IMG/VR virus record: IMGVR_UViG_3300049070_000180
Span: 4,580-68,579 of that record
Strand: one strand, 5' to 3'
DNA from: a virus
Length of the DNA stretch: 64,000 bases
Part shown: positions 1-64,000 of the stretch, piece after piece
Layout: the number at the start of each line of letters is the position of its first letter
Numbering within the stretch: the stretch's first letter is position 1
Translations under genes and position numbers: made by a program
Notes under the pieces: generated by a model
What the model was told of the DNA's origin: nothing
Seen by the model: the letters and a program-made list of their open reading frames with translations, nothing else
The model's database searches: none

Positions 1-180
1 CACCGGGAGGCTGTACGCCTGCTGGCCATATGCGGCGTCCACCGTGAACGCCAGACCGGTCAGAACACCATCCGTGTAGCTGTGGGCGATGCCTCGGGCG
101 CCAGCCTTGACGAGCATCGACTGGACCTTGGACACGGTGCGGCTGACCGGGACGGTGGTGGTGTAGTTGAGCAGTGGCAT
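1..180 (-). CDS. Phage hypothetical protein (partial, MPLLNYTTTVP...)
   Basis: ATG at 180 overlaps the upstream stop; frame stays open to the window edge. Confidence 0.6.
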   Translation of the reverse strand, partial: MPLLNYTTTVPVSRTVSKVQSMLVKAGARGIAHSYTDGVLTGLAFTVDAAYGQQAYSLPV

Positions 181-662
181 CAGTCACCACCCTCAGCCCG
201 TGGTGTGGCCGCCTCGCCGATCGGTTCTCCAGCCGGGGAACCGCATTCCGGGCAGGTGTCCGCGCCAGGCGGTGTCCACGTCGTGCCGCAAGCGCTGTTG
301 GAGCAGTGACCGCGTCGTGGCTTCTCGGGGTGGACCGGATCTCCTGGCTGCCACTCCACCTCCGGGCGTACTGCGCACACTGGACGGGAGGCAGAGAAGG
401 AGACGGCCGGCATCTCAGGTCGGCCCGCGAGGGGGATGCTTCGGTGGAGCTGGTCAGTGGCGTCCTGGTACAGCCGGCAGTAGTCAGCGGCCTTCGCGTT
501 GGCCCGCTCGAGTTCGACCTCTAGCCGCATGGCTTCTTCAGCCCAGGCTTGACGAGAAGACCGGACCTGGAGGAGCTGCTGCCGCATCAGGGTGAACGCT
601 TCAACGCACTCGTCGTGCTCGGGGCCGAGGACCCGAACGTCCGGTTCGAAGGGTTCGGTCAT
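180..662 (-). CDS. Coiled-coil + Zn-ribbon hypothetical protein
   Basis: GGAGG RBS before ATG 662; C-terminal CxxxxC...CPEC. Confidence 0.6.
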   Translation of the reverse strand: MTEPFEPDVRVLGPEHDECVEAFTLMRQQLLQVRSSRQAWAEEAMRLEVELERANAKAADYCRLYQDATDQLHRSIPLAGRPEMPAVSFSASRPVCAVRPEVEWQPGDPVHPEKPRRGHCSNSACGTTWTPPGADTCPECGSPAGEPIGEAATPRAEGGD

Positions 663-1059
663 GACGACCTCCATCCACAAGAGACTGCGGAGCATCCGGT
701 TTGGGTCGCTCCTTGAACCCCACCGCCCAGTACCAGGCGTATACCGCACGGCCAGTGATCCGGCCGTCCGCGACGAGGCCACGACGGAGCAGTGCCGCAC
801 GCGTCTGGGTCGTAGTCCGCTCCGGAAGTTCAGGTAGATCCGCAGCGTCCAGTTGACCGCGCTCGATCAGCCACTCGATCACCGGACGGCACAAGGCATC
901 CAGGATGGCCCGCTGCGGTTTGGTGCACCCCGACCAAACACGATCGCCCTCGATCAGGTGCCCCAGCATGGCGATGCCGGTCCTCGTGGCAAGCGGGTAA
1001 CGCGCCAGCTCGGCCGTCACCGGCCTGCGTTCCACGGTGAGCACCGGACCAGTGGACAT
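601..1059 (-). CDS. Hypothetical protein
   Basis: ORF with TGATG coupling to the upstream gene. Confidence 0.55.
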   Translation of the reverse strand: MSTGPVLTVERRPVTAELARYPLATRTGIAMLGHLIEGDRVWSGCTKPQRAILDALCRPVIEWLIERGQLDAADLPELPERTTTQTRAALLRRGLVADGRITGRAVYAWYWAVGFKERPKPDAPQSLVDGGRHDRTLRTGRSGPRPRARRVR

Positions 1060-1229
1060 CAGTCCTCACCTCGCTGGTCTTCAGCCTTCTGGGGGTTCAG
1101 CCACCGAGCGAACTGCGCATCCGACCCAGGCCGTTCCAAGCGCTGCCAACGGTTCCGCCGTCTGATCGCGACGACTATGGGGATGCACAGCAGGAAGAAC
1201 GCGGCAAGGCCAGTGAGGAAGGCGGTCAC
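1059..1229 (-). CDS. Small membrane protein
   Basis: GTG start with RBS; one hydrophobic helix followed by RRR. Confidence 0.55.
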   Translation of the reverse strand: MTAFLTGLAAFFLLCIPIVVAIRRRNRWQRLERPGSDAQFARWLNPQKAEDQRGED

Positions 1230-1522
1230 GTTCCCACCTCCGGTGTCCAGTTGGGACCGCGCTCGATCACCAATCCGGCAAGTCCGCCGCCGTCCCACCA
1301 TGCTGGACAGGACGCATAGTCCGGGTGACCGCAGAGGCAGTAGTACGTCCGGCAGCAGCGGTAGCGGTAGCCGCCCCACCCTTCGGCGTCGTGGCCAGAG
1401 CCGGGCACCTCATGCTCAGATTCCCCGTGCATCACCGGGAAGTCGCCGAGCCAGTCGGGTTCCGGCTCGCGGTGGAACTCGTCCGGAAAGAGGCAATCCG
1501 GTCCACATAGGCGCGCCATCAC
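1226..1522 (-). CDS. Cys-rich hypothetical protein
   Basis: Coupled ORF with several Cys pairs. Confidence 0.55.
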   Translation of the reverse strand: MMARLCGPDCLFPDEFHREPEPDWLGDFPVMHGESEHEVPGSGHDAEGWGGYRYRCCRTYYCLCGHPDYASCPAWWDGGGLAGLVIERGPNWTPEVGT

Positions 1523-1932
1523 GCCACCGCCTTCTGCAGCATGGCCTTCGCCAGCTCGGAAACCCCCGAGGGGATTGGATCCCTACCGTCGTGCCAGCGG
1601 TGCTTCTGCGCCACGATCAGGCGGCCAAACGGGACCGAGCGGTAGCCGTCGTACCAGTGCTCGACAAGCTCAGCGCGCAGGCCGCGGATCGGCCAGCCCC
1701 CGCACACCACGTTCATCCACTCACCGAGAGCGATGCAATGCCGGCAGGTGCGGTAGGTGTCCCACTTGACCGGTGTCTGGCTCTGTCCATACGCGTCCAG
1801 GCCGACCACCTTGTGGTACTTCTCGCCGATCCGAATCCATCGCCCGCACTCGCCGCACCGGTACTCCCGGCGCGCGATTGGCGTGGTCTCCCGCTTCACC
1901 ACCCACGGTTCGCAGTCATCAACAGCACACAT
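1519..1932 (-). CDS. Zn-ribbon phage protein
   Basis: ARREYRCGEC...IGEKY...TCRHC motif. Confidence 0.7.
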   Translation of the reverse strand: MCAVDDCEPWVVKRETTPIARREYRCGECGRWIRIGEKYHKVVGLDAYGQSQTPVKWDTYRTCRHCIALGEWMNVVCGGWPIRGLRAELVEHWYDGYRSVPFGRLIVAQKHRWHDGRDPIPSGVSELAKAMLQKAVA

Positions 1933-1962
1933 CAGGCCACCTATCCCGAGATCTCTTGCGGG

Positions 1963-2178
1963 TCATTCGTCGGGCTCGCAGATAGTCACCTCGAAGTAGG
2001 CTTCGCCTTCCGACAAGACGAACTGGCCAACTAGGTCCTCCTGGTGATGCTCGCCGTCAACTCCGAGAACACCCCAGGACCGCAGTGTCGGGATCAGCCG
2101 GTCAATCTTGGTGGCTGGCCAGTCACACAGCCGCGCCGACTTACTGTCACCTTCGTGACGAATGCGAACCTCAATCAC
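1963..2178 (-). CDS. Hypothetical protein
   Basis: GTGA-coupled ORF. Confidence 0.5.
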   Translation of the reverse strand: MIEVRIRHEGDSKSARLCDWPATKIDRLIPTLRSWGVLGVDGEHHQEDLVGQFVLSEGEAYFEVTICEPDE

Positions 2179-2657
2179 GCCGCTCCTCCTACCCACTCAG
2201 CTATCTCCTGCATGTCCAACGGCTCTACCCCGCCACCCGGGAGGAGCCACACGTACTGTCCCCACCGCCACACCGGAACCCGGGCGGGATCAAGGCTTGG
2301 GTGCACTGTCCACCCGAGACTCCGGACCTTCGCGTCGCTGCCGTGATCGGTCAGGTACAACTCGCAGAATCCGCAGCCGTGAAGGCCGTTGGTGGGCGAC
2401 CACTTCTCGACCTTGCCCGACTGGCCGCGTCGCTTGCGGTGGCTCCACACCTCGCCGACGCCAGTGCAGTATCCGAAGGCCTGGATCTCGCACTGTCCGC
2501 CGCTGCGCTTCTTCAGCAGGTCTCGGCTAGCTCGCTCTTCGGGGGACTGCCGGCGCTTTGCCTTGATCGGACCGTTCGATGTGAGCCGGGTTGTCCGCTT
2601 CAGCTCGGTCCTACTCCTCAGCTCGGTGCGCTTGAGGGGCACTCGGCGGGGCTTCAT
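2175..2657 (-). CDS. HNH-like endonuclease
   Basis: RSGGQCE...HRKRR.Q.G...W...NGLHGCGFC, an actinophage HNH-type pattern. Confidence 0.7.
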   Translation of the reverse strand: MKPRRVPLKRTELRSRTELKRTTRLTSNGPIKAKRRQSPEERASRDLLKKRSGGQCEIQAFGYCTGVGEVWSHRKRRGQSGKVEKWSPTNGLHGCGFCELYLTDHGSDAKVRSLGWTVHPSLDPARVPVWRWGQYVWLLPGGGVEPLDMQEIAEWVGGAA

Positions 2658-2890
2658 GCCGCCTCGCTCTCAACGCAAGGCCGCCGGCTGGCCACCAGGA
2701 ACCGCTTCAGCGTCGGCCGCGGATGAGACTGGAGGTACAGCGCCATCTCCGCCTCGTAGCCCTTGGTGGCCTGGTCGGCGATGCGTTCCCAGATCTCCAC
2801 CGTCTCCCGGAAGCTACGGACCAGGTCGGCGTGCTCTCGGGAGCAGGGATGCTGACGGCAGGGGCTGAGGGCTGGCGATATCGCGGTCAC
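2654..2890 (-). CDS. Hypothetical protein
   Basis: Coupled ORF. Confidence 0.55.
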   Translation of the reverse strand: MTAISPALSPCRQHPCSREHADLVRSFRETVEIWERIADQATKGYEAEMALYLQSHPRPTLKRFLVASRRPCVESEAA

Positions 2891-3222
2891 GCCGGCACCG
2901 CCTTAGCCACGACAGCCGCGAGCACCTCGGCTTGCATCCGGTAGGCCGTCACCACATGCCCGAGGCACGGTCGGCACCATGCCCACGTCGGACGCGGGTC
3001 GGTCTCCGACGGTGCGAGCGACGTCCATCGCAACGCGATCTCCAGCGGTGTCAGTGAGTGCTCCATCGGCGGTGTCCCGTTCGGCCAGATCGCGATACCG
3101 CACATGGCCTCCCGGTCCTTCAGTGGCCGCTCCCTGAGCGCGTTCGGCTGATAGCCGGGGGAATGCAGATGCACGACCCGACCGCGCGGCGGCTTCACCG
3201 CGAAGATCTCGATCTCCCTCAT
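2887..3222 (-). CDS. Hypothetical protein (H...CG...CxxC Zn site)
   Basis: Coupled ORF. Confidence 0.55.
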   Translation of the reverse strand: MREIEIFAVKPPRGRVVHLHSPGYQPNALRERPLKDREAMCGIAIWPNGTPPMEHSLTPLEIALRWTSLAPSETDPRPTWAWCRPCLGHVVTAYRMQAEVLAAVVAKAVPA

Positions 3223-3743
3223 GCCGCACCACCCTCAGGCGGTGTCTCGCACCCAACCGCTGTTTTGACGGCTGCGCGGAGGAACGCCGCCATCATGGTC
3301 TTCGGCATCGGTCGTGCCGAGTTCCTCTTGGCAGGCCTCATGACCTTCAGCGCCGAATCTCCGGCGACCATTAGTCCCCACCCGGCAGGGAGCTCAGACG
3401 TGAGTGCAATCCCAGGCACGGCCGTCACGAGCCACCAGTAGTCCATGTACGGCGTGAACGCTCCGGCCTTCTCCGGCGTCTTCAACTCGGAGAGCCAGTC
3501 CGAACGGGACACCTTCACCTCGTGGCCATGCAGCGCCAGGCCCTTCGACGGCCACAAATCCATCGCGATGAAGTCCGCGATCCTCCGCGCGTCAAATCCC
3601 GCGTTGGACCGAACGTGGCTCGCACCCACGTACCGCGGTCCGTTGCCACCGTCACGGTTGTATCGCTTGCGCAGGAGCGCGATCATGTCGGCCTCGGTGC
3701 GCGAAGTGGCCGGCTCGATGTCGAACAGTTCAGGTGTGCTCAT
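3219..3743 (-). CDS. MmcB-like PD-(D/E)XK nuclease
   Basis: RIADFIAMDLWPS...GHEVKVSRSDWLSEL..PEK...WGL. Confidence 0.8.
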   Translation of the reverse strand: MSTPELFDIEPATSRTEADMIALLRKRYNRDGGNGPRYVGASHVRSNAGFDARRIADFIAMDLWPSKGLALHGHEVKVSRSDWLSELKTPEKAGAFTPYMDYWWLVTAVPGIALTSELPAGWGLMVAGDSALKVMRPAKRNSARPMPKTMMAAFLRAAVKTAVGCETPPEGGAA

Positions 3744-3955
3744 GCGATCACCTCGGGTGTCTCGCACTCCAGGTACGGCGCCAACTGCTCACGCCACACA
3801 CGCCAAGCCGCTGGCTCACGAACGCACAGAGGGCAGCGGACAAACCGCGCGTCGCGGAACCCCCACGGCATCAACGAGAAGACAGCGTGCGGATCGCCTG
3901 CGCAGACGCGGCAGTCGCGGCCGATGTCGTGGGCCAGAACCAGGGCGGCGGTCAT
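3740..3955 (-). CDS. Small Zn-finger protein
   Basis: CRVC...CPLC. Confidence 0.5.
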   Translation of the reverse strand: MTAALVLAHDIGRDCRVCAGDPHAVFSLMPWGFRDARFVRCPLCVREPAAWRVWREQLAPYLECETPEVIA

Positions 3956-4443
3956 GACGCCTCCCCAGCTGCCTTGGCGCGCATCGCCGCGATGTCAGCT
4001 GGCGACACATGCCGCAGCAGTCGGGCGGGTTGCGACGGGTCGGCCTTCCCGTTCTGGCTGCGCTTCGTCGGGTCCGCATGAGTCACATGCCAGAACGCCT
4101 CAAGCGACACCGGTTGCCGGGGACAGCGCCTGCATCGGTAGGTCTCCATCGCCACACCGGTTTCCGACTGGACCCGCGCGGCGAAAGCATCGGCGTCAGC
4201 CTGATCACGCAGCCGAACCTTGGTGCACTGCTCGGTGAGACCCGGCTCGAACAGCGCGCCGAGAACAGCCCGGCAGCCGTCGGCGAACCGCGCGGACTCG
4301 CGAGCCGCTTGCAGTGCGGCGTCCCGAGAGGAGCATGCGCGGAGCACCTCCAGGCTGGCTTGCGCCACCGCGTGGTCCCGCTCCACCAGGTAGGCGGTGA
4401 TCTCGAGGTAGTCCGCGGTGCGGCGGTGCAGCCAGCCCATCAT
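3952..4443 (-). CDS. Hypothetical protein (CxK...YRCxxC...WH)
   Basis: Coupled ORF with a Zn-binding motif. Confidence 0.6.
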   Translation of the reverse strand: MMGWLHRRTADYLEITAYLVERDHAVAQASLEVLRACSSRDAALQAARESARFADGCRAVLGALFEPGLTEQCTKVRLRDQADADAFAARVQSETGVAMETYRCRRCPRQPVSLEAFWHVTHADPTKRSQNGKADPSQPARLLRHVSPADIAAMRAKAAGEAS

Positions 4444-4796
4444 GACCCGAACCCCCGCTCGCCGGCGTACATCGCTCTGATGGACGCCCCGATTGACTGC
4501 GTGGCGCGAAGCTCGTTCTCCAGTGCACGCGCAGTCCGTTCGGCGTGGCGGAACGCGACCTCGGCGACCTCGGCCTCTTGCCGCTCCGCCGTGGTTGCGG
4601 CTTCAGCGGAGTACTTGCGCTCGTGCGCTGGCCCGTCGTGCTGGAGATAGGCCTGTGCGAAAGCCAGGTCGTACAATCGGCGCTTATGTCTGGCGGTCTT
4701 CTCGGCATCCGTCACCACCCGAACTCCGTTGTGGATCCGCCGGGAGATCTCCTGGATGTGCTTCTCGAGGTCGGCCGGATTCAGGACGTCGTTCAC
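4440..4796 (-). CDS. Coiled-coil protein next to the recombination genes
   Basis: Helical, ends ...QSIGASIRAMY; adjacent to ERF. Confidence 0.6.
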   Translation of the reverse strand: MNDVLNPADLEKHIQEISRRIHNGVRVVTDAEKTARHKRRLYDLAFAQAYLQHDGPAHERKYSAEAATTAERQEAEVAEVAFRHAERTARALENELRATQSIGASIRAMYAGERGFGS

Positions 4797-5425
4797 TTGG
4801 TCTCACCGCCTGGCCGGCGCATCCGAGCGGGTGGCTTGAGGTGGGTCCTGTACTCCTTCAGCGTGTCCAAGTCGGCCTCGGCGATCACGCCGCCTTGGCT
4901 CCAGAGGGTGTAGTCCTCGGCCAGGGCAGTGAAGTCGCCGTCGGTAATCCAACCCTTCTCCTCGGCGATCGCCCAGATCTCGTTCTTCAACTTGGTCATC
5001 GGGTCGGCCCCCCGCGTCGCCCCCTTGCCGGCCGGGTCGGACTCACCGGTGGGGATCTGCAACATCTGGGTGTGCGCGATCCGCAGCGCGACGCTCATCG
5101 CTTTGGACACCGCGCTGTCGCCGAGATCGGAGGCCTCGCCAGCCACCACCGTGACGAGCGAGTCCCCTTCTGGACCCTGGTATGTGTAGGCCACGGTGAC
5201 GGTGACTTCCCTGGCCCGCTTGCCTTTGTCGGTGGTGATGTCGCGGGAGTCGAGCTGTCGCAGTTCGGGGATGACGTTGATCTCGTTGGCGAGCAGTGCG
5301 GGGCCGACCCGGTTCAGCACCGCATCTATCCCCCGGTACGCGAAGTTGTGGAAGGTGTTCCGGTCACCCTTGCCGATGATCCCCACATCATGGCGGGTCT
5401 TCAGGAGCGCCTCGTGGATGTTCAT
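4793..5425 (-). CDS. ERF-family single-strand annealing protein
   Basis: IGKGDRNTFHNFAYRGID...GEASDLGDSAVSKAMSVALR...IPT. Confidence 0.85.
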   Translation of the reverse strand: MNIHEALLKTRHDVGIIGKGDRNTFHNFAYRGIDAVLNRVGPALLANEINVIPELRQLDSRDITTDKGKRAREVTVTVAYTYQGPEGDSLVTVVAGEASDLGDSAVSKAMSVALRIAHTQMLQIPTGESDPAGKGATRGADPMTKLKNEIWAIAEEKGWITDGDFTALAEDYTLWSQGGVIAEADLDTLKEYRTHLKPPARMRRPGGETK

Positions 5426-6189
5426 GCCGCAACCTCCGGACGCTCCAGAGGAAGACCGATCAGCTTGTCCAGCCGCTTGGACTGGACATTGGCGAGGTAG
5501 TTGGCTTGCGCCTTCAGGTAGTTCTCGAACGTGTCCAAGTCGGCGATGAGCGGGACCAAGTCGTAGTCGTCGGGCTTGATGTGCAGCACGAACGTCCGGT
5601 CGACCGGCACCATCGGCTGCTCGTTGCCGTCCTTGTCGAGATACACCTCGGCGTAGCGGTAGGCCGCCACCTGCAGCGCCGTCTCCCCGTATACGCCCCG
5701 ACTGGTCTTATAGTCGACCAAAGATCGACCCAACGTAGGGATGTCCTGAATGGAATCCAGCGTCCCGGCGTAGCCGTGTTTCCTAGACGCCACAACGATC
5801 TCCTCGTGGACCGATGCTGGGTTCCAGTCCCGAATGAACGCCGCATACCCATCCACATAGGGCTGCAGTGCTTCGGCGACCTCGATCTCCTCGCCCCTGA
5901 TGTACTTCTCGGCGAGGGCGTGCACGTCGGTCCCACGAACGGCTGCGGTGTCCCGCTTCTGGTTGGGGATGCCCTTCAGGAAGTCGATCGTCGGGTAACG
6001 TCCGCCCGAGTCCAGCATCCGCTTGACGTCGAAGATGTTGTCCACCACGTAGGTTGCGACTTCCTTGGCCGCCCACGGAACGAGAGCGTCCTTCGGGATC
6101 CCCTTCAGCGCGGTAGTGACGCCGACCGCTCGACGGCCATCGATTGTGTAGCTGTGCCACGAACCGTGATCGGCCTTCTTGATGGTCAC
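5422..6189 (-). CDS. PD-(D/E)XK exonuclease (RecE/Cas4-like partner of ERF)
   Basis: GVTT...RGTDVHALAE...YAGTLD...VDYKTS...LQVAAY. Confidence 0.85.
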   Translation of the reverse strand: MTIKKADHGSWHSYTIDGRRAVGVTTALKGIPKDALVPWAAKEVATYVVDNIFDVKRMLDSGGRYPTIDFLKGIPNQKRDTAAVRGTDVHALAEKYIRGEEIEVAEALQPYVDGYAAFIRDWNPASVHEEIVVASRKHGYAGTLDSIQDIPTLGRSLVDYKTSRGVYGETALQVAAYRYAEVYLDKDGNEQPMVPVDRTFVLHIKPDDYDLVPLIADLDTFENYLKAQANYLANVQSKRLDKLIGLPLERPEVAA

Positions 6190-6599
6190 TCCATCCCCTC
6201 CATCGCGTCAACGGTTCGTTCGCGGTCGACTCCCCAGCGCCGCTCGCCCTCTTCCTCAGCCGCCAGTTCAGCCTCGTCCCGCTCTGATGTGGACAGCAGG
6301 TTGTATCCGCCGTTGTCGAGGTAGATCCGGCCTGCGATGCTGCGCCAGTCGAGCCCGTCCTCTTGTGACGCCAGCCGATGGTTCAGGACATCGATCTCGT
6401 TGAGCATGTAGGCGACGTGGCCGTTCAAGAGATCGAGGACGGACCCGTCCAGTTCCTCTAACAGGCGGCGTGCGTCGGCGACCCACTGCTCGCGGGTCCA
6501 GCCGCGCCTATCAATCTTGTGTGATGCGGCAGCGTGGTCAAACTGCCGTCGAACGGCTGCGGCCATCTGCTGGCCGAGCGACGGGAACGACTCGGTCAT
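6186..6599 (-). CDS. Hypothetical protein
   Basis: ATGA-coupled ORF. Confidence 0.55.
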   Translation of the reverse strand: MTESFPSLGQQMAAAVRRQFDHAAASHKIDRRGWTREQWVADARRLLEELDGSVLDLLNGHVAYMLNEIDVLNHRLASQEDGLDWRSIAGRIYLDNGGYNLLSTSERDEAELAAEEEGERRWGVDRERTVDAMEGME

Positions 6600-7222
6600 G
6601 CCGCACCAGCCGAGCACTTCGCCGCGTCGTACTGCGCGATGCCCCACACGATCGCGTGGCATGCCCACAGGAACCACCAGTCGTAGTCCCGAAGCTGCCA
6701 CTCCCAGACGTCGGCGAACTGGAAGTCCGGCCGCTTGCTCGGGATTGCCCACTCATCGCTGGGGTCAGCCCAGTACGCGAAGTTCTCGACGACATGCCGG
6801 TCCAACGCCTCGTCACCCAGCAGTTCGTCCAGCACCCGATCCTTAACCGCGCTGGCGAGCTCCGGCCAGCCGGACTCGTCGACCGTGTCTTTGATCTCGC
6901 GACACAGAACCTCCTGGTCGTATCGCTCGGTGCGATCGCGGCCATCGGTCAGCTTCTCCTGCCAGTAGCTCGGGTTGATCGTGCCCACCGGACTGCGGAA
7001 GAACTGGAACATGTCCTCGATCCGACTGAACACGTACGACTCGCCGTCACCCCTGAAGATCAGCGCACCTGGAACTGTGATCAGTTCGAACCAGTACGCC
7101 CACGAATGGGGAGACGGCCTGCGGAAGCTCAGGTGCCGGTACAGCCCGCTGTCATGGAGCACCACCATGCAGTGCTCTGCCGTGTCGCGCTTGAAGCGCT
7201 CGTAGAACTCGGATTCAGCCAC
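6596..7222 (-). CDS. Conserved phage protein (HDSGLYRHL...INPSYWQEKL family)
   Basis: Recognisable widespread phage motif. Confidence 0.7.
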   Translation of the reverse strand: MAESEFYERFKRDTAEHCMVVLHDSGLYRHLSFRRPSPHSWAYWFELITVPGALIFRGDGESYVFSRIEDMFQFFRSPVGTINPSYWQEKLTDGRDRTERYDQEVLCREIKDTVDESGWPELASAVKDRVLDELLGDEALDRHVVENFAYWADPSDEWAIPSKRPDFQFADVWEWQLRDYDWWFLWACHAIVWGIAQYDAAKCSAGAA

Positions 7223-7598
7223 GGTCCACCTCAACTCTCAGCCACAGCCGTCGCGGACCAGAGCCAGGCTCGATCACCGGCATCCGCTCGGTCACCCACT
7301 GCGTGGTGTCGTCAGGCACCAATCCCGCCCGCACCAAGGCATCCACCGCAGGTTTCTGCGTAGGCATCAGGTTGCTCGGGTCACGTCGCCTGTTGTCCCC
7401 CGGCCGGTAGTGCACGCCCACGGTGATGTGCTTGGCGGGCGGGGCCTTTTGCTCCTTGACCCGCCACTCCACGGCACTCCGGATGAAGACCTTGCGCTGC
7501 CGTTCCTGATACCACTGCAACCGCATGTTCGCGTTCAGCGGCGGCTTGTTGTCCAGGAGTGGAATCTCGAACTCGTACACGGTTGGCTCGGCTGGCAC
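7215..7598 (-). CDS. RusA-like Holliday junction resolvase
   Basis: RRRDPSNL..TQK..VDALV.AGLVPDD. Confidence 0.75.
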   Translation of the reverse strand: MPAEPTVYEFEIPLLDNKPPLNANMRLQWYQERQRKVFIRSAVEWRVKEQKAPPAKHITVGVHYRPGDNRRRDPSNLMPTQKPAVDALVRAGLVPDDTTQWVTERMPVIEPGSGPRRLWLRVEVDRG

Positions 7599-7728
7599 GA
7601 CCTCCCCCTTGGAAGTCGTGCCAGCCGACGTCGAATTTCCACTCATGCGAGAACCTGCCTTGCCCAGACAGGCCGAGCCGAGACGCGCCGCGCACTGCCG
7701 CTCCGAAACACGATCGCGAAGTCAGCCA

Positions 7729-8481
7729 TCACAGTCCCCCCAAGCTCGGGTACTTCGCCCGGTATGCGGCGTGCATGACCTCTTTGGCCTCAAGGGACAG
7801 ACCGTCCAACCTGTCGAGCGCTCGACGCGCCGCCGTGTCAGCCGGATCTCCGGACGCGGCGTTCTCCGCTGCCAGCAAGGCGATCAGCTCATCGAGCATC
7901 CGGCGGGTCACGGGGTCATCTCCTCGAAGTCGCGTCGCACCAACTCGATCCCGTGCACGGCAGCCTGAACGTGCACGCCGATTACGCAAGAGAACTCCAT
8001 CGGGTGCCTTGAAATCACGTCCTGAATCAGCGCTACCGCTTCGGCTAGCGCGGATTCGTCGTGTGCGGACAGCTTCACCGGGCCACGCTCCACTCACCAA
8101 GGCGACGACTCCCCGCAGAGGTCACAGCAACAACAGGGTCGGAGACTTCGATCAGCTCCGAGTTCCACAGTTCGTACATGCAGATGCACGAGTCCGGATC
8201 GGTGATCTCCTTGCCACGCTTGTAGGCGAAGCGACCGAACGCACCGACGTTTGCCCGCCACTCGATGTGGCCTGCGTTCACTTCCGACAGCAGCCGGTGG
8301 TGCAGCGGGGTTCTGTGCAAGACCTTCATCGGTCGCGCTCCCAGCCTTGCAAGCTGCCTAGCCTGCGGGCCGTCTCAGTGGCAACCGAGCGGAACCTCCG
8401 CAGGTCCCCGTTGCTGATCCGGGCGGGCTGGTCGTCGTCGTAGAGGTGCTGGAACTCGGCGAGCGTCACGTCCGGGTTCAT
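7729..8481 (-). CDS. Run of about four small coupled hypothetical genes (7729-7911, 7908-8078, 8075-8329, 8326-8481)
   Basis: Successive GTGA/ATGA overlaps with RBSs. Confidence 0.5.
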
Positions 8482-8936
8482 GACGCCACCTGGGCGGTCT
8501 GCTCATCAAGCGCGGACAGCAGCGGCTGGCACTTCCACTCGAACACTTCGACTTCTTCGGTGACCTCGATGTCCGGCAGTGTGGCGAGCGCAAGTGGGTC
8601 CTTCACCGTCTTGGTAACGGTTTGGACCCCGGTCACCACCCGCTCGCACACATCGCCACGACTGGCCAGCACGTAGGTGCTGACCGGACCCCAAGTCAGC
8701 AACAGGTTGTGTTGGAGATCTGTGATGTCCTTGTCGACCTTGGCGCCGTGCCGCAATGCCGCCCGAGCCAGCGCGGCTTGGTCCTCAGCGCTGTTGACGT
8801 AGAAGGCGAATAGGCCATTCATGATGGCGAATTGCACGAGGTCCGGGGTCTGTTCGACCATGTCCGCTAGCGCCCGCAACCCCGCTGCGTGCTGCTTCGC
8901 CAATGTCACATTGGCCGGTACACTCTCATCTGGCAT
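8478..8936 (-). CDS. Conserved actinophage hypothetical protein
   Basis: GLRALAD...RGDVCERVVTG...EWKCQPLL. Confidence 0.7.
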   Translation of the reverse strand: MPDESVPANVTLAKQHAAGLRALADMVEQTPDLVQFAIMNGLFAFYVNSAEDQAALARAALRHGAKVDKDITDLQHNLLLTWGPVSTYVLASRGDVCERVVTGVQTVTKTVKDPLALATLPDIEVTEEVEVFEWKCQPLLSALDEQTAQVAS

Positions 8937-8986
8937 TGGGATCTCCGCTCCCTTGTCGTGGCCCCGGCAGGCACGCCGGGGCCGTT

Positions 8987-9259
8987 CTACGTCTGGGGGT
9001 TGGTCAACCGGGCTGCCTTCTCGCACCGCTTGCACGACCGCATCTCGGTGATCACCTGCGAACCGGCGGGCTTGCCGAACCACTGCATCCGCTTGAAGTC
9101 CAACCAAACTTGGTCGTAAACCTCGGCATACGTCTGGCCATCGCACAGGGGCCGACCAAACCGACCGCCTGTCTCCAGGTCTGGCTTAAGTTCTGCGACC
9201 AGGGCCTGATGCTGGACCTTCCGGGTCCACGTGGTGACAGGAACCAGTTCGGTGCTCAC
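8987..9259 (-). CDS. Hypothetical Zn-binding protein
   Basis: H...LC...CKRC. Confidence 0.55.
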   Translation of the reverse strand: MSTELVPVTTWTRKVQHQALVAELKPDLETGGRFGRPLCDGQTYAEVYDQVWLDFKRMQWFGKPAGSQVITEMRSCKRCEKAARLTNPQT

Positions 9260-9456
9260 GACGCCACCTGCCAGGGGGCGCCAGCCTCAACCCACGCCTC
9301 GACATCGGATGACTTCGCACGCCACCTGCCCTTGTAGCCGGACTGCACACCCTTCAATAGCCCCCGGCGCAGCGCCAGCAGGACGGTGTCCTCGTGGCGG
9401 CCGGACGCTTCCACGATCTCGCCGGTGGTCATCCACAGCTTCGTTGCGGTAGTCAT
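9256..9456 (-). CDS. xis: Excisionase-like HTH DNA-binding protein
   Basis: WMTTGEI...HEDTV...LRRGLLKG...GRWR...DVEAW (HTH_17 pattern); second gene of the early operon. Confidence 0.7.
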   Translation of the reverse strand: MTTATKLWMTTGEIVEASGRHEDTVLLALRRGLLKGVQSGYKGRWRAKSSDVEAWVEAGAPWQVAS

Positions 9457-9791
9457 GCCGCTTCCCCCTTGAGGCGCTTGGGTGCGGTGTTGCCGCCCTT
9501 GCCGGGGCTGGTGCCTGCGCCACCGTCGCGGCCCGGCGCGGTGTTGGTCTCCTCGTCCTGCTTGCGAGAAGGCGGCTCCGTCGCAGGGTCTTCCGTGGCG
9601 AGCAGGTCAATCAGTTCGCATCGGTAGATCCGCGCCGCCCGCAGAACCAGTTCGTCGGACGCAGGCTTAGTACTGGCCTCGATTTGCCTGAGCGCGCCGC
9701 CGGTGATGCCAAGCAACTCCGCGGCCTTGTTGGAGGTGAGCCTGAGTGCGTCCCGGTAGAGCCGCCAGTTGGAGCCGTTCACCTTCGCCAT
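9453..9791 (-). CDS. Cro-like XRE regulator
   Basis: HTH AAELLGITGGALRQIE; divergent from the repressor. Confidence 0.75.
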   Translation of the reverse strand: MAKVNGSNWRLYRDALRLTSNKAAELLGITGGALRQIEASTKPASDELVLRAARIYRCELIDLLATEDPATEPPSRKQDEETNTAPGRDGGAGTSPGKGGNTAPKRLKGEAA

Positions 9792-9798
9792 AGTGTTG

Positions 9799-9970
9799 AT
9801 GGTGCACGACGGTGCACGATAAGTCAAGGCACGATGTTGCACTGTCGCGAATGGTGCGCTACGGTACACGATATGAGTCGAGCGGTCGGGGGCCTCATAA
9901 GGCCGTACCAGGGAACGTTTAGGCCGGCTAGGAGGGTGGTGTGGTGCACCGTGGTGCGCCATGATGTACC
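9799..9970. promoter_or_regulatory. Immunity switch operators (10-bp tandem repeats, RYGGTGCRCN)
   Basis: ATGGTGCACG-ACGGTGCACG (9799), ATGGTGCGCT-ACGGTACACG (9851), GTGGTGCACC-GTGGTGCGCC-ATGATGTACC (9941) between divergent HTH genes. Confidence 0.65.
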
Positions 9971-9971
9971 C

Positions 9972-10493
9972 GTGGCACGGCAGAGAGTGCATACCCGAGA
10001 ATTTTCAGCCGAAGCCAGGGAGCGCCTGGGTCTGGCGATAACGCGGGCCAGGGAGGCATCCGGCCACCCTTACCGGCCCAGTTTCGCGAGGGCTGCCGGG
10101 CTGAGCGTGCGCAGCATCGTGAACCTGGAAACGGGGAATCCCGTGGGCCCATCGGTGTATGAGGCAGCGGCGCGCGCCCTGCCAGGCTGGACTGAAGACA
10201 CCCCCCGGACCATCCTCGAGGGCGGGGCTGCACCCTCAACGCTGACGATGGTACCAACCGAACCGCTGTCGGCGGGTGTCAACGAGCTGATGCTGCGGCA
10301 CCTGCACGACCAGCGCGCCTACCTGGCCACCATCGACGCCACCGACGCGGAGATCGACGAGTACCTAGTGGCGCTGCGGCGACTCTGGATCAGCAGAGAA
10401 CCTGACCAGCGACGGTTCCTGCGCACCCTCCAACAGTTCATTTCCGAGGTCGACCAGGAGACGTCGCCGACGAATCACAGCGGGTCAGCGTGA
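9972..10493 (+). CDS. Immunity repressor (XRE HTH)
   Basis: RLGLAITRARE...FARAAGLSVRSIVNLETG...ALPGW; upstream of the integrase. Confidence 0.75.
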   Translation: MARQRVHTREFSAEARERLGLAITRAREASGHPYRPSFARAAGLSVRSIVNLETGNPVGPSVYEAAARALPGWTEDTPRTILEGGAAPSTLTMVPTEPLSAGVNELMLRHLHDQRAYLATIDATDAEIDEYLVALRRLWISREPDQRRFLRTLQQFISEVDQETSPTNHSGSA

Positions 10494-10620
10494 TGATTGC
10501 GATGTGGACACAGCGTGTAACCGGTATCGGGGCGATGCCGACACATGCGGGACAAGCGGCTTGTGCCCTAGACCCTGGTGCATCCCGTGCAGGGGACTTA
10601 ACAAAGCACGAGGTGTCGAC

Positions 10621-11007
10621 ATGTCAGCTATCAGCAGGACCTTGACCGTGCTCGCACTGCTGCCGCCGGGGGTGATCGGACCCTACGTGGTGGCTCGGGC
10701 TGTGGAACTGGATGGGCGCGCGTGTGTTCAAGCGTTTGTGGTCGGGTTGGCTCTGGTCATCGCAGCGCTGGCCGTGCTGATCCAGCGACTTCGCGTCGTC
10801 CACGAGCAGACCGCGTTCGAGCGCACCTTGGAGGACGCGGTGGCTGAGCTGCGCCGCGACGGCATCGAGCGCGACCATCAGATCGACGAGCTCCGCAGCT
10901 CCATCAACTCTGAGGCCATCCACTCATCCTGGCAGCAGGCCGCGTACCGGCTGGACTGCCGACGGACGGGCCACCGACTGCAACTCATCACCAGAGAGGG
11001 AGACTGA
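10621..11007 (+). CDS. Membrane protein (2 TM + coiled coil)
   Basis: Hydrophobic segments; TGATG overlap with the integrase. Confidence 0.55.
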   Translation: MSAISRTLTVLALLPPGVIGPYVVARAVELDGRACVQAFVVGLALVIAALAVLIQRLRVVHEQTAFERTLEDAVAELRRDGIERDHQIDELRSSINSEAIHSSWQQAAYRLDCRRTGHRLQLITREGD

Positions 11008-12272
11008 TGGCATGGGCTGAGCGGTTGTCGAAGACGTCGAAGAAGTGGCGCGGCGGGTGGCGCGACGCCGACGGCATCAAGCGTTACACCCGCAGGCCGG
11101 AGTTCCCCGAGCACCCCTACCCGCGCAAGACCGACGCGTTGGAGGCGGCGAAACAGGCCGAGGCGAAGGCCACCCGCACGGCGGCGGTGGCCGCGGGGAC
11201 CGCGTCGGCGACGATGCTGTGGGGACTGTGGTGGGAGCTGATCAAACGGGAGCACCCGCACACGGACTCGGCCCGCAACGAGCGGGACATGGTGAACCTG
11301 TACATCCGGCCCAAATGGGCGTCGACACCCCTGGTCGGGATCAAACGCAAACAGGTTCAGGACTGGATCGACAAGGAGTTGTCACCGGGCCGGGGAGCAA
11401 CCTACGTGCGACGGATCTACGCTGTCTTCTCCTGGTCGATGACCAGGGCATTGGCCGAGGAGATCCTGGACGCCTCACCGTGCGTGCGGATCAAGCTCCC
11501 GACGGTGCACAAGAAGCCGAAGCCCCGCGCCACGCTCGCCAACCTCGCCGCGCTCGAGCAGGTCGACGAGAAGGACCGTCCACACCTGCGCGTCGCCGCC
11601 CATCGGGAGATGAAGGACTTGCAGTATGAGACTGGTCTTCGGCCGGGCGAACTGTGCGGGCTGCACGACGATCAGGTGGATCTCGATACGGGATGGCTGG
11701 AGGTGACCAACGTGTTCGTCACCCGCCGGCGCGCGATCCGGCCGTGGCCGAAGGACAAGGACGCACGGAGAGTGCCGCTCACGGGCAGAGCGGTAGAGAT
11801 CTTGCGGCGGTGCATCGCCGGCCTGCCTGACGACGAGTCGGGGTGCGGCGTCACCCACACTGACGGGTCACGGTGTGAGGCGCGGCTGGTCTTCCGCAAC
11901 AACTGCGGGCTACCGGTCACTCCGCACGCCTATGAGCAGGCGATGCGCAAGGCTTCGAAACGGGCCGCCATAAAGAATCCGACTCCGTACGGGCTGCGTC
12001 GAGCTTTCTTCGATTGGATGGCCGAGGGTGGCTTGGACCCGTTCGCCATGGCTGCGTTCGGCGGGCATGAGGATGTCCGGCAGACCGCCGACTATGTTGG
12101 CCAGACCTCGACGGCGCGGGATCGGCTGCGGGCCGCGCGCGGGGAGAGGGGCGACTTGAGAATTGTTGCCGGGGAGTCCACTGTGGACTCCGCTTGGGGC
12201 AGATCTGGGGCAGACTTGCCCCGGACCCCACCGGACCCCACCGGACTCGAGGGTGATCAAGATGCGGTCTGA
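11007..12272 (+). CDS. int: Tyrosine integrase
   Basis: TGLRPGEL, PK, TPYGLRR, GHEDVRQTADY catalytic motifs; N-terminal arm-binding region. Confidence 0.93.
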   Translation: MAWAERLSKTSKKWRGGWRDADGIKRYTRRPEFPEHPYPRKTDALEAAKQAEAKATRTAAVAAGTASATMLWGLWWELIKREHPHTDSARNERDMVNLYIRPKWASTPLVGIKRKQVQDWIDKELSPGRGATYVRRIYAVFSWSMTRALAEEILDASPCVRIKLPTVHKKPKPRATLANLAALEQVDEKDRPHLRVAAHREMKDLQYETGLRPGELCGLHDDQVDLDTGWLEVTNVFVTRRRAIRPWPKDKDARRVPLTGRAVEILRRCIAGLPDDESGCGVTHTDGSRCEARLVFRNNCGLPVTPHAYEQAMRKASKRAAIKNPTPYGLRRAFFDWMAEGGLDPFAMAAFGGHEDVRQTADYVGQTSTARDRLRAARGERGDLRIVAGESTVDSAWGRSGADLPRTPPDPTGLEGDQDAV

Positions 12273-12429
12273 CATGCTGATACCACCTGACCCGCCCGTA
12301 CCCCACCGGACGATACCGGGTGCGACAGTTCCCCAGGTCAGAGCATTAGCGGCGCAAGCGACGTGTGCCGCTCCCAACTCATCTACCAGCGGAAACCTCA
12401 AGATCGTGGGGCTGAGCTGGGGCAGACTT
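12195..12429. other. Putative attP (arm-type and accessory-factor sites)
   Basis: TGGGGCAGATC-TGGGGCAGACTT (12195-12217), TGGGGCTGAGC-TGGGGCAGACTT (12407-12429), and CCGGACCCCA tandem repeats (12221-12246). Confidence 0.65.
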
Positions 12430-12487
12430 CAAGATCACATCGCGCGGGCCGCCATCGAGCGTCATCCGGTGCGTTCTCCCAGAAAGC

Positions 12488-12517
12488 TTGACAGTATGCC
12501 GCATCGTGCGGCATACT
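12488..12517 (+). promoter_or_regulatory. Sigma70-type promoter overlapped by a palindromic operator
   Basis: TTGACA-N18-CATACT; AGTATGCCGCA-tcg-TGCGGCATACT. Confidence 0.7.
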
Positions 12518-12554
12518 TGGTCAGGTAAGGGACCCGAACTTGAAGGAGACCCAG

Positions 12555-12914
12555 ATGTCCGCCATGGCCGACCTGTCCACCGCCATCACCGATCTCGCCG
12601 AGGGGCACGGCCTGGACTCCAGGCAAGCGGAACTCGTCGCGAGATACGTCGGCAAGCCCATCGCACCCCACCTACACCCCACCTACACCCCGGCCAACCC
12701 GATGATCGCCGTGGCGCACCTCGGCTTCGGTCAAACGGATCACATCCGCAAGCTGATGTTCGAGGAGCACTACCAGTCGTTCGGATGGATCCAGGTCGAG
12801 GTCCGGCGCTGCACCGACTGCCAGACCGTGCTGCCGATCCTTGCGGGCGGGCCAGCGTTCGAGCAGCCGTGGCGGCTGGATTACTTCCCGCGCTGCTCCC
12901 GGCACGCGTTCTGA
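12555..12914 (+). CDS. Hypothetical protein
   Basis: AAGGAG RBS; CTDC. Confidence 0.6.
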   Translation: MSAMADLSTAITDLAEGHGLDSRQAELVARYVGKPIAPHLHPTYTPANPMIAVAHLGFGQTDHIRKLMFEEHYQSFGWIQVEVRRCTDCQTVLPILAGGPAFEQPWRLDYFPRCSRHAF

Positions 12915-12916
12915 TC

Positions 12917-13135
12917 GTGGCCGAATTCTGGACCACCACCCAGGCGGCGGAGTACTGCGGCATCACCAGCGCGGCCTTCCGCCGCGAGCGGTCCCGGGAC
13001 TATCCGCCACCTGAACCAGTGGGCCGGCAGCCGGGGCGCAAGGGGCAGGACCTGTACGACGCCGACGCTGTCCGCGCCTGGCGCGCCAACCGACCGGGCC
13101 GGGGCTTCCGGTCAGACCTGAAGGAGATGCAGTGA
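12917..13135 (+). CDS. AlpA/Xis-like winged HTH protein
   Basis: WTTTQAAEYCGI...PPPEP...LYDADAVRAWRANRPGRG. Confidence 0.7.
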   Translation: MAEFWTTTQAAEYCGITSAAFRRERSRDYPPPEPVGRQPGRKGQDLYDADAVRAWRANRPGRGFRSDLKEMQ

Positions 13136-13422
13136 GCAGTCCGACTAGCGATCCCCGCCAGCCTGCGTACGACGTGGTCTTCGGAGAGATCCGCAAGTGT
13201 GGGTCGGCGGCAGCGAGCAACGCCTTCGCCTGGCGCTGTGTCCACACCGCACTGAACGCCGCGAAGGTCGGCGAACCGGTCGACCCTCAGTCCGGACTCG
13301 AGATGGTGGATCGGGAGGTCCGCCGCTACAACCCCCTGAGTTGGCCCGTGGTCACAGCGGGCATCGTGTCCTTCGCTGTGGTCGCTCTTGCGGTGGCTGC
13401 CGCTGTGGGGTGGTTGGGGTGA
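13132..13422 (+). CDS. Membrane protein
   Basis: C-terminal TM helix. Confidence 0.55.
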   Translation: MSSPTSDPRQPAYDVVFGEIRKCGSAAASNAFAWRCVHTALNAAKVGEPVDPQSGLEMVDREVRRYNPLSWPVVTAGIVSFAVVALAVAAAVGWLG

Positions 13423-14195
13423 GCGTCGATATCGGGTCGATCATCGACCCGGGCGCCGCGGTCACAGCGCTGAAGTCGATGTGGGCGACGCATCCCCCGG
13501 AGACGTGGGATCACAAGCCGATGGTCCCGTTGCATGCCACGACGTACGACCAGGAGTCGGATGGGATTAATCCTTACTGGGACATCGTCCGCCAGTTGCC
13601 GCTGAGCAACACCGACCTGGGTAGCGGCCATGCAACTCAGGTCGAAGGCTACTGGTCCGGTCCTGGGCAAGACCGGCTCTTCATCTCCCGTCACGAGTTG
13701 GTCAAGACCTACGCGTGGGCCATACCGACACCCACTGACATCCAGTGGATCGTCTCGGTGCTCAAGGGCCGGGGCGTGGCGGAGATCGGCGCGGGTACTG
13801 GCTACTGGGCGTGGCAGTTCACCCAGGCCGGCGTGGATGTTATCGCGGTCGATGAGTTCGTCGGCGACGACAACACCTTCTGTGGTCCGACCCGCTATCA
13901 CCTCGTACATAACGGCGGGCCTCGAACGGCTCAGCAACATCCCGACCGGGCTCTGATGCTGTGTTGGCCACCGTACGGGGGGCTCATGGCCGCGCAGTCC
14001 CTGGAGCAGTACGCCGGAGATCTGCTCATCTACATCGGCGAGCCGGAAGGCGGCTGTACGGCTGACGACGACTTCTTCCGCCTGCTCGACTCCGACTGGA
14101 ACCGCATCGGCGCCGCGCCGCAGCACGTGACGTTCTCCGGCATCCACTGCTACGTCGAGGCGTACGGGCGCAAGGGGGTGCGGGCCGATGTCTGA
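13419..14195 (+). CDS. Class I SAM-methyltransferase-like protein
   Basis: YAWAIP...VAEIGAGTGYWA...LMLCWPPY...IYIGE..GGCTADD. Confidence 0.75.
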   Translation: MSVDIGSIIDPGAAVTALKSMWATHPPETWDHKPMVPLHATTYDQESDGINPYWDIVRQLPLSNTDLGSGHATQVEGYWSGPGQDRLFISRHELVKTYAWAIPTPTDIQWIVSVLKGRGVAEIGAGTGYWAWQFTQAGVDVIAVDEFVGDDNTFCGPTRYHLVHNGGPRTAQQHPDRALMLCWPPYGGLMAAQSLEQYAGDLLIYIGEPEGGCTADDDFFRLLDSDWNRIGAAPQHVTFSGIHCYVEAYGRKGVRADV

Positions 14196-14439
14196 TCTCG
14201 CACCCGATGAGGTGTTCGACTACTACGGCGAGCCCTGCGGGATCTGGGGCCAGAGCGTGGTGCCAGCGGGTGAGGAGATTGACCCGGTGCCGGCCGTGTA
14301 CGCCACCGGATCCGAGGTCTCGGTCGGGGACTACCGCCTGAGTATCAACGTGGCCGAGGCGTACGCCGAGCGGATCCTCACTGCCGTGAGATACCAGCGG
14401 GCCCTGGACTCAGCGAAGGAGACTCCGGCCGATGTCTGA
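14188..14439 (+). CDS. Hypothetical protein
   Basis: Coupled ORF flanked by a 16-bp direct repeat. Confidence 0.6.
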   Translation: MSDLAPDEVFDYYGEPCGIWGQSVVPAGEEIDPVPAVYATGSEVSVGDYRLSINVAEAYAERILTAVRYQRALDSAKETPADV

Positions 14440-14753
14440 TCTTGCCAAGCGACTCCGAGACATGGCCGGGAAGACGGCCTTCGACGAGGTCCGGAAGTGG
14501 CATGTACCGGAGGCGAACCCGGTACGGCGGCGTGGTAGCTCCGATGGGACCGACCGAGAAGGACGTGGGCCGTGCGATCGTCCCCGCCTTGCTCCGCGAG
14601 GTCGCCGACCACATCAGCGCCTTCCCGCTCCTCGCCGACGACGAACCCGACGCCGGGTCGTTCGACGACGGGATGCGCACCGCCTACGCCCAGTTCGTGA
14701 ACACCTTCCGGGTGTGGGCGCAGGAGATCGAGGAAATGCCCAATGTCCGCTGA
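14432..14753 (+). pseudogene. Frameshifted hypothetical gene
   Basis: The MSDLAKRL start frame turns low-complexity near 14520, while another frame gives a plausible C-terminus coupled to the next gene. Confidence 0.45.
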
Positions 14754-14973
14754 TCTCGCGCAGAGGCTAGTGGAGGCAGCCACCCACGAGATCGTCAACG
14801 CGCCACACGACGATCACGACGTGCCGGACTACGAGGTGGCCGGTCGTGCTGCCGCGGTCGCCGTACTGCGGGAGTTGGCCCTAGCAGGCCTGCTGATCGC
14901 GCACGACGTGTCAGACTTCCCGAAGGCGTGCCGCGCGTTGGCCGACTCGATTGAGAAGGGAGAGACGGCATGA
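14743..14973 (+). CDS. Hypothetical protein (related to 59948-60247)
   Basis: LAQRLV.AA...GRAAA.A.L..LA...R.LA..I. Confidence 0.6.
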   Translation: MSADLAQRLVEAATHEIVNAPHDDHDVPDYEVAGRAAAVAVLRELALAGLLIAHDVSDFPKACRALADSIEKGETA

Positions 14974-15146
14974 GCACCGAGGACTGCGTGTTCTGCCGCA
15001 TCGCCGCAGGCGACGCTCCAGCCACGATCGTGCGGGCCTGGCCGGACGCCCTCGCGATCGTGCCACTCGGACCGGTCACACCAGGCCACATCCTGGTCAT
15101 CCCGAAGGCGCATGTAGCGGAGTCCACAGAAGGCGGGACGTCATGA
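14970..15146 (+). pseudogene. Truncated HIT-family hydrolase
   Basis: DCVFCRIAAG...PVTPGHILVIPKAHV then stop; HxHxH triad missing. Confidence 0.75.
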
Positions 15147-16111
15147 GCACCTGCACATCGCACTGGAACGCCACAAAACACCGCACCTGCATCGGGGCTC
15201 TGGCGGCTGGCTGGATCAACGCGCCGGACTTGTGCCCGAACTGCACGCTGCGCTTCATGGCCGCCCTGGACGCTGTCGAGCCGGACCTGGATTGGCATGA
15301 CGCCTACCGGCAGCGGGCGGAGTCCGGGGAGGTGTCGGCGTCATGAGCACCGAACTCGCCGAGATGCTCGACAACCTGTCGTTCGCGCTGAAGAACGGCC
15401 GGACCGCCATGGCGCTCAACGCCATCGGCGACATCGCCCCACGGCTGGACCCTCTCCGGGAACAACTGCGGTCCGAACTCCGTACCGAACACGCAGCGCG
15501 TATCGCTGCCGTAACAACTGGTACCGGCGCTTCCCATGACTGGGACGTAGCCGACGAAGTTCGCTGTCGGCGCTGCCACATCAGCGTACTGGGACCGCAC
15601 GTCATCGAACGCGGTCAACTGCCAGCCTGCTCGGACACGCCGCCTTGCTCACTTGACGCACACCTCGTCGGCGCCACCGTCGGGGGGTCGGCTGGGTATG
15701 GCCGCTGCATCTACTGCGACACAACGTTCCCCGCCACGAACCTCGTAGTGTCCGGGGAGGTGCCGGTCCAGTGAGCGGCGCCGAAGCGGTGGGGATCCTC
15801 GTCTGCCAGATCATCATCGGTGTTGTGGGGCTCTATGGAGCATGCTGGTGGGTCTCCGCCTTCCTTGGGTGGAGGGTTTGGAAACGAGAACAGCGAGAGA
15901 GGGAAAGAGGACCAGTCCAGTGAGCGGCGCCCTCGTGTGGGAGTTCGACGTGGCGGTATCCACCCACGACCTCGTCAAGGCCGGGGTTCTGGTAGCCGAT
16001 TGGCGTGAGGTGTCCATCTGCTCGGACAGCTACGCCGATGCCAGCCTGGGGGCGCTCCAGATGGCAGCTGCTGATGGTGCGATGCCAACCGACATCCTGT
16101 GGAGGTACTGA
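15143..16111 (+). CDS. Four small coupled genes (15143-15346, 15343-15774, 15771-15923 membrane, 15920-16111)
   Basis: ATGA/GTGA overlaps with RBSs. Confidence 0.6.
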
Positions 16112-17368
16112 TGGACCCCGTGCGACAACCCACGGACGAGGAATGCAGCGCCAACGCTGAGGTTCTTCACGGCAGGAAGGTCGGCTACGCCTGCTGGTAT
16201 CCGCAGACTGGCGGCTATGCCGGGAAGGCCCTCGCCGTGCCCGACGATGACGGTCATGTCGACGTCTACGTCTGGCATGACGGGCAGTTCCCGTTCGACG
16301 GCCATTGCCAGAACTGCCGCGACGGGAGGCAGCCGGTCGAGATCCACCACTGCGATGGTGGCCAGTTCATCCAGTTCGGGGAGTTCATCAACGCGATCGG
16401 CGGGAAGGTATGACCACAACCAAGACCATGGCGGTCTACATCAACAACGGCCCGGCGATGGTTGGCACGCTCAGCGAGGAGCAGGAGCGGATCCCCGTCT
16501 CCTCGAACCTCCCGGAGCCGGACCTGCGCTGGGAGCACACCGACAGCCACGGCCACTTCCACGCCCATTCCGACGACAAGGACGACCGGTATCCGACGCT
16601 GGAGCGGCACGTCGAGCGCGCCGAGTGTGACGGCTCCTGCGGTGGGGTGTGCGAAGGCGAGGGCTACCACACCGTTCGGTACACCTGCCGGATCTGCGAC
16701 GAGGAGATCAAGCCGGGGTCCATCCCCGGCCCGCACCACCACACCATCCCCGGCATGCGGTCGTGGACCGTTCAGGTGGCGGGCCCCGTCTCGCCATTCG
16801 AGAAGGTTTCCGTGCGGGTCGAGGCTGGGGACACGGTCTACTTTGGGATCGCTGAGGGCACCTCGCGCTCGGCGACGTCCTGGGGCTCGGACGAAACCAC
16901 CTACGTCTCGGACTTGGTGGGCATCGGTCCCTTGGGGAGGCGGAAGGCATGAGCGACTGCACCACCACCGACCTCAACGGCACACGGGTGACCGCCCACT
17001 CCCACTATCGGGGTATCTGTCACGCGTACCCAGGCCCGGACGGCGAGATCATGATCGACGGGCACGCCCTTTCGTCACCGTTAGAGTCCTGGCTCCGGGA
17101 CCATCGCCGTGAGGCGGTTGTAGATCCGGAGGAGGAGTACCGGCCGCCGTGTCCCACTTGCGGGACTCCAGTGGACATCGACTGGTGCGAGATCACCGCG
17201 TTCGGTCAGTCACAGCGGCAGTTCATCGCCGGCCGGGTCGAATGCCCGAGGAACCGGCGGCACGACATCAGGGCGGCCTATGAGGAGCTGAACTGGCCGA
17301 CCGGGCTCACGGACGACGACCGAGTCTGGCTTCGGCGACAGGCGCGCTTGGCCAAAGAGTCAGCCTGA
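16111..17368 (+). CDS. Three Cys/His-rich hypothetical genes (16111-16413, 16410-16952, 16949-17368)
   Basis: Coupled ORFs with CxxC motifs. Confidence 0.6.
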
Positions 17369-17463
17369 CTAGCTGGTGACGAGTTCGTCACGACGGTAAC
17401 GCTCCCGCAGTAGCGGAGCGACCCCTTCACGTCATCCACGTATGCACCGGTAGGAGCCAACCC

Positions 17464-17934
17464 ATGTCACAGCAACCCCAGTGGCAGCCCACCGCGCCAC
17501 CTCCCTACCAGCCACCACCACCACGGCGCAGACGCCGGGTCTGGCCCTGGGTTCTACTCGGCGTTGTCGTCCTGTTCTTCGGCGGCTGCGTCGCCATCGC
17601 CAACAACGTCGGCAACGAGATCAAGGAACAGTCCCGACCAGTGATGGTCACCTACGAGATCACCAGCATCGGTGTGGTCACGGCTGGGAACATCACCTAC
17701 ACCAAGGATGTCAACCTCGGCATGGAGCAGGTCGGCGACGCAAAGCTACCCTGGAAGAAGGACGTCCAGTTCGGCGAGGGGTTCTTCAAACCGCTCTCGA
17801 TCTCAGCGCAAGCCGGGAACGGTACCGGGACCATCACCTGCCGCATCCTCGTGGACGGTGTTGAGGTGGCCAAGTCCACCAGCCAAGGGCAGTTCGTGAT
17901 CGCCAGCTGCTCAGGCGACGTACCGAAGCGCTGA
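17464..17934 (+). CDS. MmpS-family membrane protein
   Basis: Pro-rich N-terminus, TM, VTYEI...LPW...ITCRILVDG...ASC. Confidence 0.8.
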   Translation: MSQQPQWQPTAPPPYQPPPPRRRRRVWPWVLLGVVVLFFGGCVAIANNVGNEIKEQSRPVMVTYEITSIGVVTAGNITYTKDVNLGMEQVGDAKLPWKKDVQFGEGFFKPLSISAQAGNGTGTITCRILVDGVEVAKSTSQGQFVIASCSGDVPKR

Positions 17935-17942
17935 GATACGCA

Positions 17943-17976
17943 ACCGGCCCCTCGGTATCACAACCGAGGGGCCGGT
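17943..17976. terminator. Bidirectional hairpin terminator
   Basis: ACCGGCCCCTCGGT / ACCGAGGGGCCGGT between convergent genes. Confidence 0.8.
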
Positions 17977-17992
17977 GCTAGTTGAGTAGCGC

Positions 17993-18205
17993 TCAGCGGT
18001 CGAACTGCCCCGCCTTAACTGCCGGCAGCAGTGCGCCGAGGTCCGCTCGCAGAGTCGGGCCGGTCGGGTTCTTGCTGTCCCTCACCGCGCCGATGCTGGC
18101 CACTTCCACGCAGTTGCCGCCGTCGCCCCCGCTGGCGCTGCTCTTGCGCCAGGCCACGTATGGTCCATCCATGATCCTCATCCCTTCCTGTTTAGCCCAG
18201 GTCAT
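17993..18205 (-). CDS. DUF397 protein
   Basis: WRKSSAS...GNCVEVA...VRDSKNPTGPTL. Confidence 0.93.
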   Translation of the reverse strand: MTWAKQEGMRIMDGPYVAWRKSSASGGDGGNCVEVASIGAVRDSKNPTGPTLRADLGALLPAVKAGQFDR

Positions 18206-19059
18206 GCGTCTACCAGGCTAACCATGAAGGCTGCGCTCTCGTCGGGCGAGAGGGCGAGCCTGGTCAGCGCATCGAAGGTGCCGGTGTACCGAGCGAGGTC
18301 TGTCGGTCGCTCGAGGTAGGTCGCACCCTCATCGTGCTCGAGGTAGACAAAGTTCGGTGCCGGCTCATCTGGCAAGGTCAGCAGCGAGAACGCGTTCTTC
18401 ATTCCGGGGTGCGGGCCGACGCTGAAGGGCAAGACCTGCAGGGTGATGAAGCTGCGCCGAGACATCTCCGCGAGGTACTCGACCTGCTCGCGCATGTCAC
18501 CGACAGGCCGACGCAATACCGCTTCGTTCAGCACGAACCGCAAGACAGGCGGCCTGGCTTCGAGGCGCTTCTGCCGCTCCTGTCGGAAGGCCACGAGCTT
18601 AGCGATCCCGGCGTCCTCGTTGCCGTCGTCGCTGCGGTAGGCGGCCCTGATTGCCCGGACGTAGCCAGGCACCTGCAGCAGACCCGGCACGAGTTCGGAC
18701 TCGTAGGCGCGGATCTCCTTGGCGTCGGTCTCGAAGCCGATGTAGGTTTCGAACCAGTTGGGCATGGTGTCGCTGTAGCTGACCCACCAGCCGCGTTCGT
18801 TGCTCTCTTCAGCCTGCCGAATAAGCATGTCGACCAGAGGTGCGCCGATCTCGTAGAGCTGACAGAGGAACCGTACGTTCCTGGGCAAGATCGCGAAGCG
18901 GCCGTTCTCGATCCTGCCGATGGTCTGCCGCCTGACGCCGAGGTAGTCGGCTGCCTCGTCCTGCGTCTTACCTGCCGACTCGCGCAAGCCGCGAAGCTGC
19001 TTGCCGAGGCGCCACCTGCGGACCAGTGAGCCAGGGCTCAGGTCATCGCTGTCATCCAT
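18202..19059 (-). CDS. XRE HTH + DUF5753 regulator (WhiJ/Scr1-like)
   Basis: RLGKQLRGLRE...GWW...YESELVPGLLQ...LNEAVLRRPVG...ALSPDES. Confidence 0.93.
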   Translation of the reverse strand: MDDSDDLSPGSLVRRWRLGKQLRGLRESAGKTQDEAADYLGVRRQTIGRIENGRFAILPRNVRFLCQLYEIGAPLVDMLIRQAEESNERGWWVSYSDTMPNWFETYIGFETDAKEIRAYESELVPGLLQVPGYVRAIRAAYRSDDGNEDAGIAKLVAFRQERQKRLEARPPVLRFVLNEAVLRRPVGDMREQVEYLAEMSRRSFITLQVLPFSVGPHPGMKNAFSLLTLPDEPAPNFVYLEHDEGATYLERPTDLARYTGTFDALTRLALSPDESAAFMVSLVDA

Positions 19060-19082
19060 GGCGGATAGTGTGCCGTACTCGC

Positions 19083-19141
19083 CGCCACGTACGTACGCGG
19101 TTCCCTCAATCGGGGTATTCCCTTCGCGTACGTACGTGGCG
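19083..19141. promoter_or_regulatory. Perfect 17-bp inverted repeat operator
   Basis: CGCCACGTACGTACGCG-N25-CGCGTACGTACGTGGCG. Confidence 0.7.
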
Positions 19142-19412
19142 TACGGTCATCATGCCGGCATTGCCGGTGGCCTGCGTCGCCTCTCCTTTCCTGTAGCCCA
19201 GGTCTGGCGAGGCGACGACAGGTCCAGCAACAGTCGGACCGGCACATTGCGAGAGCCCATGGACCCGCGATCAGGTACTGAGCTTCCGTCGCGAAGCACG
19301 GCGATGCACGTGCAGACGGCCATGAAGATGCCATTCTGTGACACTCTGTCTGTACATTGGGCAACCCGGTCGTTCTCCACAGGTGCTGGCCCCAACCTAG
19401 GCGGCGAGCGCG

Positions 19413-20438
19413 ATGTCTGACGGCCAGATGGAATGGGTCATCCCCGTAGTCGCGGTCGTCGGCACGACACAACTCAAGCTGAGAGTCATCGTCGAGGACG
19501 GGGACGTTGTGGTGGTGGGGCCACAGAGCCCCTACATCGTTCCGCCCAGCTCCATCGAGGTGTACGTCGACGCCCTCCAAGCGGCGGATGACGTTGCCCG
19601 TGGCATGGGCAGGCTGCTGTGACCCAGTCTCCGGATCGTCGCCGCGCTGAGGTCTCCCCCAGTGCTCGCGCGACGGCGGTCCGGGCTACTCCCTCAACGG
19701 ATGCGGCGCGACGCGACCCGCCTGCATCCGTTGAGGCCCACGGCATGGGGCTGCTCGAGGCGTTCCGGGCCGGCCGGGTGCTCGCCGCTGGTCGGTGCCT
19801 GCATCAGCCGCCAGCGCCGGAGCCGAGCGTTTGGGAGTGCTGCGGGGAATGCCCGCCCGTCACGCTGATCCTGGGGGCTTCGCCAGCCGATTTGGCGCAG
19901 CACAAGGCCGATCATTACGGACGCTGTCATGCCCGTTGACGACCGGGCTGTTGAGGACCGGCTGTTCTCCGGTCCGGTCACGGCCGACAGGCGACCTGCT
20001 GACCCTTCGCCTGTCGGCCCCCAAGCCTCGGTGGGTGCGGGGGTGATGGCCAATTCGTCCGCACCCACCGGGCCCACACGGCAGCAGCAATGAATGATGC
20101 GATGAGCCCCCAGCGGGAGGCCGCCGTCGAGTTGCTGTCGAAGCTCGGCCAGTGGCTGCCCGAGTTCTGTCGTCGCGCCGTCCTGGGCGAGGCGTCAGAG
20201 CAGGACTGGGATGCCGTGATCAAAGCACTGTCCGAGGCGTTGACGGCCTGCTGCGCCGACGTGCATGTGGTGATTGAAACCGACCGCGAGGAGTCATGAT
20301 GTGCTACTGCCCGGACTGTCGTTGCTGGCCTTGCAAGTGCCGTCGCCGCTCGTGATCTCGCTGGGGATCATCTCCATCGCCGCCGCTATCACCGTGGGTG
20401 TGGTGCTGTACAGGTTGGGGCGGGTGGATGGGAGATGA
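19413..20438 (+). CDS. Micro-gene operon (19413-19622, ~19745-19939, 19929-20093, 20090-20299, 20296-20355, 20352-20438)
   Basis: Chain of overlapping start/stop codons divergent from the XRE gene. Confidence 0.5.
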
Positions 20439-20830
20439 TGGGCAGCGTGAGCAGTGACGACCTGACCAAGTGGCTGCTGGAGCAGATCGCCGAGGACGAG
20501 CGTGCCGCAGGCGTGCTCCCGGCCGATGGCTACCCCAAGCACGACGGTCGGGTACTCAGCGTTGAGGGCACGATGGATGTTCCGTGGCCGGACCGCTGGA
20601 ACCCGTCCCGCGTGCTGGCCGAGTGCGATGCCAAACGGCGGATCATCATCTACCACGACGTGATCCTGGTCTGGCCGAGCGGCACTACCGGTGCGAAGTA
20701 CTACACCGGGTCTGTTCGCCGGTGCGCGTCATGCGAGGACGTCAAGGTGCTGCCGTGCCCTACCCTGCGCTACCTGGCTCTCCCCTACGCCGACCGCCCT
20801 GGTTACCGGGATGAGTGGCGGCCATCCTGA
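20435..20830 (+). CDS. DUF6221-family protein
   Basis: DDLTKWL...DERAA...PSRVLAECDAKRRII...PCPTLRYLALPYADRPGYRDEWRP. Confidence 0.85.
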   Translation: MMGSVSSDDLTKWLLEQIAEDERAAGVLPADGYPKHDGRVLSVEGTMDVPWPDRWNPSRVLAECDAKRRIIIYHDVILVWPSGTTGAKYYTGSVRRCASCEDVKVLPCPTLRYLALPYADRPGYRDEWRPS

Positions 20831-21099
20831 CAGCCGCCTGGAACTCCCGCATCAACTTCTCCACCTGCTGCCGCACTGTCCATGCCCACTGGATGTCCAC
20901 CACCATCCCCCGTCGCAATCCTTGCCGTTTGGGGAAGAAAGCCCGACCCGCCATCCAGGTGTCCACGGTGAGCAGTTCGCTGGACCCGAGCGCCCTGCCC
21001 GCGTCCCCGTTGTCTAGGTAGCAGGGGCTGACCGGCTCTCCGGTGACGGTGCAGTGGAGGTAGGCGGGCATGGGGACAGTGTCATCCAGGCGGGACGAG

Positions 21100-21232
21100 A
21101 AGCAAAGGCCCCCCACCAAAGGGGGGCCTCGCACCCAGCCACCGAGGCGACTGGGGGAACCGGGCTTCCCGGACCGTGGCCGGGGGAGCGGAAGCTGCCT
21201 ACACCGTGCATCAGCAGGGTTCAGCTGCTAGG
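21100..21232 (-). ncRNA. Candidate structured small RNA
   Basis: TATAAT at 21242-21237, several hairpins, terminal GC hairpin + U tract at 21129-21102. Confidence 0.35.
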
Positions 21233-21262
21233 GCCGATTATAGCGGACAGGTACGACAAAGA

Positions 21263-21314
21263 GGCCCTACCCGCTCTATCCACGCGAAGGGGAGCGCGGA
21301 GAGCAGGTAGGGCC
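21263..21314 (-). terminator. Late-operon terminator hairpin
   Basis: GGCCCTACC.GCTCT...AGAGC.GGTAGGGCC. Confidence 0.6.
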
Positions 21315-21352
21315 GTTGCCCGCCAGCCGGGGTGAGGGCGGAAGGCGGGCGA

Positions 21353-22609
21353 TCAGGGAGTGCAGGGCTCGTTAGCCCTGACCGTGCCGGTGATGTTGTA
21401 GTTGGAGTCCACGGTCACCCAGTCGTTGCCGGAACCCCAGTCCAGGTTGCCGCACGTGTTGTTGGTGGTCACCGCGTCGAACGCCCAACTGCCGTTGACG
21501 AACTTGTTGCCCGCGATCACCCACTTCGGGGTGCTTGGGCTCGGCGCGGTGTAGTTCTCCAAATACATCGAGTACGCCCCGCCAGCCACCAAGTTGTTGG
21601 TGACACGGACGTTCGTCACGTGCAGTGCCTCGGCCAGATCGATCGGTGCCGTCGCCGAGGAAGCCGAGCGCTGGTCAAAGGTGTTGTGGTCCAGCGTGAT
21701 GTTCGGGTACGACGCATTGATGTCACAGCAGGTTTCGAACCCATCCGCATGCGCCGAGGAATCCGGGCTGCACGTGGTCGAGAAGGTGTCCCGGATGGTC
21801 AGGTTCCCGGAGTCGGTGGAGAACCCGTTGTCCATGTTCCGCGAGCGCACGCGAAGGGCGGTGTAGTTGTTGCCCCACACCGTGACACCCCACGCGCAGC
21901 CGAAGGCCGGACCCACAGTGGAGTCCGTCAGGGTGTAGCTCGAGTTCGGCGCTCGGAAGTTCTGTACCCCGCCGTCGATCTGCGATCGGGTGATGGTCAC
22001 GTTCTGGGCGGCGATCTCCAGTACACCGGTGATGTGCCAGGCATCGATCGAGGTGCCATTCTGGGTGACCATCCAGTTCCCGTTGACCGTCTGCGCGAAC
22101 ACCGTTCCAGCCGGGACGCCAGTGTTGCTGACGTTTGGGTAGCCACCCGGCGCCGGGGGTGTAGTGGTGGTTGTCGTGGTCGTGGGAACTGCGGTCGTCG
22201 TTGTGGTGGTTGTGGTCGGCGGGACCGTGGTTGTCGTCGGAGGCGGCGAACTGGGTGGGTAGGCGACGTAGCTGAACCAGATCGTCCCGCTCGTCTTCGG
22301 GGTGTTCTGGTTGTACATCGCCCGCAGTTCGAAGCTCGTCGCGGTCCACGAATCCCGGACGGTGTTGAGCGTGAACCCGTTGAAGGAGTCCGGGGTGTTC
22401 GCCGTCAGGAGGATGGCGTCCGGGACCACGCCGAGCCGGTGTGGCACCGTGCAACGGCCGGCCGAGTTCAGGTTGCACTGGGTGTGACCGTAGTCCGGCT
22501 GGCCCGGTGCTGGAGCGTCCGCTCCGGCCGGGGCGAAGATGACGACGAGGGACACGGCGACGATCGCAGCCATTGCGGCGGCGGTCGTGAGTACGCGACG
22601 ACGGGACAT
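21353..22609 (-). CDS. Secreted beta-helix protein (signal peptide, beta-sandwich, Pro/Thr linker, pectin-lyase-like beta-helix)
   Basis: MSRRRVL + hydrophobic stretch + AxA; PPPTTTT linker; PNVSNTGVPAGT, HADG, HNT motifs. Confidence 0.7.
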   Translation of the reverse strand: MSRRRVLTTAAAMAAIVAVSLVVIFAPAGADAPAPGQPDYGHTQCNLNSAGRCTVPHRLGVVPDAILLTANTPDSFNGFTLNTVRDSWTATSFELRAMYNQNTPKTSGTIWFSYVAYPPSSPPPTTTTVPPTTTTTTTTAVPTTTTTTTTPPAPGGYPNVSNTGVPAGTVFAQTVNGNWMVTQNGTSIDAWHITGVLEIAAQNVTITRSQIDGGVQNFRAPNSSYTLTDSTVGPAFGCAWGVTVWGNNYTALRVRSRNMDNGFSTDSGNLTIRDTFSTTCSPDSSAHADGFETCCDINASYPNITLDHNTFDQRSASSATAPIDLAEALHVTNVRVTNNLVAGGAYSMYLENYTAPSPSTPKWVIAGNKFVNGSWAFDAVTTNNTCGNLDWGSGNDWVTVDSNYNITGTVRANEPCTP

Positions 22610-22669
22610 GTCGGGCCTCTCTTGTGGACTCGGGGCCGCGACATCCCCGGAGATGAGATGGGGGTGGAT

Positions 22670-22933
22670 TCAGCCGGTGTAGGTCGGCGCCTTCGCTGAG
22701 CCGAGCAGCGCGCGGGTCAGCCAGTCGGGGAGCTTCGGCTCGACCCAGCGGACAAAGCCGTACACCACGGCCAGCGCAACTAGGTCCACCACCTTGCCCC
22801 GCACGTCGTCCGAGGACAGCCACGCCACCGCAGCGTCCGGCAGGCCGACCTTGGCCAGCCACAGCACGACAATGGACCAGGCGCCGGGCATCACAGTGCG
22901 CACGACGGAACGCAGCCAATCGGTCATTTTCAT
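22670..22933 (-). CDS. Holin-like membrane protein
   Basis: RTVMPGAW...YGFVRWVE...LLG..KAPTY; follows the endolysin. Confidence 0.75.
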   Translation of the reverse strand: MKMTDWLRSVVRTVMPGAWSIVVLWLAKVGLPDAAVAWLSSDDVRGKVVDLVALAVVYGFVRWVEPKLPDWLTRALLGSAKAPTYTG

Positions 22934-24820
22934 CTACTCCTGTCCAGCGTCGGCAAACACCCGACGTACGGATGCCTCGACGTCTTCCTTGGTGATGCCG
23001 GCCGGGAGGCCAGCCCTAAGCCCGGCGACAATCGCGTCGATGTGCTCCGCCCCAACCACCACTGCGGTGTCCTGGTCGGCGGCCACAATCTCGCGCATCG
23101 CGGCAATCACATCGGTCTCGGTCTGCGCCAGTGCGCCGGCGATCGCCTGGACCTGAACGAGCGTCCGGTCGATGTTGTAGCTCGACCACCGCAGGTAGTC
23201 GCTGGCCTGGACCGGCTTACCGTCGCCGGGCCTCGGGAATGTGTCGGTCCAAGCCACGTCGTCCTCCTGTAGTCCGGCGAGCACACGGGCACGCGGGATG
23301 ATTTCGTTGATGAGCTGAGCGATCCGGCGATCTCCGGGGCAGTTGCCGGTGACGACTACCTTTCCGCGTTGGCGGATAATCAGCGTCCCGTTCACGGTTG
23401 TCAGGCACGCAACCTCTGTCACCCGCGATGCGACGGGGCTCGACAAGCGACGGTCATGCTTGCGAGCAAGGACCCAGCGCAGGCCATTCGCCGTATCCCA
23501 GGAGGTTGTGGACTTACCGTTCAGCACACCGACCGCCTGAAGCACATCCATGCTCTGGTGGTCAGTCGAAAAGACGAGTGTCTTGCCGCTTGTGACATCG
23601 CCGTCAGCTACTGCGGCTTCCTCCCACAGTGCCTCAGCCTGTTCGCTGGACATTGCGACCATGTCCCACGTGAACGACTTGTCCGGCAGAAGTCGGATGA
23701 TCTTTTCCCGGGCCTCGTCGCCATATACGCGTATCGTCGTAGTGCCGTCCTTGCGTACGCCGACCTTGTGCGCAATTCCCAACCGTCCAAGGACTTCCCT
23801 CAGCCGGACAATCTTGCGCAGCTTGCTTAGGTGCCACTCGACACCGATCACCGTGGGTGTGCTTGTCCTCGTCTCACGCATGATGTGTCCATCGGCTTGG
23901 AACCACGCCATGAGGCGCACCTGGTCAGTCGAGATCGGCAGACCCTCCGCGCGCTGCTGCACGTGGTTCACCACCGTCATGTCCGAGCGGAGGTCGGTCG
24001 CCGGGACTCTCTTCCACCCGTGCTCGCGGAGCACTTGGTGGATCTCGCCGCGTCGCGTGCCGTGGCCAGCGTGGTTGCGAACTCCGCGCAGGGAACCGCT
24101 GTAGCCGCATGAACAGCGTACGGTCGAGATGCACTGGACGACCCACTCATGATCAGGGGTTGACTCGAAGCCGCCAACCGTGACCACTTCAGTCACATAC
24201 GGCTCGACGACGGCTGCATGGTCAAAGGTCACGGCATTGGAGTCCGGAGACCAAGACGCCACCCGGTCGTCGTTGCGGACGTCCAGTAATGGTAACCAGC
24301 CGCGCTCGGTGAGAACCTCAGTCGTATCTGTAGGCAAACAGACCTTTCCGAACGAGCTGGACCACTTCTCGCCGCCGGACACTCGGCCGCCGTAGGGTCC
24401 GGTGAAGTTCCCGTCAATCCCCTGCCGGTGATAGGCGATCCCGCGACGACCCGCCTTGCTGTCCGGCACCAGTTCCAGCGGGATGCCGTGGGTCTGGTGG
24501 CACCACACGAAGATCCGGGCGATCGACTCGGCTTGCTGGGCGGTGAACCGGGGGACGTTGCTGCCGGACCAGGATCCGTACGCGGGACCGAAGTCCTCGT
24601 TCTCGATGGCGATGATGTGCCAGTTGCCGTCAAGATTCGCCGCCGAACGGGCATTGGTGTCACGTGCTTGAACGATCTTGCCGCTCGCGCCAGTCGTGAA
24701 GTGAGCGGCGTTGCCGCTGCCCTGAAAGCCTACGATCGTGTGCGCGCAGACTATGTCCCACTGGGACATGGCGCCGTTGGTGTTGACCCCCAGGAACTCG
24801 ACCCCGGGCATGCGTGCCAT
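22934..24820 (-). CDS. Endolysin (Amidase_2) interrupted by an intein
   Basis: HTIVG, AHF, IAIENED, GIAYH, GKV|CPG; TAATG overlap with the upstream gene. Confidence 0.88.
   Translation of the reverse strand: MARMPGVEFLGVNTNGAMSQWDIVCAHTIVGFQGSGNAAHFTTGASGKIVQARDTNARSAANLDGNWHIIAIENEDFGPAYGSWSGSNVPRFTAQQAESIARIFVWCHQTHGIPLELVPDSKAGRRGIAYHRQGIDGNFTGPYGGRVSGGEKWSSSFGKVCLPTDTTEVLTERGWLPLLDVRNDDRVASWSPDSNAVTFDHAAVVEPYVTEVVTVGGFESTPDHEWVVQCISTVRCSCGYSGSLRGVRNHAGHGTRRGEIHQVLREHGWKRVPATDLRSDMTVVNHVQQRAEGLPISTDQVRLMAWFQADGHIMRETRTSTPTVIGVEWHLSKLRKIVRLREVLGRLGIAHKVGVRKDGTTTIRVYGDEAREKIIRLLPDKSFTWDMVAMSSEQAEALWEEAAVADGDVTSGKTLVFSTDHQSMDVLQAVGVLNGKSTTSWDTANGLRWVLARKHDRRLSSPVASRVTEVACLTTVNGTLIIRQRGKVVVTGNCPGDRRIAQLINEIIPRARVLAGLQEDDVAWTDTFPRPGDGKPVQASDYLRWSSYNIDRTLVQVQAIAGALAQTETDVIAAMREIVAADQDTAVVVGAEHIDAIVAGLRAGLPAGITKEDVEASVRRVFADAGQE
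23342..24340 (-). mobile_element. Intein (333 aa) with LAGLIDADG homing endonuclease
   Basis: CLPTDTTEVLTERGW; TPDH; AWFQADG and AAVADG; ends VVTGN followed by +1 Cys. Confidence 0.92.
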
Positions 24821-25353
24821 TACGCAGCGCCTTGCAGCTCGCGCGCGATGGCGACGATGGTCGTCCCGTATGTCGGGCTGGTGTTCCACGCGCCGTTGCC
24901 GAACTGTTCCCAGTTCTCCAGTTTGTAGCCTTTCGACTCGACGAACCGGCGCCGCGGGTTGAGTTCCATATAGTCCGCCAGGTGCTTGAACCAGCCGGCG
25001 TACAGGCAAACGTGCTGGGCGTACACCCGGGCGCCGTGTTCCCAACTCACGAAGCTGTAGTGCGCCAGCGTATTCGTATCGACATCGGTAATGCCCGGGA
25101 CCAACTTCGGGTCGTTCACCTTGATACCAGCCGGGTTGTGCTGGCTCGCCTTGACCGCCCGGGTGAAGGTGCCCCAGGCGGTTTCATGCCCGGACTGGGC
25201 GATCAATGGCACCGGGTCGAGGTCGTGAGCTTCCGCCGCGAACCAGATGGCATTGAACATGTCGTCCAGGAACAGGCGGTTAACGCCTGGTCTCAGTGCG
25301 ACCTGGTCATGCACCTTGTGTGCCAGCGCGGACGCTGGGCCGATGATTCTCAT
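24820..25353 (-). CDS. Glucosaminidase-type peptidoglycan hydrolase
   Basis: AQSGHETAWG...HNPAGIK...F.SWEHG...W.TSPTYG. Confidence 0.75.
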   Translation of the reverse strand: MRIIGPASALAHKVHDQVALRPGVNRLFLDDMFNAIWFAAEAHDLDPVPLIAQSGHETAWGTFTRAVKASQHNPAGIKVNDPKLVPGITDVDTNTLAHYSFVSWEHGARVYAQHVCLYAGWFKHLADYMELNPRRRFVESKGYKLENWEQFGNGAWNTSPTYGTTIVAIARELQGAA

Positions 25354-25376
25354 ATCTCACCCCTATTGAACTGTTA

Positions 25377-25880
25377 TCAACACACATCTCTTGGTGGTGC
25401 GGGGTACGGGTGCTCCGCCTGGGTCTTCTTCGCCGCGGACCGCTTGGCCACATACGCGTCGAACGCTTGTCGCATCTGTTCACGGCCTTCCGCCGAGGGG
25501 GCGACCCGGGCGAGGGTGAAGAAGAACTCGTCGAGGGCGTCCTGCGCCTCAGCGGATGCCTTCGACCGCTCTTCAATCGCGTCGGCGAACCCGTTGCTGT
25601 AGGCCTGGGTGCAGAGGGTCAGCCGCTCTGTCGCCTCGCTCTGCACGTAGCCCTGCACGGCGGTGAAGATCCCCAACACCACTACGACGGCACCAATGAC
25701 GTGCATCGGCGTGACCCTGCGGCGTAGCGGAACACGGGCGGGCTCGGGCATATCGTCCCCCTCTTGAACAGCTTCAGCGATCACCTGTACGGCGACCGTC
25801 GAGCGGCCCATGAAGAACCCGACGAGCGCACCGGCGATGGTCCACGGCAGGGACTGAAGGATGTAGGTCCACGAAGTCAC
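25377..25880 (-). CDS. Lysis-cassette membrane protein (2 TM + coiled coil)
   Basis: TM helices; ends YPAPPRDVC. Confidence 0.65.
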   Translation of the reverse strand: MTSWTYILQSLPWTIAGALVGFFMGRSTVAVQVIAEAVQEGDDMPEPARVPLRRRVTPMHVIGAVVVVLGIFTAVQGYVQSEATERLTLCTQAYSNGFADAIEERSKASAEAQDALDEFFFTLARVAPSAEGREQMRQAFDAYVAKRSAAKKTQAEHPYPAPPRDVC

Positions 25881-26137
25881 GACTGACCACCTCGGTCACC
25901 ATCGTTTCTCTCAGGCGGACGCTCGGGGTCTAGGAGGCGCGCCAATTTGCGTCGAGCGGACTTGGACGGCGGGTGATCACGTCGCCCAAGGGCGAACACC
26001 GCACCCACGACAATCGCGAAGATCGCGTTCAGTGCGGGGTCGCTGCGACCCGGATACAGGAACCCCACGACAACGTTCGTCGCCCACAGGGTACTGATCA
26101 GAATCGCCAGCGCGATCACGAGCGGGCGAGGAATCAC
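25877..26137 (-). CDS. Small 2-TM membrane protein
   Basis: Two hydrophobic helices and a basic tail. Confidence 0.65.
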   Translation of the reverse strand: MIPRPLVIALAILISTLWATNVVVGFLYPGRSDPALNAIFAIVVGAVFALGRRDHPPSKSARRKLARLLDPERPPERNDGDRGGQS

Positions 26138-26192
26138 ACGGCCCTCCCAAACTGGTTAGCAGTCCGGTCTCCCCACCGTCGCGATTTGGATG

Positions 26193-27212
26193 TCAAAGCA
26201 GGGCCACCCAGAAGAACCTGTCTCGCTTGGACCACGAGCCGTCCAGCAGGTTCAACGTGGTCGGCATCGACGCAGTCTTGAACCCGCACGTCATAGCCCC
26301 GGCGGTGTCTGGGTTGATGAGGTTGCCGATCCCACCGGTAGCGGTACACGAAGCGCACCCGAGTATTGGTGCCGTCGTGGTTCCCGATGCCGTCACGACA
26401 ACGGCGACAGTCTCACCCGCCCGTAGAGTGAACGGGGTGAACGTACCCTCCTTCACAGTGTTCACACCGGTTGTGAGACTAAGCCCAGTTGGATCAATAA
26501 AGTCCTTCAGTTGATCCTGCCGGTACCCTCGGAAGATTCGCAGAGAAGCTGACCCGGCGACCTGGGCTGTAGTGGGAAACACTCGAACCTTCGATACCAA
26601 CTGATCGATCAGTGAATGGATGCGCACGAAGTAAAGGATTCCGTTGTTGATCGGCGCGTCACCATTCATGTTGATTCTCTGGTGAGACGAGATCTTGTCC
26701 CCATACAGGAGATAATCGTCGGTTACGGTAGGGACCGACGGACCGCCCCACTGGCGGGCATCTGTTACCTGACTGGCATCTATCGACGCATCACCTGAAG
26801 GGATACTCACTACAGCCAGCGGGATTTCCCACAGTGACGAGCTGCGCGTCACCGACGGCACCAACGGTGTGGCCGCAGCGGTGCCGGTCAACACATCCAA
26901 CTCAATGACGTCGTTGACGAAATGCGCTCGAGCTACCACAAGATCCAAACGAGGCTGCCCGCTGGAATTGCTCGCGATCGCAAGCGTTTTCTCTGCCGAG
27001 AGAGTACCGCCATGCCCCTCGATCCAGACATCTCCAGTCTTAACCTTGACCTGCAAGCCGGTGCTGTCCCCATACACCAACATCTCGTTGTTGATATTGC
27101 GCATCACACCAGACACTGAGATGCGGCGCATGAAAGCACGCCACTGATCCTCCGTGGCATTGGCCCCAGAGCCGGTGTTAAACGGGCCGTAGGTGTCGAA
27201 GGCGGTAGCCAC
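26193..27212 (-). CDS. Minor tail protein
   Basis: RLDLVVAR...WEIPLAVV...VTDAR baseplate-anchor motif. Confidence 0.75.
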   Translation of the reverse strand: MATAFDTYGPFNTGSGANATEDQWRAFMRRISVSGVMRNINNEMLVYGDSTGLQVKVKTGDVWIEGHGGTLSAEKTLAIASNSSGQPRLDLVVARAHFVNDVIELDVLTGTAAATPLVPSVTRSSSLWEIPLAVVSIPSGDASIDASQVTDARQWGGPSVPTVTDDYLLYGDKISSHQRINMNGDAPINNGILYFVRIHSLIDQLVSKVRVFPTTAQVAGSASLRIFRGYRQDQLKDFIDPTGLSLTTGVNTVKEGTFTPFTLRAGETVAVVVTASGTTTAPILGCASCTATGGIGNLINPDTAGAMTCGFKTASMPTTLNLLDGSWSKRDRFFWVALL

Positions 27213-27221
27213 ACCATCTCC

Positions 27222-27683
27222 TTACGAGGCCCGCAGAAACCCAGGGCTTGTCAGCCCCTGGATCGGCTGGTCGGTGCCATCAGTGGTAAATGAGCAGTCA
27301 TGGAAGCTCAGCGGGATGATATTCGCGTCGGTACCAGCCCCAGTGTCCCCGTCGTAGCAGACGAGAAGTTTGGCGATCGTGTTGTTAGTGGCCCCGCCCG
27401 CGCTGGTGTAAGTGAAGTTGTCCGCGGTGACGTCAACGCGGTTGTTGGTGTTGTCCACAGTGACCGCGACAGTTGCCAAAGTCTTACGGGTGTAGCTGGT
27501 GAAGTCAGCCTCGTCATTACTCGCCGCGAGGATGTCGGAGAGTGTGGCGTAGTCCATCAGCGTGCCATCGCTCTCGAGCCCGCCGCTCTTGAGCAAGACG
27601 ACGATCAACGCGTCAGCGGATGCCGGGAGTCCTGCGTAGTAGGCGAACTTGCCTCTGGCGATGTTGAACAGCCCAGCACTCAT
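27222..27683 (-). CDS. Small virion beta-protein (putative fibre subunit)
   Basis: FNIARG...YTRKTL...DNTNNRVD...CYD.DT..GTD..IIPL...GFLRAS. Confidence 0.6.
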   Translation of the reverse strand: MSAGLFNIARGKFAYYAGLPASADALIVVLLKSGGLESDGTLMDYATLSDILAASNDEADFTSYTRKTLATVAVTVDNTNNRVDVTADNFTYTSAGGATNNTIAKLLVCYDGDTGAGTDANIIPLSFHDCSFTTDGTDQPIQGLTSPGFLRAS

Positions 27684-27693
27684 CGGTTCCCCC

Positions 27694-28065
27694 TCATCCC
27701 TTCGGGACCTGCGCGACCAGGTTCCAATTGGAACCGACGTAGAAGTTCAGCTCGTCATCCGTCGAGTCCACAGTGATCCCCGCGGTGGCGGCCACAACCC
27801 AAGCGAACGTGGGAGCCCACGCGTCGGGAGCGCGCACCACCTCAACCGCTAGCAAGTAGCGAGCCTTTTCCGCCGATGTGGGCGGATCAATGTTCGCGAA
27901 GTAGGCCTCGCCGACGAGGCCCGCGTAGTACACGATTGATGCGGTGATCCGGGCGATCCACGCTGAGTTCACCGCAAGATCGGCGATGTCCAAATTCCTG
28001 GCCCGCCCAATGGCGAATGCTGTACCTGTTTCCACCGCCATATCGATCGTCACGGCACCGGCCAC
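27694..28065 (-). CDS. Minor structural protein
   Basis: Position in the tail-tip cluster. Confidence 0.55.
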   Translation of the reverse strand: MAGAVTIDMAVETGTAFAIGRARNLDIADLAVNSAWIARITASIVYYAGLVGEAYFANIDPPTSAEKARYLLAVEVVRAPDAWAPTFAWVVAATAGITVDSTDDELNFYVGSNWNLVAQVPKG

Positions 28066-28069
28066 GAGT

Positions 28070-29209
28070 TCACCGCCTCTCCAGGTTGATCACGCGGTTC
28101 CGGAGTTGCCGGATAGTCCGGAATAGACGGAAGATCTCCTGCCGACCAGGGGTGCCAACCTTGGGCGCCACGTTCACGCCATCAGGTGTTAGGTCGATCG
28201 AGACTTCCCGTACCACCTCCCGAATCTGCCCGTCAGGCGAGTCCTCCACCTGGACCGTGACCATGTCGCCGAGGTTGTAGTGCGTGAGGTAGGCGATCTG
28301 CGGAGTGTCGATCGGGTTGATTGACAGGCTCACCCGTTCCTGGCTCTGCGCCAGCGCTTCGGTAGCGGCCTGCGCCATCTCCGTACTGGACGAGGTGTCG
28401 CGCCGGTCAACCAGCTCCCCTTCGAGGCGGCCCCACGCGGCGATCGACTCCGAATCGGGTTGTTCCTTGAATACCCGAGCAGTGCCTTCCCCGCCTCCAC
28501 CGACATAGCAGTAGTTATAGTCCGGTGCGTCCAGCGAGTAGTCATAGGCCGCGAGGTTCCCCAGCTCCAGGGAGAATTTCACCGATCCCGTCTTGTCGGC
28601 GACCGCGTAGGTCTGGAACTGCAACGTTTGCCCGGACTGGACGAGACGGAACCCGATACCACCCGTGGTGGCTAGTTCCTGCATCATCGTGAGCAGCAGT
28701 TGCCACCGAGCCCTGCCGGTAACCGTGGCGCCGACGCCCGGATCGGCGCCCATCACGAGCCCCGACTTGCGACGCACCGAGACCGCACCGGGACCCAGGT
28801 TCACGTTGACATATTGGGTTAGGACGGTGGAGCACACACCGGTCCGCACGTCGTAGTCCTGAGCGACATACGGTGGGACCGACTCGGCCGGCGAGGGAGA
28901 AGCCAGCCGTTTCCGCAGCCAGTAACTGTCATCCTCACCGGACAAGGTCAGCTGCTGCGAGTTGTCGGACACCTGCCTGCGCCGCGCCAGCACCGGCCCG
29001 GACAGCACCGTCACGCCATCGCGAACCGCGACAATCCCCCAACCGGGACGCACAAGTCCGGCCGCCTGCGCGGCCCGCGCATCCAGATCCATCGTCCACG
29101 TGCCGCAGTCATTGTACTTCGGGGTCAGGTTGAGCTTGTCGTAGTCGTCGACCTCGCCCTGCAACTGAAGCTTCTCGTCGCGCGAGTAAACAATCCACGC
29201 GAAACTCAC
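28070..29209 (-). CDS. Minor tail protein (ReqiPepy6 Gp37-like hub)
   Basis: YNDCGTWTM...VGGGGEGTAR...DRRD...YNLGDMVTV; follows Dit. Confidence 0.8.
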   Translation of the reverse strand: MSFAWIVYSRDEKLQLQGEVDDYDKLNLTPKYNDCGTWTMDLDARAAQAAGLVRPGWGIVAVRDGVTVLSGPVLARRRQVSDNSQQLTLSGEDDSYWLRKRLASPSPAESVPPYVAQDYDVRTGVCSTVLTQYVNVNLGPGAVSVRRKSGLVMGADPGVGATVTGRARWQLLLTMMQELATTGGIGFRLVQSGQTLQFQTYAVADKTGSVKFSLELGNLAAYDYSLDAPDYNYCYVGGGGEGTARVFKEQPDSESIAAWGRLEGELVDRRDTSSSTEMAQAATEALAQSQERVSLSINPIDTPQIAYLTHYNLGDMVTVQVEDSPDGQIREVVREVSIDLTPDGVNVAPKVGTPGRQEIFRLFRTIRQLRNRVINLERR

Positions 29210-30057
29210 GGCGACAGATACCTTGGCTTGTAGGAAGAAGTAAGCGCGGAAGATCCAGCGGACGCGCCAGACATCTCGAGGTGGACCGAGTTCACGCCTC
29301 GCTGCAGAGACCACAGCGATGATGCGGCCGTGATGTATGGGAATAGGTTCGTCCCGTCATCGCGGGTGATCGTCTTGAACCCTGGCCTGGTATCGATCGT
29401 GACGCTCTCACCAGCCGCGAGAACCAGAGTCGACAGGTCGATCATCTTTCCTGTGGTGATGTTCCGCAGTCGAATAACCGAGCCTGGACCAGTGAGTGTC
29501 CACACCGGCCACGTCTCAACATCACCCGTGTTGTTGAGCGTGGTGTCGACGACAATCTGTGAGGCGGACAGCCTGATGGGGAAGATCGGAAAGAACGTCG
29601 GTGTCTCACCGATGGTATGAGGGGTGACGATCGACGAAACCGCATACCAGTAGGGATCCCAGCATCTGAAGGTGATCGGGGCGCGTTGGGTCTGCGGCCC
29701 AGACACCTCCGGCTTCTCATCCAGTCCCAGCCCACCCGAATAGGCGCAGGTGATCTCCCGCTGATCACCGACCGGCGAGGTGACTCTGACGGTGCCGAGA
29801 CCGCGAACTGGATCCATGGACGCCACGAGGTTCCGCTCCGCTGTCCTCAAGGCGGCCTCCGATGCCGCATCAATCCAGATCGGCAGCGAGAACTCCCTGA
29901 TGTCGTGGCGCACAGACCGGAGACGACCACCCGGCTGGCCGGGGACTGCCGTCTCGTCGAACACGGGTCGGGGCATGAACCTATCGGCGGCGTCCCAATC
30001 CACATCTAGTGTCGTTGATGTGCCGTCGGGGTCGGTCCAGACGCAGGTCTCGGTCAC
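29206..30057 (-). CDS. Distal tail protein (Dit)
   Basis: PGQPG...F.C.DPYWY...NTGDVETWPVW...L..G.N; follows TMP. Confidence 0.82.
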   Translation of the reverse strand: MTETCVWTDPDGTSTTLDVDWDAADRFMPRPVFDETAVPGQPGGRLRSVRHDIREFSLPIWIDAASEAALRTAERNLVASMDPVRGLGTVRVTSPVGDQREITCAYSGGLGLDEKPEVSGPQTQRAPITFRCWDPYWYAVSSIVTPHTIGETPTFFPIFPIRLSASQIVVDTTLNNTGDVETWPVWTLTGPGSVIRLRNITTGKMIDLSTLVLAAGESVTIDTRPGFKTITRDDGTNLFPYITAASSLWSLQRGVNSVHLEMSGASAGSSALTSSYKPRYLSP

Positions 30058-33000
30058 AGCGAGCCTGCCGCTAATTCCAGCTTCCTGAACTGCTCCGTCA
30101 GATCAATTTCCGTGTTGGTGGCGTAGACCGTCAGGTGGTAGTGCTTCTCGACCTTGCCGCCCGCTTTCGCCAGGTTCACAAAGGCTGCGGACTGCTCCGG
30201 ATTCAGCACCGCTTCCGGTCGGCCGGTTTGGTTCGTGCCACCCGGTATCAACCAGCCGCCCTGGTCGTACCCGCCTGGCTTGTCCATCGCGTATTTGAGA
30301 GACGGGTAGCGGTGGATGGCGTAATTGAGGCCCGCATAGATGTTCGCCAGCGGGTCATATATGCCGCGCCCAAGGAACGGACCTGCCCACCGGTTGAACG
30401 TCGGCTGAATAGTCTGCATCAACCCGATAGAGGGGGTACCGCGCTTGGCATTCGAATCCCACAAGTTGATAGCCGCGGGATTACCGCCTGATTCCTGATT
30501 CATGCGGCGTAGCACGTTCGACAGCAAACCCGCTGGCTGCCCTAGCATCGCTAACACCTGCAGAACTAATCCGGACCAGCGCTCCACGCCGGGCCCACCA
30601 GAGCCGGATACGTTCACCGCTGACGCGAACGCGGGAATCTTGGTCTTAGATGCATCAACCGGGAACGGCCAATTCACATAGCCGCCGTCGGCGAAGCGAG
30701 GAGCGAACACGTCCCTGGGTATACGTCGCTGATTCAATGCGTTCATCACGCCAACGCCGTAGTACTCCACGGCTGATGCCCGTTGCATGAACTCGCGATT
30801 CGATGCCCAGATGGGGACCATGTCGGAGGTTGGTCCACCCGGGCCGGTGATGAGGCCGCCCGAGGCTTTCTGAGCGGCCGGCTCATTGCCGTACAACCCG
30901 TGAGCGGTGCGGATGCTGATGCCCTCAGCAAGCGCCCGCTGCGCGATGTTCAGGGTCTTCAGCTTCTCGTACGCCGCCTCATAGCCCTGGGTTTCGATGA
31001 TGGTCCGGACGTTCGCAGGAACCTCGCTGTACTTGAGGATGAGCTTGTGGGTCTCGTCCTTCGTTAACCCCAGCTTCTTCGCCTCGGCCTCCAGCGCCCG
31101 CACCCGATCATCATGCTTCCTGATTGCTTCTTGTGCAGGAACGCCTGATTCGATGTCCGCTAGCGTCATGTCCCGAATACTCGAGGCGGCGGCCTCGAGC
31201 GCGTCCCGGTTGTTGCGGCCCTTCTCGGTGTGGATGTCTAAGGTCGCGCCGTTGGTTTGGATCGACTCAGTGAGCTTATCCAGGGCTCCCTCGTAGCTCT
31301 CTTCAAGATCTATCGCGGTGGTCTGCGCCTCGGTCAGGCCCTTGATGACATCGACCAGATGTTGGCCGTCCGTCTTGGTGTCATCGAAGGTGCCGCCCAG
31401 GGATTCGACCGCGTCCTTCAGCATCCGGTTTGACGCACTGTTGTCGTCCATCGCCGCTGTTTGGATCCCGAGCATGTCAGCCTCAGTCTTCGTAGCCAAA
31501 GCCAACTGCCTGTCCGCCTCCAGTTGCTCATTCTTGCCCCCCGTAACGCTGTCAAGCTTCCCGATCAGCTCAAGGGCGGTCTTGCCCTCCTCGTCGAGTT
31601 CCATCCGGTAAGAAGTGGCCGCACCCCTGCCGGCGTTAACCGCGACGACCTGCCTCGTATGCGCCGAGACTATCCCCTGCAGCTTGGCCTTCAGTTGGTC
31701 CTGCGCGCCAGCCTGACCCAAGATAGCGTCCGTCACCTGCCACAATTGGATGCCCAGCGGGCCAGCTAGTTTCAACAGGCCCTTGTCTTGGGCTGCCTTC
31801 GCCGCCGCATGCCGCACCGACTCGTTCATCACGCCGTTCTGTTCGCGGATCGCATCCGCAACAGACTTACCCGCGTCGGCCAACTCACGCTGCTCTCGTG
31901 CGGCCTTCTGTGACGACGACACCCACAGCCCGATGCCCACCGTCACGGCGGCGAGTGCGACGCCCCACGGCCCACCAAGGAATCCCACCAGTCCAGACGC
32001 CGCACCCTTCAAACCCGTGAACGCAGCCGCCCCGACGCCACGAGCAGTGGACGCGAAGCCCTCCACGTCACCCTTGGCGGTACGGAACGCGGCACCCATC
32101 GCGCCGACCGTGGGCACACGATCCTGCAGCACCTGGATCGACGCTCCGAACCGACCAACCTCACCCTGCGATGCCTGCATCACCGTCTTGACGTCATTGC
32201 CGAACGATTTCATCGGACCCGACATCTGCCCGAACTTCGAAGTTACCTTGTCGCCTACCAACGCCCACGCGCCGAGCGCGATAACGCCCGCCTGGACAGG
32301 ACCCGGCAAGTCAGAGAAGAACTTAACGAGTCCACCACCCACGTGGACAAGGGTCTTCACTACTGGGGTCAGCACACCGCTGACCGTTTCCGCGGTAGCC
32401 CCCAGCGCTGGAATCCCCGTCGAGGTTGCCCAGTCCGAAATACCATTGAACGCCGGCATCAGTTTCGTGCCAACGTCCTCGGCCAAGTTGTCCCAAGCCA
32501 CCTTGAGCTTGCCGCCGGCGTCGGCCGAAGCCGCAGCCATCCCCCCGTATTCGGTTCGCAACTCAGCCAGGATAACCTTCTGGGCGCCAAGTGTATCGCC
32601 CTTGGCGACCAGCGCCCGGATCTCTTCCTTTTGCTCAGCTGTAAATGACACGCCCACCTTGGCGAGCGCGGTCATACCCTTCACCGGGTCCTGAAGCGCC
32701 TTGCCGATTCTGGTGATTGAACCCTGCAAGTCATTACCGGCCAGCGCACTATCCCCCAGTGCTGCGGTCATATCAAGCGCAAGTTGTGCGGCCTGGTCGA
32801 AGATGTCGTTTCCTTCGCCCATCTTGTTAGCGACCTTTGTGAAGGTCAACAAGACGTTCGCGCCATGGGCGATCAGTTCGTCATCCACACCGGACAAGCG
32901 AGACATCTTAACCGCAAGATTATCCACATGCTTTGCTGTGACGCCAGCCGCACCACCCGTGGACCTGATCGCCTGCTCTGTTTGGCGGGTCATCTTGGCG

Positions 33001-33182
33001 GCTTCACGCGCCTCGTCGATGGCGTGCTTAAAGAACGCCGTCGCGCCGAGCGCGGCGCCAGCCTTCGCGATCCCTTCCATGCTGGAAGCGACCCCGACGA
33101 ACCGTCCGCGCAGCCCGTCCAAGCCCTTATTGATGTTCCCGGTGTCGGCTATGAACCGGACGATCAGATCCTGCTTGCCCAC
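30054..33182 (-). CDS. Tape measure protein with C-terminal lytic transglycosylase
   Basis: Ala/Gly-rich helical, GKALQDP..G..AL; ESGGNP...GLMQ...NIYAG..YA. Confidence 0.93.
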   Translation of the reverse strand: MGKQDLIVRFIADTGNINKGLDGLRGRFVGVASSMEGIAKAGAALGATAFFKHAIDEAREAAKMTRQTEQAIRSTGGAAGVTAKHVDNLAVKMSRLSGVDDELIAHGANVLLTFTKVANKMGEGNDIFDQAAQLALDMTAALGDSALAGNDLQGSITRIGKALQDPVKGMTALAKVGVSFTAEQKEEIRALVAKGDTLGAQKVILAELRTEYGGMAAASADAGGKLKVAWDNLAEDVGTKLMPAFNGISDWATSTGIPALGATAETVSGVLTPVVKTLVHVGGGLVKFFSDLPGPVQAGVIALGAWALVGDKVTSKFGQMSGPMKSFGNDVKTVMQASQGEVGRFGASIQVLQDRVPTVGAMGAAFRTAKGDVEGFASTARGVGAAAFTGLKGAASGLVGFLGGPWGVALAAVTVGIGLWVSSSQKAAREQRELADAGKSVADAIREQNGVMNESVRHAAAKAAQDKGLLKLAGPLGIQLWQVTDAILGQAGAQDQLKAKLQGIVSAHTRQVVAVNAGRGAATSYRMELDEEGKTALELIGKLDSVTGGKNEQLEADRQLALATKTEADMLGIQTAAMDDNSASNRMLKDAVESLGGTFDDTKTDGQHLVDVIKGLTEAQTTAIDLEESYEGALDKLTESIQTNGATLDIHTEKGRNNRDALEAAASSIRDMTLADIESGVPAQEAIRKHDDRVRALEAEAKKLGLTKDETHKLILKYSEVPANVRTIIETQGYEAAYEKLKTLNIAQRALAEGISIRTAHGLYGNEPAAQKASGGLITGPGGPTSDMVPIWASNREFMQRASAVEYYGVGVMNALNQRRIPRDVFAPRFADGGYVNWPFPVDASKTKIPAFASAVNVSGSGGPGVERWSGLVLQVLAMLGQPAGLLSNVLRRMNQESGGNPAAINLWDSNAKRGTPSIGLMQTIQPTFNRWAGPFLGRGIYDPLANIYAGLNYAIHRYPSLKYAMDKPGGYDQGGWLIPGGTNQTGRPEAVLNPEQSAAFVNLAKAGGKVEKHYHLTVYATNTEIDLTEQFRKLELAAGSL

Positions 33183-33606
33183 TAGTCACCTCCTTCGGTT
33201 TCTAGTTGGCGACGGATCTGCTCGTTACGTTTGGTCAAATCGGCGAATAGTTGATCGAACTCCCACAGTTTTAACCGACGAACCTCGGGGAGGCTCATAC
33301 GATTATCGGCTGCGACCGCTGCCTGCCGTCTCAGTCGGTCGCTTTTGTAGGGGGGACTTCAGGCGCCTTGAAGAGCACGATCTTTTTGCCAGCCTGTTCC
33401 ATCGTGAAGTCCGGGTCGTCCTCGCTGCACAAGACAAACGCGATGGTGCGCATGATCTTCCCCTGACGGCGGGTCGGATCGTTGATGACCACGGCGATCG
33501 ATTCCTCGAGAATGTCTTCAATCTTGTCGATCTGATCGACCGTCAACTCATTGATATCCACCACCATCCGGTTGTCCGTCGGCGGCCTCACCCTTTTACC
33601 CGTCAC
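33182..33606 (-). CDS. Tail assembly chaperone G (33331-33606) with probable -1 frameshift product GT
   Basis: C-CCC-CCT at 33355-33349; the -1 frame is open to a TAG at the TMP start. Confidence 0.65.
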
Positions 33607-34013
33607 CGAAAACCAGCCTTTCTCGCGGCTTCATTCACCGCCTCGTTGGCCTCACGATAGAACTCGTTCCGTTTCAAAATGGCCGCAGGCCGCATGTATG
33701 GCCGCGGTTTCTGCGCCACCCACTCGTCCCTACCGAATACCCGATGTCGACCACCATATTCATTGAGAGCTGAGTACGGCAGTGATGACTTCATCGCTGC
33801 ACCGGTGCGCACGGCAGTGCTTGGCTTGATAGACCGAGCCAGCCGTCCACTCTTCCGGGGGGCACGGCGCTTCGCCTCCGGAATAACCACACGCGATACG
33901 GCCCCACGGAACCTTCGGCGGGTCGCCAACTGCAACTCCGGGGATACCTTCCGAAGATCCCGCATGAACCGCTTCATCTGCGATGTGTCCGCAGCGAACC
34001 CCCGGTTAGGCAT
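33603..34013 (-). CDS. HK97 gp10-like tail completion protein
   Basis: AKRRAP.KSGRLARSI...Y...EYG...PRPYMRPA. Confidence 0.8.
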   Translation of the reverse strand: MPNRGFAADTSQMKRFMRDLRKVSPELQLATRRRFRGAVSRVVIPEAKRRAPRKSGRLARSIKPSTAVRTGAAMKSSLPYSALNEYGGRHRVFGRDEWVAQKPRPYMRPAAILKRNEFYREANEAVNEAARKAGFR

Positions 34014-35038
34014 CAGATTGAGGACGACTCTGTCGACACGATCTTGATTTGGATCGTTGGGTCGACTTCGTTGTTGTATACCTCGTAGTCGGTCGACATT
34101 GGCACGATGTCGGGCCCGGATAGCGCCGGAGCCGCGGCCTTCAGTTTGATGGCCGGCATGATGATGGAGAACAGGTAGTTGTTCGCGCCGATCGCCGCGC
34201 CGGTCAGGTCCATCTGCAACGCGGTGGTCGTGTTGTTGGAGTACAGGGCATACAGTTCGTCCCGGTTGAATTCGGCACCCAGTGAGCCCGTGTAGGTGGG
34301 GATGTCGTTCTCCAACGGCTCAGCCTTGAGTCCCGCGTTGCCGAGACCGAAACGCTCCGTCGCCATCGGGGTAGTGCCAGACACGGAGAAGTTCTTGACG
34401 ATCGTCGCCACCGTTGTCCCGCCAGCAATCGTGGTTTCGCCGGCCGACGTGCTCGGGGTACCACCTAGTTTCAACGTCGCCTGTGAGAAGTTCCACGCCG
34501 ACGCGCCGGCCAGGTACGAGGCGGTCGCGAGAGCGGTGGCAGTGGTCTCCGACTTACCGTCGAGAGTCAGCTTCAGCTTCGGGTAGGCGTTGTCCTCGAC
34601 AGTGAACTCCCAGGAGATCACCTTGCAGCCCGCATACGTGAACGCCCGCACCGTTCCGGACGGCTCGGGGCGTCCCACCTGGACCGTCATGCCCAGGCCC
34701 TTGTAGTCGCCCGGGACGTGGACCTGCTTGTACGCCGAGCCAGCGATGAGGGTGGTGGTGGTGATCGTGGATCCCAGCATGTGCTTCACGAGGAGCCCCA
34801 TGCCCAAGGTCACCAGGTCCAACTCGACATCACCGGACACCCACGTGCGGGATTGGACGATGCGGGAAACCCGCTTCGCCTTGGTCCCCACCCGAAGACC
34901 GGCTGGCTCGAGCCAAGTCACTTCCTTCTTCATTGACTCGTTGTTGATCTCGGGGAACCGCGTAACAGTGACTGCTGTTCCCCAGGTCGTCTCGCTGACG
35001 AACCCGACTTGCCCGTCAAGTCCGGTGCCTGTGGCCAC
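34013..35038 (-). CDS. Major tail tube protein
   Basis: E.TWGT...T.QVGRP...FTYAGCKV; size and position fit. Confidence 0.85.
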   Translation of the reverse strand: MATGTGLDGQVGFVSETTWGTAVTVTRFPEINNESMKKEVTWLEPAGLRVGTKAKRVSRIVQSRTWVSGDVELDLVTLGMGLLVKHMLGSTITTTTLIAGSAYKQVHVPGDYKGLGMTVQVGRPEPSGTVRAFTYAGCKVISWEFTVEDNAYPKLKLTLDGKSETTATALATASYLAGASAWNFSQATLKLGGTPSTSAGETTIAGGTTVATIVKNFSVSGTTPMATERFGLGNAGLKAEPLENDIPTYTGSLGAEFNRDELYALYSNNTTTALQMDLTGAAIGANNYLFSIIMPAIKLKAAAPALSGPDIVPMSTDYEVYNNEVDPTIQIKIVSTESSSI

Positions 35039-35039
35039 T

Positions 35040-35267
35040 TCAGTTCTCCTTCACCGAGGCGGCCTTCGCCGCCGGCTTGACAAGTTCCCATTGGCTCTTC
35101 GGCCAGGCGCGGGCGCTGTCGCCCTCACCCACGATGTAGGCGTCATCAGTTTCACCGGTGACGTCGCCGGCAACCTCGAGATCCGACCCTGCCTCGACCA
35201 ATTGGCCGCCGAGGTCGGCGCGCTTAATCGCATGCACGTCGGCACCGATGTTGCGAAACTTGGGCAC
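35040..35267 (-). CDS. Small structural-region protein
   Basis: Between the terminator and tube genes. Confidence 0.6.
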   Translation of the reverse strand: MPKFRNIGADVHAIKRADLGGQLVEAGSDLEVAGDVTGETDDAYIVGEGDSARAWPKSQWELVKPAAKAASVKEN

Positions 35268-35276
35268 GTTGTTCTC

Positions 35277-35735
35277 CTACACCTGGGTCTTGACGTGTAT
35301 CTGAAAGACGACACGGACCTGGTAGCCGATCGGGCTGGGCTCGCAGAACATCGGGCCACCGTTGAACCCGGCGATGAACGCGCGGCTCGCTGGCGGTCCG
35401 AGTCCTAGTGATGGGTCGGAGCGCAGTTCGTTCTCTACCGTTGCAGTGAGTGCATAGGCGGTGTCCCGCGCCAGTTTCACGTTCCCGTCGCCCACCGTGA
35501 CAACAGCCGCGCAGTTGATGTGGAACTTCTCTTCGCGGGTCAGGGCACCGATCCCAATCCACTCTTGATCTGATTCGGCCGCCTGAAAATCCCCATCCGG
35601 ATCTCCGTCATACCCGATGAACACCGCGTCCGACGGATCGCTGGTGACCAAAGGCCCGTCAATCACTGGAACTCCAGCAGTTTCCAGCAATGAAAACAGT
35701 GCGTCGATTGTGGCGGGCACACGTGAGGTGGCCAT
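35277..35735 (-). CDS. Tail terminator-like protein
   Basis: V.DGP...REE...V...LR.DPSLG. Confidence 0.7.
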   Translation of the reverse strand: MATSRVPATIDALFSLLETAGVPVIDGPLVTSDPSDAVFIGYDGDPDGDFQAAESDQEWIGIGALTREEKFHINCAAVVTVGDGNVKLARDTAYALTATVENELRSDPSLGLGPPASRAFIAGFNGGPMFCEPSPIGYQVRVVFQIHVKTQV

Positions 35736-36535
35736 CAGCCCACCAACGGTCCCGGCGCACCGAGCAACTGCCGCACTCGGCGAGTGATGAACCCAATGTC
35801 CGGCTGGAATGTTTCCTCAGTCGTACCGGCCGCCCGCGCCGCGCCTTTTGTGCCGCGCTTGGTGGCCCACAGGTCTTGGATGACCTGCTTCGCGGCGAGC
35901 ACATACTCGGCTTTGATCACCGCCGCGCCGGCTACGTAGATGCTCTTCAAGTACCCATAAGGGTAAGTACCGGTGATGGCGGAAACGATCCCCGTCGTCG
36001 GGTCCACATGGAGGTTTCCCACCGTCCACGTGGTGAGCCCGTCAACGGTGGCCACACTGGTCAGGGAGAGGATCGGGGTCTTCTTCAGGATCAGCGTCTG
36101 CCCAAATGGGACTCGGGTGTAGTCGGTGATGTTCTGCCGAACCAGGACGGAGTGGGTCTCGCGTTCGACCACACCGGTAACCGCCTCGATGTAGCCGCGC
36201 AACTCCTCATCGTGCGCGGTGGTGGTGATGTTCAGTTGGGCTTTGGCGTCCTCGAGACTGATGATCCCCAGCAGTGGCCCGTGGACCTCGAAGGTCCCGT
36301 CGTCCGGGGCGATCGGCCCCGTGGAATCCCACCGGTAGGTGTGCCGGCCGGCCTGTGTGGTGGTGTAGTCATATCGGAAGGTGCCCGTGCCGGTGTTGCT
36401 CGGGGTGGGAGCGGTGGTGGTGGCGTCCGGCAGCGTGATCGTCAAGCTGATGGTGCTGGGGTTCGTTGGAACACCGCTGTCGTTCAGCACCGTGTGGGTC
36501 AGTCGAACAACCTGACCCACCACGAAGTACTCCAC
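35735..36535 (-). CDS. Head-tail adaptor with N-terminal Ig-like domain
   Basis: IISLEDAKAQLN....HDEEL..YI.A gp6-like domain, preceded by a ~85-aa beta-sandwich. Confidence 0.8.
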   Translation of the reverse strand: MEYFVVGQVVRLTHTVLNDSGVPTNPSTISLTITLPDATTTAPTPSNTGTGTFRYDYTTTQAGRHTYRWDSTGPIAPDDGTFEVHGPLLGIISLEDAKAQLNITTTAHDEELRGYIEAVTGVVERETHSVLVRQNITDYTRVPFGQTLILKKTPILSLTSVATVDGLTTWTVGNLHVDPTTGIVSAITGTYPYGYLKSIYVAGAAVIKAEYVLAAKQVIQDLWATKRGTKGAARAAGTTEETFQPDIGFITRRVRQLLGAPGPLVG

Positions 36536-39289
36536 TCACACCACCCCTGCCATCCCTCGTGATGCGATCCCGACTGCTGATTGGCCGCGTGACGCGGTGG
36601 TGACCTCTGAACGTCCGTGCCCCTTCGGCGCCCCCACTTGGGCGTCCCACCCGACCACGTTCGCGGCAGCGAGTTCCGCTGAGATCAGCAGGGACACCAG
36701 TGCGTCCGCGAACCCTGAACTCGCCGATGCCGCCTCTGCGGCCGCGATAACCAACACGTCCGCGTCAGCGTCCAGAGCTGTTGCGGTGACAGCCGCTTCC
36801 GCGATCCGGGACGAGATGAGCGCGGTCAGATCGAGTGCTGTCGCCGTGACGCCGGCAGATTCCGCTGCCACGTTGGTGGCTGCCGTGGCGGACACCGTGG
36901 CGTTGTTCGCTGCCGCTGTGATCGAAACGGATTCGCTGGAAAGCAGCACTGCCATGGCCGGGTCGTGCGCCACCGCTCCAGCGAGAGCGTTCTCGGCCGA
37001 CGCTGTGCCGGGGCTGGATACCGAGACGGTCGCGTCGTTGGCCGTTGCTGTCACCGCAGAGTTTTCAGCCGGGGCGTTGGCCGAACTCGAAGTGCTGACC
37101 GTAGCGTCCTGACCCACGCCGGTGACAGGAGCCTCGGTGGTTGTGCTGGCAATCGAGCAGGCCGGATCCGTGGCAGTCGCCGCTACCGCTGCCGCCTCCG
37201 CAGTCGCGACGACCGCAGTGGTAATGGATGCATCGATGGCGGCCCCTGCCGCCGCCGAGTTTTCCGCTGTCCCTTGGATACCGACGATCGGGGCTTCAGC
37301 TGTCGCAGTTGCTGCGGCACTTTCGGCGATTGCGGAGCTTTGGGAAGCGGTGGAGATAGTGGCGTTGTTTGCTACGCCGGTCATGCCCACCGGCGAGTCA
37401 GCGTTCAGTTCGAGACTGACCGACCCACCGGTGGCGTCGAACAAAGCCTCCGCGAGAACGGTGATCGATTCGGCGCCGATCGCGATCCGCCCGGTCGCGT
37501 CCTGACTCGCCCCCGTAGCACTGGCGCATTCGGCAGTGACAAGGACGCCCACCACGACGGTCGGATCCTGCGCCGTTGCGGTAGCTGCGGCGTTTTCCGA
37601 ACTGGCGTTGATGGTCGCGGTCGGGTCGACTGCCGTCGCCGCGATGGCGCCTGCTTCCGCACCTGGTGCCGAGATTAGAGCGGCGTCCTGCGCTATGCCT
37701 GTTGCGGCGGCGTTCTCGGCGTTGACTGAGACGGGTGCGCCGCCAGTCGTGACCGTCGCGTCCTGCGCCGCCGCCACAATCGCCACGTTCTCGGCGGGTA
37801 CCCCGACGCCGACGCTGGGTGTCTCAGCCGTGCCAGCGAGGGCAACGTTTTCCGCGTTGACATCCGTGGCAACAACGGCTGCCGCCAGAACCAACGCCAC
37901 CTGAGCCCAGTCCCGGGACGTGATGGTCGGGTTCCACGTTTGTGCCGTGGTTCCCGATACCAACTTCGCGACGCCGTTGATGGTCTGGTTATTGGTGGCC
38001 GTACCCGAAGTGGTCGACAGTCGAGTTAATGTCACCCACGAACCATCAGTGGTGTCCGTGTCCTCGGTGTACGTGTCACCGGTCGGCCCCTCCACCGCCA
38101 GCGCCCCGTAGAACAGCTGGGCTGCCGCGGTAGGAGTCCGCGAGATCGATGGGGTGGTCGAAGTTCCGGTCGCTGTCGTGGCCGCCACCGCTACGGGTGT
38201 GGTGGCGTGGATGTTGGTCCACTCCTCCACCACGATGGCTTTCGCGGTGACGCTCACGTCGTAGGTGAAGGTGATGTCGTCGCCGTTACTCAGCGCTGAT
38301 GTGATCTTGGCGTAGGCGATGTAGCAGGTGGCGCCAGCGGATGCCGCGCCCGGGTCTATGTTCGCGGGTCCGGCCACGGTCCAGGTGTTGCTGCGCGGAT
38401 CGGACACTGACAGGGTTGGCGCCGCGCCCGACGCCCCGGCGTTGTCCAGCGCCACCCGGGCGATCAGATAGTTCCCGGTCGCGACCGAAGCGCCCGCCGC
38501 GATGTCCACGAGTGTGGTGGTGCCGGCCGTCAAATCCTGTGTCGATCCGCGATCCGCGATCTTGCGGATGTTGGTGGTGGTGATCGTGGCGTCTTGAGCA
38601 GCGGCGGTGACCGTTGCGCACTCGGCCGGGACTGTGCCGGCGGCGAGAGACTTAACCGCGATCGACAAAACGGCGTAGGGGATGGCGCTCGCTGCTGTCG
38701 CCGTACGCGTACCGGTAGCACCGGACGCCGTCAATGCCTCCCGTCCGCCGAGCACCGATTCACCGGTGATCTGAATGTCGTACTGCTGAACCCACGGTGA
38801 GCCCGGCACCGCGCTGAACGTGGACGTCGAGCCCCCACCGGACTGCCACGTGTTGATCAGCAGACTGTCCGAACCCGACGGTGGGATCGATGGGGCGACG
38901 AGGCTAGACGAAGCCGCGCCCGATCCGCCATCGGCGACATCGATGGGTGCGGATGTGTCCGCGTTCTGGATCACCCAGACGGCGGCGGACTTCTCTTCGT
39001 CGCCTTGCACGAAGTTGTGGGTGATGGTCTGCACTCCACCTGTGCTAACCACGGTCCAGTAGGCCTTGAGGTGACCCCCGTTGGTACCACCATCGGCGTT
39101 GGTGGTGACCGTCACCGCCGCCCAGCCACCGGGGCCACCGGTCGGAGCCGAAATATCCCCGTAGGTGTAGAAGTCATTGCCGGAGATGGCGATCAGCACA
39201 TCGTTCGTTGCCACCGCCGAGGAGGTAGTGACGACGACTGTGGTTCCGGTTCCAGTGTTCGTGGGGCACTCGCGAACAGTGGCGGCCAT
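36536..39289 (-). CDS. Large virion protein: two beta-sandwich domains + ~20 Ala-rich repeats
   Basis: Repeats of AE[NCS]xxxTxxAxD[AP]TV. Confidence 0.75.
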   Translation of the reverse strand: MAATVRECPTNTGTGTTVVVTTSSAVATNDVLIAISGNDFYTYGDISAPTGGPGGWAAVTVTTNADGGTNGGHLKAYWTVVSTGGVQTITHNFVQGDEEKSAAVWVIQNADTSAPIDVADGGSGAASSSLVAPSIPPSGSDSLLINTWQSGGGSTSTFSAVPGSPWVQQYDIQITGESVLGGREALTASGATGTRTATAASAIPYAVLSIAVKSLAAGTVPAECATVTAAAQDATITTTNIRKIADRGSTQDLTAGTTTLVDIAAGASVATGNYLIARVALDNAGASGAAPTLSVSDPRSNTWTVAGPANIDPGAASAGATCYIAYAKITSALSNGDDITFTYDVSVTAKAIVVEEWTNIHATTPVAVAATTATGTSTTPSISRTPTAAAQLFYGALAVEGPTGDTYTEDTDTTDGSWVTLTRLSTTSGTATNNQTINGVAKLVSGTTAQTWNPTITSRDWAQVALVLAAAVVATDVNAENVALAGTAETPSVGVGVPAENVAIVAAAQDATVTTGGAPVSVNAENAAATGIAQDAALISAPGAEAGAIAATAVDPTATINASSENAAATATAQDPTVVVGVLVTAECASATGASQDATGRIAIGAESITVLAEALFDATGGSVSLELNADSPVGMTGVANNATISTASQSSAIAESAAATATAEAPIVGIQGTAENSAAAGAAIDASITTAVVATAEAAAVAATATDPACSIASTTTEAPVTGVGQDATVSTSSSANAPAENSAVTATANDATVSVSSPGTASAENALAGAVAHDPAMAVLLSSESVSITAAANNATVSATAATNVAAESAGVTATALDLTALISSRIAEAAVTATALDADADVLVIAAAEAASASSGFADALVSLLISAELAAANVVGWDAQVGAPKGHGRSEVTTASRGQSAVGIASRGMAGVV

Positions 39290-39303
39290 CCGACCAAACC
39301 CCC

Positions 39304-40152
39304 CTATGACGGAGAAGTGATCAGCGAACCGTCGCCGCGGTGATTGTTCGTGAAGGTTGTGATCATCCCCGCCGATTCCTGGTGAACCTCAGCCGCCTGA
39401 GTACCGGTCAGTGTCCCGAAATCATTGTTCGTCACCGTTGCGTTCGACGCGCCCGGCGATGGGGTTGTCTCAAACCGCAGGAAGTAATCCCCACCCCACA
39501 TGAAGTTGTTGTTGAACACCGAGTTCGGACCATTCGATGTGGCGCACCCCGACTCGTGGATTCCACGAACGTCGATGTAGCAGTGTTCGACGATGAGCCC
39601 GTTGTCGCTGTACGACTGGATGCCGTCGACGTGCGCGTCTACTCGGTGCAGCAGGTCATGGATGTAGCACTGGGAGATCTTGCTGGCCCCAGATAGACCG
39701 ATGCCATCCTCACTACCGGATAGATCGCAACGGGTCGCGAACACCCTGCCGGCACCCGAACCAGTGCCCAGCGCCAACTGGGAGCCATTACCACCGAAGA
39801 CCGTAGAGTCCGTCACGGTCAGGTCGCCGAATTCGGTATAAAGTGCGTAAAGCACGTTCACGTCATTAGGAGCATCGATTCGACCGTTAACGAACGTGAG
39901 GTTCGTGGCGCCACAGTAGACACCAGCGTTGATGCGATAGCCGTCGAGCGTGACGTTGCTGACGTCGATGATCAGGTTGTTGCCTGTCCAGTGCGCCGCG
40001 CCACCACCCAGCGGGCCCGTCAAAGTGTCACCCGGGTTCACGACCGTCAGGGATGGGCTCCCGAGGAGACCGACATTGTTTGTTCCGGCTCGGACGCCGG
40101 CAGCGAGTACGGTCGAGTTGAAGTGGACTCGATTGGTGACGTTGATTGGCAC
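39304..40152 (-). CDS. Beta-helix protein (putative receptor-binding protein or depolymerase)
   Basis: EDG...CYIHDL....HVDGIQ...EH...NN.M.GG.Y. Confidence 0.7.
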   Translation of the reverse strand: MPINVTNRVHFNSTVLAAGVRAGTNNVGLLGSPSLTVVNPGDTLTGPLGGGAAHWTGNNLIIDVSNVTLDGYRINAGVYCGATNLTFVNGRIDAPNDVNVLYALYTEFGDLTVTDSTVFGGNGSQLALGTGSGAGRVFATRCDLSGSEDGIGLSGASKISQCYIHDLLHRVDAHVDGIQSYSDNGLIVEHCYIDVRGIHESGCATSNGPNSVFNNNFMWGGDYFLRFETTPSPGASNATVTNNDFGTLTGTQAAEVHQESAGMITTFTNNHRGDGSLITSPS

Positions 40153-40196
40153 ACGTCACCCCGTTCGGATTACATCTCCTGTTGTAACTACGCAGG

Positions 40197-40685
40197 TCAG
40201 AGCGTGATCCTCCAGATACCGTTAGCGTGCCAAACGACCGTTAGCGTACCCGCGGTTACGCTGTTGGTTCCGCCAAAGTAGTTGTAACAAATCCCTTGAT
40301 CCGCCACCGGTGTGGTGAGGGTGTCGTCGTACACGATGCACCCGTACACATTGGACAAGGTGGCGGCTGAGCCTGATGCGGTGTCGGCGGCGTCGTAGAA
40401 CACCACATCCGCCGTTCCCGAGTTCAGCGATGTGGACGCGAGCGCCACACCGCCCTGCGCCCACTGGCCAGCCTGATACACCTGGCTGGAACCAGTGCCG
40501 CCGCCAGTGGTCACCCATACCCCGGCGCCGTACGCCGAGTTCGCGGAGGTGACGTCGTTGTCCGGGGTAATGCCGTTGTCGTACAGCGCGACCTTCGGAA
40601 CATCGGAACCGAGGTCCACCGCCGTGGTGTTGTCGAAGACATCCGCCACGAGTGGCCGGAACATCTTGCTGTTGGTCCACGCCAT
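40197..40685 (-). CDS. Small virion beta-protein (putative fibre subunit)
   Basis: DL.SD..KVALY...GG.AL...YDAAD...Y..FGG...GTLTV.W.ANGI. Confidence 0.65.
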   Translation of the reverse strand: MAWTNSKMFRPLVADVFDNTTAVDLGSDVPKVALYDNGITPDNDVTSANSAYGAGVWVTTGGGTGSSQVYQAGQWAQGGVALASTSLNSGTADVVFYDAADTASGSAATLSNVYGCIVYDDTLTTPVADQGICYNYFGGTNSVTAGTLTVVWHANGIWRITL

Positions 40686-40688
40686 GGA

Positions 40689-41589
40689 TCAGCCCTCCAC
40701 CTTCGATGCCGCATCGGCTGCGCGGTCTTCCGCTTCCATTGCTGATGCCCGAGCCTCATCAAGATCCGCGCGTGCCGCCGCGACCAGCCCTTCGTACTTC
40801 TCGACCTTCGCCGCAGCACCTTCAACGGCACGATGCGCGGCATCCGCTACTCGCCGTTCGTAATCGGCGGCGGCGCGGAGGAAGTCGATTGCCCGCTGAT
40901 CCGTCATCACAGTTGGCTCGAGGGCGCCACCCTCAGCTCCCGCTGATTTGGCCATGATCTTCTACTCCCCTTTCGGCGATGGCTGCTGGCGCGAGGATCG
41001 CGCAATCCCGACCGTCGTCCCGGGTGGTGACCACGGCCATTACCGGGCGGCCTTCTCCATTGGTTTGGACGTGCTCCTGGCCCACGTAATCCCCGCGCTC
41101 CACTGCTTCGACTTTGCAGCGGGTCCCATCCGGAACCAGTGGCGCCATCAAGCCCACCAACCCTCGACACTGATGCATCGGGATCCTGTCGTCGCGTGTG
41201 ATTGCGTTGGACTCGCAGTTCGGGCAGGTCCAGTGCTTCTCGAGCAGAGGGACCACTTAGGAATCGGCCTTGCTGGTCGCCTTGTCGATCTCCTGCTGAA
41301 GTCGCTCGACGCTCCAGCGACCGTCCACCTTCACGCCCAAATCAGCGGCGGCCTGCCGCAGTAGGTCCAGTTCGGTGGGTGCGACACTCCGCTTCGTCCC
41401 GGGGTCGGCCGTGGCCGTCTCGGTCACCGGAACGGATCGTGCCGCCGCCTCCTCGACTGGCTCCATGAGGTGCAGCCAATTCTTGCGATATGCCTCGTGA
41501 CCCTCGGACACCAAGTCGCCAGCGCTCATCACACGCGGAACGCCCTTGGAATCCGTGAACGCGAACGGCTCCTTGACGCGATGGATCAT
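40689..41589 (-). CDS. Three small head-region genes (40689-40955, 40933-41256, 41257-41589)
   Basis: Coupled ORFs; the last has an LGVKVDGRWS..RL (HeH/LEM-like) tail. Confidence 0.6.
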
Positions 41590-41659
41590 GAAAAGCTCCC
41601 TTGGAATGAGTTACCGGCTGGAACCCCGGATGCGGTGAACACCCGGGATCCCAGGTCGG

Positions 41660-42073
41660 TCAGGATCGGGCGACCGGCGAGGAACTCGCCCCGCCAAGCA
41701 CGGCAACGCCTCCGAACACGCCGCCAGTGGTGGCACCCGACGTCACGGCAACCAGCCGCACGAATTGCTTCGTGCCCGGGACATACCCGAACTCGAAGAT
41801 GGCGTCATCACTGGTCGACGTGAGCGTCGGCGTACTGCCCTGGATGGATGCGGTGTCCGCAGCGCCCCACGACGAACCGTCCACACTGTCCTGAACGCTG
41901 ATCGCGTGGGATCCGTCTGTGACTGTGCCCGACTGCACCACGAACAGGACCGTGCGGAAGTCGTTGCCGAAGACGCCGAGGTCCACGGTGGTTCCGTTGA
42001 CCGTCCCGTTGGTCCGGACTGCCTGTGTAAGCGCGGCTCGAACCAACGAGTGGGTGTAGAGCGTGGAGCGCAT
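41660..42073 (-). CDS. Capsid-associated/decoration protein
   Basis: NGT.VDL...VQDS.DGS.W...K.FVRLV jelly-roll pattern; follows the capsid gene. Confidence 0.6.
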   Translation of the reverse strand: MRSTLYTHSLVRAALTQAVRTNGTVNGTTVDLGVFGNDFRTVLFVVQSGTVTDGSHAISVQDSVDGSSWGAADTASIQGSTPTLTSTSDDAIFEFGYVPGTKQFVRLVAVTSGATTGGVFGGVAVLGGASSSPVARS

Positions 42074-42076
42074 CTG

Positions 42077-42670
42077 TCACTCCTCCTGCGTGGCCAGACG
42101 CATTCTGACCTCGTCCGGGTAGTTGGCAATGACGAACTCGACGAGGTCCTCGACCCTTTGTCCAGCCAGCTGCGGCTTGACCCACAACTCGAGGTTCGCG
42201 ATGCGGTTATCGTCTCGTCTGCCGTTCTTGTGGTGCGGTGTTTCGAACGGCCTCAGAGTCCGACCGAGGTGGTACTCCATGACTAGCCGGTGTTCGGCAT
42301 ACTGCCTGTGGTTGAGCGACCGGTAGCGGTAACCGGCCCGCGACTGCGTTCCGCCGGGCGCGCCCTCGGCCGCCTGCCGCCGCAAGTCTTCCATGGACCG
42401 CAGGCGCCGCCTCGGGGCGAGGCCGAGCGGGTCACCATGGTTGCGCCAGCGCTGATAGTGCGCCGGGCAATACCCCCTCGCCTGAATCGGCTTCCCGCAG
42501 CCCCGGGTGCGGCAGCGTTCGTCGCCATATGACGGTGAACGCTGCCGCACCTCGGCTTCGGGATCTCCGTATCGCTGCCAACGGGTGTAATGCTTAACGC
42601 ACCATCCGCGTGCCGCTTCCAGACCTTCGCAGCCTTCAATCGAGCACGACTCAGTTCCTCTTCGTCCCAT
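42077..42670 (-). CDS. Free-standing HNH homing endonuclease
   Basis: Two CxxxGC...ARG.C..HY.RW...GDP repeats; EHRLVM...HHKNG.RDDNR..NLELW. Confidence 0.88.
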
Positions 42671-42715
42671 TCCACAAGTTTAGCTAGCGGAATTGGCGTA
42701 ATCATCAAGAACTGC

Positions 42716-44245
42716 TTACGCCGCGCTGGCGACATCCAACATGCGAAAAGCGCCATCATGCACAGAATCTGCCCCAACGCGGTAGTAGGCGTACCAGCCG
42801 CGCTGGCCCGACGGGCGGTTGCTCGTCGTGTGGAACAGGTGCGGAATGAACTCCACCGTCATGCCGATCCGGTCGGCGATCACGTAGTGCGCGAAGTCGC
42901 CGAAGATCAGGATGAAGTTCGACACGGCGCCGGACGTGGTGACGGTGCCGTCCATGCCCTCGGCCTCGAGCGCCGAGCGGCCGAGCAACTGCGGGGGGCG
43001 GCCGTCGTTGAGGTTGGTCCAGAACCCGCCGCCACCGGAGGTGTCGAACTGCCGGATCTTGTTGTAGATCAGGTTGTTCGCCAACCATGCGGCATTCGCG
43101 CGGTGCCGGGCCGGAAGGGCGCCCTGGATGGTGTACACGTCAGCCAGCGCGAACACATCGTCCGTCGCCGCGTTGATCTCCGAAGAGGTCCCCGTGAGGG
43201 CGGTGACGATGCCCGTTGGCTGACCCGAACCGGTGCCGGTCACAAAGGCGACTGCCTCCAAGTCCCGGCGACCCTCGGCGAGCAGCATCCCAACTTCCTG
43301 GGTGACGTTCGCGGCGTCCTCCATGGCCTCAATGGAGATCGGCACGAACCCCGCCGCCTTGTAGATCGGGACAGTGGGCTGCGCCAGGGTCGGGGCGTCA
43401 TCGGACACCTCCGCACCTTCAGCGTCCCACGACCACGACACCGCTCCCGCGGACACACCGTTCCACACGTCACCAGTCGCCACGACCTGCCGTGCAACCG
43501 AACGGATGTCGTTGCGGGAACCAGCCGAAGTGACGATCACGGTCGGGTCCAACTGGAACGGCACGAGGTATCCGCCGGCCGAGTCGGTCAGCGACATGGC
43601 GCGGACCTGGTCGAGCGCCCTGGCCTCGTCCGCCGTGAGGGCGTGCTGCCGGTTGGTGGCCATCTTCGACCACGCCCGCAGGTACGCCGGCGAAGAAGCC
43701 GCGAGAACGGTCTTGGCGATCGTGGCGTCGCCGTCGTCGAACCGCTCGAGAATGTTTGTGCCGGCTTCACGAATCTTGTCCGTCGCGGCAGGCATCTTCT
43801 CGATCGCGCACAGCGCGCGGGCGGTGAGTTCGGCGTTGACTTCCTCGCGGGAGCGACCGAACGCCCGAACCTCGGAGAGGTTCCACGGGTCGCGGAATCG
43901 GTGATCCTCGACCGAATCCGGTTCCAGGATGGCGTCCCGATCGTAGTCACCGGAGTCCCCGGTGACGACGTAGGCGCCACGCTCCAGCCGCATGTTCGAG
44001 GCGGACGCACCGTCCGCCGCCGACTTGATCACCGCGAGCTGCGCCTGGCGCTCCAGGAACTTGCGGTGCTTGTCGACCGAGACGAACTCCAGGCGGAGCT
44101 CGTCGAAGTACTTCTGGTCCTCACCGTTGAGCTCGTCGAGCTCGGCCAGCCGCTCGAGCTCGTCGGTGATCTCGCGCAGCCGGTTGATCGACTGCGAGTG
44201 AGTTAGGGCCGGTACTTTGTACTGGCCCTGATTTTCGTCCGCCAT
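42716..44245 (-). CDS. HK97-fold major capsid protein with delta domain
   Basis: GGYLVP...W.AEG...G.G..QPTGI...LLGR...FGDF..Y.I.DR. Confidence 0.95.
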   Translation of the reverse strand: MADENQGQYKVPALTHSQSINRLREITDELERLAELDELNGEDQKYFDELRLEFVSVDKHRKFLERQAQLAVIKSAADGASASNMRLERGAYVVTGDSGDYDRDAILEPDSVEDHRFRDPWNLSEVRAFGRSREEVNAELTARALCAIEKMPAATDKIREAGTNILERFDDGDATIAKTVLAASSPAYLRAWSKMATNRQHALTADEARALDQVRAMSLTDSAGGYLVPFQLDPTVIVTSAGSRNDIRSVARQVVATGDVWNGVSAGAVSWSWDAEGAEVSDDAPTLAQPTVPIYKAAGFVPISIEAMEDAANVTQEVGMLLAEGRRDLEAVAFVTGTGSGQPTGIVTALTGTSSEINAATDDVFALADVYTIQGALPARHRANAAWLANNLIYNKIRQFDTSGGGGFWTNLNDGRPPQLLGRSALEAEGMDGTVTTSGAVSNFILIFGDFAHYVIADRIGMTVEFIPHLFHTTSNRPSGQRGWYAYYRVGADSVHDGAFRMLDVASAA

Positions 44246-45129
44246 GGCGGGTCAGTTCCTTCCAGTGAGAGCAGGTGGCCGGCCGCGAAGTCGGCGAACT
44301 CCTTGGCGGGGTTCGACTTCACGCGGCGCGACGGGGCGGACGGGTGCTCTCCAGGCGAGGAACGGTCGACAACCGGCGCGTCCGATGCCTCGGACGGGTG
44401 GTCGGCGGGCGGGTCCTGGTTGGGGTGCGGCGCGTCTTCTTTCTCTTCGATCCGGTTGGCTGCGTCCACAAGGAACACAGCCCGCGCAAGATCACTGCGC
44501 GTCTCGGGGTCGGTCAATCGCCCAAGATCGATGACGATCGTCTTGGAGCGAACGCCGACGGCGGTCTCCTCGTAGGCTGGCCACACAACGGGCCCGACCT
44601 CGGGGACCTTGACCTCTTTCAGGGTTCGGCGCAGCGGCTCCCGGTCACCCGGGGCCCACAGCACCTCCCACACGTCTTCGGGTTTGATCAGCTTGCCGTC
44701 CTTGTCGCGCCACTCTTCCCGAACGACACTGAAGCGGAACGACATGCCCTCCACGCCCTCGTCGCGGATGGCGTCGCGGAACGGCTGCACCAGCCAGTTG
44801 TCCGTCAACCGGCCCATCACATGCAGGCCGTGACTGTCCTCTTCGGCCACATCCCAGCGGCCCAACGGCAGCGAGCCGAGCAATGGGTGGCGTCCGTGAT
44901 CGAACTGCATCTTGGGTGTGCGTTCCCGAAGAGACTTGCGGAATGCGCCGGGGGCGATGACCTCTTCGAAGTTCCCCTCCCACGAGTCGATCATCGTGAC
45001 CGCGTTGAACACCGCGCCGTAGCCCTCAATGGTGAGGCCGTCGCCCTCTTCGTCGTCGGCCCGAACCAGATCGAACGGCATCGAACGGCACAGGTCCTCC
45101 CGGGCCGGCATCTGCAGGGCTGTGGTCAT
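44203..45129 (-). CDS. HK97-type prohead protease
   Basis: EGYGAVFN...E.IAPGAF...FDHG...GMSFRF...EV..V.WPAY. Confidence 0.93.
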   Translation of the reverse strand: MTTALQMPAREDLCRSMPFDLVRADDEEGDGLTIEGYGAVFNAVTMIDSWEGNFEEVIAPGAFRKSLRERTPKMQFDHGRHPLLGSLPLGRWDVAEEDSHGLHVMGRLTDNWLVQPFRDAIRDEGVEGMSFRFSVVREEWRDKDGKLIKPEDVWEVLWAPGDREPLRRTLKEVKVPEVGPVVWPAYEETAVGVRSKTIVIDLGRLTDPETRSDLARAVFLVDAANRIEEKEDAPHPNQDPPADHPSEASDAPVVDRSSPGEHPSAPSRRVKSNPAKEFADFAAGHLLSLEGTDPPWRTKIRASTKYRP

Positions 45130-45141
45130 GACAGGTCACTC

Positions 45142-46605
45142 CTAGCCAACTCGGCGCTCGGTTTCAATCGCGGTTGTGATCACGGGAACCCAGCCTTGGC
45201 GGATCAAAGCGGCGATCGACTCGCGGTCCCGCACGATGACGGACTCGGAAGTGCCGGGCTTCTGCAGCTGGACCGAGAACAGACCCGTGTGGACCAGTAG
45301 TCGCCGGTCGTTGTTCTCTACGGCATCCACTGATGACTCCCAGGTGAACCCGGAGTCCAGATAGTTGCGGATGGTCTGCGACTGACGGAACGCGATGTCC
45401 GCAGCATCCTTCTCGTCCTCACGGAGGAACGGCACGTTCGACGCGTCGTAGGTCAACGCGATCTGCGCCGAGGCCCGGGGCTTCTCCAGCAGCGGCTCGA
45501 ATGAGCCGGAAACGTTCTGCCACAATGGATGCATGGTTCCGTCGGCGAATCGCCTGCGGGCCTGTCCGTAGTTTGAATATGTCGCTGACTCCAAACCCTT
45601 CGCCATGCCGGCGATCACCGGCGGCACGCCGCCGGCCATAGCGATCCGTGTCTCGGACACCGCCTGCAGATCGGTGAAAGTCATCTGCTCGAAGTTCGAC
45701 CCGACAACCGTGGCGTCCGCCCCGCCACCAAGGAATAGCGGCTTGAAAGCGTTGTCCGGTCCCACATGCTGTGCCTCGAACAGTTCCTTGAAGGGGAGGA
45801 ACTTATCCTTCGAGACTTCCTTGGGGACCTTCACGAGCATGTTCACGGTCGCGTTATTCTCGAAGAACTTCGACTGGTAGCGCAGCATCTGCTTGTCGTT
45901 GCGCAACTCCCTGATCACCGGGGTGAGCCACGACATGCCCCTCCACGCCGCCAAGGGATCCGGGTGGGGCGCGAAGTGCGCCACCTCCGATGGTAGGAAC
46001 GGCACCGGATCCGCGCCCGATTGGAACCCGCCCTCGGTGTAGAGGTAGCCCAGCTTCCGCCACCCGACACGACCACCGTTGATGATGCGCGGCGTGAGGA
46101 CGATCTCCGTCCAGTCCGGGCGCATCGACACCAGTTCTGGCTGGTCATCCCCACCCAACCGGGAAAGTGGGGTGTATCGGGTGGTGTAGGCGTTTCCCGC
46201 TAGGTCGGCGTACTGGATCGTCCTGTTCAGCAGATCCTGGGTCGTGCCGCCCAACCACGGGCGCTCCACCATTCCCAGATCCGGCGAGCCAAACATTCTG
46301 CTCGGCTTGCCGTCCTCGTAGGTCGTCCACCGAAACCGGATTGCCGAGAACACCAACTGCCGCACAGCCATCACCGCGAACACCGGGCCGTTCGCGGCAT
46401 ACGCGGCCTGTGCATATCCAACTAGGTCGTTGGTGATCCGCTCGCTCGGCGTCGAACCCATGGACTGCTCGTAACCACCCAGCGCGCCGCCCAACGGGTA
46501 GGTGCTCCCGTTGAACACGAACTGGTTGACCGCAGTGATGTAGTCGTCGATCGTCGTGATCGAGCGCGATGAGCGTGCGCCGCTGATCCGCTCCAGCAGC
46601 CCCAT
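45142..46605 (-). CDS. Portal protein
   Basis: LAGNAY...EV.HF...G.S...FF.N...IA.A.GVPP...ATYSN. Confidence 0.93.
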   Translation of the reverse strand: MGLLERISGARSSRSITTIDDYITAVNQFVFNGSTYPLGGALGGYEQSMGSTPSERITNDLVGYAQAAYAANGPVFAVMAVRQLVFSAIRFRWTTYEDGKPSRMFGSPDLGMVERPWLGGTTQDLLNRTIQYADLAGNAYTTRYTPLSRLGGDDQPELVSMRPDWTEIVLTPRIINGGRVGWRKLGYLYTEGGFQSGADPVPFLPSEVAHFAPHPDPLAAWRGMSWLTPVIRELRNDKQMLRYQSKFFENNATVNMLVKVPKEVSKDKFLPFKELFEAQHVGPDNAFKPLFLGGGADATVVGSNFEQMTFTDLQAVSETRIAMAGGVPPVIAGMAKGLESATYSNYGQARRRFADGTMHPLWQNVSGSFEPLLEKPRASAQIALTYDASNVPFLREDEKDAADIAFRQSQTIRNYLDSGFTWESSVDAVENNDRRLLVHTGLFSVQLQKPGTSESVIVRDRESIAALIRQGWVPVITTAIETERRVG

Positions 46606-46817
46606 CAGCCGGAAGCCTTACGAGCCTCACGGAAACCCTCGCGGACCGCTGCGAACGTCCACGTGCACACCAGCCACAACACCGTGAACGTCTTGCCAAT
46701 CAGCCAGCCCAGCCCGAACAAGACGGCGGCGATCGCCAGCAGCACCGTTTTCCAGAAGTGGACCTGCTTGGCTTCCGCACTCACCCGATCCACAAAGGCC
46801 CTGTCGATAGCTACCAC
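46605..46817 (-). CDS. Small membrane protein
   Basis: Hydrophobic ORF between terL and portal. Confidence 0.6.
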   Translation of the reverse strand: MVAIDRAFVDRVSAEAKQVHFWKTVLLAIAAVLFGLGWLIGKTFTVLWLVCTWTFAAVREGFREARKASG

Positions 46818-46839
46818 GCCACGGCCTCCTCGTAAGAAC

Positions 46840-48339
46840 TCAAACCATTACCCACGGGTCGGCAGCTATCTCGGTGGTGCGCTCAATGTGGTCGGATACG
46901 ACAACCGAGACGAGCGGGCAGATGTCCCCAGAGGACTTCTTGCGGGAGAACCGCTCTACGTCCCCGGACGGCGACGTGGCCGCATCCCGGATCGCCTGGT
47001 TCAGGGTGTGCTGATCGATGTGCCGGCCCCGGTCCTCGATCACGTCACCGTGGAAAGCGCCCCACGCCTGGACCAACTCCCGGCCGGACACGGCGACAAC
47101 CTCGAACCCCCCCGCCTTCAGAGGCTCAGTCAGTGCGCCCGCCGGGCCGGACGGGTCCAAGCCGACGAATGCGCCGAACTCCAGCGGATCCACGCCCGCG
47201 ACTCCGTCCCGGAGCTCTTCCAGATGCGGGGCGACCCACCCGACACCGGTGTCATGACGCAGCACCTGCCAGTGCCGCTTACCGTCCTTGCGGACACCGG
47301 TCATGCTGATTGCCGCGGAACGCTGGTCAGGGGAGACATCCACCGCCACGCCGACCGGGCCGACAGCGGCTGACTCAGTGTCCCGCCTGTCCTGCCACAG
47401 AACCTCAGAGATGAGCCCCTCGGCGTCTAGCGGGATCTCATGCCAGCCCAGCCGCTCTCGGCCGAACCCGACCGGTGAGAGCGTCGCCCGCTCGTCGCGG
47501 ATGTTGTCCATCGTGACCCGGTTGCCTCGGCTGTAGTGGACGGCATGGTTGCCCAACGGCCACTGCGACTCGTCGTCAAGTCGACACCCATCAGTCCCCG
47601 GCAGGTGCATGCATCTGTTGCCCAGAGGGCATCCTGGGTCCTCCCAGGAACCCGGGACGCAGTACTCGACCCAGATCAGCGACCGGTCGCCGCCCTTGCG
47701 CCCACGCTTGATCAGCTTATGCAGATGGGTTGACGTTTTCTTCGCCGCAGACGAGCCGTACATCAGCTGCGAGTTCTTCCGGGCTGACAACGTCGGCATG
47801 AGGGCATCCATCGCGTCCGAGGACAGGATCAGCGCCTCGTCGAACACCACCCGCTTACCGCCGAGCCCGCGTCCGCCGCCGCGCTCACGGGCCATGAACT
47901 CAAGCAGCGCGCCCGGCTCCCCCGGCTTCTCCTTGCGCGGGTGAAGCTCAATGAACTCCTCGCCGTGGCTGTAGCTGATCTTCTTGACACGGCGGGACAG
48001 AACGGCTGCGGCCTCGATATACCGGCAGAAGTTGGTGAACGTCGCCCTCGACGTCCGGAACAAGTGAGCTGTCCAGCAGATGCGGTCCGGCTCGCCGAGC
48101 CAGAGGTCGTAGATGACCACCGGTTCCATGACGTTCGTGGTCTTGCCGTTCTGGCGGGCCTCGATGATGGCCGACTCTTTGGTCAACCACCGACCCTCCG
48201 GGCCGAAAGACGCCATCGCGTCGATCGCGGCGCACTGCTCCTCGTCCGGGTCCAGTCCGGCCAGCCGGGCGAGGTCGATGGCCTCGTCGCCGTGCGAACC
48301 GACTCGGGGTGGGATCCACAGGTGGGCTGGCTCGATCAC
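46840..48339 (-). CDS. terL: Terminase large subunit
   Basis: ARQNGKT Walker A, VVFDEA Walker B, AVDVSP nuclease motif. Confidence 0.93.
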   Translation of the reverse strand: MIEPAHLWIPPRVGSHGDEAIDLARLAGLDPDEEQCAAIDAMASFGPEGRWLTKESAIIEARQNGKTTNVMEPVVIYDLWLGEPDRICWTAHLFRTSRATFTNFCRYIEAAAVLSRRVKKISYSHGEEFIELHPRKEKPGEPGALLEFMARERGGGRGLGGKRVVFDEALILSSDAMDALMPTLSARKNSQLMYGSSAAKKTSTHLHKLIKRGRKGGDRSLIWVEYCVPGSWEDPGCPLGNRCMHLPGTDGCRLDDESQWPLGNHAVHYSRGNRVTMDNIRDERATLSPVGFGRERLGWHEIPLDAEGLISEVLWQDRRDTESAAVGPVGVAVDVSPDQRSAAISMTGVRKDGKRHWQVLRHDTGVGWVAPHLEELRDGVAGVDPLEFGAFVGLDPSGPAGALTEPLKAGGFEVVAVSGRELVQAWGAFHGDVIEDRGRHIDQHTLNQAIRDAATSPSGDVERFSRKKSSGDICPLVSVVVSDHIERTTEIAADPWVMV

Positions 48340-48427
48340 GTGGGGCCTCCCGCGCGTCGTGCCGACTATCCAGCTGGCCAGACCTACCGGCGATCAGGCG
48401 TCGTCATGGCGCGGACCCTGACGACGA

Positions 48428-48865
48428 CTAGGCCCCGCTGACCTTCCGGTCACGTCGGGCGGCAAGTTCGTCGAGCTCGTCCGGCTGCTTCGGGGCGCCG
48501 GCCATCGCGACGTCCAGCGCCGCGCGTAACTCCCTCGACAACGCCGCCGCGCCTGACGCCGTGTGCTGCCCGTTCTCGAACAACGCCGCCAGATGCAGCA
48601 CCGACGCGCCCTCAGGAGAGTCCAGCCGGTCAGCGTCTGCCAGCACCTTGCGGTAGGCCCCGACCAGCGACGGAGCAGGATCTGGGGCCTCTGCCTCTGC
48701 GGGCCTGTCAGGCATCTTGATCAGGCGCGGGTTCGGTCGACCCCTCGGCGGGCGGCACGACTCGCAGAATTTGCGGGGTCGACACGCCACCTTCTGCGGC
48801 GGAATCACCGCCCCGCAGTCCTGGCAAAGCCTCTGACCTGCGGAAACACTAGTCGGGCCAGCCAC
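48428..48865 (-). CDS. Terminase small subunit-like protein
   Basis: Position; AAL.RELR...DELDELAARR C-terminus; N-terminal Zn finger. Confidence 0.7.
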   Translation of the reverse strand: MAGPTSVSAGQRLCQDCGAVIPPQKVACRPRKFCESCRPPRGRPNPRLIKMPDRPAEAEAPDPAPSLVGAYRKVLADADRLDSPEGASVLHLAALFENGQHTASGAAALSRELRAALDVAMAGAPKQPDELDELAARRDRKVSGA

Positions 48866-48869
48866 GGCT

Positions 48870-48952
48870 TACGTCTTCGTTCGAGAGAGAAAAGGGGACA
48901 GGGCAGGGTGATCCGAGTGGTTCTTGATCACGTCCTACCCCCTCCCCCCTAC
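48870..48952. other. Probable cos/genome-end region
   Basis: GGGGGAGGGGG...TTTTTCTCTCTC on the minus strand between HNH and terS, typical of HNH-assisted cos phages. Confidence 0.45.
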
Positions 48953-49249
48953 CCTGGGTGATGTCGTCGTGTACCGGCTGTTGCCGCGCGTGCCGTTGCC
49001 GCGGGCAGAGTTGCATCCCAGGTGTGCTGCCCTGCAGTTGTCGGGATCTTTCTCGTTTCCGCCAAGCGATTTGGGAACGATGAGGTCGACGCTGGCCTGC
49101 GTAGGGTGCATGGGCCTGGGTGGTACCTGGGGTATGGCACGGGTGGGGTACCGGCAGTGGGGTACCTGGCAGGTCCAGTGGTCACGCTCGAGGACCCAGA
49201 GGCGAAGTCTTCGCCATGGTCGTCCGGAGTGGTGGTTGGGGCCTGCCAT
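48935..49249 (-). CDS. Packaging-associated HNH endonuclease
   Basis: W..LR..VL.RD...C...SVDLIVPKSLGG...DPDNCRAAHLGCNSARG. Confidence 0.8.
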   Translation of the reverse strand: MAGPNHHSGRPWRRLRLWVLERDHWTCQVPHCRYPTRAIPQVPPRPMHPTQASVDLIVPKSLGGNEKDPDNCRAAHLGCNSARGNGTRGNSRYTTTSPRVGGRG

Positions 49250-49274
49250 GCCCACCACCTCCGTGGGGTGCTGC

Positions 49275-49694
49275 CTACCAGCAGGCTCCTGCGTGGGACT
49301 GTCCGCTCCGGTACTGGCGTTCGAAGGCCTTGATGCTGGCGCAGAACCCGTCGAGCACACCTGAGGCGATGGAGTCGTCCATGGTGGCGCCGGGTTGCAT
49401 GGGGGTCCATACGCCGGGGGCTAGCTGGATGGCTTCGGTGTGGCCCTTGGTTTCGTACCAGTTGCGCACTTGGTGGGGCAGGGTGTTGACCTTGACCACC
49501 TTCGGATAGCCAGCTGGTAGGGCGACGGCTGGCGCCTCAGGTGTTGTGGTGACCGTGGGTACGATGACCGGGGTCGGTGCCCCGGTTGTGGTGGAGGTGC
49601 CGGTGGCTGGTGTGCTCACGCTTGGTTCGGGGCTGGAGCAGCCGGCCAATCCGATGATGACGCAGAGTCCGGCTACGAATAGTCCTTTGCGCAC
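49275..49694 (-). CDS. Lipoprotein
   Basis: MRK + hydrophobic stretch + LAGC lipobox; Pro/Thr linker. Confidence 0.7.
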   Translation of the reverse strand: MRKGLFVAGLCVIIGLAGCSSPEPSVSTPATGTSTTTGAPTPVIVPTVTTTPEAPAVALPAGYPKVVKVNTLPHQVRNWYETKGHTEAIQLAPGVWTPMQPGATMDDSIASGVLDGFCASIKAFERQYRSGQSHAGACW

Positions 49695-49755
49695 GATAGT
49701 CACCTTCCGTTGGATGCGCCCCTTGCATCGCAGAACGGATGGTAGACGTGTTGGG

Positions 49756-49941
49756 TTAGGTAGTGGAGGGTACGGGCTGCATCCGCTTGTACTTGCCGCA
49801 GGACAGGCATGCCGTGGTTCGCTCGCCGAGATACTCGACGACTGGACCCGCGTAGTAGTGCCTACCCCAGCCATGGATGAGCGCGCAGCCGGCGAGCTTC
49901 AGAACGATGCCGACCTTGCATCGCAGCGCGTACCAGGACAT
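49756..49941 (-). CDS. Small hypothetical protein
   Basis: RBS; C..CG motif. Confidence 0.5.
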   Translation of the reverse strand: MSWYALRCKVGIVLKLAGCALIHGWGRHYYAGPVVEYLGERTTACLSCGKYKRMQPVPSTT

Positions 49942-49952
49942 GGTCGCCCCCT

Positions 49953-50262
49953 TCAGATTGCGCTGGCGTCCACACTCAGCCCACGTCCAGCTTGAGGTTC
50001 TAGGGCCTCGCACGGCAGGCCGAGGGAGCAGGCGCACTGCTCGACCGTGAGGCCCCTGAGCGTGTTGCTGCGGGCCGTGTTGCACCGCCGTGCGCCAGCA
50101 TCAGTGGTCGGCCGTTCGGGACCATGGGCTTCGGTCGTCCAGCGTCTGGTCCACCCATTCTTGGCAGTACCAGCAGTCGGTCTCCTCGCGGAACACCTGC
50201 TGCTGGACGGTGCGCCATGGCCTGCCGACCCGACCCGCCTGTGTAGCTGGGGAGCGGCTCAC
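49953..50262 (-). pseudogene. Disrupted HNH endonuclease
   Basis: GRPWR...CWYC...SRTADH-stop; LAH and RRCNTARSN continue in other frames. Confidence 0.7.
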
Positions 50263-50798
50263 GGCTCGCGGAGGATGGTGAACGGGCCGTGCACACCGCC
50301 GCTGTGGTGGGCAGCGGCTTCCAAGGCTTTGCGTACCCGGGTGTCCGGCTTGAGGTTGCGGGTGGCGTGGAGTGCGCCGAGTGCGATCTCCCAGCCGCAA
50401 CCAACGGCGTCGTAGCCGTCGCGCGACCGGCCCACCTGGTAGTCCCCACCTACCTCGTAGAGGTACCCATGCAATCCCACGAGGAACTGGCCGCCCTCTT
50501 CGCGCTCGGAGTCCTTCTTGGCGAACCCGCCGTCCTTCAGGGCTTGGCGGATGCCGTCGACGAACTCGGTGACCATGAACCGGTCCAGGTCGTCGCCGGA
50601 GCGGTCGAGGGGCTTGGGGAGGTCGGCGTAGCGGATGATCTGACCCATCCGGAAGCTGGTAGTGAAGCCGATCAGGTAGTCACCGTTGGCGAACACCTTG
50701 GGGTCGGCGCGGTGGACCTTCACCCAGCCGGCCAGGCCAGCGCTGTCGCCACCGATGATGACCCCGTCAGGTGTCTCGATCCCCACGATGCAGGTCAC
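50259..50798 (-). CDS. HslV/proteasome-beta-like Ntn protease
   Basis: MTCIVG...GGDS...KVF...AVGCG...ALGAL...V.GPF. Confidence 0.8.
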   Translation of the reverse strand: MTCIVGIETPDGVIIGGDSAGLAGWVKVHRADPKVFANGDYLIGFTTSFRMGQIIRYADLPKPLDRSGDDLDRFMVTEFVDGIRQALKDGGFAKKDSEREEGGQFLVGLHGYLYEVGGDYQVGRSRDGYDAVGCGWEIALGALHATRNLKPDTRVRKALEAAAHHSGGVHGPFTILREP

Positions 50799-52879
50799 GG
50801 CACCTCGATCTCTTCAGCCGGTTCACTGCCCGAGGGGTGGTAGAGGGCGCAGTGGCGGATGGCGTCGGCATGACAAGCCGCCCACGGGTGGGGCCAGCGG
50901 TCCACGAAGTACTCGTTGCCGGTCCAGCCGCCGGAGTGGTGGCAGCGCCAGATCCAGGCGCCGGCCATCTTCAGTACCTGAGGCTTGGACACGAGACCTC
51001 CGATGTGTTCGCGCCAGCCCTTGGTCTCAAGCCCGCTGGTGGAGATCATCCCGGTGGTCTGCCTGGGCTCAGCGGCCCTGATTCATCCCATGTCCCGCTC
51101 GAATTCGAGGTATGTCAGTACCGACGTCAGGCCGTCCCGCGACGGGTGTGGATCCCACGCCATCGCGCCGTCGCGGTACACCACGGCATGCCTCTCCACG
51201 CTGCGGGTCGTGAAGCCGAACGCCAGCCCGAACGCAGGCGGGGAGTCCTTCGGACCGCGCCAGACGATCCGGTAGCCGGCCGCCTGCACCCAGGCCTCGA
51301 ACTCCGCCTCCCAATCGCCATTGGTCTCAACAAAGTGCGGCACGTCTCCAACGTCGAGGTCGAGGAGGCTCGCGACTGCGGCCTGCAGACAGTTGCCAGG
51401 CCGACCAGACGGATCGCCAAGCAGGATGGTCTGGACGACCTCACTCACGGCGGGCCTTGGCGTCGGTCATGGCTCGCTCGCCACCCTCAACAGCAGGTTC
51501 TGCAGCCTGGAAGCCAGGGATGATCTCCGCTTGGCCCACACCATGAACTCTCGGCGTGACCCTCGGTCAAGAGCGCGGTCGATGCGGTAGTCGGCGTCCT
51601 GGAGTTGGATGTGGAGACCGGCTACCTGGGACTCGATGGTCGCCGACAGCATGACGCACCGTGACCAGCTCAGACCTGGACGGCGCGGTCGACGAGTTCG
51701 GCGAAGTGGCGGTCGAGGCTCCGGCGTGCGCGACGTTTGGTCCAGCCGTGGCCGGCGCGGGTCCAGGCGTTGCTCGTGGTCGGCTCCGCGAGGTAGCCGT
51801 TCCAGTAAGAGCGCCGCTGCCAGCCGCTCCGGAACCCCGAGCGGAGCTTCCTGAATGCCCAGGCCAGGTGCGACGGCGCCCGAAGGGCCGTACGCCACAC
51901 GATGCGCAGGTCATGCAGAGCGCCGACGGGGTAGATGCTGACCCCATCGTCCACGGCGTGCATCACTGCCGACCGCCCACGGGCCGCACGTGGCGAGCCT
52001 CGACGAGGAGGGTCTGGCCGTTGTCGTGGAGACGGATGACGCAATCAGCACCCCGGACTTCGAGTAGGTCCGCCCTGCTCCAGACGTCTCCGGTGGGGTT
52101 CCACTCAACCATTTGCAGTCTCCTCAAGCATTGTGCCGACCTCGGCCCACTCGCGCAGCTTCGAGCAGAGCCGGATGCTTAGCTGGGTGATCTCCCAGTC
52201 GCGCTGGAGCCGGCCGGCCTCCTCGGACAGGTGCTCTGCGCAGGCCCACGAGATCACCGCGTCGCCGTGGCGTTCGATCCGCCACATGGGCTCGCCGTCG
52301 CAGATGGCGCAGTAGAAGGCGCGACTCATGCCAGCCTCCCTAGGTACCGGCTAGCTCGGAGAGGGGGGTTGGTGGTGAGCATGGGACATGCCGATCACCG
52401 GGTCGCAGAGTGCAGCGGGGTCATCACGCATCCGCAGCCTGAGGTGGGCCTGCCGACGTCGTGGGAACTGGTGAGGGAGTAGTGCTTGCAGCACCAGCCG
52501 TGGGAGGTGTCACTAGCCGGGTTCGGGCTGGTGACGAGCGGCCGTCCGCGCTCGAAGGCCGCGATCAGGTCCTCCACGGGCTCGTCGTCCTCGTAGAAGT
52601 CGCCGCTCTTGACCATGGCAGGCTCTCCTACAGGTAGGGCGTGAACAGGTGCACCCACAGCCAGCTCAAGATCACACCGCCGAGGGGGGCCGAGATCAGG
52701 AGCTTCCAGTTCACCCGCTTCGGCTGGCCGGGCTGCGGCTCGGGCTCGTGGGCGCCGACGCGATCGCGGATCCACTGCGTGAGGGTCGGCTTGCCGGTGA
52801 CCTTGGCGTAGATCTCCAGGCCGACGAAGCCGACCACGGCGCCGATCAGGTACGCCGGCCAGGCGGTGTTCATGTCCAT
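50795..52879 (-). CDS. Small hypothetical genes (50795-51049, 51083-51448, 51467-51652, 51670-51963, 52105-52329, ~52395-52616, 52628-52879 membrane)
   Basis: RBS-led ORFs; 51083-51448 has GNCLQAAVASLL...HAVV...DPHP (papain-like Cys/His/Asp). Confidence 0.55.
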
Positions 52880-53016
52880 GGCCTGCTCCGCTGCGCGAAG
52901 GGATGGGATGGGGCTGCACTTCCCCGACGTGCAGAAAGCCCCGGTCCAGAGGGGACACGGGGCAAGGGTCGATGCAGACAATGGTGCATCTTGGATCAAG
53001 ATACGTTGGCCGCTGG

Positions 53017-53217
53017 TCAGGCGCAAGCATCGTCCGATTCGGTGTGTCGACGCTCGTAGCTGGCCTGCGCGTCCCAGAGGTTCCACTGGCGCTTACGACG
53101 GGAGCCGTAAGGATGCCAGTGGTCGACGCTGGCCCAGTAGCGCACCGTGCCGACAGCAACGCCGTAGTGGACAGCCACGGCGGCGGTGTCGAGGAGGACG
53201 GCGCGCTGCTTGATCAT
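53017..53217 (-). CDS. HTH DNA-binding protein
   Basis: DT.A.A...GV..GTVRYWAS. Confidence 0.7.
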   Translation of the reverse strand: MIKQRAVLLDTAAVAVHYGVAVGTVRYWASVDHWHPYGSRRKRQWNLWDAQASYERRHTESDDACA

Positions 53218-53397
53218 GGTTCGGGTTTGACCACAGTGACAGGACCGTAGTTGCCTGCGATCTTGCACCAGGACTCCGCTTCACCGGACGGGCAGCACTC
53301 GTGCACCCAATAGCCCTCACCGTGGCGTTCCCAGCGGACACCGAGGTCGTCCTTCACCACGGTCCCAACGCCGGGCTCGGGGTCGACCGAGGTCAGC

Positions 53398-54156
53398 TCA
53401 CCCATTGCTCACCACTCCCAACGTCGCTCCGAGGTGCAGCCACTCTCTGCGGGACCACTCCCTGTGGCATCCCCGGCACTTGATGGTGTCCCCGTCGAGT
53501 GGGGCCCACAGCGGGGTGTCGCAGGTCTTCTCACCTACCAGTGTGGGGCATCGGCCGACCGGGAGGGGTTTGTGCTCGCCGTTGAATTGGCGCAGGGAGC
53601 CTCGGACCTCTTTGAGTTCCTTCCACATGTCGTCCACCCAGGGTTGGCGGGTGATGAAGTCGAGACGCCGGATGAGCAGGGCGACTTCGCCGGTGACCGT
53701 CGCGGGACTGTTAGGAGGTTGCTCACCGACGTCCTCGCGGACCATCCGGGCCCACGACTCGACCACGACGAGCGGGTTGTGGATGGGAACCTGCTCGGTC
53801 CACGTGGTTCGCGGGTCGGTGAGGACGATGGTCTGGTCGTTCGCCGGTGAGCGAGAGCCGAACCCAGGTCCGCGGCGAGCGCCAGGAGCAACCACCGGCA
53901 GCAGCGCGCCTGGGCGGACGACCGCGGCGTAGAGATCGGGGATCTCCTTCAGGCATTCCCGGATGAGGTCCGCGCACCGGTCGCAGGTCATGTAACCCTG
54001 CGTGCGGCGGCGTGGCGGGTTCTTTGTGCACGTGATGCACCGGTCGCGTTCGTCGCGCTGCCCCTTGTGGAGGTGTCCACAGCCACCCTCGATGGAGCAG
54101 GAGCCGAAGGTGGAACTCTGGCCATGACAGAGGCAGGAACACGCTTGATCAGTCAC
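53398..54156 (-). CDS. Zn-finger protein (putative late-gene regulator of actinophages)
   Basis: CxxC...GSRSP...SWAR.V.E...G.CP...C...L...I.CxxC...W; precedes an HTH gene and a non-coding gap. Confidence 0.6.
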   Translation of the reverse strand: MTDQACSCLCHGQSSTFGSCSIEGGCGHLHKGQRDERDRCITCTKNPPRRRTQGYMTCDRCADLIRECLKEIPDLYAAVVRPGALLPVVAPGARRGPGFGSRSPANDQTIVLTDPRTTWTEQVPIHNPLVVVESWARMVREDVGEQPPNSPATVTGEVALLIRRLDFITRQPWVDDMWKELKEVRGSLRQFNGEHKPLPVGRCPTLVGEKTCDTPLWAPLDGDTIKCRGCHREWSRREWLHLGATLGVVSNG

Positions 54157-54166
54157 TGGCGTCTCC

Positions 54167-55357
54167 TCAGTCCGGCCACTCGAGCAGGTACGCGTCCCGG
54201 TCCGACACCATCTCGCCGACCCGGTAGACCACAAGTCGATCAGCACCCTCGATGTAGAGCAGGTCACCCTCGGTGTAGACGTGTGGGTTGCAGCGCCCGT
54301 TGCGGATCTTCTCGAGCAGGCCGGCGTAGATCAGTGTGCGGGGATCGGCGCGGTCGATACGGAGCCGACCGTCGCCGAGGACGGAGATGACGCAGTCCCC
54401 AACGTCGGCAACGTCACGTAGGACAGGGGAGCGCATGCGAGAGCCGAGGAAGGTCACCGCAGCACCGCCTTCGCCGTGCGTCCTATCCGGCCGTCAGCCC
54501 ACCGCTTCAACCGCGCAGCATGAGCCTCCGTGTGGTGACTGCGCTTGGTGTCACACGGCCACAGTTGATGGCATACGGCGCACTCGACGAAGACGGGCCA
54601 CCAGTGCCCACAGCACATCTCAGGATCCGGGCAGTAGAAGTACCTCGGGTGGTGAGATGTAACTGAAGTGGTCACGGCGCCTTCCCGGTCAGTTCCCGCC
54701 GAATGCGCTCGGCGTCGGCCCGCATTTGCTCGCCGACCAGCTGCCACTTCCGCTCAGACTCCCGGTGTGCCGCCTCCCAGCGGGCTACAGCGGCTGCTCG
54801 GCGCTCTCGGCCTTCCCGCCAATGCAGCCACAGCGACAGGCGGGCACCTGCCCACGACACCAGCACGGCGAACGCCAGGTAGGCGGCGAACACCAAGATG
54901 ACCTGAAAAGCGGTCATGGCCCCTCCAGCCGGTCTGAGATGAACATCCACACCGGACATGGCCACGACTCCGGCACCGGATCGCCGTCGATCTCACTCGG
55001 CGGCTGCGGGCACTCACCGCAGTTCGGGTACCGGTCGTCGCTGCCCGGGGCGTGGGCGTTAAGCAGGGCGTTGAGGATCCGGTCGGTGATGACGCCGAGC
55101 ATCCACATGTGGCGCTCGCGGTTGGCGCGGTCCTCGGCGATCGCTTCAGCCTCAGCCGCAGCGATCCGGGCCTCTTCCTCCGGTGTACGTACCACCTTCA
55201 CCCAAGGCTCCGGGCAGCCCGGATTCGGATCCACATGCTGGATCCACCCGACGGCCATGTTGTAGTAGATGGGCCGACCGCAACCGCCGCAGCGGTTGTT
55301 TCCGATGGGCAGGTAGTAGGACAGCTTGCGGACACCGATGAGCGGCTGGTCGGTCAT
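54167..55357 (-). CDS. Four small genes (54167-54457, 54454-54675, 54672-54917, 54914-55357)
   Basis: Coupled ORFs, all starting MT. Confidence 0.55.
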
Positions 55358-55758
55358 GGAGCCTCCACACTCGTCGGGGTGGCAGCGGGAGCGTTGGCGA
55401 TCTCCAGCAAGACGTCGGCGTGGCACGCTTGGTCAAGCGGGCACCAGCAGGCGAGATCCTTGCCTGCGAGTTCAGCCCGTGCATGTTCGCGCATGTTCGC
55501 CGTCAGCCACGCGCCCTCGTACAGGGCGACCGCCTGTTCAACGCTCTCCACGAACGCCGAGACCACGACCTCGGCTTTCCCGATGACCTGGCCGTTGTTG
55601 CGGCTCGGGTCGCATGCTGGCTCCACCGACGCGACGTATCCGTCGCCAACGGACCAAGGGTTGCCCCAGTCTGTTGGCCGGCCGACGTACACCGCGTCCT
55701 TGGGCATCCGCCAGCCCCTTGTGCGTCGGCGTTGGATGCGGCACGGGATCCTGGTCAC
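55354..55758 (-). CDS. DUF4326 protein
   Basis: RIQRRRT.GWRMP..AVYVGRPT.WGNP...ELAGKDLACWCPLDQ.CHADVL. Confidence 0.9.
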   Translation of the reverse strand: MTRIPCRIQRRRTRGWRMPKDAVYVGRPTDWGNPWSVGDGYVASVEPACDPSRNNGQVIGKAEVVVSAFVESVEQAVALYEGAWLTANMREHARAELAGKDLACWCPLDQACHADVLLEIANAPAATPTSVEAP

Positions 55759-55900
55759 GGGGCATCACTCCAGATCCACGCTTCGTCGCAGAACCAGCAC
55801 AGGTGACTCCCGGTTCGATCGGCGCCGCAACGTCGGCACTCCTCGCCAGGATCGCCGACATCCCCGTCACTGTCCCAGTCGTCCAGGGTGAGGATGTGGG

Positions 55901-57634
55901 TCACTCGTAGCTCCTCGGCCACTCACCCGAGAGCACCTTCCTGCGGCACTCAAGAGCCTCTTCGAGGGTGTCGAAGGCCACGTCTGCGACGTCCCATTTG
56001 CTGGGCTTGCGCCCCTCGCCGAACCGCTCTCGGCCGCCCTCGCCGTTGTTGACGATGATCTCGCCCTTCTCGAAGGGCCAGAAGCGCGGCTCGCCTAGAT
56101 CCACGATCTGACCAGCCATCGGACCTTGGCCCGCAGTCAGGCTGGATGCGTCCGTGATCACGGAGAACTTCAACTGGTTGAGGTCCAGCGGGTCTAGATC
56201 GTTGAGCACGAGCAGGATGTCTTCCGCCTTGCTGGTCATCGATGCCTCCACGGCTCATCAGGGTGGTACTCAGGCCAGGAGTCGGTGCAGATCCAGCGGC
56301 CGTTCTCGTCGACTGCCGCCTTCCACATCCAGACGTAGGGATCGCCGACGTGAACGCCCAGACCCCATGCCTTGGTGATGGTCAGGATGATCTTCTTCGG
56401 TAGCTCCGGCTCCACTACGTCCATCGGCTGCGCGAGGAGCCGCTTGAGGGGCGGGGGCGGCCCCGGCAGCACCACGTTGTAGTTGCCGGCATTGATCCAG
56501 TCGCGGACCCAGCGCGCCTGTCGCTCAAGGCTCGGGTGAGCCGTATTCGGTGCTGGTGGCCACGTGAAGGTTGGAGCCTCGTCCGCTAAGCCCTCGAAGT
56601 ACAGCGCCGCCTCAACACTGGCTTCGATCTCCAACCTCTCCATAGCCGCATCAAGCCGGGCCATCAGTTCGTCGTGGCTGGCGTCTTCCCAGTCGGTCAT
56701 CGGCCCTCCCGCCGAGGTTGTCAGCCACGCCACGAGCGCCAGGGTGGGTGTGGATGTTGCAGGGCTTGGTGGGGTCCACGGCGTTGCCGATGTGCCACGG
56801 GCCTGGCTGTGCCTCGCTCGCGGCCTTCTCTCGTCTGCCGATCGCTTCCAGCAGGCGGGTGGTCAGGTCGTCGGTCACGGCGAATATCCCTTCCGGAACA
56901 CGAGATACGCGGCTAGGCGGAGCCGCCGACGCCACCGCAGCGTCGGTCCGTACACCCTCGCAATGGCCCAGATCAGGTGATCACCCGTGTTGCCGGTCTG
57001 CGCGACCGCCTTGGCGTAGTCGAACACGAGGCGGCAGTCCTCGGTGACACCCTCATAAATCGCCTCGCGCTCGGCGGTGGCGCCAGCCCGCCACGCGAGG
57101 TTGAGCAGATGCTCGACCTGGACGGTGCTCAGCGGGTCCTTCCCGATTCGGGCCTGCGACCACATCGCTCGGGCACAGTCCCGGTCGTGACCGGGAAGGG
57201 AGTAGCGGTCATGTGCGGGGATGGCGAGGTAGTCAGCCAGTTCGGTCACCGGGACCTCCTAGGGTCGATGCGACGTCGTGCTCGCCTCTTGCGGAAGATC
57301 CGGATCGCGATGGCGACACTCGCGGCGGTCGGGAGCAGGAAGCCGGCGCAAGCGATCCCCATGATCAGGTAGCCCAGGAGCACATAGCCGCTCAGATACA
57401 CAGCCAGGCCGGCGAGCATGATCGCGCCAGTGGTGAGTTGAATCCGGATCTGGTTCCGGTCTATGGCGTCTAGGGTGGACTGGAGGTCGGGGGAGGTCAT
57501 GGCCGCTCGTCCTCAACCGCGCGTCGGATCATCTCCGTGAGCTGTGGCCGCCACTCCTCAGGGATCAAATCTGGGATGGATGGGGCTCCCAAGCCTGGGG
57601 GAACGATGATGGTGGGGTCGTGGTGCTCAGCCAT
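55901..57634 (-). CDS. Small hypothetical genes (55901-56239, 56236-56700, truncated 56651-56878, 56875-57249, 57246-57500, 57497-57634)
   Basis: Coupled ORFs with RBSs. Confidence 0.55.
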
Positions 57635-58300
57635 CGTTGGCCTCCTGGGTGATGCCGAGCTCATCGGCGATGGCTCGTCGAACCTCAAGCCGGTAGGCCT
57701 CCTGGCCGGCGTGGAACCACTTCTGGTCGGAGATGAACCGGGCTTGCGTGGATGGGTGCGGCTCCACGTCCAGGACGGCATTGAGAGCGCACGAGTAGCA
57801 ACCGCTTGGGTCGTTGCCGTCGAACAGCAGTAGGTGTTCGACTCGCCGGGGAACTCGTCGAATGCCAGGACATCCACACCGAACTGTGCCAACTGCCATG
57901 CCCAATACCCGGTGCCCGCGCCGATCTCGACCACGCTTCGCCCTTCGAGCACCGTCGTTAGCCAGCGGATGTCATCCGGTGTCGGGATCGCCCACGCGTA
58001 GGTCTTAGTCAACTGGTCGCGGGACATCAGATACTCGCGGCCGATCCGGCAGGCATAGCCGTCGACCTGGATCGCGTGCCCGCTGCCCTCGTACAGCGAG
58101 GAGTGGCGATCGAGGGGCAGATGTCGGACGATCTCCCAGTACGGGTTGATCCCTTCCGGATCCTGGTCGTACGCCGAGCCAAGCAACGGAACCATTTGCT
58201 TACCATTGAAGGTGGCCGGCGGATGGTCGGTCCACATCATCCGCAGCTTGGCCACGGCAGCTCCGTGGTCTTCGATCACAGTTATGGCGTCTCGGCTCAC
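57627..58300 (-). pseudogene. Truncated paralogue of the 13419-14195 methyltransferase, joined out of frame to the 3' end of another gene
   Basis: GINPYWEIVRHLPL...VVEIGAGTGYWA...SNTYC, then homology stops near 57830. Confidence 0.75.
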
Positions 58301-59094
58301 TTCGCCTCCAACTCAAGACGTGGATCTCCCGCCAAGATCCGCTGCTGTAGCCGCTGCAACTCCGGGCACGGCTCCAACCCGTACTTCGCCAACAGGGCTG
58401 TGCGGACCTTCTGGAACCACTCCAATGCCTCCACCCGACACGATGAGCGGTAGAGGGCGGTCAGCAGCTTCTCTGCGGTCGCCTCCCGGGACGGGTCATG
58501 GCGGACCACCGCCCGCAACTCGTCCAGCACCTCACGATGCCGGCCAGCCCGCAACTCCAGGTCAAACCGCAGATCAAGGGCAGTCCGGTAGGTGTCCATC
58601 ACCCCATCCGCCCATGCCGTGAGGACCGGACCCGGCCGGACGTTCACCAGCGGCCAGCCTGTCCACAAGCTGAACGCCGCCCTCAGGGTGTCCTCGGTGA
58701 GTCGGAGATCACCGACCTGGTAGGCCGAGCGGGCCTTCCCCACGTAGTGGACGAAACGGTTGGCGTCCACATCCAACGGTGGCAGCAGGAGGGCGTAGCC
58801 GCACCGCTGGTATTCGATCAGCGGTTTCAACCAGGCGATCCGGCGCAGCATCAGGATGTAGGTCTGCACCGACTGCAACGCCTTCGCCGGGTCGTGGCCA
58901 TCCCACAACTCCCGGGAGATCTCGTACACCGAAACCATCCGGCCTGCGTTGACCGCCAGGAGGGCGAAGGTCTGCCTGAGCTTCGGTCCCGACGGCAACG
59001 TCTGGTCAACGAGCTTCAGCGACCCCAGCAGGTGGATCACCACTGGTGAGTCCGGTCCGGCTTCTGGGGTGAGAGTGAGAGGCTGGATGGTCAT
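58297..59094 (-). CDS. SARP (AfsR/DnrI/RedD family) transcriptional activator
   Basis: LLG.L...K.RQ..ALL....VS...I..ELW...VQTYI..LRR winged helix + BTAD (DVDA.RF, GRH.E...EL...P.RE, ALYR, GLEP.PEL..L...IL). Confidence 0.92.
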   Translation of the reverse strand: MTIQPLTLTPEAGPDSPVVIHLLGSLKLVDQTLPSGPKLRQTFALLAVNAGRMVSVYEISRELWDGHDPAKALQSVQTYILMLRRIAWLKPLIEYQRCGYALLLPPLDVDANRFVHYVGKARSAYQVGDLRLTEDTLRAAFSLWTGWPLVNVRPGPVLTAWADGVMDTYRTALDLRFDLELRAGRHREVLDELRAVVRHDPSREATAEKLLTALYRSSCRVEALEWFQKVRTALLAKYGLEPCPELQRLQQRILAGDPRLELEAK

Positions 59095-61663
59095 GATCCA
59101 CCCCGCTCACGGTAGGATTTCGCCGTGGGACGGAGCCAAAGATAGCCGTTGCCCGCAGCCGTGCCGGTGTCCATGACATCAACGATGTGCACCACGCGAG
59201 CATCGTCCTTGACCGTCAGGATCTGCTGGTCACCCAGCGTGTCCCGGATCGCGTACGTCGCAATGGCTCCGGCGTCGCGCTCGTCAATCGCACGCACGGT
59301 GACGAAGACAGTCACGGCCACGCGCTGTTCCTGCAGTTCACTCATCGGGGATCCTCCTGTCTATCGCGGTAGTCCCCGGTAATCGGGACCTCAGCCACCA
59401 CACCGCCGATGAACTTGGCTCGCTTGTGGGCGACCTCTCTGTCCAGCCATGCTCCGTAGAGGCCGGCTCGATCAGGGAGGAGGACCAGGTGGATGTGGGA
59501 AGTCATGACGCCCGCCATAGCTCGGACCTGACGGAGAGCTTCTGAGCCAGCTTCGCGATCACAACCATGGCCTGGCCGTCGCTCAGCCGAACGTTTCGGA
59601 CCGACCCGCCGGAAGTGGCCGCCTGGATCACCAGGGTGTGGCCGCCGTCGTCCGTCTCAACGCCGATGAACCGAAGCTCCTGGTTGGTCATTTGGGCTCC
59701 CCATACTGGGAGAGCCAGCGATCGAGTAACTCTCGGCCCAGGACCGTTGTCTCGCACGCCAAGATTCCCTCCCCCACATGGCGATGTCTGATGGCGCAGG
59801 CGTCCTCCATGAGTGCGTTGAGTGCGCGTGACATCTGCGGGATGGTCGCCGGCTGCCTGACGAACACCTCGAGCCTGTCGTCGGCCGCGATCTGTACCTG
59901 TCCGGCTTCAACCGCCGCCAGCATCTTGTGTCGGAGCGGGGTGTAGTTCAGGGGCATGGAGACTCCCGGATGTCAGCGGCCAGCCTGCGTAGCTTGTTGA
60001 CCGAGATGGTGATCGCGGCGAGGGTCCGTGCATCCGCCGGCAGCGAGATGTTGCGGCGCTCCGCATCCCACTCTTCCGCAAGCTTCGCCAACGCAGCTCC
60101 CGCGGCAGCGCGACCGTCGCATTGATTGCAAGAGACCTGACCTTGGTCGGCCATGTGCTCGCAGATCGTCCCCCCTATCGCCTCAGCCGCTGCGTCTACC
60201 AGCCTCTGGGCTAGTGGGGTGGGGTCCTCAGGCATCGTCGTGTCCATACGCCCCCAGGTCTAGTGGCAACTGGACATCGATGATGCGCGGCGCACGCGGT
60301 GGAGGCGCTGGAAGTAGTGGAGCGGGAGTGTGGCGCAACTTGGCGTTAGCATGTTTGATCAGTTCAGACATCGCGCGCGTTTGCACCGCCGTCAAACCGA
60401 TATCTTGTCGGCCTCCGCGAAGTAGACAGTTGATCCACAGTTGTCGAACGATGGTGTCGCGGAAACGATCAAGCTTGTGATTCGCCGCGGCCAGGTATTC
60501 CACTTGCTGAGCAACAGCCTCGACATGCCTGCGCAACTCCGGTTCGCCGATATCCACACCGGCCATCTCCGCGTAACAACCAGCCAGGGTGAGAGCTCGA
60601 TCCCGTTGGGCGTCGGCCGTGTCCTTGGCCTCAATCAACTCTCGGACACGCAGCCTGAGGCGGACAATCTCAGCCGCCTGGCGCATCTCGACAGTAGTCA
60701 TGGGTCAGACCTCCCCGCGAAGCTCGGGCAGATACGTCATGTGCCACGTCGGATGCGCAGGGCGCGCGATGTTCGAACCTTCGAGAAGCACCAGAACGTG
60801 CGGCCCGCTAGCGCCCCGGATCTCCCCCGGCTTGCCGTCGCAGATCACCTTGCCGCCCACCCGTGCGGGGACGTGGTAGTAGCCCCGGATGTAGTCCAAG
60901 CCGTCGGTGCTCACTGTGCCTCCCCGCGAAGCTCGGAGGCACGGGCCAGCAACTCGTTTCCTTTTAGGAACGGGCCGACCTCGGGACGCAATCCCCGAGT
61001 AGCGAGGTGTTGGGCCGTGCTGGATGCACGGCCGCCGCCTCCTGCTGGGCTTCTCGTGGAAGCCTTGTCGGCTTGCTCGGCCGCCATCGTCCAGCCATCG
61101 CAGTAGCCCTGCGACCATGGCGAAGGAGACCCCGGCCGGTAGTCGCTTAAGGCGTTGAAGTCACGGTTGCCATGGCTGTGGCCTTCCGAGTACTCCGCGA
61201 ACGTCGCGTCGTTCATTGCCCCTTGCCTCCATCGCATCTCTCCTAGTGGCGGCACGTCATGCAGGTGCAGCCAGTGCGGCAGGCCGCGCACAGGCGCTTC
61301 GATCGGTCGGCGGCGTGGAAGAGGATCCCGGCCGTCAAAACCAGCAAAGCGGCCTTGCCGGTCACGCCAGTCGCAATCACGCCGCACCCTCGGCACTGGA
61401 TCTGCGGCGGGTCCAACGACACGATGCCGTCCACGAGCCCGGGCATCGTAGGTAGCTGCTCGACGGCTTCCATCGCTCTCGCCTCCATCGCAGATAGACG
61501 GTCAGTGCTCGTTCGTTCCGCCGTTCAGCCAGTGCACACGCTGAGCCGCCTCGTCCGCGCTGCCGTGGTCACTATCCGGTTGCCACCGCCCTGACGGGTC
61601 GTAGTAGCCGACCGTCCACAGGCCCGGCTCGGAGCGCAGGTACACCCAGGTGACGTCCGACAT
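59091..61663 (-). CDS. Small hypothetical genes (59091-59345, 59503-59691, 59688-59957, 59948-60247, 60228-60701, 60705-60914, 60911-61216, 61243-61473, 61502-61663)
   Basis: Coupled RBS-led ORFs. Confidence 0.55.
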
Positions 61664-61779
61664 GCCAACCACTCCCTAGCAGCTCAACTACGTTCCACGT
61701 ATATACGTGAGCGTACCTCTATGCCCACTCGATTGCAACTGGCTAGACTGGTGTACGTACATACGCGGAGGGCGAACTT

Positions 61780-61968
61780 GTGACCAAGGATGACTGGGAT
61801 CCGGTGCGTCCCGTCCGCATGTCCGACCAACTCTGGGACGACCTCGCCAAGGCTGCCGCCGACGACCACGGCAAGGACCGCTCGACCGTCCTTCGTGACT
61901 ATGCCCGCCGCTACGTCGCCGCATGGAAGGGCCGACAACCCAAGAGTGATCACGACGCAGCCCCCTGA
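61780..61968 (+). CDS. Ribbon-helix-helix regulator
   Basis: RPVRMSDQLWD......DRSTVLRDY; the only plus-strand gene in this arm. Confidence 0.75.
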   Translation: MTKDDWDPVRPVRMSDQLWDDLAKAAADDHGKDRSTVLRDYARRYVAAWKGRQPKSDHDAAP

Positions 61969-62512
61969 AGCTCTTCATGTGCGGTCAGGAAGTGCTCATC
62001 CCACGGCAGCGCGCAACGGTTCTCCGACGGGATGAAAATCGCATCAGGCAGGCCGCATGGCGTCTCGATCGGGTGGATGTAGGCCGCCAGAATCTGCATG
62101 ATCGGCTTGTGCTTTTCGCAGCACTCCAAGCCCTCAGCGATCCGTCCGTGCCCGTCCACGCAGATGCCGTGCCAGACGGAGTCGGCCATGCACGCCAGGT
62201 CCGCCTCGGTCGGGCTGTAGGCGCACCGCCCGAAGGTCCACTCCGGCGCGAGGGCGCCGACGTACGGCGGAATCATGTCGGCTCCTCGGACACCAGCCGG
62301 TAGCCAGCGGCCAACGCACGCACCGCATGAGCCACCGCTGTCCGCTTCCGATCCGCCCGCTGCAGCTCGTGGCCGACGTTGCGGGGATGCTCAGACGGTT
62401 CGAACGCCAGGGGGTCCAGGACGCGCGCCAAAGCGTCTACGGCAGCAGCACCCTGGCCACCCCGTTCTGTCTCTCTGGTGGCCACGCTGGGCAGGTAGTG
62501 GTGGACAGTCAT
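61950..62512 (-). CDS. Two hypothetical genes (61950-62276, 62273-62512)
   Basis: ATGA-coupled ORFs. Confidence 0.55.
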
Positions 62513-63573
62513 GCGCAGTCCTCTCCGAACGGAAGGGGTGCATCCGACATCCGGCGCAGCGCAATGTCGTGATAGGCCGCCACGAGATCGATGCCGATCG
62601 CCTTCCGCCCCAACTGCTGGGCAGCCATGGCGGTGGTGCCGGCGCCGGAGAACGGGTCCAAAACGGTGCCACCCGGCCGGCAGCCGGCCTTGATGCAGCG
62701 ACGCGGGAGCTCCGGCGGGAACGCGGCGAAATGCGCCTCGGGCAGGGGAGTGGTCGGGATGCTCCACACGTCGCCGGGGTTGCGGCCCTTGCTAAGTGCT
62801 TGCTTCAGTGTCGATGCATCATTCGGGCCGAACCGATGCGCGGCGGCTGAAGTCTGGGTCGGCGCCCCATACACGGACCGATGGCCACCGCCGCGCCGGG
62901 CCGAGCCACCCACCTTGCCCTCGCCAGCATTCGCGCCGCCGAACACGATCCCTCGGTCGAGCGCATCCGGATGGGCGAGCGGCTCGCGGATCGCGTCCAG
63001 ATCGAAGTAGTAGCGCCGGCTCTTGGTGAGTAGGAACAGGAATTCGTACCGGTTGGACAGCCGGTCCTGCACCGACTCCGGCATGGCGTTCGGCTTGTGC
63101 CACACGATCGCGTTGCGGAGGTACCAACCCGCATCCTGCAGAGCGAAGGCCACGCGCCAGGGGATGCCGAGCAGGTTCTTCGACGGCAGGCCAGGGTTCT
63201 TAGTCGACGCGATTCGATCTCCGCCGAGCGCGCCGCGCTTGCGGTCCGCAGCGCCGTCCCATCGGGCATGGATGTTCTGGTCTTCTTGCGGACCTGGCTT
63301 GCTGCTGTAGCTGTCGCCGAGGTTGAGCCACAGCGTGCCGTCGTCGGCCAGCACCCGGTGCACCTCGGCGAACACTCCGGCCAGCGCGGCGACGTACTCG
63401 GCTGGCGTCTCTTCGAGCCCGAGCTGCTCCGGGTGGCCTTCGTAGTCACGCCGGCCAAAGTACGGCGGTGAGGTCACCACGCAATCCACAGAGGAGTCCG
63501 GCAAAGTGCGCAGCTGCTCGACCGCATCACCGAGGAGCAGGGTCAGGGTGGCGTCTTGGTAGTAGAGACTCAC
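62509..63573 (-). CDS. Orphan DNA methyltransferase (N4-C/N6-A, beta class)
   Basis: VTSPPY, LWLNLGDSY, W.KPN.MPES, HFAAFP, VLDPFSGAGTT. Confidence 0.93.
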   Translation of the reverse strand: MSLYYQDATLTLLLGDAVEQLRTLPDSSVDCVVTSPPYFGRRDYEGHPEQLGLEETPAEYVAALAGVFAEVHRVLADDGTLWLNLGDSYSSKPGPQEDQNIHARWDGAADRKRGALGGDRIASTKNPGLPSKNLLGIPWRVAFALQDAGWYLRNAIVWHKPNAMPESVQDRLSNRYEFLFLLTKSRRYYFDLDAIREPLAHPDALDRGIVFGGANAGEGKVGGSARRGGGHRSVYGAPTQTSAAAHRFGPNDASTLKQALSKGRNPGDVWSIPTTPLPEAHFAAFPPELPRRCIKAGCRPGGTVLDPFSGAGTTAMAAQQLGRKAIGIDLVAAYHDIALRRMSDAPLPFGEDCA

Positions 63574-63845
63574 GCGCACTCCTCCAATGCCTGACTCAAT
63601 ATCTGCCACACAGCCACCACATGGGACCGTCCCCGCCGGGCGACCTTCGCTGCGGACCGCAACGTCAGCCCCGCTCGCAGCAGCTGCGCTATCCCGACAG
63701 CTACCTGAACCTCTCCCGGTGGGTAGTCCCGGTTGTGCCCGGTTCCTTTGCCCTGATTGCGAGGATGGAGAAGGCCGGCGTTGGACCACATGTCGACCTG
63801 GCGGTAGGTGATTCCTGCGTGCTCGGCGAGTTCGATGGCGTTCAT
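63570..63845 (-). CDS. MerR-family HTH regulator
   Basis: AGITYRQVD.W...GLL.P...GTG..R.Y. Confidence 0.8.
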   Translation of the reverse strand: MNAIELAEHAGITYRQVDMWSNAGLLHPRNQGKGTGHNRDYPPGEVQVAVGIAQLLRAGLTLRSAAKVARRGRSHVVAVWQILSQALEECA

Positions 63846-64000
63846 CAGCTCGCCTCCGGCAATACGGTCGGCAGGGCGCGGCGAAGGTCGTCCCGGACGG
63901 CCTGCTCCCCGATGCCGAGGTGGGCGGCGATCTCCCGGACCTTCAAACCTGACGCGGCGAGGCGCCGGGTCTCGGCCACACGCAGTGCCCGCTCCGGTGT
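63845..64000 (-). CDS. HTH protein (partial)
   Basis: GLKVREIAAHLGIGEQAVRDDL. Confidence 0.55.
   Translation of the reverse strand, partial: TPERALRVAETRRLAASGLKVREIAAHLGIGEQAVRDDLRRALPTVLPEAS

Follow-up and report, generated by a model that had tools for sequence, protein, structure and literature searches.

Small genes between repeated stop/start junctions in a soil actinophage: a probable footprint of short-homology recombination

Many small genes of a soil actinophage carry the same short stretch of DNA on both sides, at the junctions where the stop codon of one gene meets the start codon of the next. How does a gene come to lie between two copies of such a junction? Are the copies the route by which single genes are exchanged, or the scars of their insertion? 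Are they what is left of old duplications, or simply the few sequences that a tight junction can take? The window analysed here is a stretch of 64,000 nt from an IMG/VR record that is 68,579 bp long and has direct terminal repeats (GC 64.5%), and the question is posed most sharply by a chain of eight genes (A to G, including a HIT fragment) in which neighbours overlap by 1–11 nt. We put the probability at roughly 0.6 that the duplicated junction modules are marks of short-homology recombination, by which single genes are stacked and swapped. That most genes of the chain are bracketed, as a first, sequence-only reading had it, holds for five of the eight (A, the HIT fragment, D, E and F) at a repeat length of at least 10 nt; gene B is bracketed through a gapped match only, and C and G are not bracketed. 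Three more cases on the other strand bring the bracketed genes in the genome to eight, of 50–174 aa, with repeats of 12–20 nt that vary from pair to pair. Gene models beyond the chain come from a simple in-house gene caller.

All five repeats of that first reading were found where it had placed them (Table 1 gives the junctions in which they lie). R1, GGCCGATGTCTGATCT, is exact over 16 nt at 14183 and 14427 and matches at 18 of 19 positions over 14183–14201 and 14427–14445. R2 pairs 14954–14978 with 15128–15151, identical in 21 of 25 aligned columns with one gap. R3, CGTCATGAGCACC, has exact copies at 15139 and 15339. For R4, GTCCGGGGAGGTG, the copies at 15322 and 15750 are exact (16/17 over 15322–15338 and 15750–15766), and so are those of R5, GTCCAGTGAGCGGCGCC, at 15766 and 15915 (19/20 over 15763–15782 and 15912–15931). 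The gene coordinates were right as well, and so was the likeness of neighbouring protein starts: MSDLA, MSDLA and MSADLA, then MST three times and VSGA twice, the last from GTG starts. Does the repeat differ for each gene? Only in part, since the junctions form a stepwise family that runs from C/HIT through HIT/D, D/E and E/F to F/G.

Table 1. Chain genes, junction repeats and candidate recombination genes, in window positions
Feature	Position	Strand	Remarks
Gene A	14188..14439	+	83 aa, no family; bracketed by R1
Gene B	14432..14753	+	frameshifted in this phage near 14518
Gene C	14743..14973	+	76 aa; member of a small family
HIT fragment	14970..15146	+	58 aa; Pfam HIT match
Gene D	15143..15346	+	67 aa, no family; bracketed by R3 and shared tail GCGGAGTCC
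Gene E	15343..15774	+	143 aa; bracketed by R4
Gene F	15771..15923	+	50 aa; a single hydrophobic helix, seen by eye; R5 (17 nt exact) on both sides
Junction module g4/A, R1 copy 1	14183..14201	+	tail of 258-aa gene (..ADV*), 8-nt ATGTCTGA stop/start overlap, gene A head MSDLA
Junction module A/B, R1 copy 2	14427..14445	+	16 nt exact vs copy 1
Junction B/C	14738..14759	+	third, diverged copy of the R1 head: ATGTC + 3-nt CGC insertion + TGATCTCGC
Junction module C/HIT, R2 copy 1	14954..14978	+	
Junction module HIT/D	15128..15151	+	R2 copy 2, plus R3 copy 1 at 15139-15151
Junction module D/E	15322..15351	+	R4 copy 1 (15322-15338, contains GGAGG ribosome-binding site), then R3 copy 2 (15339-15351)
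Junction module E/F	15750..15782	+	R4 copy 2 (15750-15766), then R5 copy 1 (15763-15782)
Junction module F/G, R5 copy 2	15912..15931	+	
18-nt exact repeat, 60710-60727 / 60919-60936	60710..60936	-	brackets gene 60705-60914; tails ..ELRGEV* and ..ELRGEAQ*
12-nt exact repeat, 61225-61236 / 61481-61492	61225..61492	-	contains GGAGG; brackets gene 61243-61473
12-nt exact repeat, 3241-3252 / 3756-3767	3241..3767	-	upstream of two successive starts; brackets gene 3219-3743
ERF-family single-strand annealing protein	4793..5425	-	PF04404, 45.2-45.5 bits vs cut-off 25; candidate machinery only
Neighbour of ERF	5422..6189	-	weak PD-(D/E)XK nuclease candidate, E 6.6e-4, below Pfam cut-off
Tyrosine recombinase	11007..12272		generic Phage_integrase match PF00589; heads the chain's same-strand block

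Could junctions look alike simply because they have little room to differ? Overlapping stop and start codons, a GGAGG and GC-rich codon choice allow few sequences, and starts of the ATGAGCACC type do come back at junctions that are not neighbours, where 45 of 6790 pairs share 10 nt and two reach 13 nt. Such convergence or chance nonetheless leaves the frequency and the placement of the repeats unaccounted for. Close exact direct repeats (30–700 nt apart) of at least 13 nt number 10 in the 64 kb, four of them within the 1.75 kb of the chain. At minimum lengths of 12, 13 and 16 nt the window holds 18, 10 and 3, against means of 6.4, 1.8 and 0.045 in an order-3 Markov simulation, and the repeats go beyond chance because none of 200 simulations attained the observed counts; 8 of the 18 repeats of at least 12 nt join two gene junctions. 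The likeness is also specific to adjacency, which the sequence-only reading had proposed to examine by permutation: when the 15 plus-strand chain junctions were shuffled 200,000 times, the summed longest common substring of adjacent junctions gave p = 1e-5, and the observed Smith-Waterman sum was reached in none of the shuffles. Stretches of at least 12 nt are shared by 7 of 113 adjacent junction pairs, an 84-fold excess (Fisher p 1.9e-10) over the 5 of 6790 non-adjacent ones. Three of the seven lie outside the chain, and there the excess persists (3/104 adjacent vs 3/5891 non-adjacent, p 1e-4). Counted within uninterrupted same-strand blocks, sharing falls with gene distance (7/112, 1/107, 0/103, 1/465 and 1/2094 at separations 1, 2, 3, 4–8 and 9 or more). 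A weaker signal of the same kind appears in 31 other phage loci, with 15/747, 5/680, 0/626, 5/2540 and 5/3559 at these separations; adjacent pairs there compare with those at separation 3 or more (10/6725) at an odds ratio of 13.8 (p 1e-9). The 31 derive from 42 loci (L002–L043) fetched with the 258-aa gene, after nine lacking training ORFs (L003, L016, L017, L020, L021, L029, L031, L032 and L034) had been left out and L019 and L042 dropped as duplicates of L018 and L041; L001 and L044, copies of the phage's own genome, were excluded. An excess limited to separations 1 and 2 and nil at separation 3 in both data sets makes convergence or chance hardly credible as the explanation. Cluster K mycobacteriophages have one conserved start-associated motif upstream of many starts genome-wide; here non-adjacent junctions stay at background, which is not the pattern of such a motif.

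Are the neighbours then old tandem paralogs, born of duplication and diverged everywhere except at their constrained ends? Genes B and C do show a weak internal match (score 42, p 0.017) beyond their MS(A)DLA.RL head, and three consecutive junctions share an unusual overlap of 8 to 11 nt. That match is the only pairwise similarity among the chain proteins, however, and in all 22 adjacent pairs with a junction match, in the window and in the other loci, the protein bodies are unrelated once the ends are trimmed (z <= 1.2). The repeats are identical at the nucleotide level, third codon positions included, and stand right beside wholly unrelated sequence. The HIT fragment, moreover, comes from a large, unrelated family. 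We rejected paralogy of the bracketed neighbours for want of body similarity and regard this origin of the array as very unlikely.

What, then, could put the same junction on both sides of an unrelated gene? In this translationally coupled array the small genes are framed by junction modules. A junction module begins with the final 3–10 codons of one gene, which usually contain the ribosome-binding site of the gene that follows; the stop/start overlap comes next, and then the opening 3–5 codons of that following gene. Where related phages hold different gene bodies between identical frames, recombination inside these short shared frames would exchange one body for another. An unequal exchange would instead set two alternative bodies one behind the other, with the frame, now a direct repeat, on either side of a gene. 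The same repeat could later permit the precise, in-frame loss of the bracketed gene. In this way arrays would grow, shrink and change gene by gene while translational coupling is preserved. Homology presumably guides these events, and gene losses presumably occur among them. Deletion between short direct repeats has been studied in T7 and lambda, and Susskind and Botstein 1978 and Clark et al. 2001 are said to be earlier work. What we count in favour of short-homology recombination is the excess of repeats, its decay with distance, the unrelated bodies, a swap at gene E, the gene C allele P0125 of a relative, the point at which HIT homology is cut off, the stepwise copying of modules and the presence of an ERF annealase.

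The swap at gene E comes from relatives of the phage (X2, X3 and X4). The X3 contig (record 12) spans 36.9 kb at about 97% identity, its flanks differing by 9–46 per piece. In X2 and X3, 213 other bases replace the 414 bases of the window between 15333 and 15748. The first of these ends lies inside the R4 copy at 15322–15334, the second 2 nt before the copy at 15750–15762; the breakpoints of the swap are thus not away from the repeats, where the sequence-only reading would have found itself contradicted. A relative's homology restarts at 14429, inside R1 copy 2, and its replacement segments, of 213 and 969 bases, are placed by alignment tables alone. A third state is seen in X4, where 15353, directly past R3 copy 2, is joined to 15747, a little short of R4 copy 2. 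This would be an in-frame skip of 393 nt; its intervening letters are not known, and we did not count the joint as a deletion. Of the eight breakpoint ends, five are no more than 3 nt away from a copy of a repeat; breakpoints are the ends of local alignments at 85% likeness or more, with a possible error of a few bases. The other three (13397, 14780 and 14937) lie 17–38 nt from a repeat or gene end, and a further joint at 13297/13318, outside the chain and not among the eight ends, falls inside a gene. Do single genes enter and leave as units, as had been suggested? The slot of gene E bears out exchange; no loss was seen, and the contigs of X2–X4, which drop rare variants, show neither an empty site with a single repeat copy nor a precise deletion, nor was a circle seen. 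The source run X1, likewise kept as contigs that cannot show rare variants, has no deletion variant listed. Gene E itself had no homolog among the 78–251-aa proteins of an index of 5.8 billion, and since the search covered that length range only, the X2/X3 replacement could be a distant, shorter homolog. A blastn search of 13000–17500 against 50,697 phage records gave no match, and no close relative turned up in viral contigs, whether the probe was the 258-aa protein, gene E, an exact stretch of 30 nt, P0125 or the alignment of the C family. JGI metagenome contigs searched with protein I gave one locus, at 50% identity. When 17 chain proteins were compared with the 42 loci by tblastn, protein I alone matched, in L043, besides the 258-aa gene used for fetching, whose rows were dropped.

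Is the repeat a cause of these events or their consequence? The repeats may be scars of insertion. Staggered illegitimate joins would have duplicated the target junction, the repeats recording an insertion without having guided it, and only those insertions would have survived that supplied the incoming gene with start, stop and ribosome-binding site while the neighbours stayed coupled. Repeats that differ from pair to pair and range over 12–20 nt fit this account, and so do the sharp edges of the perfect, newest-looking pairs (17/17 and 16/16); illegitimate recombination with selection is, besides, the accepted alternative in the field, as the sources discuss it (PMC3233612; PMC3029335). Two apparently dead genes, gene B and the HIT fragment, would suit sloppy, neutral insertion. 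Gene B has one base fewer near 14518 in X2, X3 and X4, which restores a single frame. The HIT fragment aligns only to the N-terminal ~52 residues of HIT proteins of 117–155 aa (Pfam HIT positions 3–41 of 98). It lacks the histidine triad HxHxHxx, and its alignment with eight full-length homologs stops before their HLHxHL motif. Its homology ends at about residue 52–55 of 58, exactly where R2 copy 2, the 21/25 copy of the C/HIT module, starts. Against scars stands the population, which carries different bodies in the same frames (gene E, the 213 other bases in X2 and X3, and the third state in X4), which calls for several independent insertions at the same place or else for exchange by way of the frames. 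C, the HIT fragment, D and E also have tails that form one diverging family, as expected if frames are reused. On balance we consider scars without guidance unlikely. Could some frames be kept for another reason? In the gene C family the head LAQRLV and the tail LADSIEKGE are conserved, and the relative's allele P0125 has an identical head and tail and a diverged middle; because the ends are conserved at the protein level, the conserved frames could reflect protein function.

Systems dedicated to moving single genes offer another point of comparison. The array would resemble integron cassettes in that promoterless single genes are added, lost or exchanged in an array read from one end, but integron genes are separated by recombination sites, whereas here the genes are translationally coupled and have no common site. 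Might site-specific machinery, integron-like or other, move the genes at their junctions all the same? A tyrosine recombinase gene, a generic Phage_integrase match and the only integrase candidate, heads the same-strand block, and the genes act as single units. Yet no recombination site is shared, non-adjacent junctions being at background. The 2.1 kb from 14100 to 16200 holds four inverted repeats of 10–15 nt, one of them near a junction, and no attC-like hairpin. The same signal, finally, is found on the other strand 45 kb off and in 31 unrelated loci, and we judge a dedicated cassette system highly implausible. A transposable element with target-site duplication was rejected too, the units being single small genes and the repeat length variable (12–20 nt). 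In the PeSL cassettes of T4-type phages, as described by Arbiol et al. (2010, PMC2839356), small non-essential genes of plastic regions lie between copies of short repeated elements. Recombination of neighbouring copies accounts for the insertions, deletions and replacements by which close relatives differ, and it gives rise to mini-circles. The PeSL element described there is one shared, intergenic promoter and terminator motif, whereas here a translational junction is repeated, in a form that shifts along the chain; the 5.7 kb from 12300 to 18000 has one promoter-like site (12488) and no terminator-like site, with no shared promoter and terminator between the genes. On the favoured reading the array follows the model of phage mosaicism by a 'short conserved boundary sequence' and not a dedicated site-specific system.

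Which enzyme could act on such short frames? An ERF annealase had been noted from the sequence, and its PF04404 match is indeed above the cut-off; no YqaJ-type exonuclease was found. The ERF protein with its neighbouring candidate nuclease would presumably do the work, rather than host RecA or replication slippage. Annealases work efficiently at homology longer than exact stretches of 12–18 nt. De Paepe et al. (2014, PMC3945230) describe relaxed homologous recombination by Rad52-like phage recombinases, with an Erf/Exo pair that joins diverged sequences: repeats of 800 bp at 78% identity recombined as efficiently as with lambda Red, ~100-fold above the RecA pathway. The phage studied here likewise combines an Erf-family annealase with mosaicism between close relatives, but the substrates of that study are hundreds of bases long and the frames here 12–20 nt, and ERF is a candidate only.

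Has anything like this been seen before? The first reading called the array integron-like with no attC sites, which overstates its novelty in view of two cases in mycobacteriophages (PMC3029335). In Island3, according to that report, the last residues and a ~50 bp repeat at the end of the inserted orphan gene gp68 match the end of the upstream gp67, a case called the first of its type in mycobacteriophages; in LRRHood a gene block lies between 29-bp direct repeats, at the 3' end of one gene and upstream of the next, and relatives have one copy. Its authors put both down to recombination through the repeats in 2011 (PMC3029335). Here too a gene is flanked by a direct repeat that its own 3' end or start region shares with the gene upstream (R1–R5 and the three other repeats), and here too relatives' breakpoints lie at repeats (15333/15748, 15353/15747 and 14429). 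The two cases are reported as single events, each with a relative that lacks the insert, whereas this phage offers a swapped slot and no empty site. It also has eight bracketed genes in one genome, five of them in a row, with shorter repeats of their own (12–20 nt) that take in the overlapping stop/start and the head codons.

Short-homology gene swapping has been proposed for phages before, and what looks like its footprint is rarely as clear as here. In the literature searched we met case reports and no systematic count of junction-bracketing repeats. Why phage mosaics break at gene boundaries has long been debated, as the sources present it, between targeting to short shared boundary sequences and random illegitimate joins followed by selection (PMC3233612; PMC3029335). 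Clear boundary-sequence cases are rare, and this genome is a dense natural test bed, with its eight bracketed genes, stepwise chain of five, candidate annealase and co-occurring population variants whose differences lie exactly between the frames. Thousands of curated phage genomes and near-identical pairs are open to the adjacency statistic, a simple one, which would make the debate countable. The array also suggests how orphan-gene arrays grow without breaking translational coupling. Are translational-coupling junctions, then, general portable homology frames at which tailed-phage accessory gene bodies are routinely swapped, stacked and lost? We advance this tentatively, as a possibility that is rather doubtful at present. 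If it is true, gene-boundary mosaicism is largely homology-guided and not illegitimate, the frames being the few dozen bases around overlapping stop/start codons. The adjacency excess (84-fold in this phage, a 14-fold odds ratio in 31 unrelated loci) would be its genome-wide signature, and orphan-gene arrays would be stacked alternative alleles of a few ancestral slots. As to what the framed genes encode, the eight bracketed genes belong to no Pfam family (thresholds E 0.01 or 0.001) besides HIT, and gene E has a match to SRA1 below the cut-off (E 0.0053, 16.9 bits against 23.3).

The IMG/VR record is 68,579 bp long with direct terminal repeats and a GC content of 64.5%, and the window covers 64 kb of it. 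In the window the minus strand carries most of the genes. A block on the plus strand, with a tyrosine integrase at its head (11007-12272, PF00589), extends to 17934, and the chain holding the repeats is a run of small overlapping genes in which H, I and J follow G (Table). Only the HIT fragment matches a Pfam family above cut-off; gene E reaches SRA1 only below its cut-off of 23.3 (E 0.0053, 16.9 bits). The chain's last protein (17464-17934, +) has a Mycobact_memb domain match (PF05423, E 4e-6) and faces an XRE/DUF5753 regulator (18202-19059, -); the two point to an actinomycete host. The phrog_19090-type gene (258-267 aa) is present twice on opposite strands, at 57497-58300 (-) and 13419-14195 (+), and the copies share 76% identity over 190 nt by blastn.

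The direct repeats R1-R5, each with its two copies on the stop/start junctions flanking one gene, were all found where the sequence-only reading had placed them, and the heads and tails of proteins do recur between neighbours, as it had stated. Would chance produce such repeats? Close exact direct repeats (copies 30-700 nt apart) number 18, 10 and 3 in the whole window at lengths of at least 12, 13 and 16 nt, the means in order-3 Markov simulations being 6.4, 1.8 and 0.045; the observed counts were reached in 0 of 200 simulations. Four of the 10 repeats of at least 13 nt fall within the 1.75 kb occupied by R1-R5. A 15-nt exact repeat at 855/1255 (window 855-1280, -), extending to a match of about 25 nt with one indel, falls at none of the called gene junctions.

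Table. Chain genes, junction repeats, repeat-flanked genes elsewhere in the window, and differences in the 36.9-kb contig of a relative (soil-metagenome run X3)
Feature	Position	Strand	Details
g4	13419-14195	+	258 aa, phrog_19090
A	14188-14439	+	
B	14432-14753	+	
C	14743-14973	+	
HIT fragment	14970-15146	+	
D	15143-15346	+	
E	15343-15774	+	
F	15771-15923	+	
G	15920-16111	+	
R1	14183/14427		16 nt exact
R2	14954-14978 vs 15128-15151		gapped match, 21/25 columns
R3	15139/15339		13 nt exact
R4	15322/15750		13 nt exact; extended 16/17
R5	15766/15915		17 nt exact; extended 19/20
Flanked gene	60705-60914	-	18-nt exact repeat
Flanked gene	61243-61473	-	12-nt repeat
Flanked gene	3219-3743	-	12-nt repeat
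X3 difference	13397-14429		969 other bases instead of 1031; likeness returns 3 nt before B start, inside R1 copy 2
X3 difference	14780-14937		141 other bases instead of 156; middle of gene C
X3 difference	15333-15748		213 other bases instead of 414; 15333 inside R4 copy 1, 15748 2 nt before R4 copy 2

Are adjacent junctions more alike than others? The permutation test proposed in the sequence-only reading, run on the segments spanning positions -30 to +18 at each of 15 start codons in the plus-strand chain, showed that they exceed shuffled orders in summed longest common substring (p = 1e-5); the observed Smith-Waterman sum was reached in 0 of 200,000 shuffles, and four adjacent pairs share at least 12 nt (p 6e-4). 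Among 118 window genes from a simple in-house gene caller, at least 12 nt are common to 7/113 adjacent and 5/6790 non-adjacent pairs (Fisher p 1.9e-10). Three of the seven lie outside the 1.75 kb, on the opposite strand (flanked genes in the Table); counted alone, that outside part gives 3/104 adjacent against 3/5891 non-adjacent pairs (p 1e-4).

Could this likeness reflect a motif used throughout the operon, or paralogy of neighbours? Counted inside uninterrupted same-strand blocks, pairs with at least 12 nt in common become proportionally fewer as gene separation grows, both in the window (7/112, 1/107, 0/103, 1/465 and 1/2094 at separations of 1, 2, 3, 4-8 and 9 or more) and in 31 other phage loci chosen solely for encoding a distant g4 homolog (15/747, 5/680, 0/626, 5/2540 and 5/3559; separation 1 vs at least 3, odds ratio 13.8, p 1e-9; the count leaves out nine loci that were not gene-callable, two duplicates and two from the phage's own genome). 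In all 22 matching adjacent pairs the protein bodies, ends trimmed, are unrelated (z <= 1.2). Neither an operon-wide motif nor paralogy thus accounts for the signal, and it is not peculiar to this phage, in which it is about three times commoner than in the other loci, with five in a row. The unrelated phage contigs L006 (5003-5613), L035 (3253-3629) and L030 (75-1173) have exact repeats of 18-19 nt, at two successive starts each, and in a further one, L002 (2082-3294), GACGGGGGTGC.TGATG stands at three successive junctions.

Aligned on the start codon, the chain junctions form a stepwise series. The g4-A, A-B and B-C junctions have an unusual overlap of 8-11 nt in common, ATGTC(CGC)TGATCT; C-HIT and HIT-D share AGAAGG..GACG.CATGAGCACC; HIT-D and D-E share GCGGAGTCC and CGTCATGAGCACC; D-E and E-F share GTCCGGGGAGGTG.CGG, which includes the ribosome-binding site; and E-F and F-G share CC.GTCCAGTGAGCGGCGCC. 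Because the junctions around them match, D and E agree in head and tail but have unrelated bodies between, the pattern that two alleles of a single slot would give if placed in tandem. The match of the HIT fragment to full-length HIT proteins (117-155 aa) ends at ..VIPKAHVAE, and their histidine triad is missing from it. Over its last seven codons the fragment is similar to gene C's tail; such tails (..SIEKGETA, ..SIEMGGEYTEGG..) are native to the C family. The simplest reading of these sequences is an unequal exchange, which would have fused a HIT interior with the C tail of a related genome where D came next, truncating HIT and doubling the junction module (tail codons, ribosome-binding site, overlapping stop/start and head codons). 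The relative described below also carries the fragment with both its junctions; the event is therefore older.

Parts of the stretch occur in nine soil-metagenome runs, one of which covers it completely and is a possible source. At a likeness of at least 85%, contigs of runs X2, X3 and X4 reveal a mosaic relative, near-identical in blocks (e.g. 15885-16548, 0 differences, X2). In X4 there is a joint, 15353->15747, at which likeness breaks off just past R3 copy 2 and resumes just before R4 copy 2. From this joint and the X3 difference at 15333/15748, gene E occupies a slot with varying contents, at least two and perhaps three in co-occurring phages, bounded by the repeats described in the sequence-only reading. 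The relative's C allele (P0125 in the protein index, 71 aa) has a strongly diverged middle and matches C in the window exactly at its head, MSADLAQRLVEAA, and its tail, ELADSIEKGETA.

What could produce this arrangement? The best explanation, in our view, is recombination that uses short frames shared by gene boundaries, with a probability of roughly 0.6. Such recombination would exchange gene bodies; unequal exchange would stack bodies and duplicate the frame, whose repeats could then allow precise loss of single genes. The main rival holds that staggered illegitimate insertion left the repeats as scars, which selection retained; it predicts an identical static picture, but sits less easily with the variety of bodies that one set of frames encloses. 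The proposal that single genes move through junction homology is partly supported: contents between repeats are swapped, but no gene simply absent with a single repeat copy was found among the X2-X4 contigs. For frame recombination at 12-20 nt, the ERF annealase (4793-5425, -), which adjoins a weak PD-(D/E)XK candidate, is a candidate machinery; an Erf/Exo pair is reported to recombine diverged sequence efficiently (PMC3945230).

Phenomena of this kind are already on record. In Island3, according to Pope et al. 2011 (PMC3029335), the end of gene 67 recurs in the last 18 residues and about 50 bp of gene 68; the same paper reports LRRHood genes 43-46, with 29-bp direct repeats on both sides and one copy in relatives. 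The PeSL cassettes found in T4-type phages operate in a similar way, but are described as promoter-terminator units (PMC2839356); this chain lacks those features, as it does the attC-like hairpins typical of integrons. A scan of 12300-18000 gave no terminator-like site and a single sigma-70-like one, at 12488. New here are the density of bracketed genes, the per-gene frames made of overlapping stop/start junctions, the stepwise chain of junctions, and a simple statistic that picks up the signal in unrelated phages too.

Gene B is probably a pseudogene in this phage, since its frame changes near 14518, in a run of C (window 14510-14525), where the source-like run X1 (depth 95) retains the extra base and the X2, X3 and X4 contigs, with one base fewer, keep a single open frame. 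A 96-aa ORF at 13132-13422 resembles a fusion. Where the window has 13298-13317, relatives carry 472 other bases, and loose ends suggest a separate downstream gene starting just before 13318; this lineage may thus have undergone a deletion, or theirs an insertion. Just 3' of the integrase stop (12205-12430) direct repeats cluster, ACCCCACCGGAC at 12225, 12235 and 12300 and CTGGGGCAGACTT at 12205 and 12417, and these may be attP arm-type sites.
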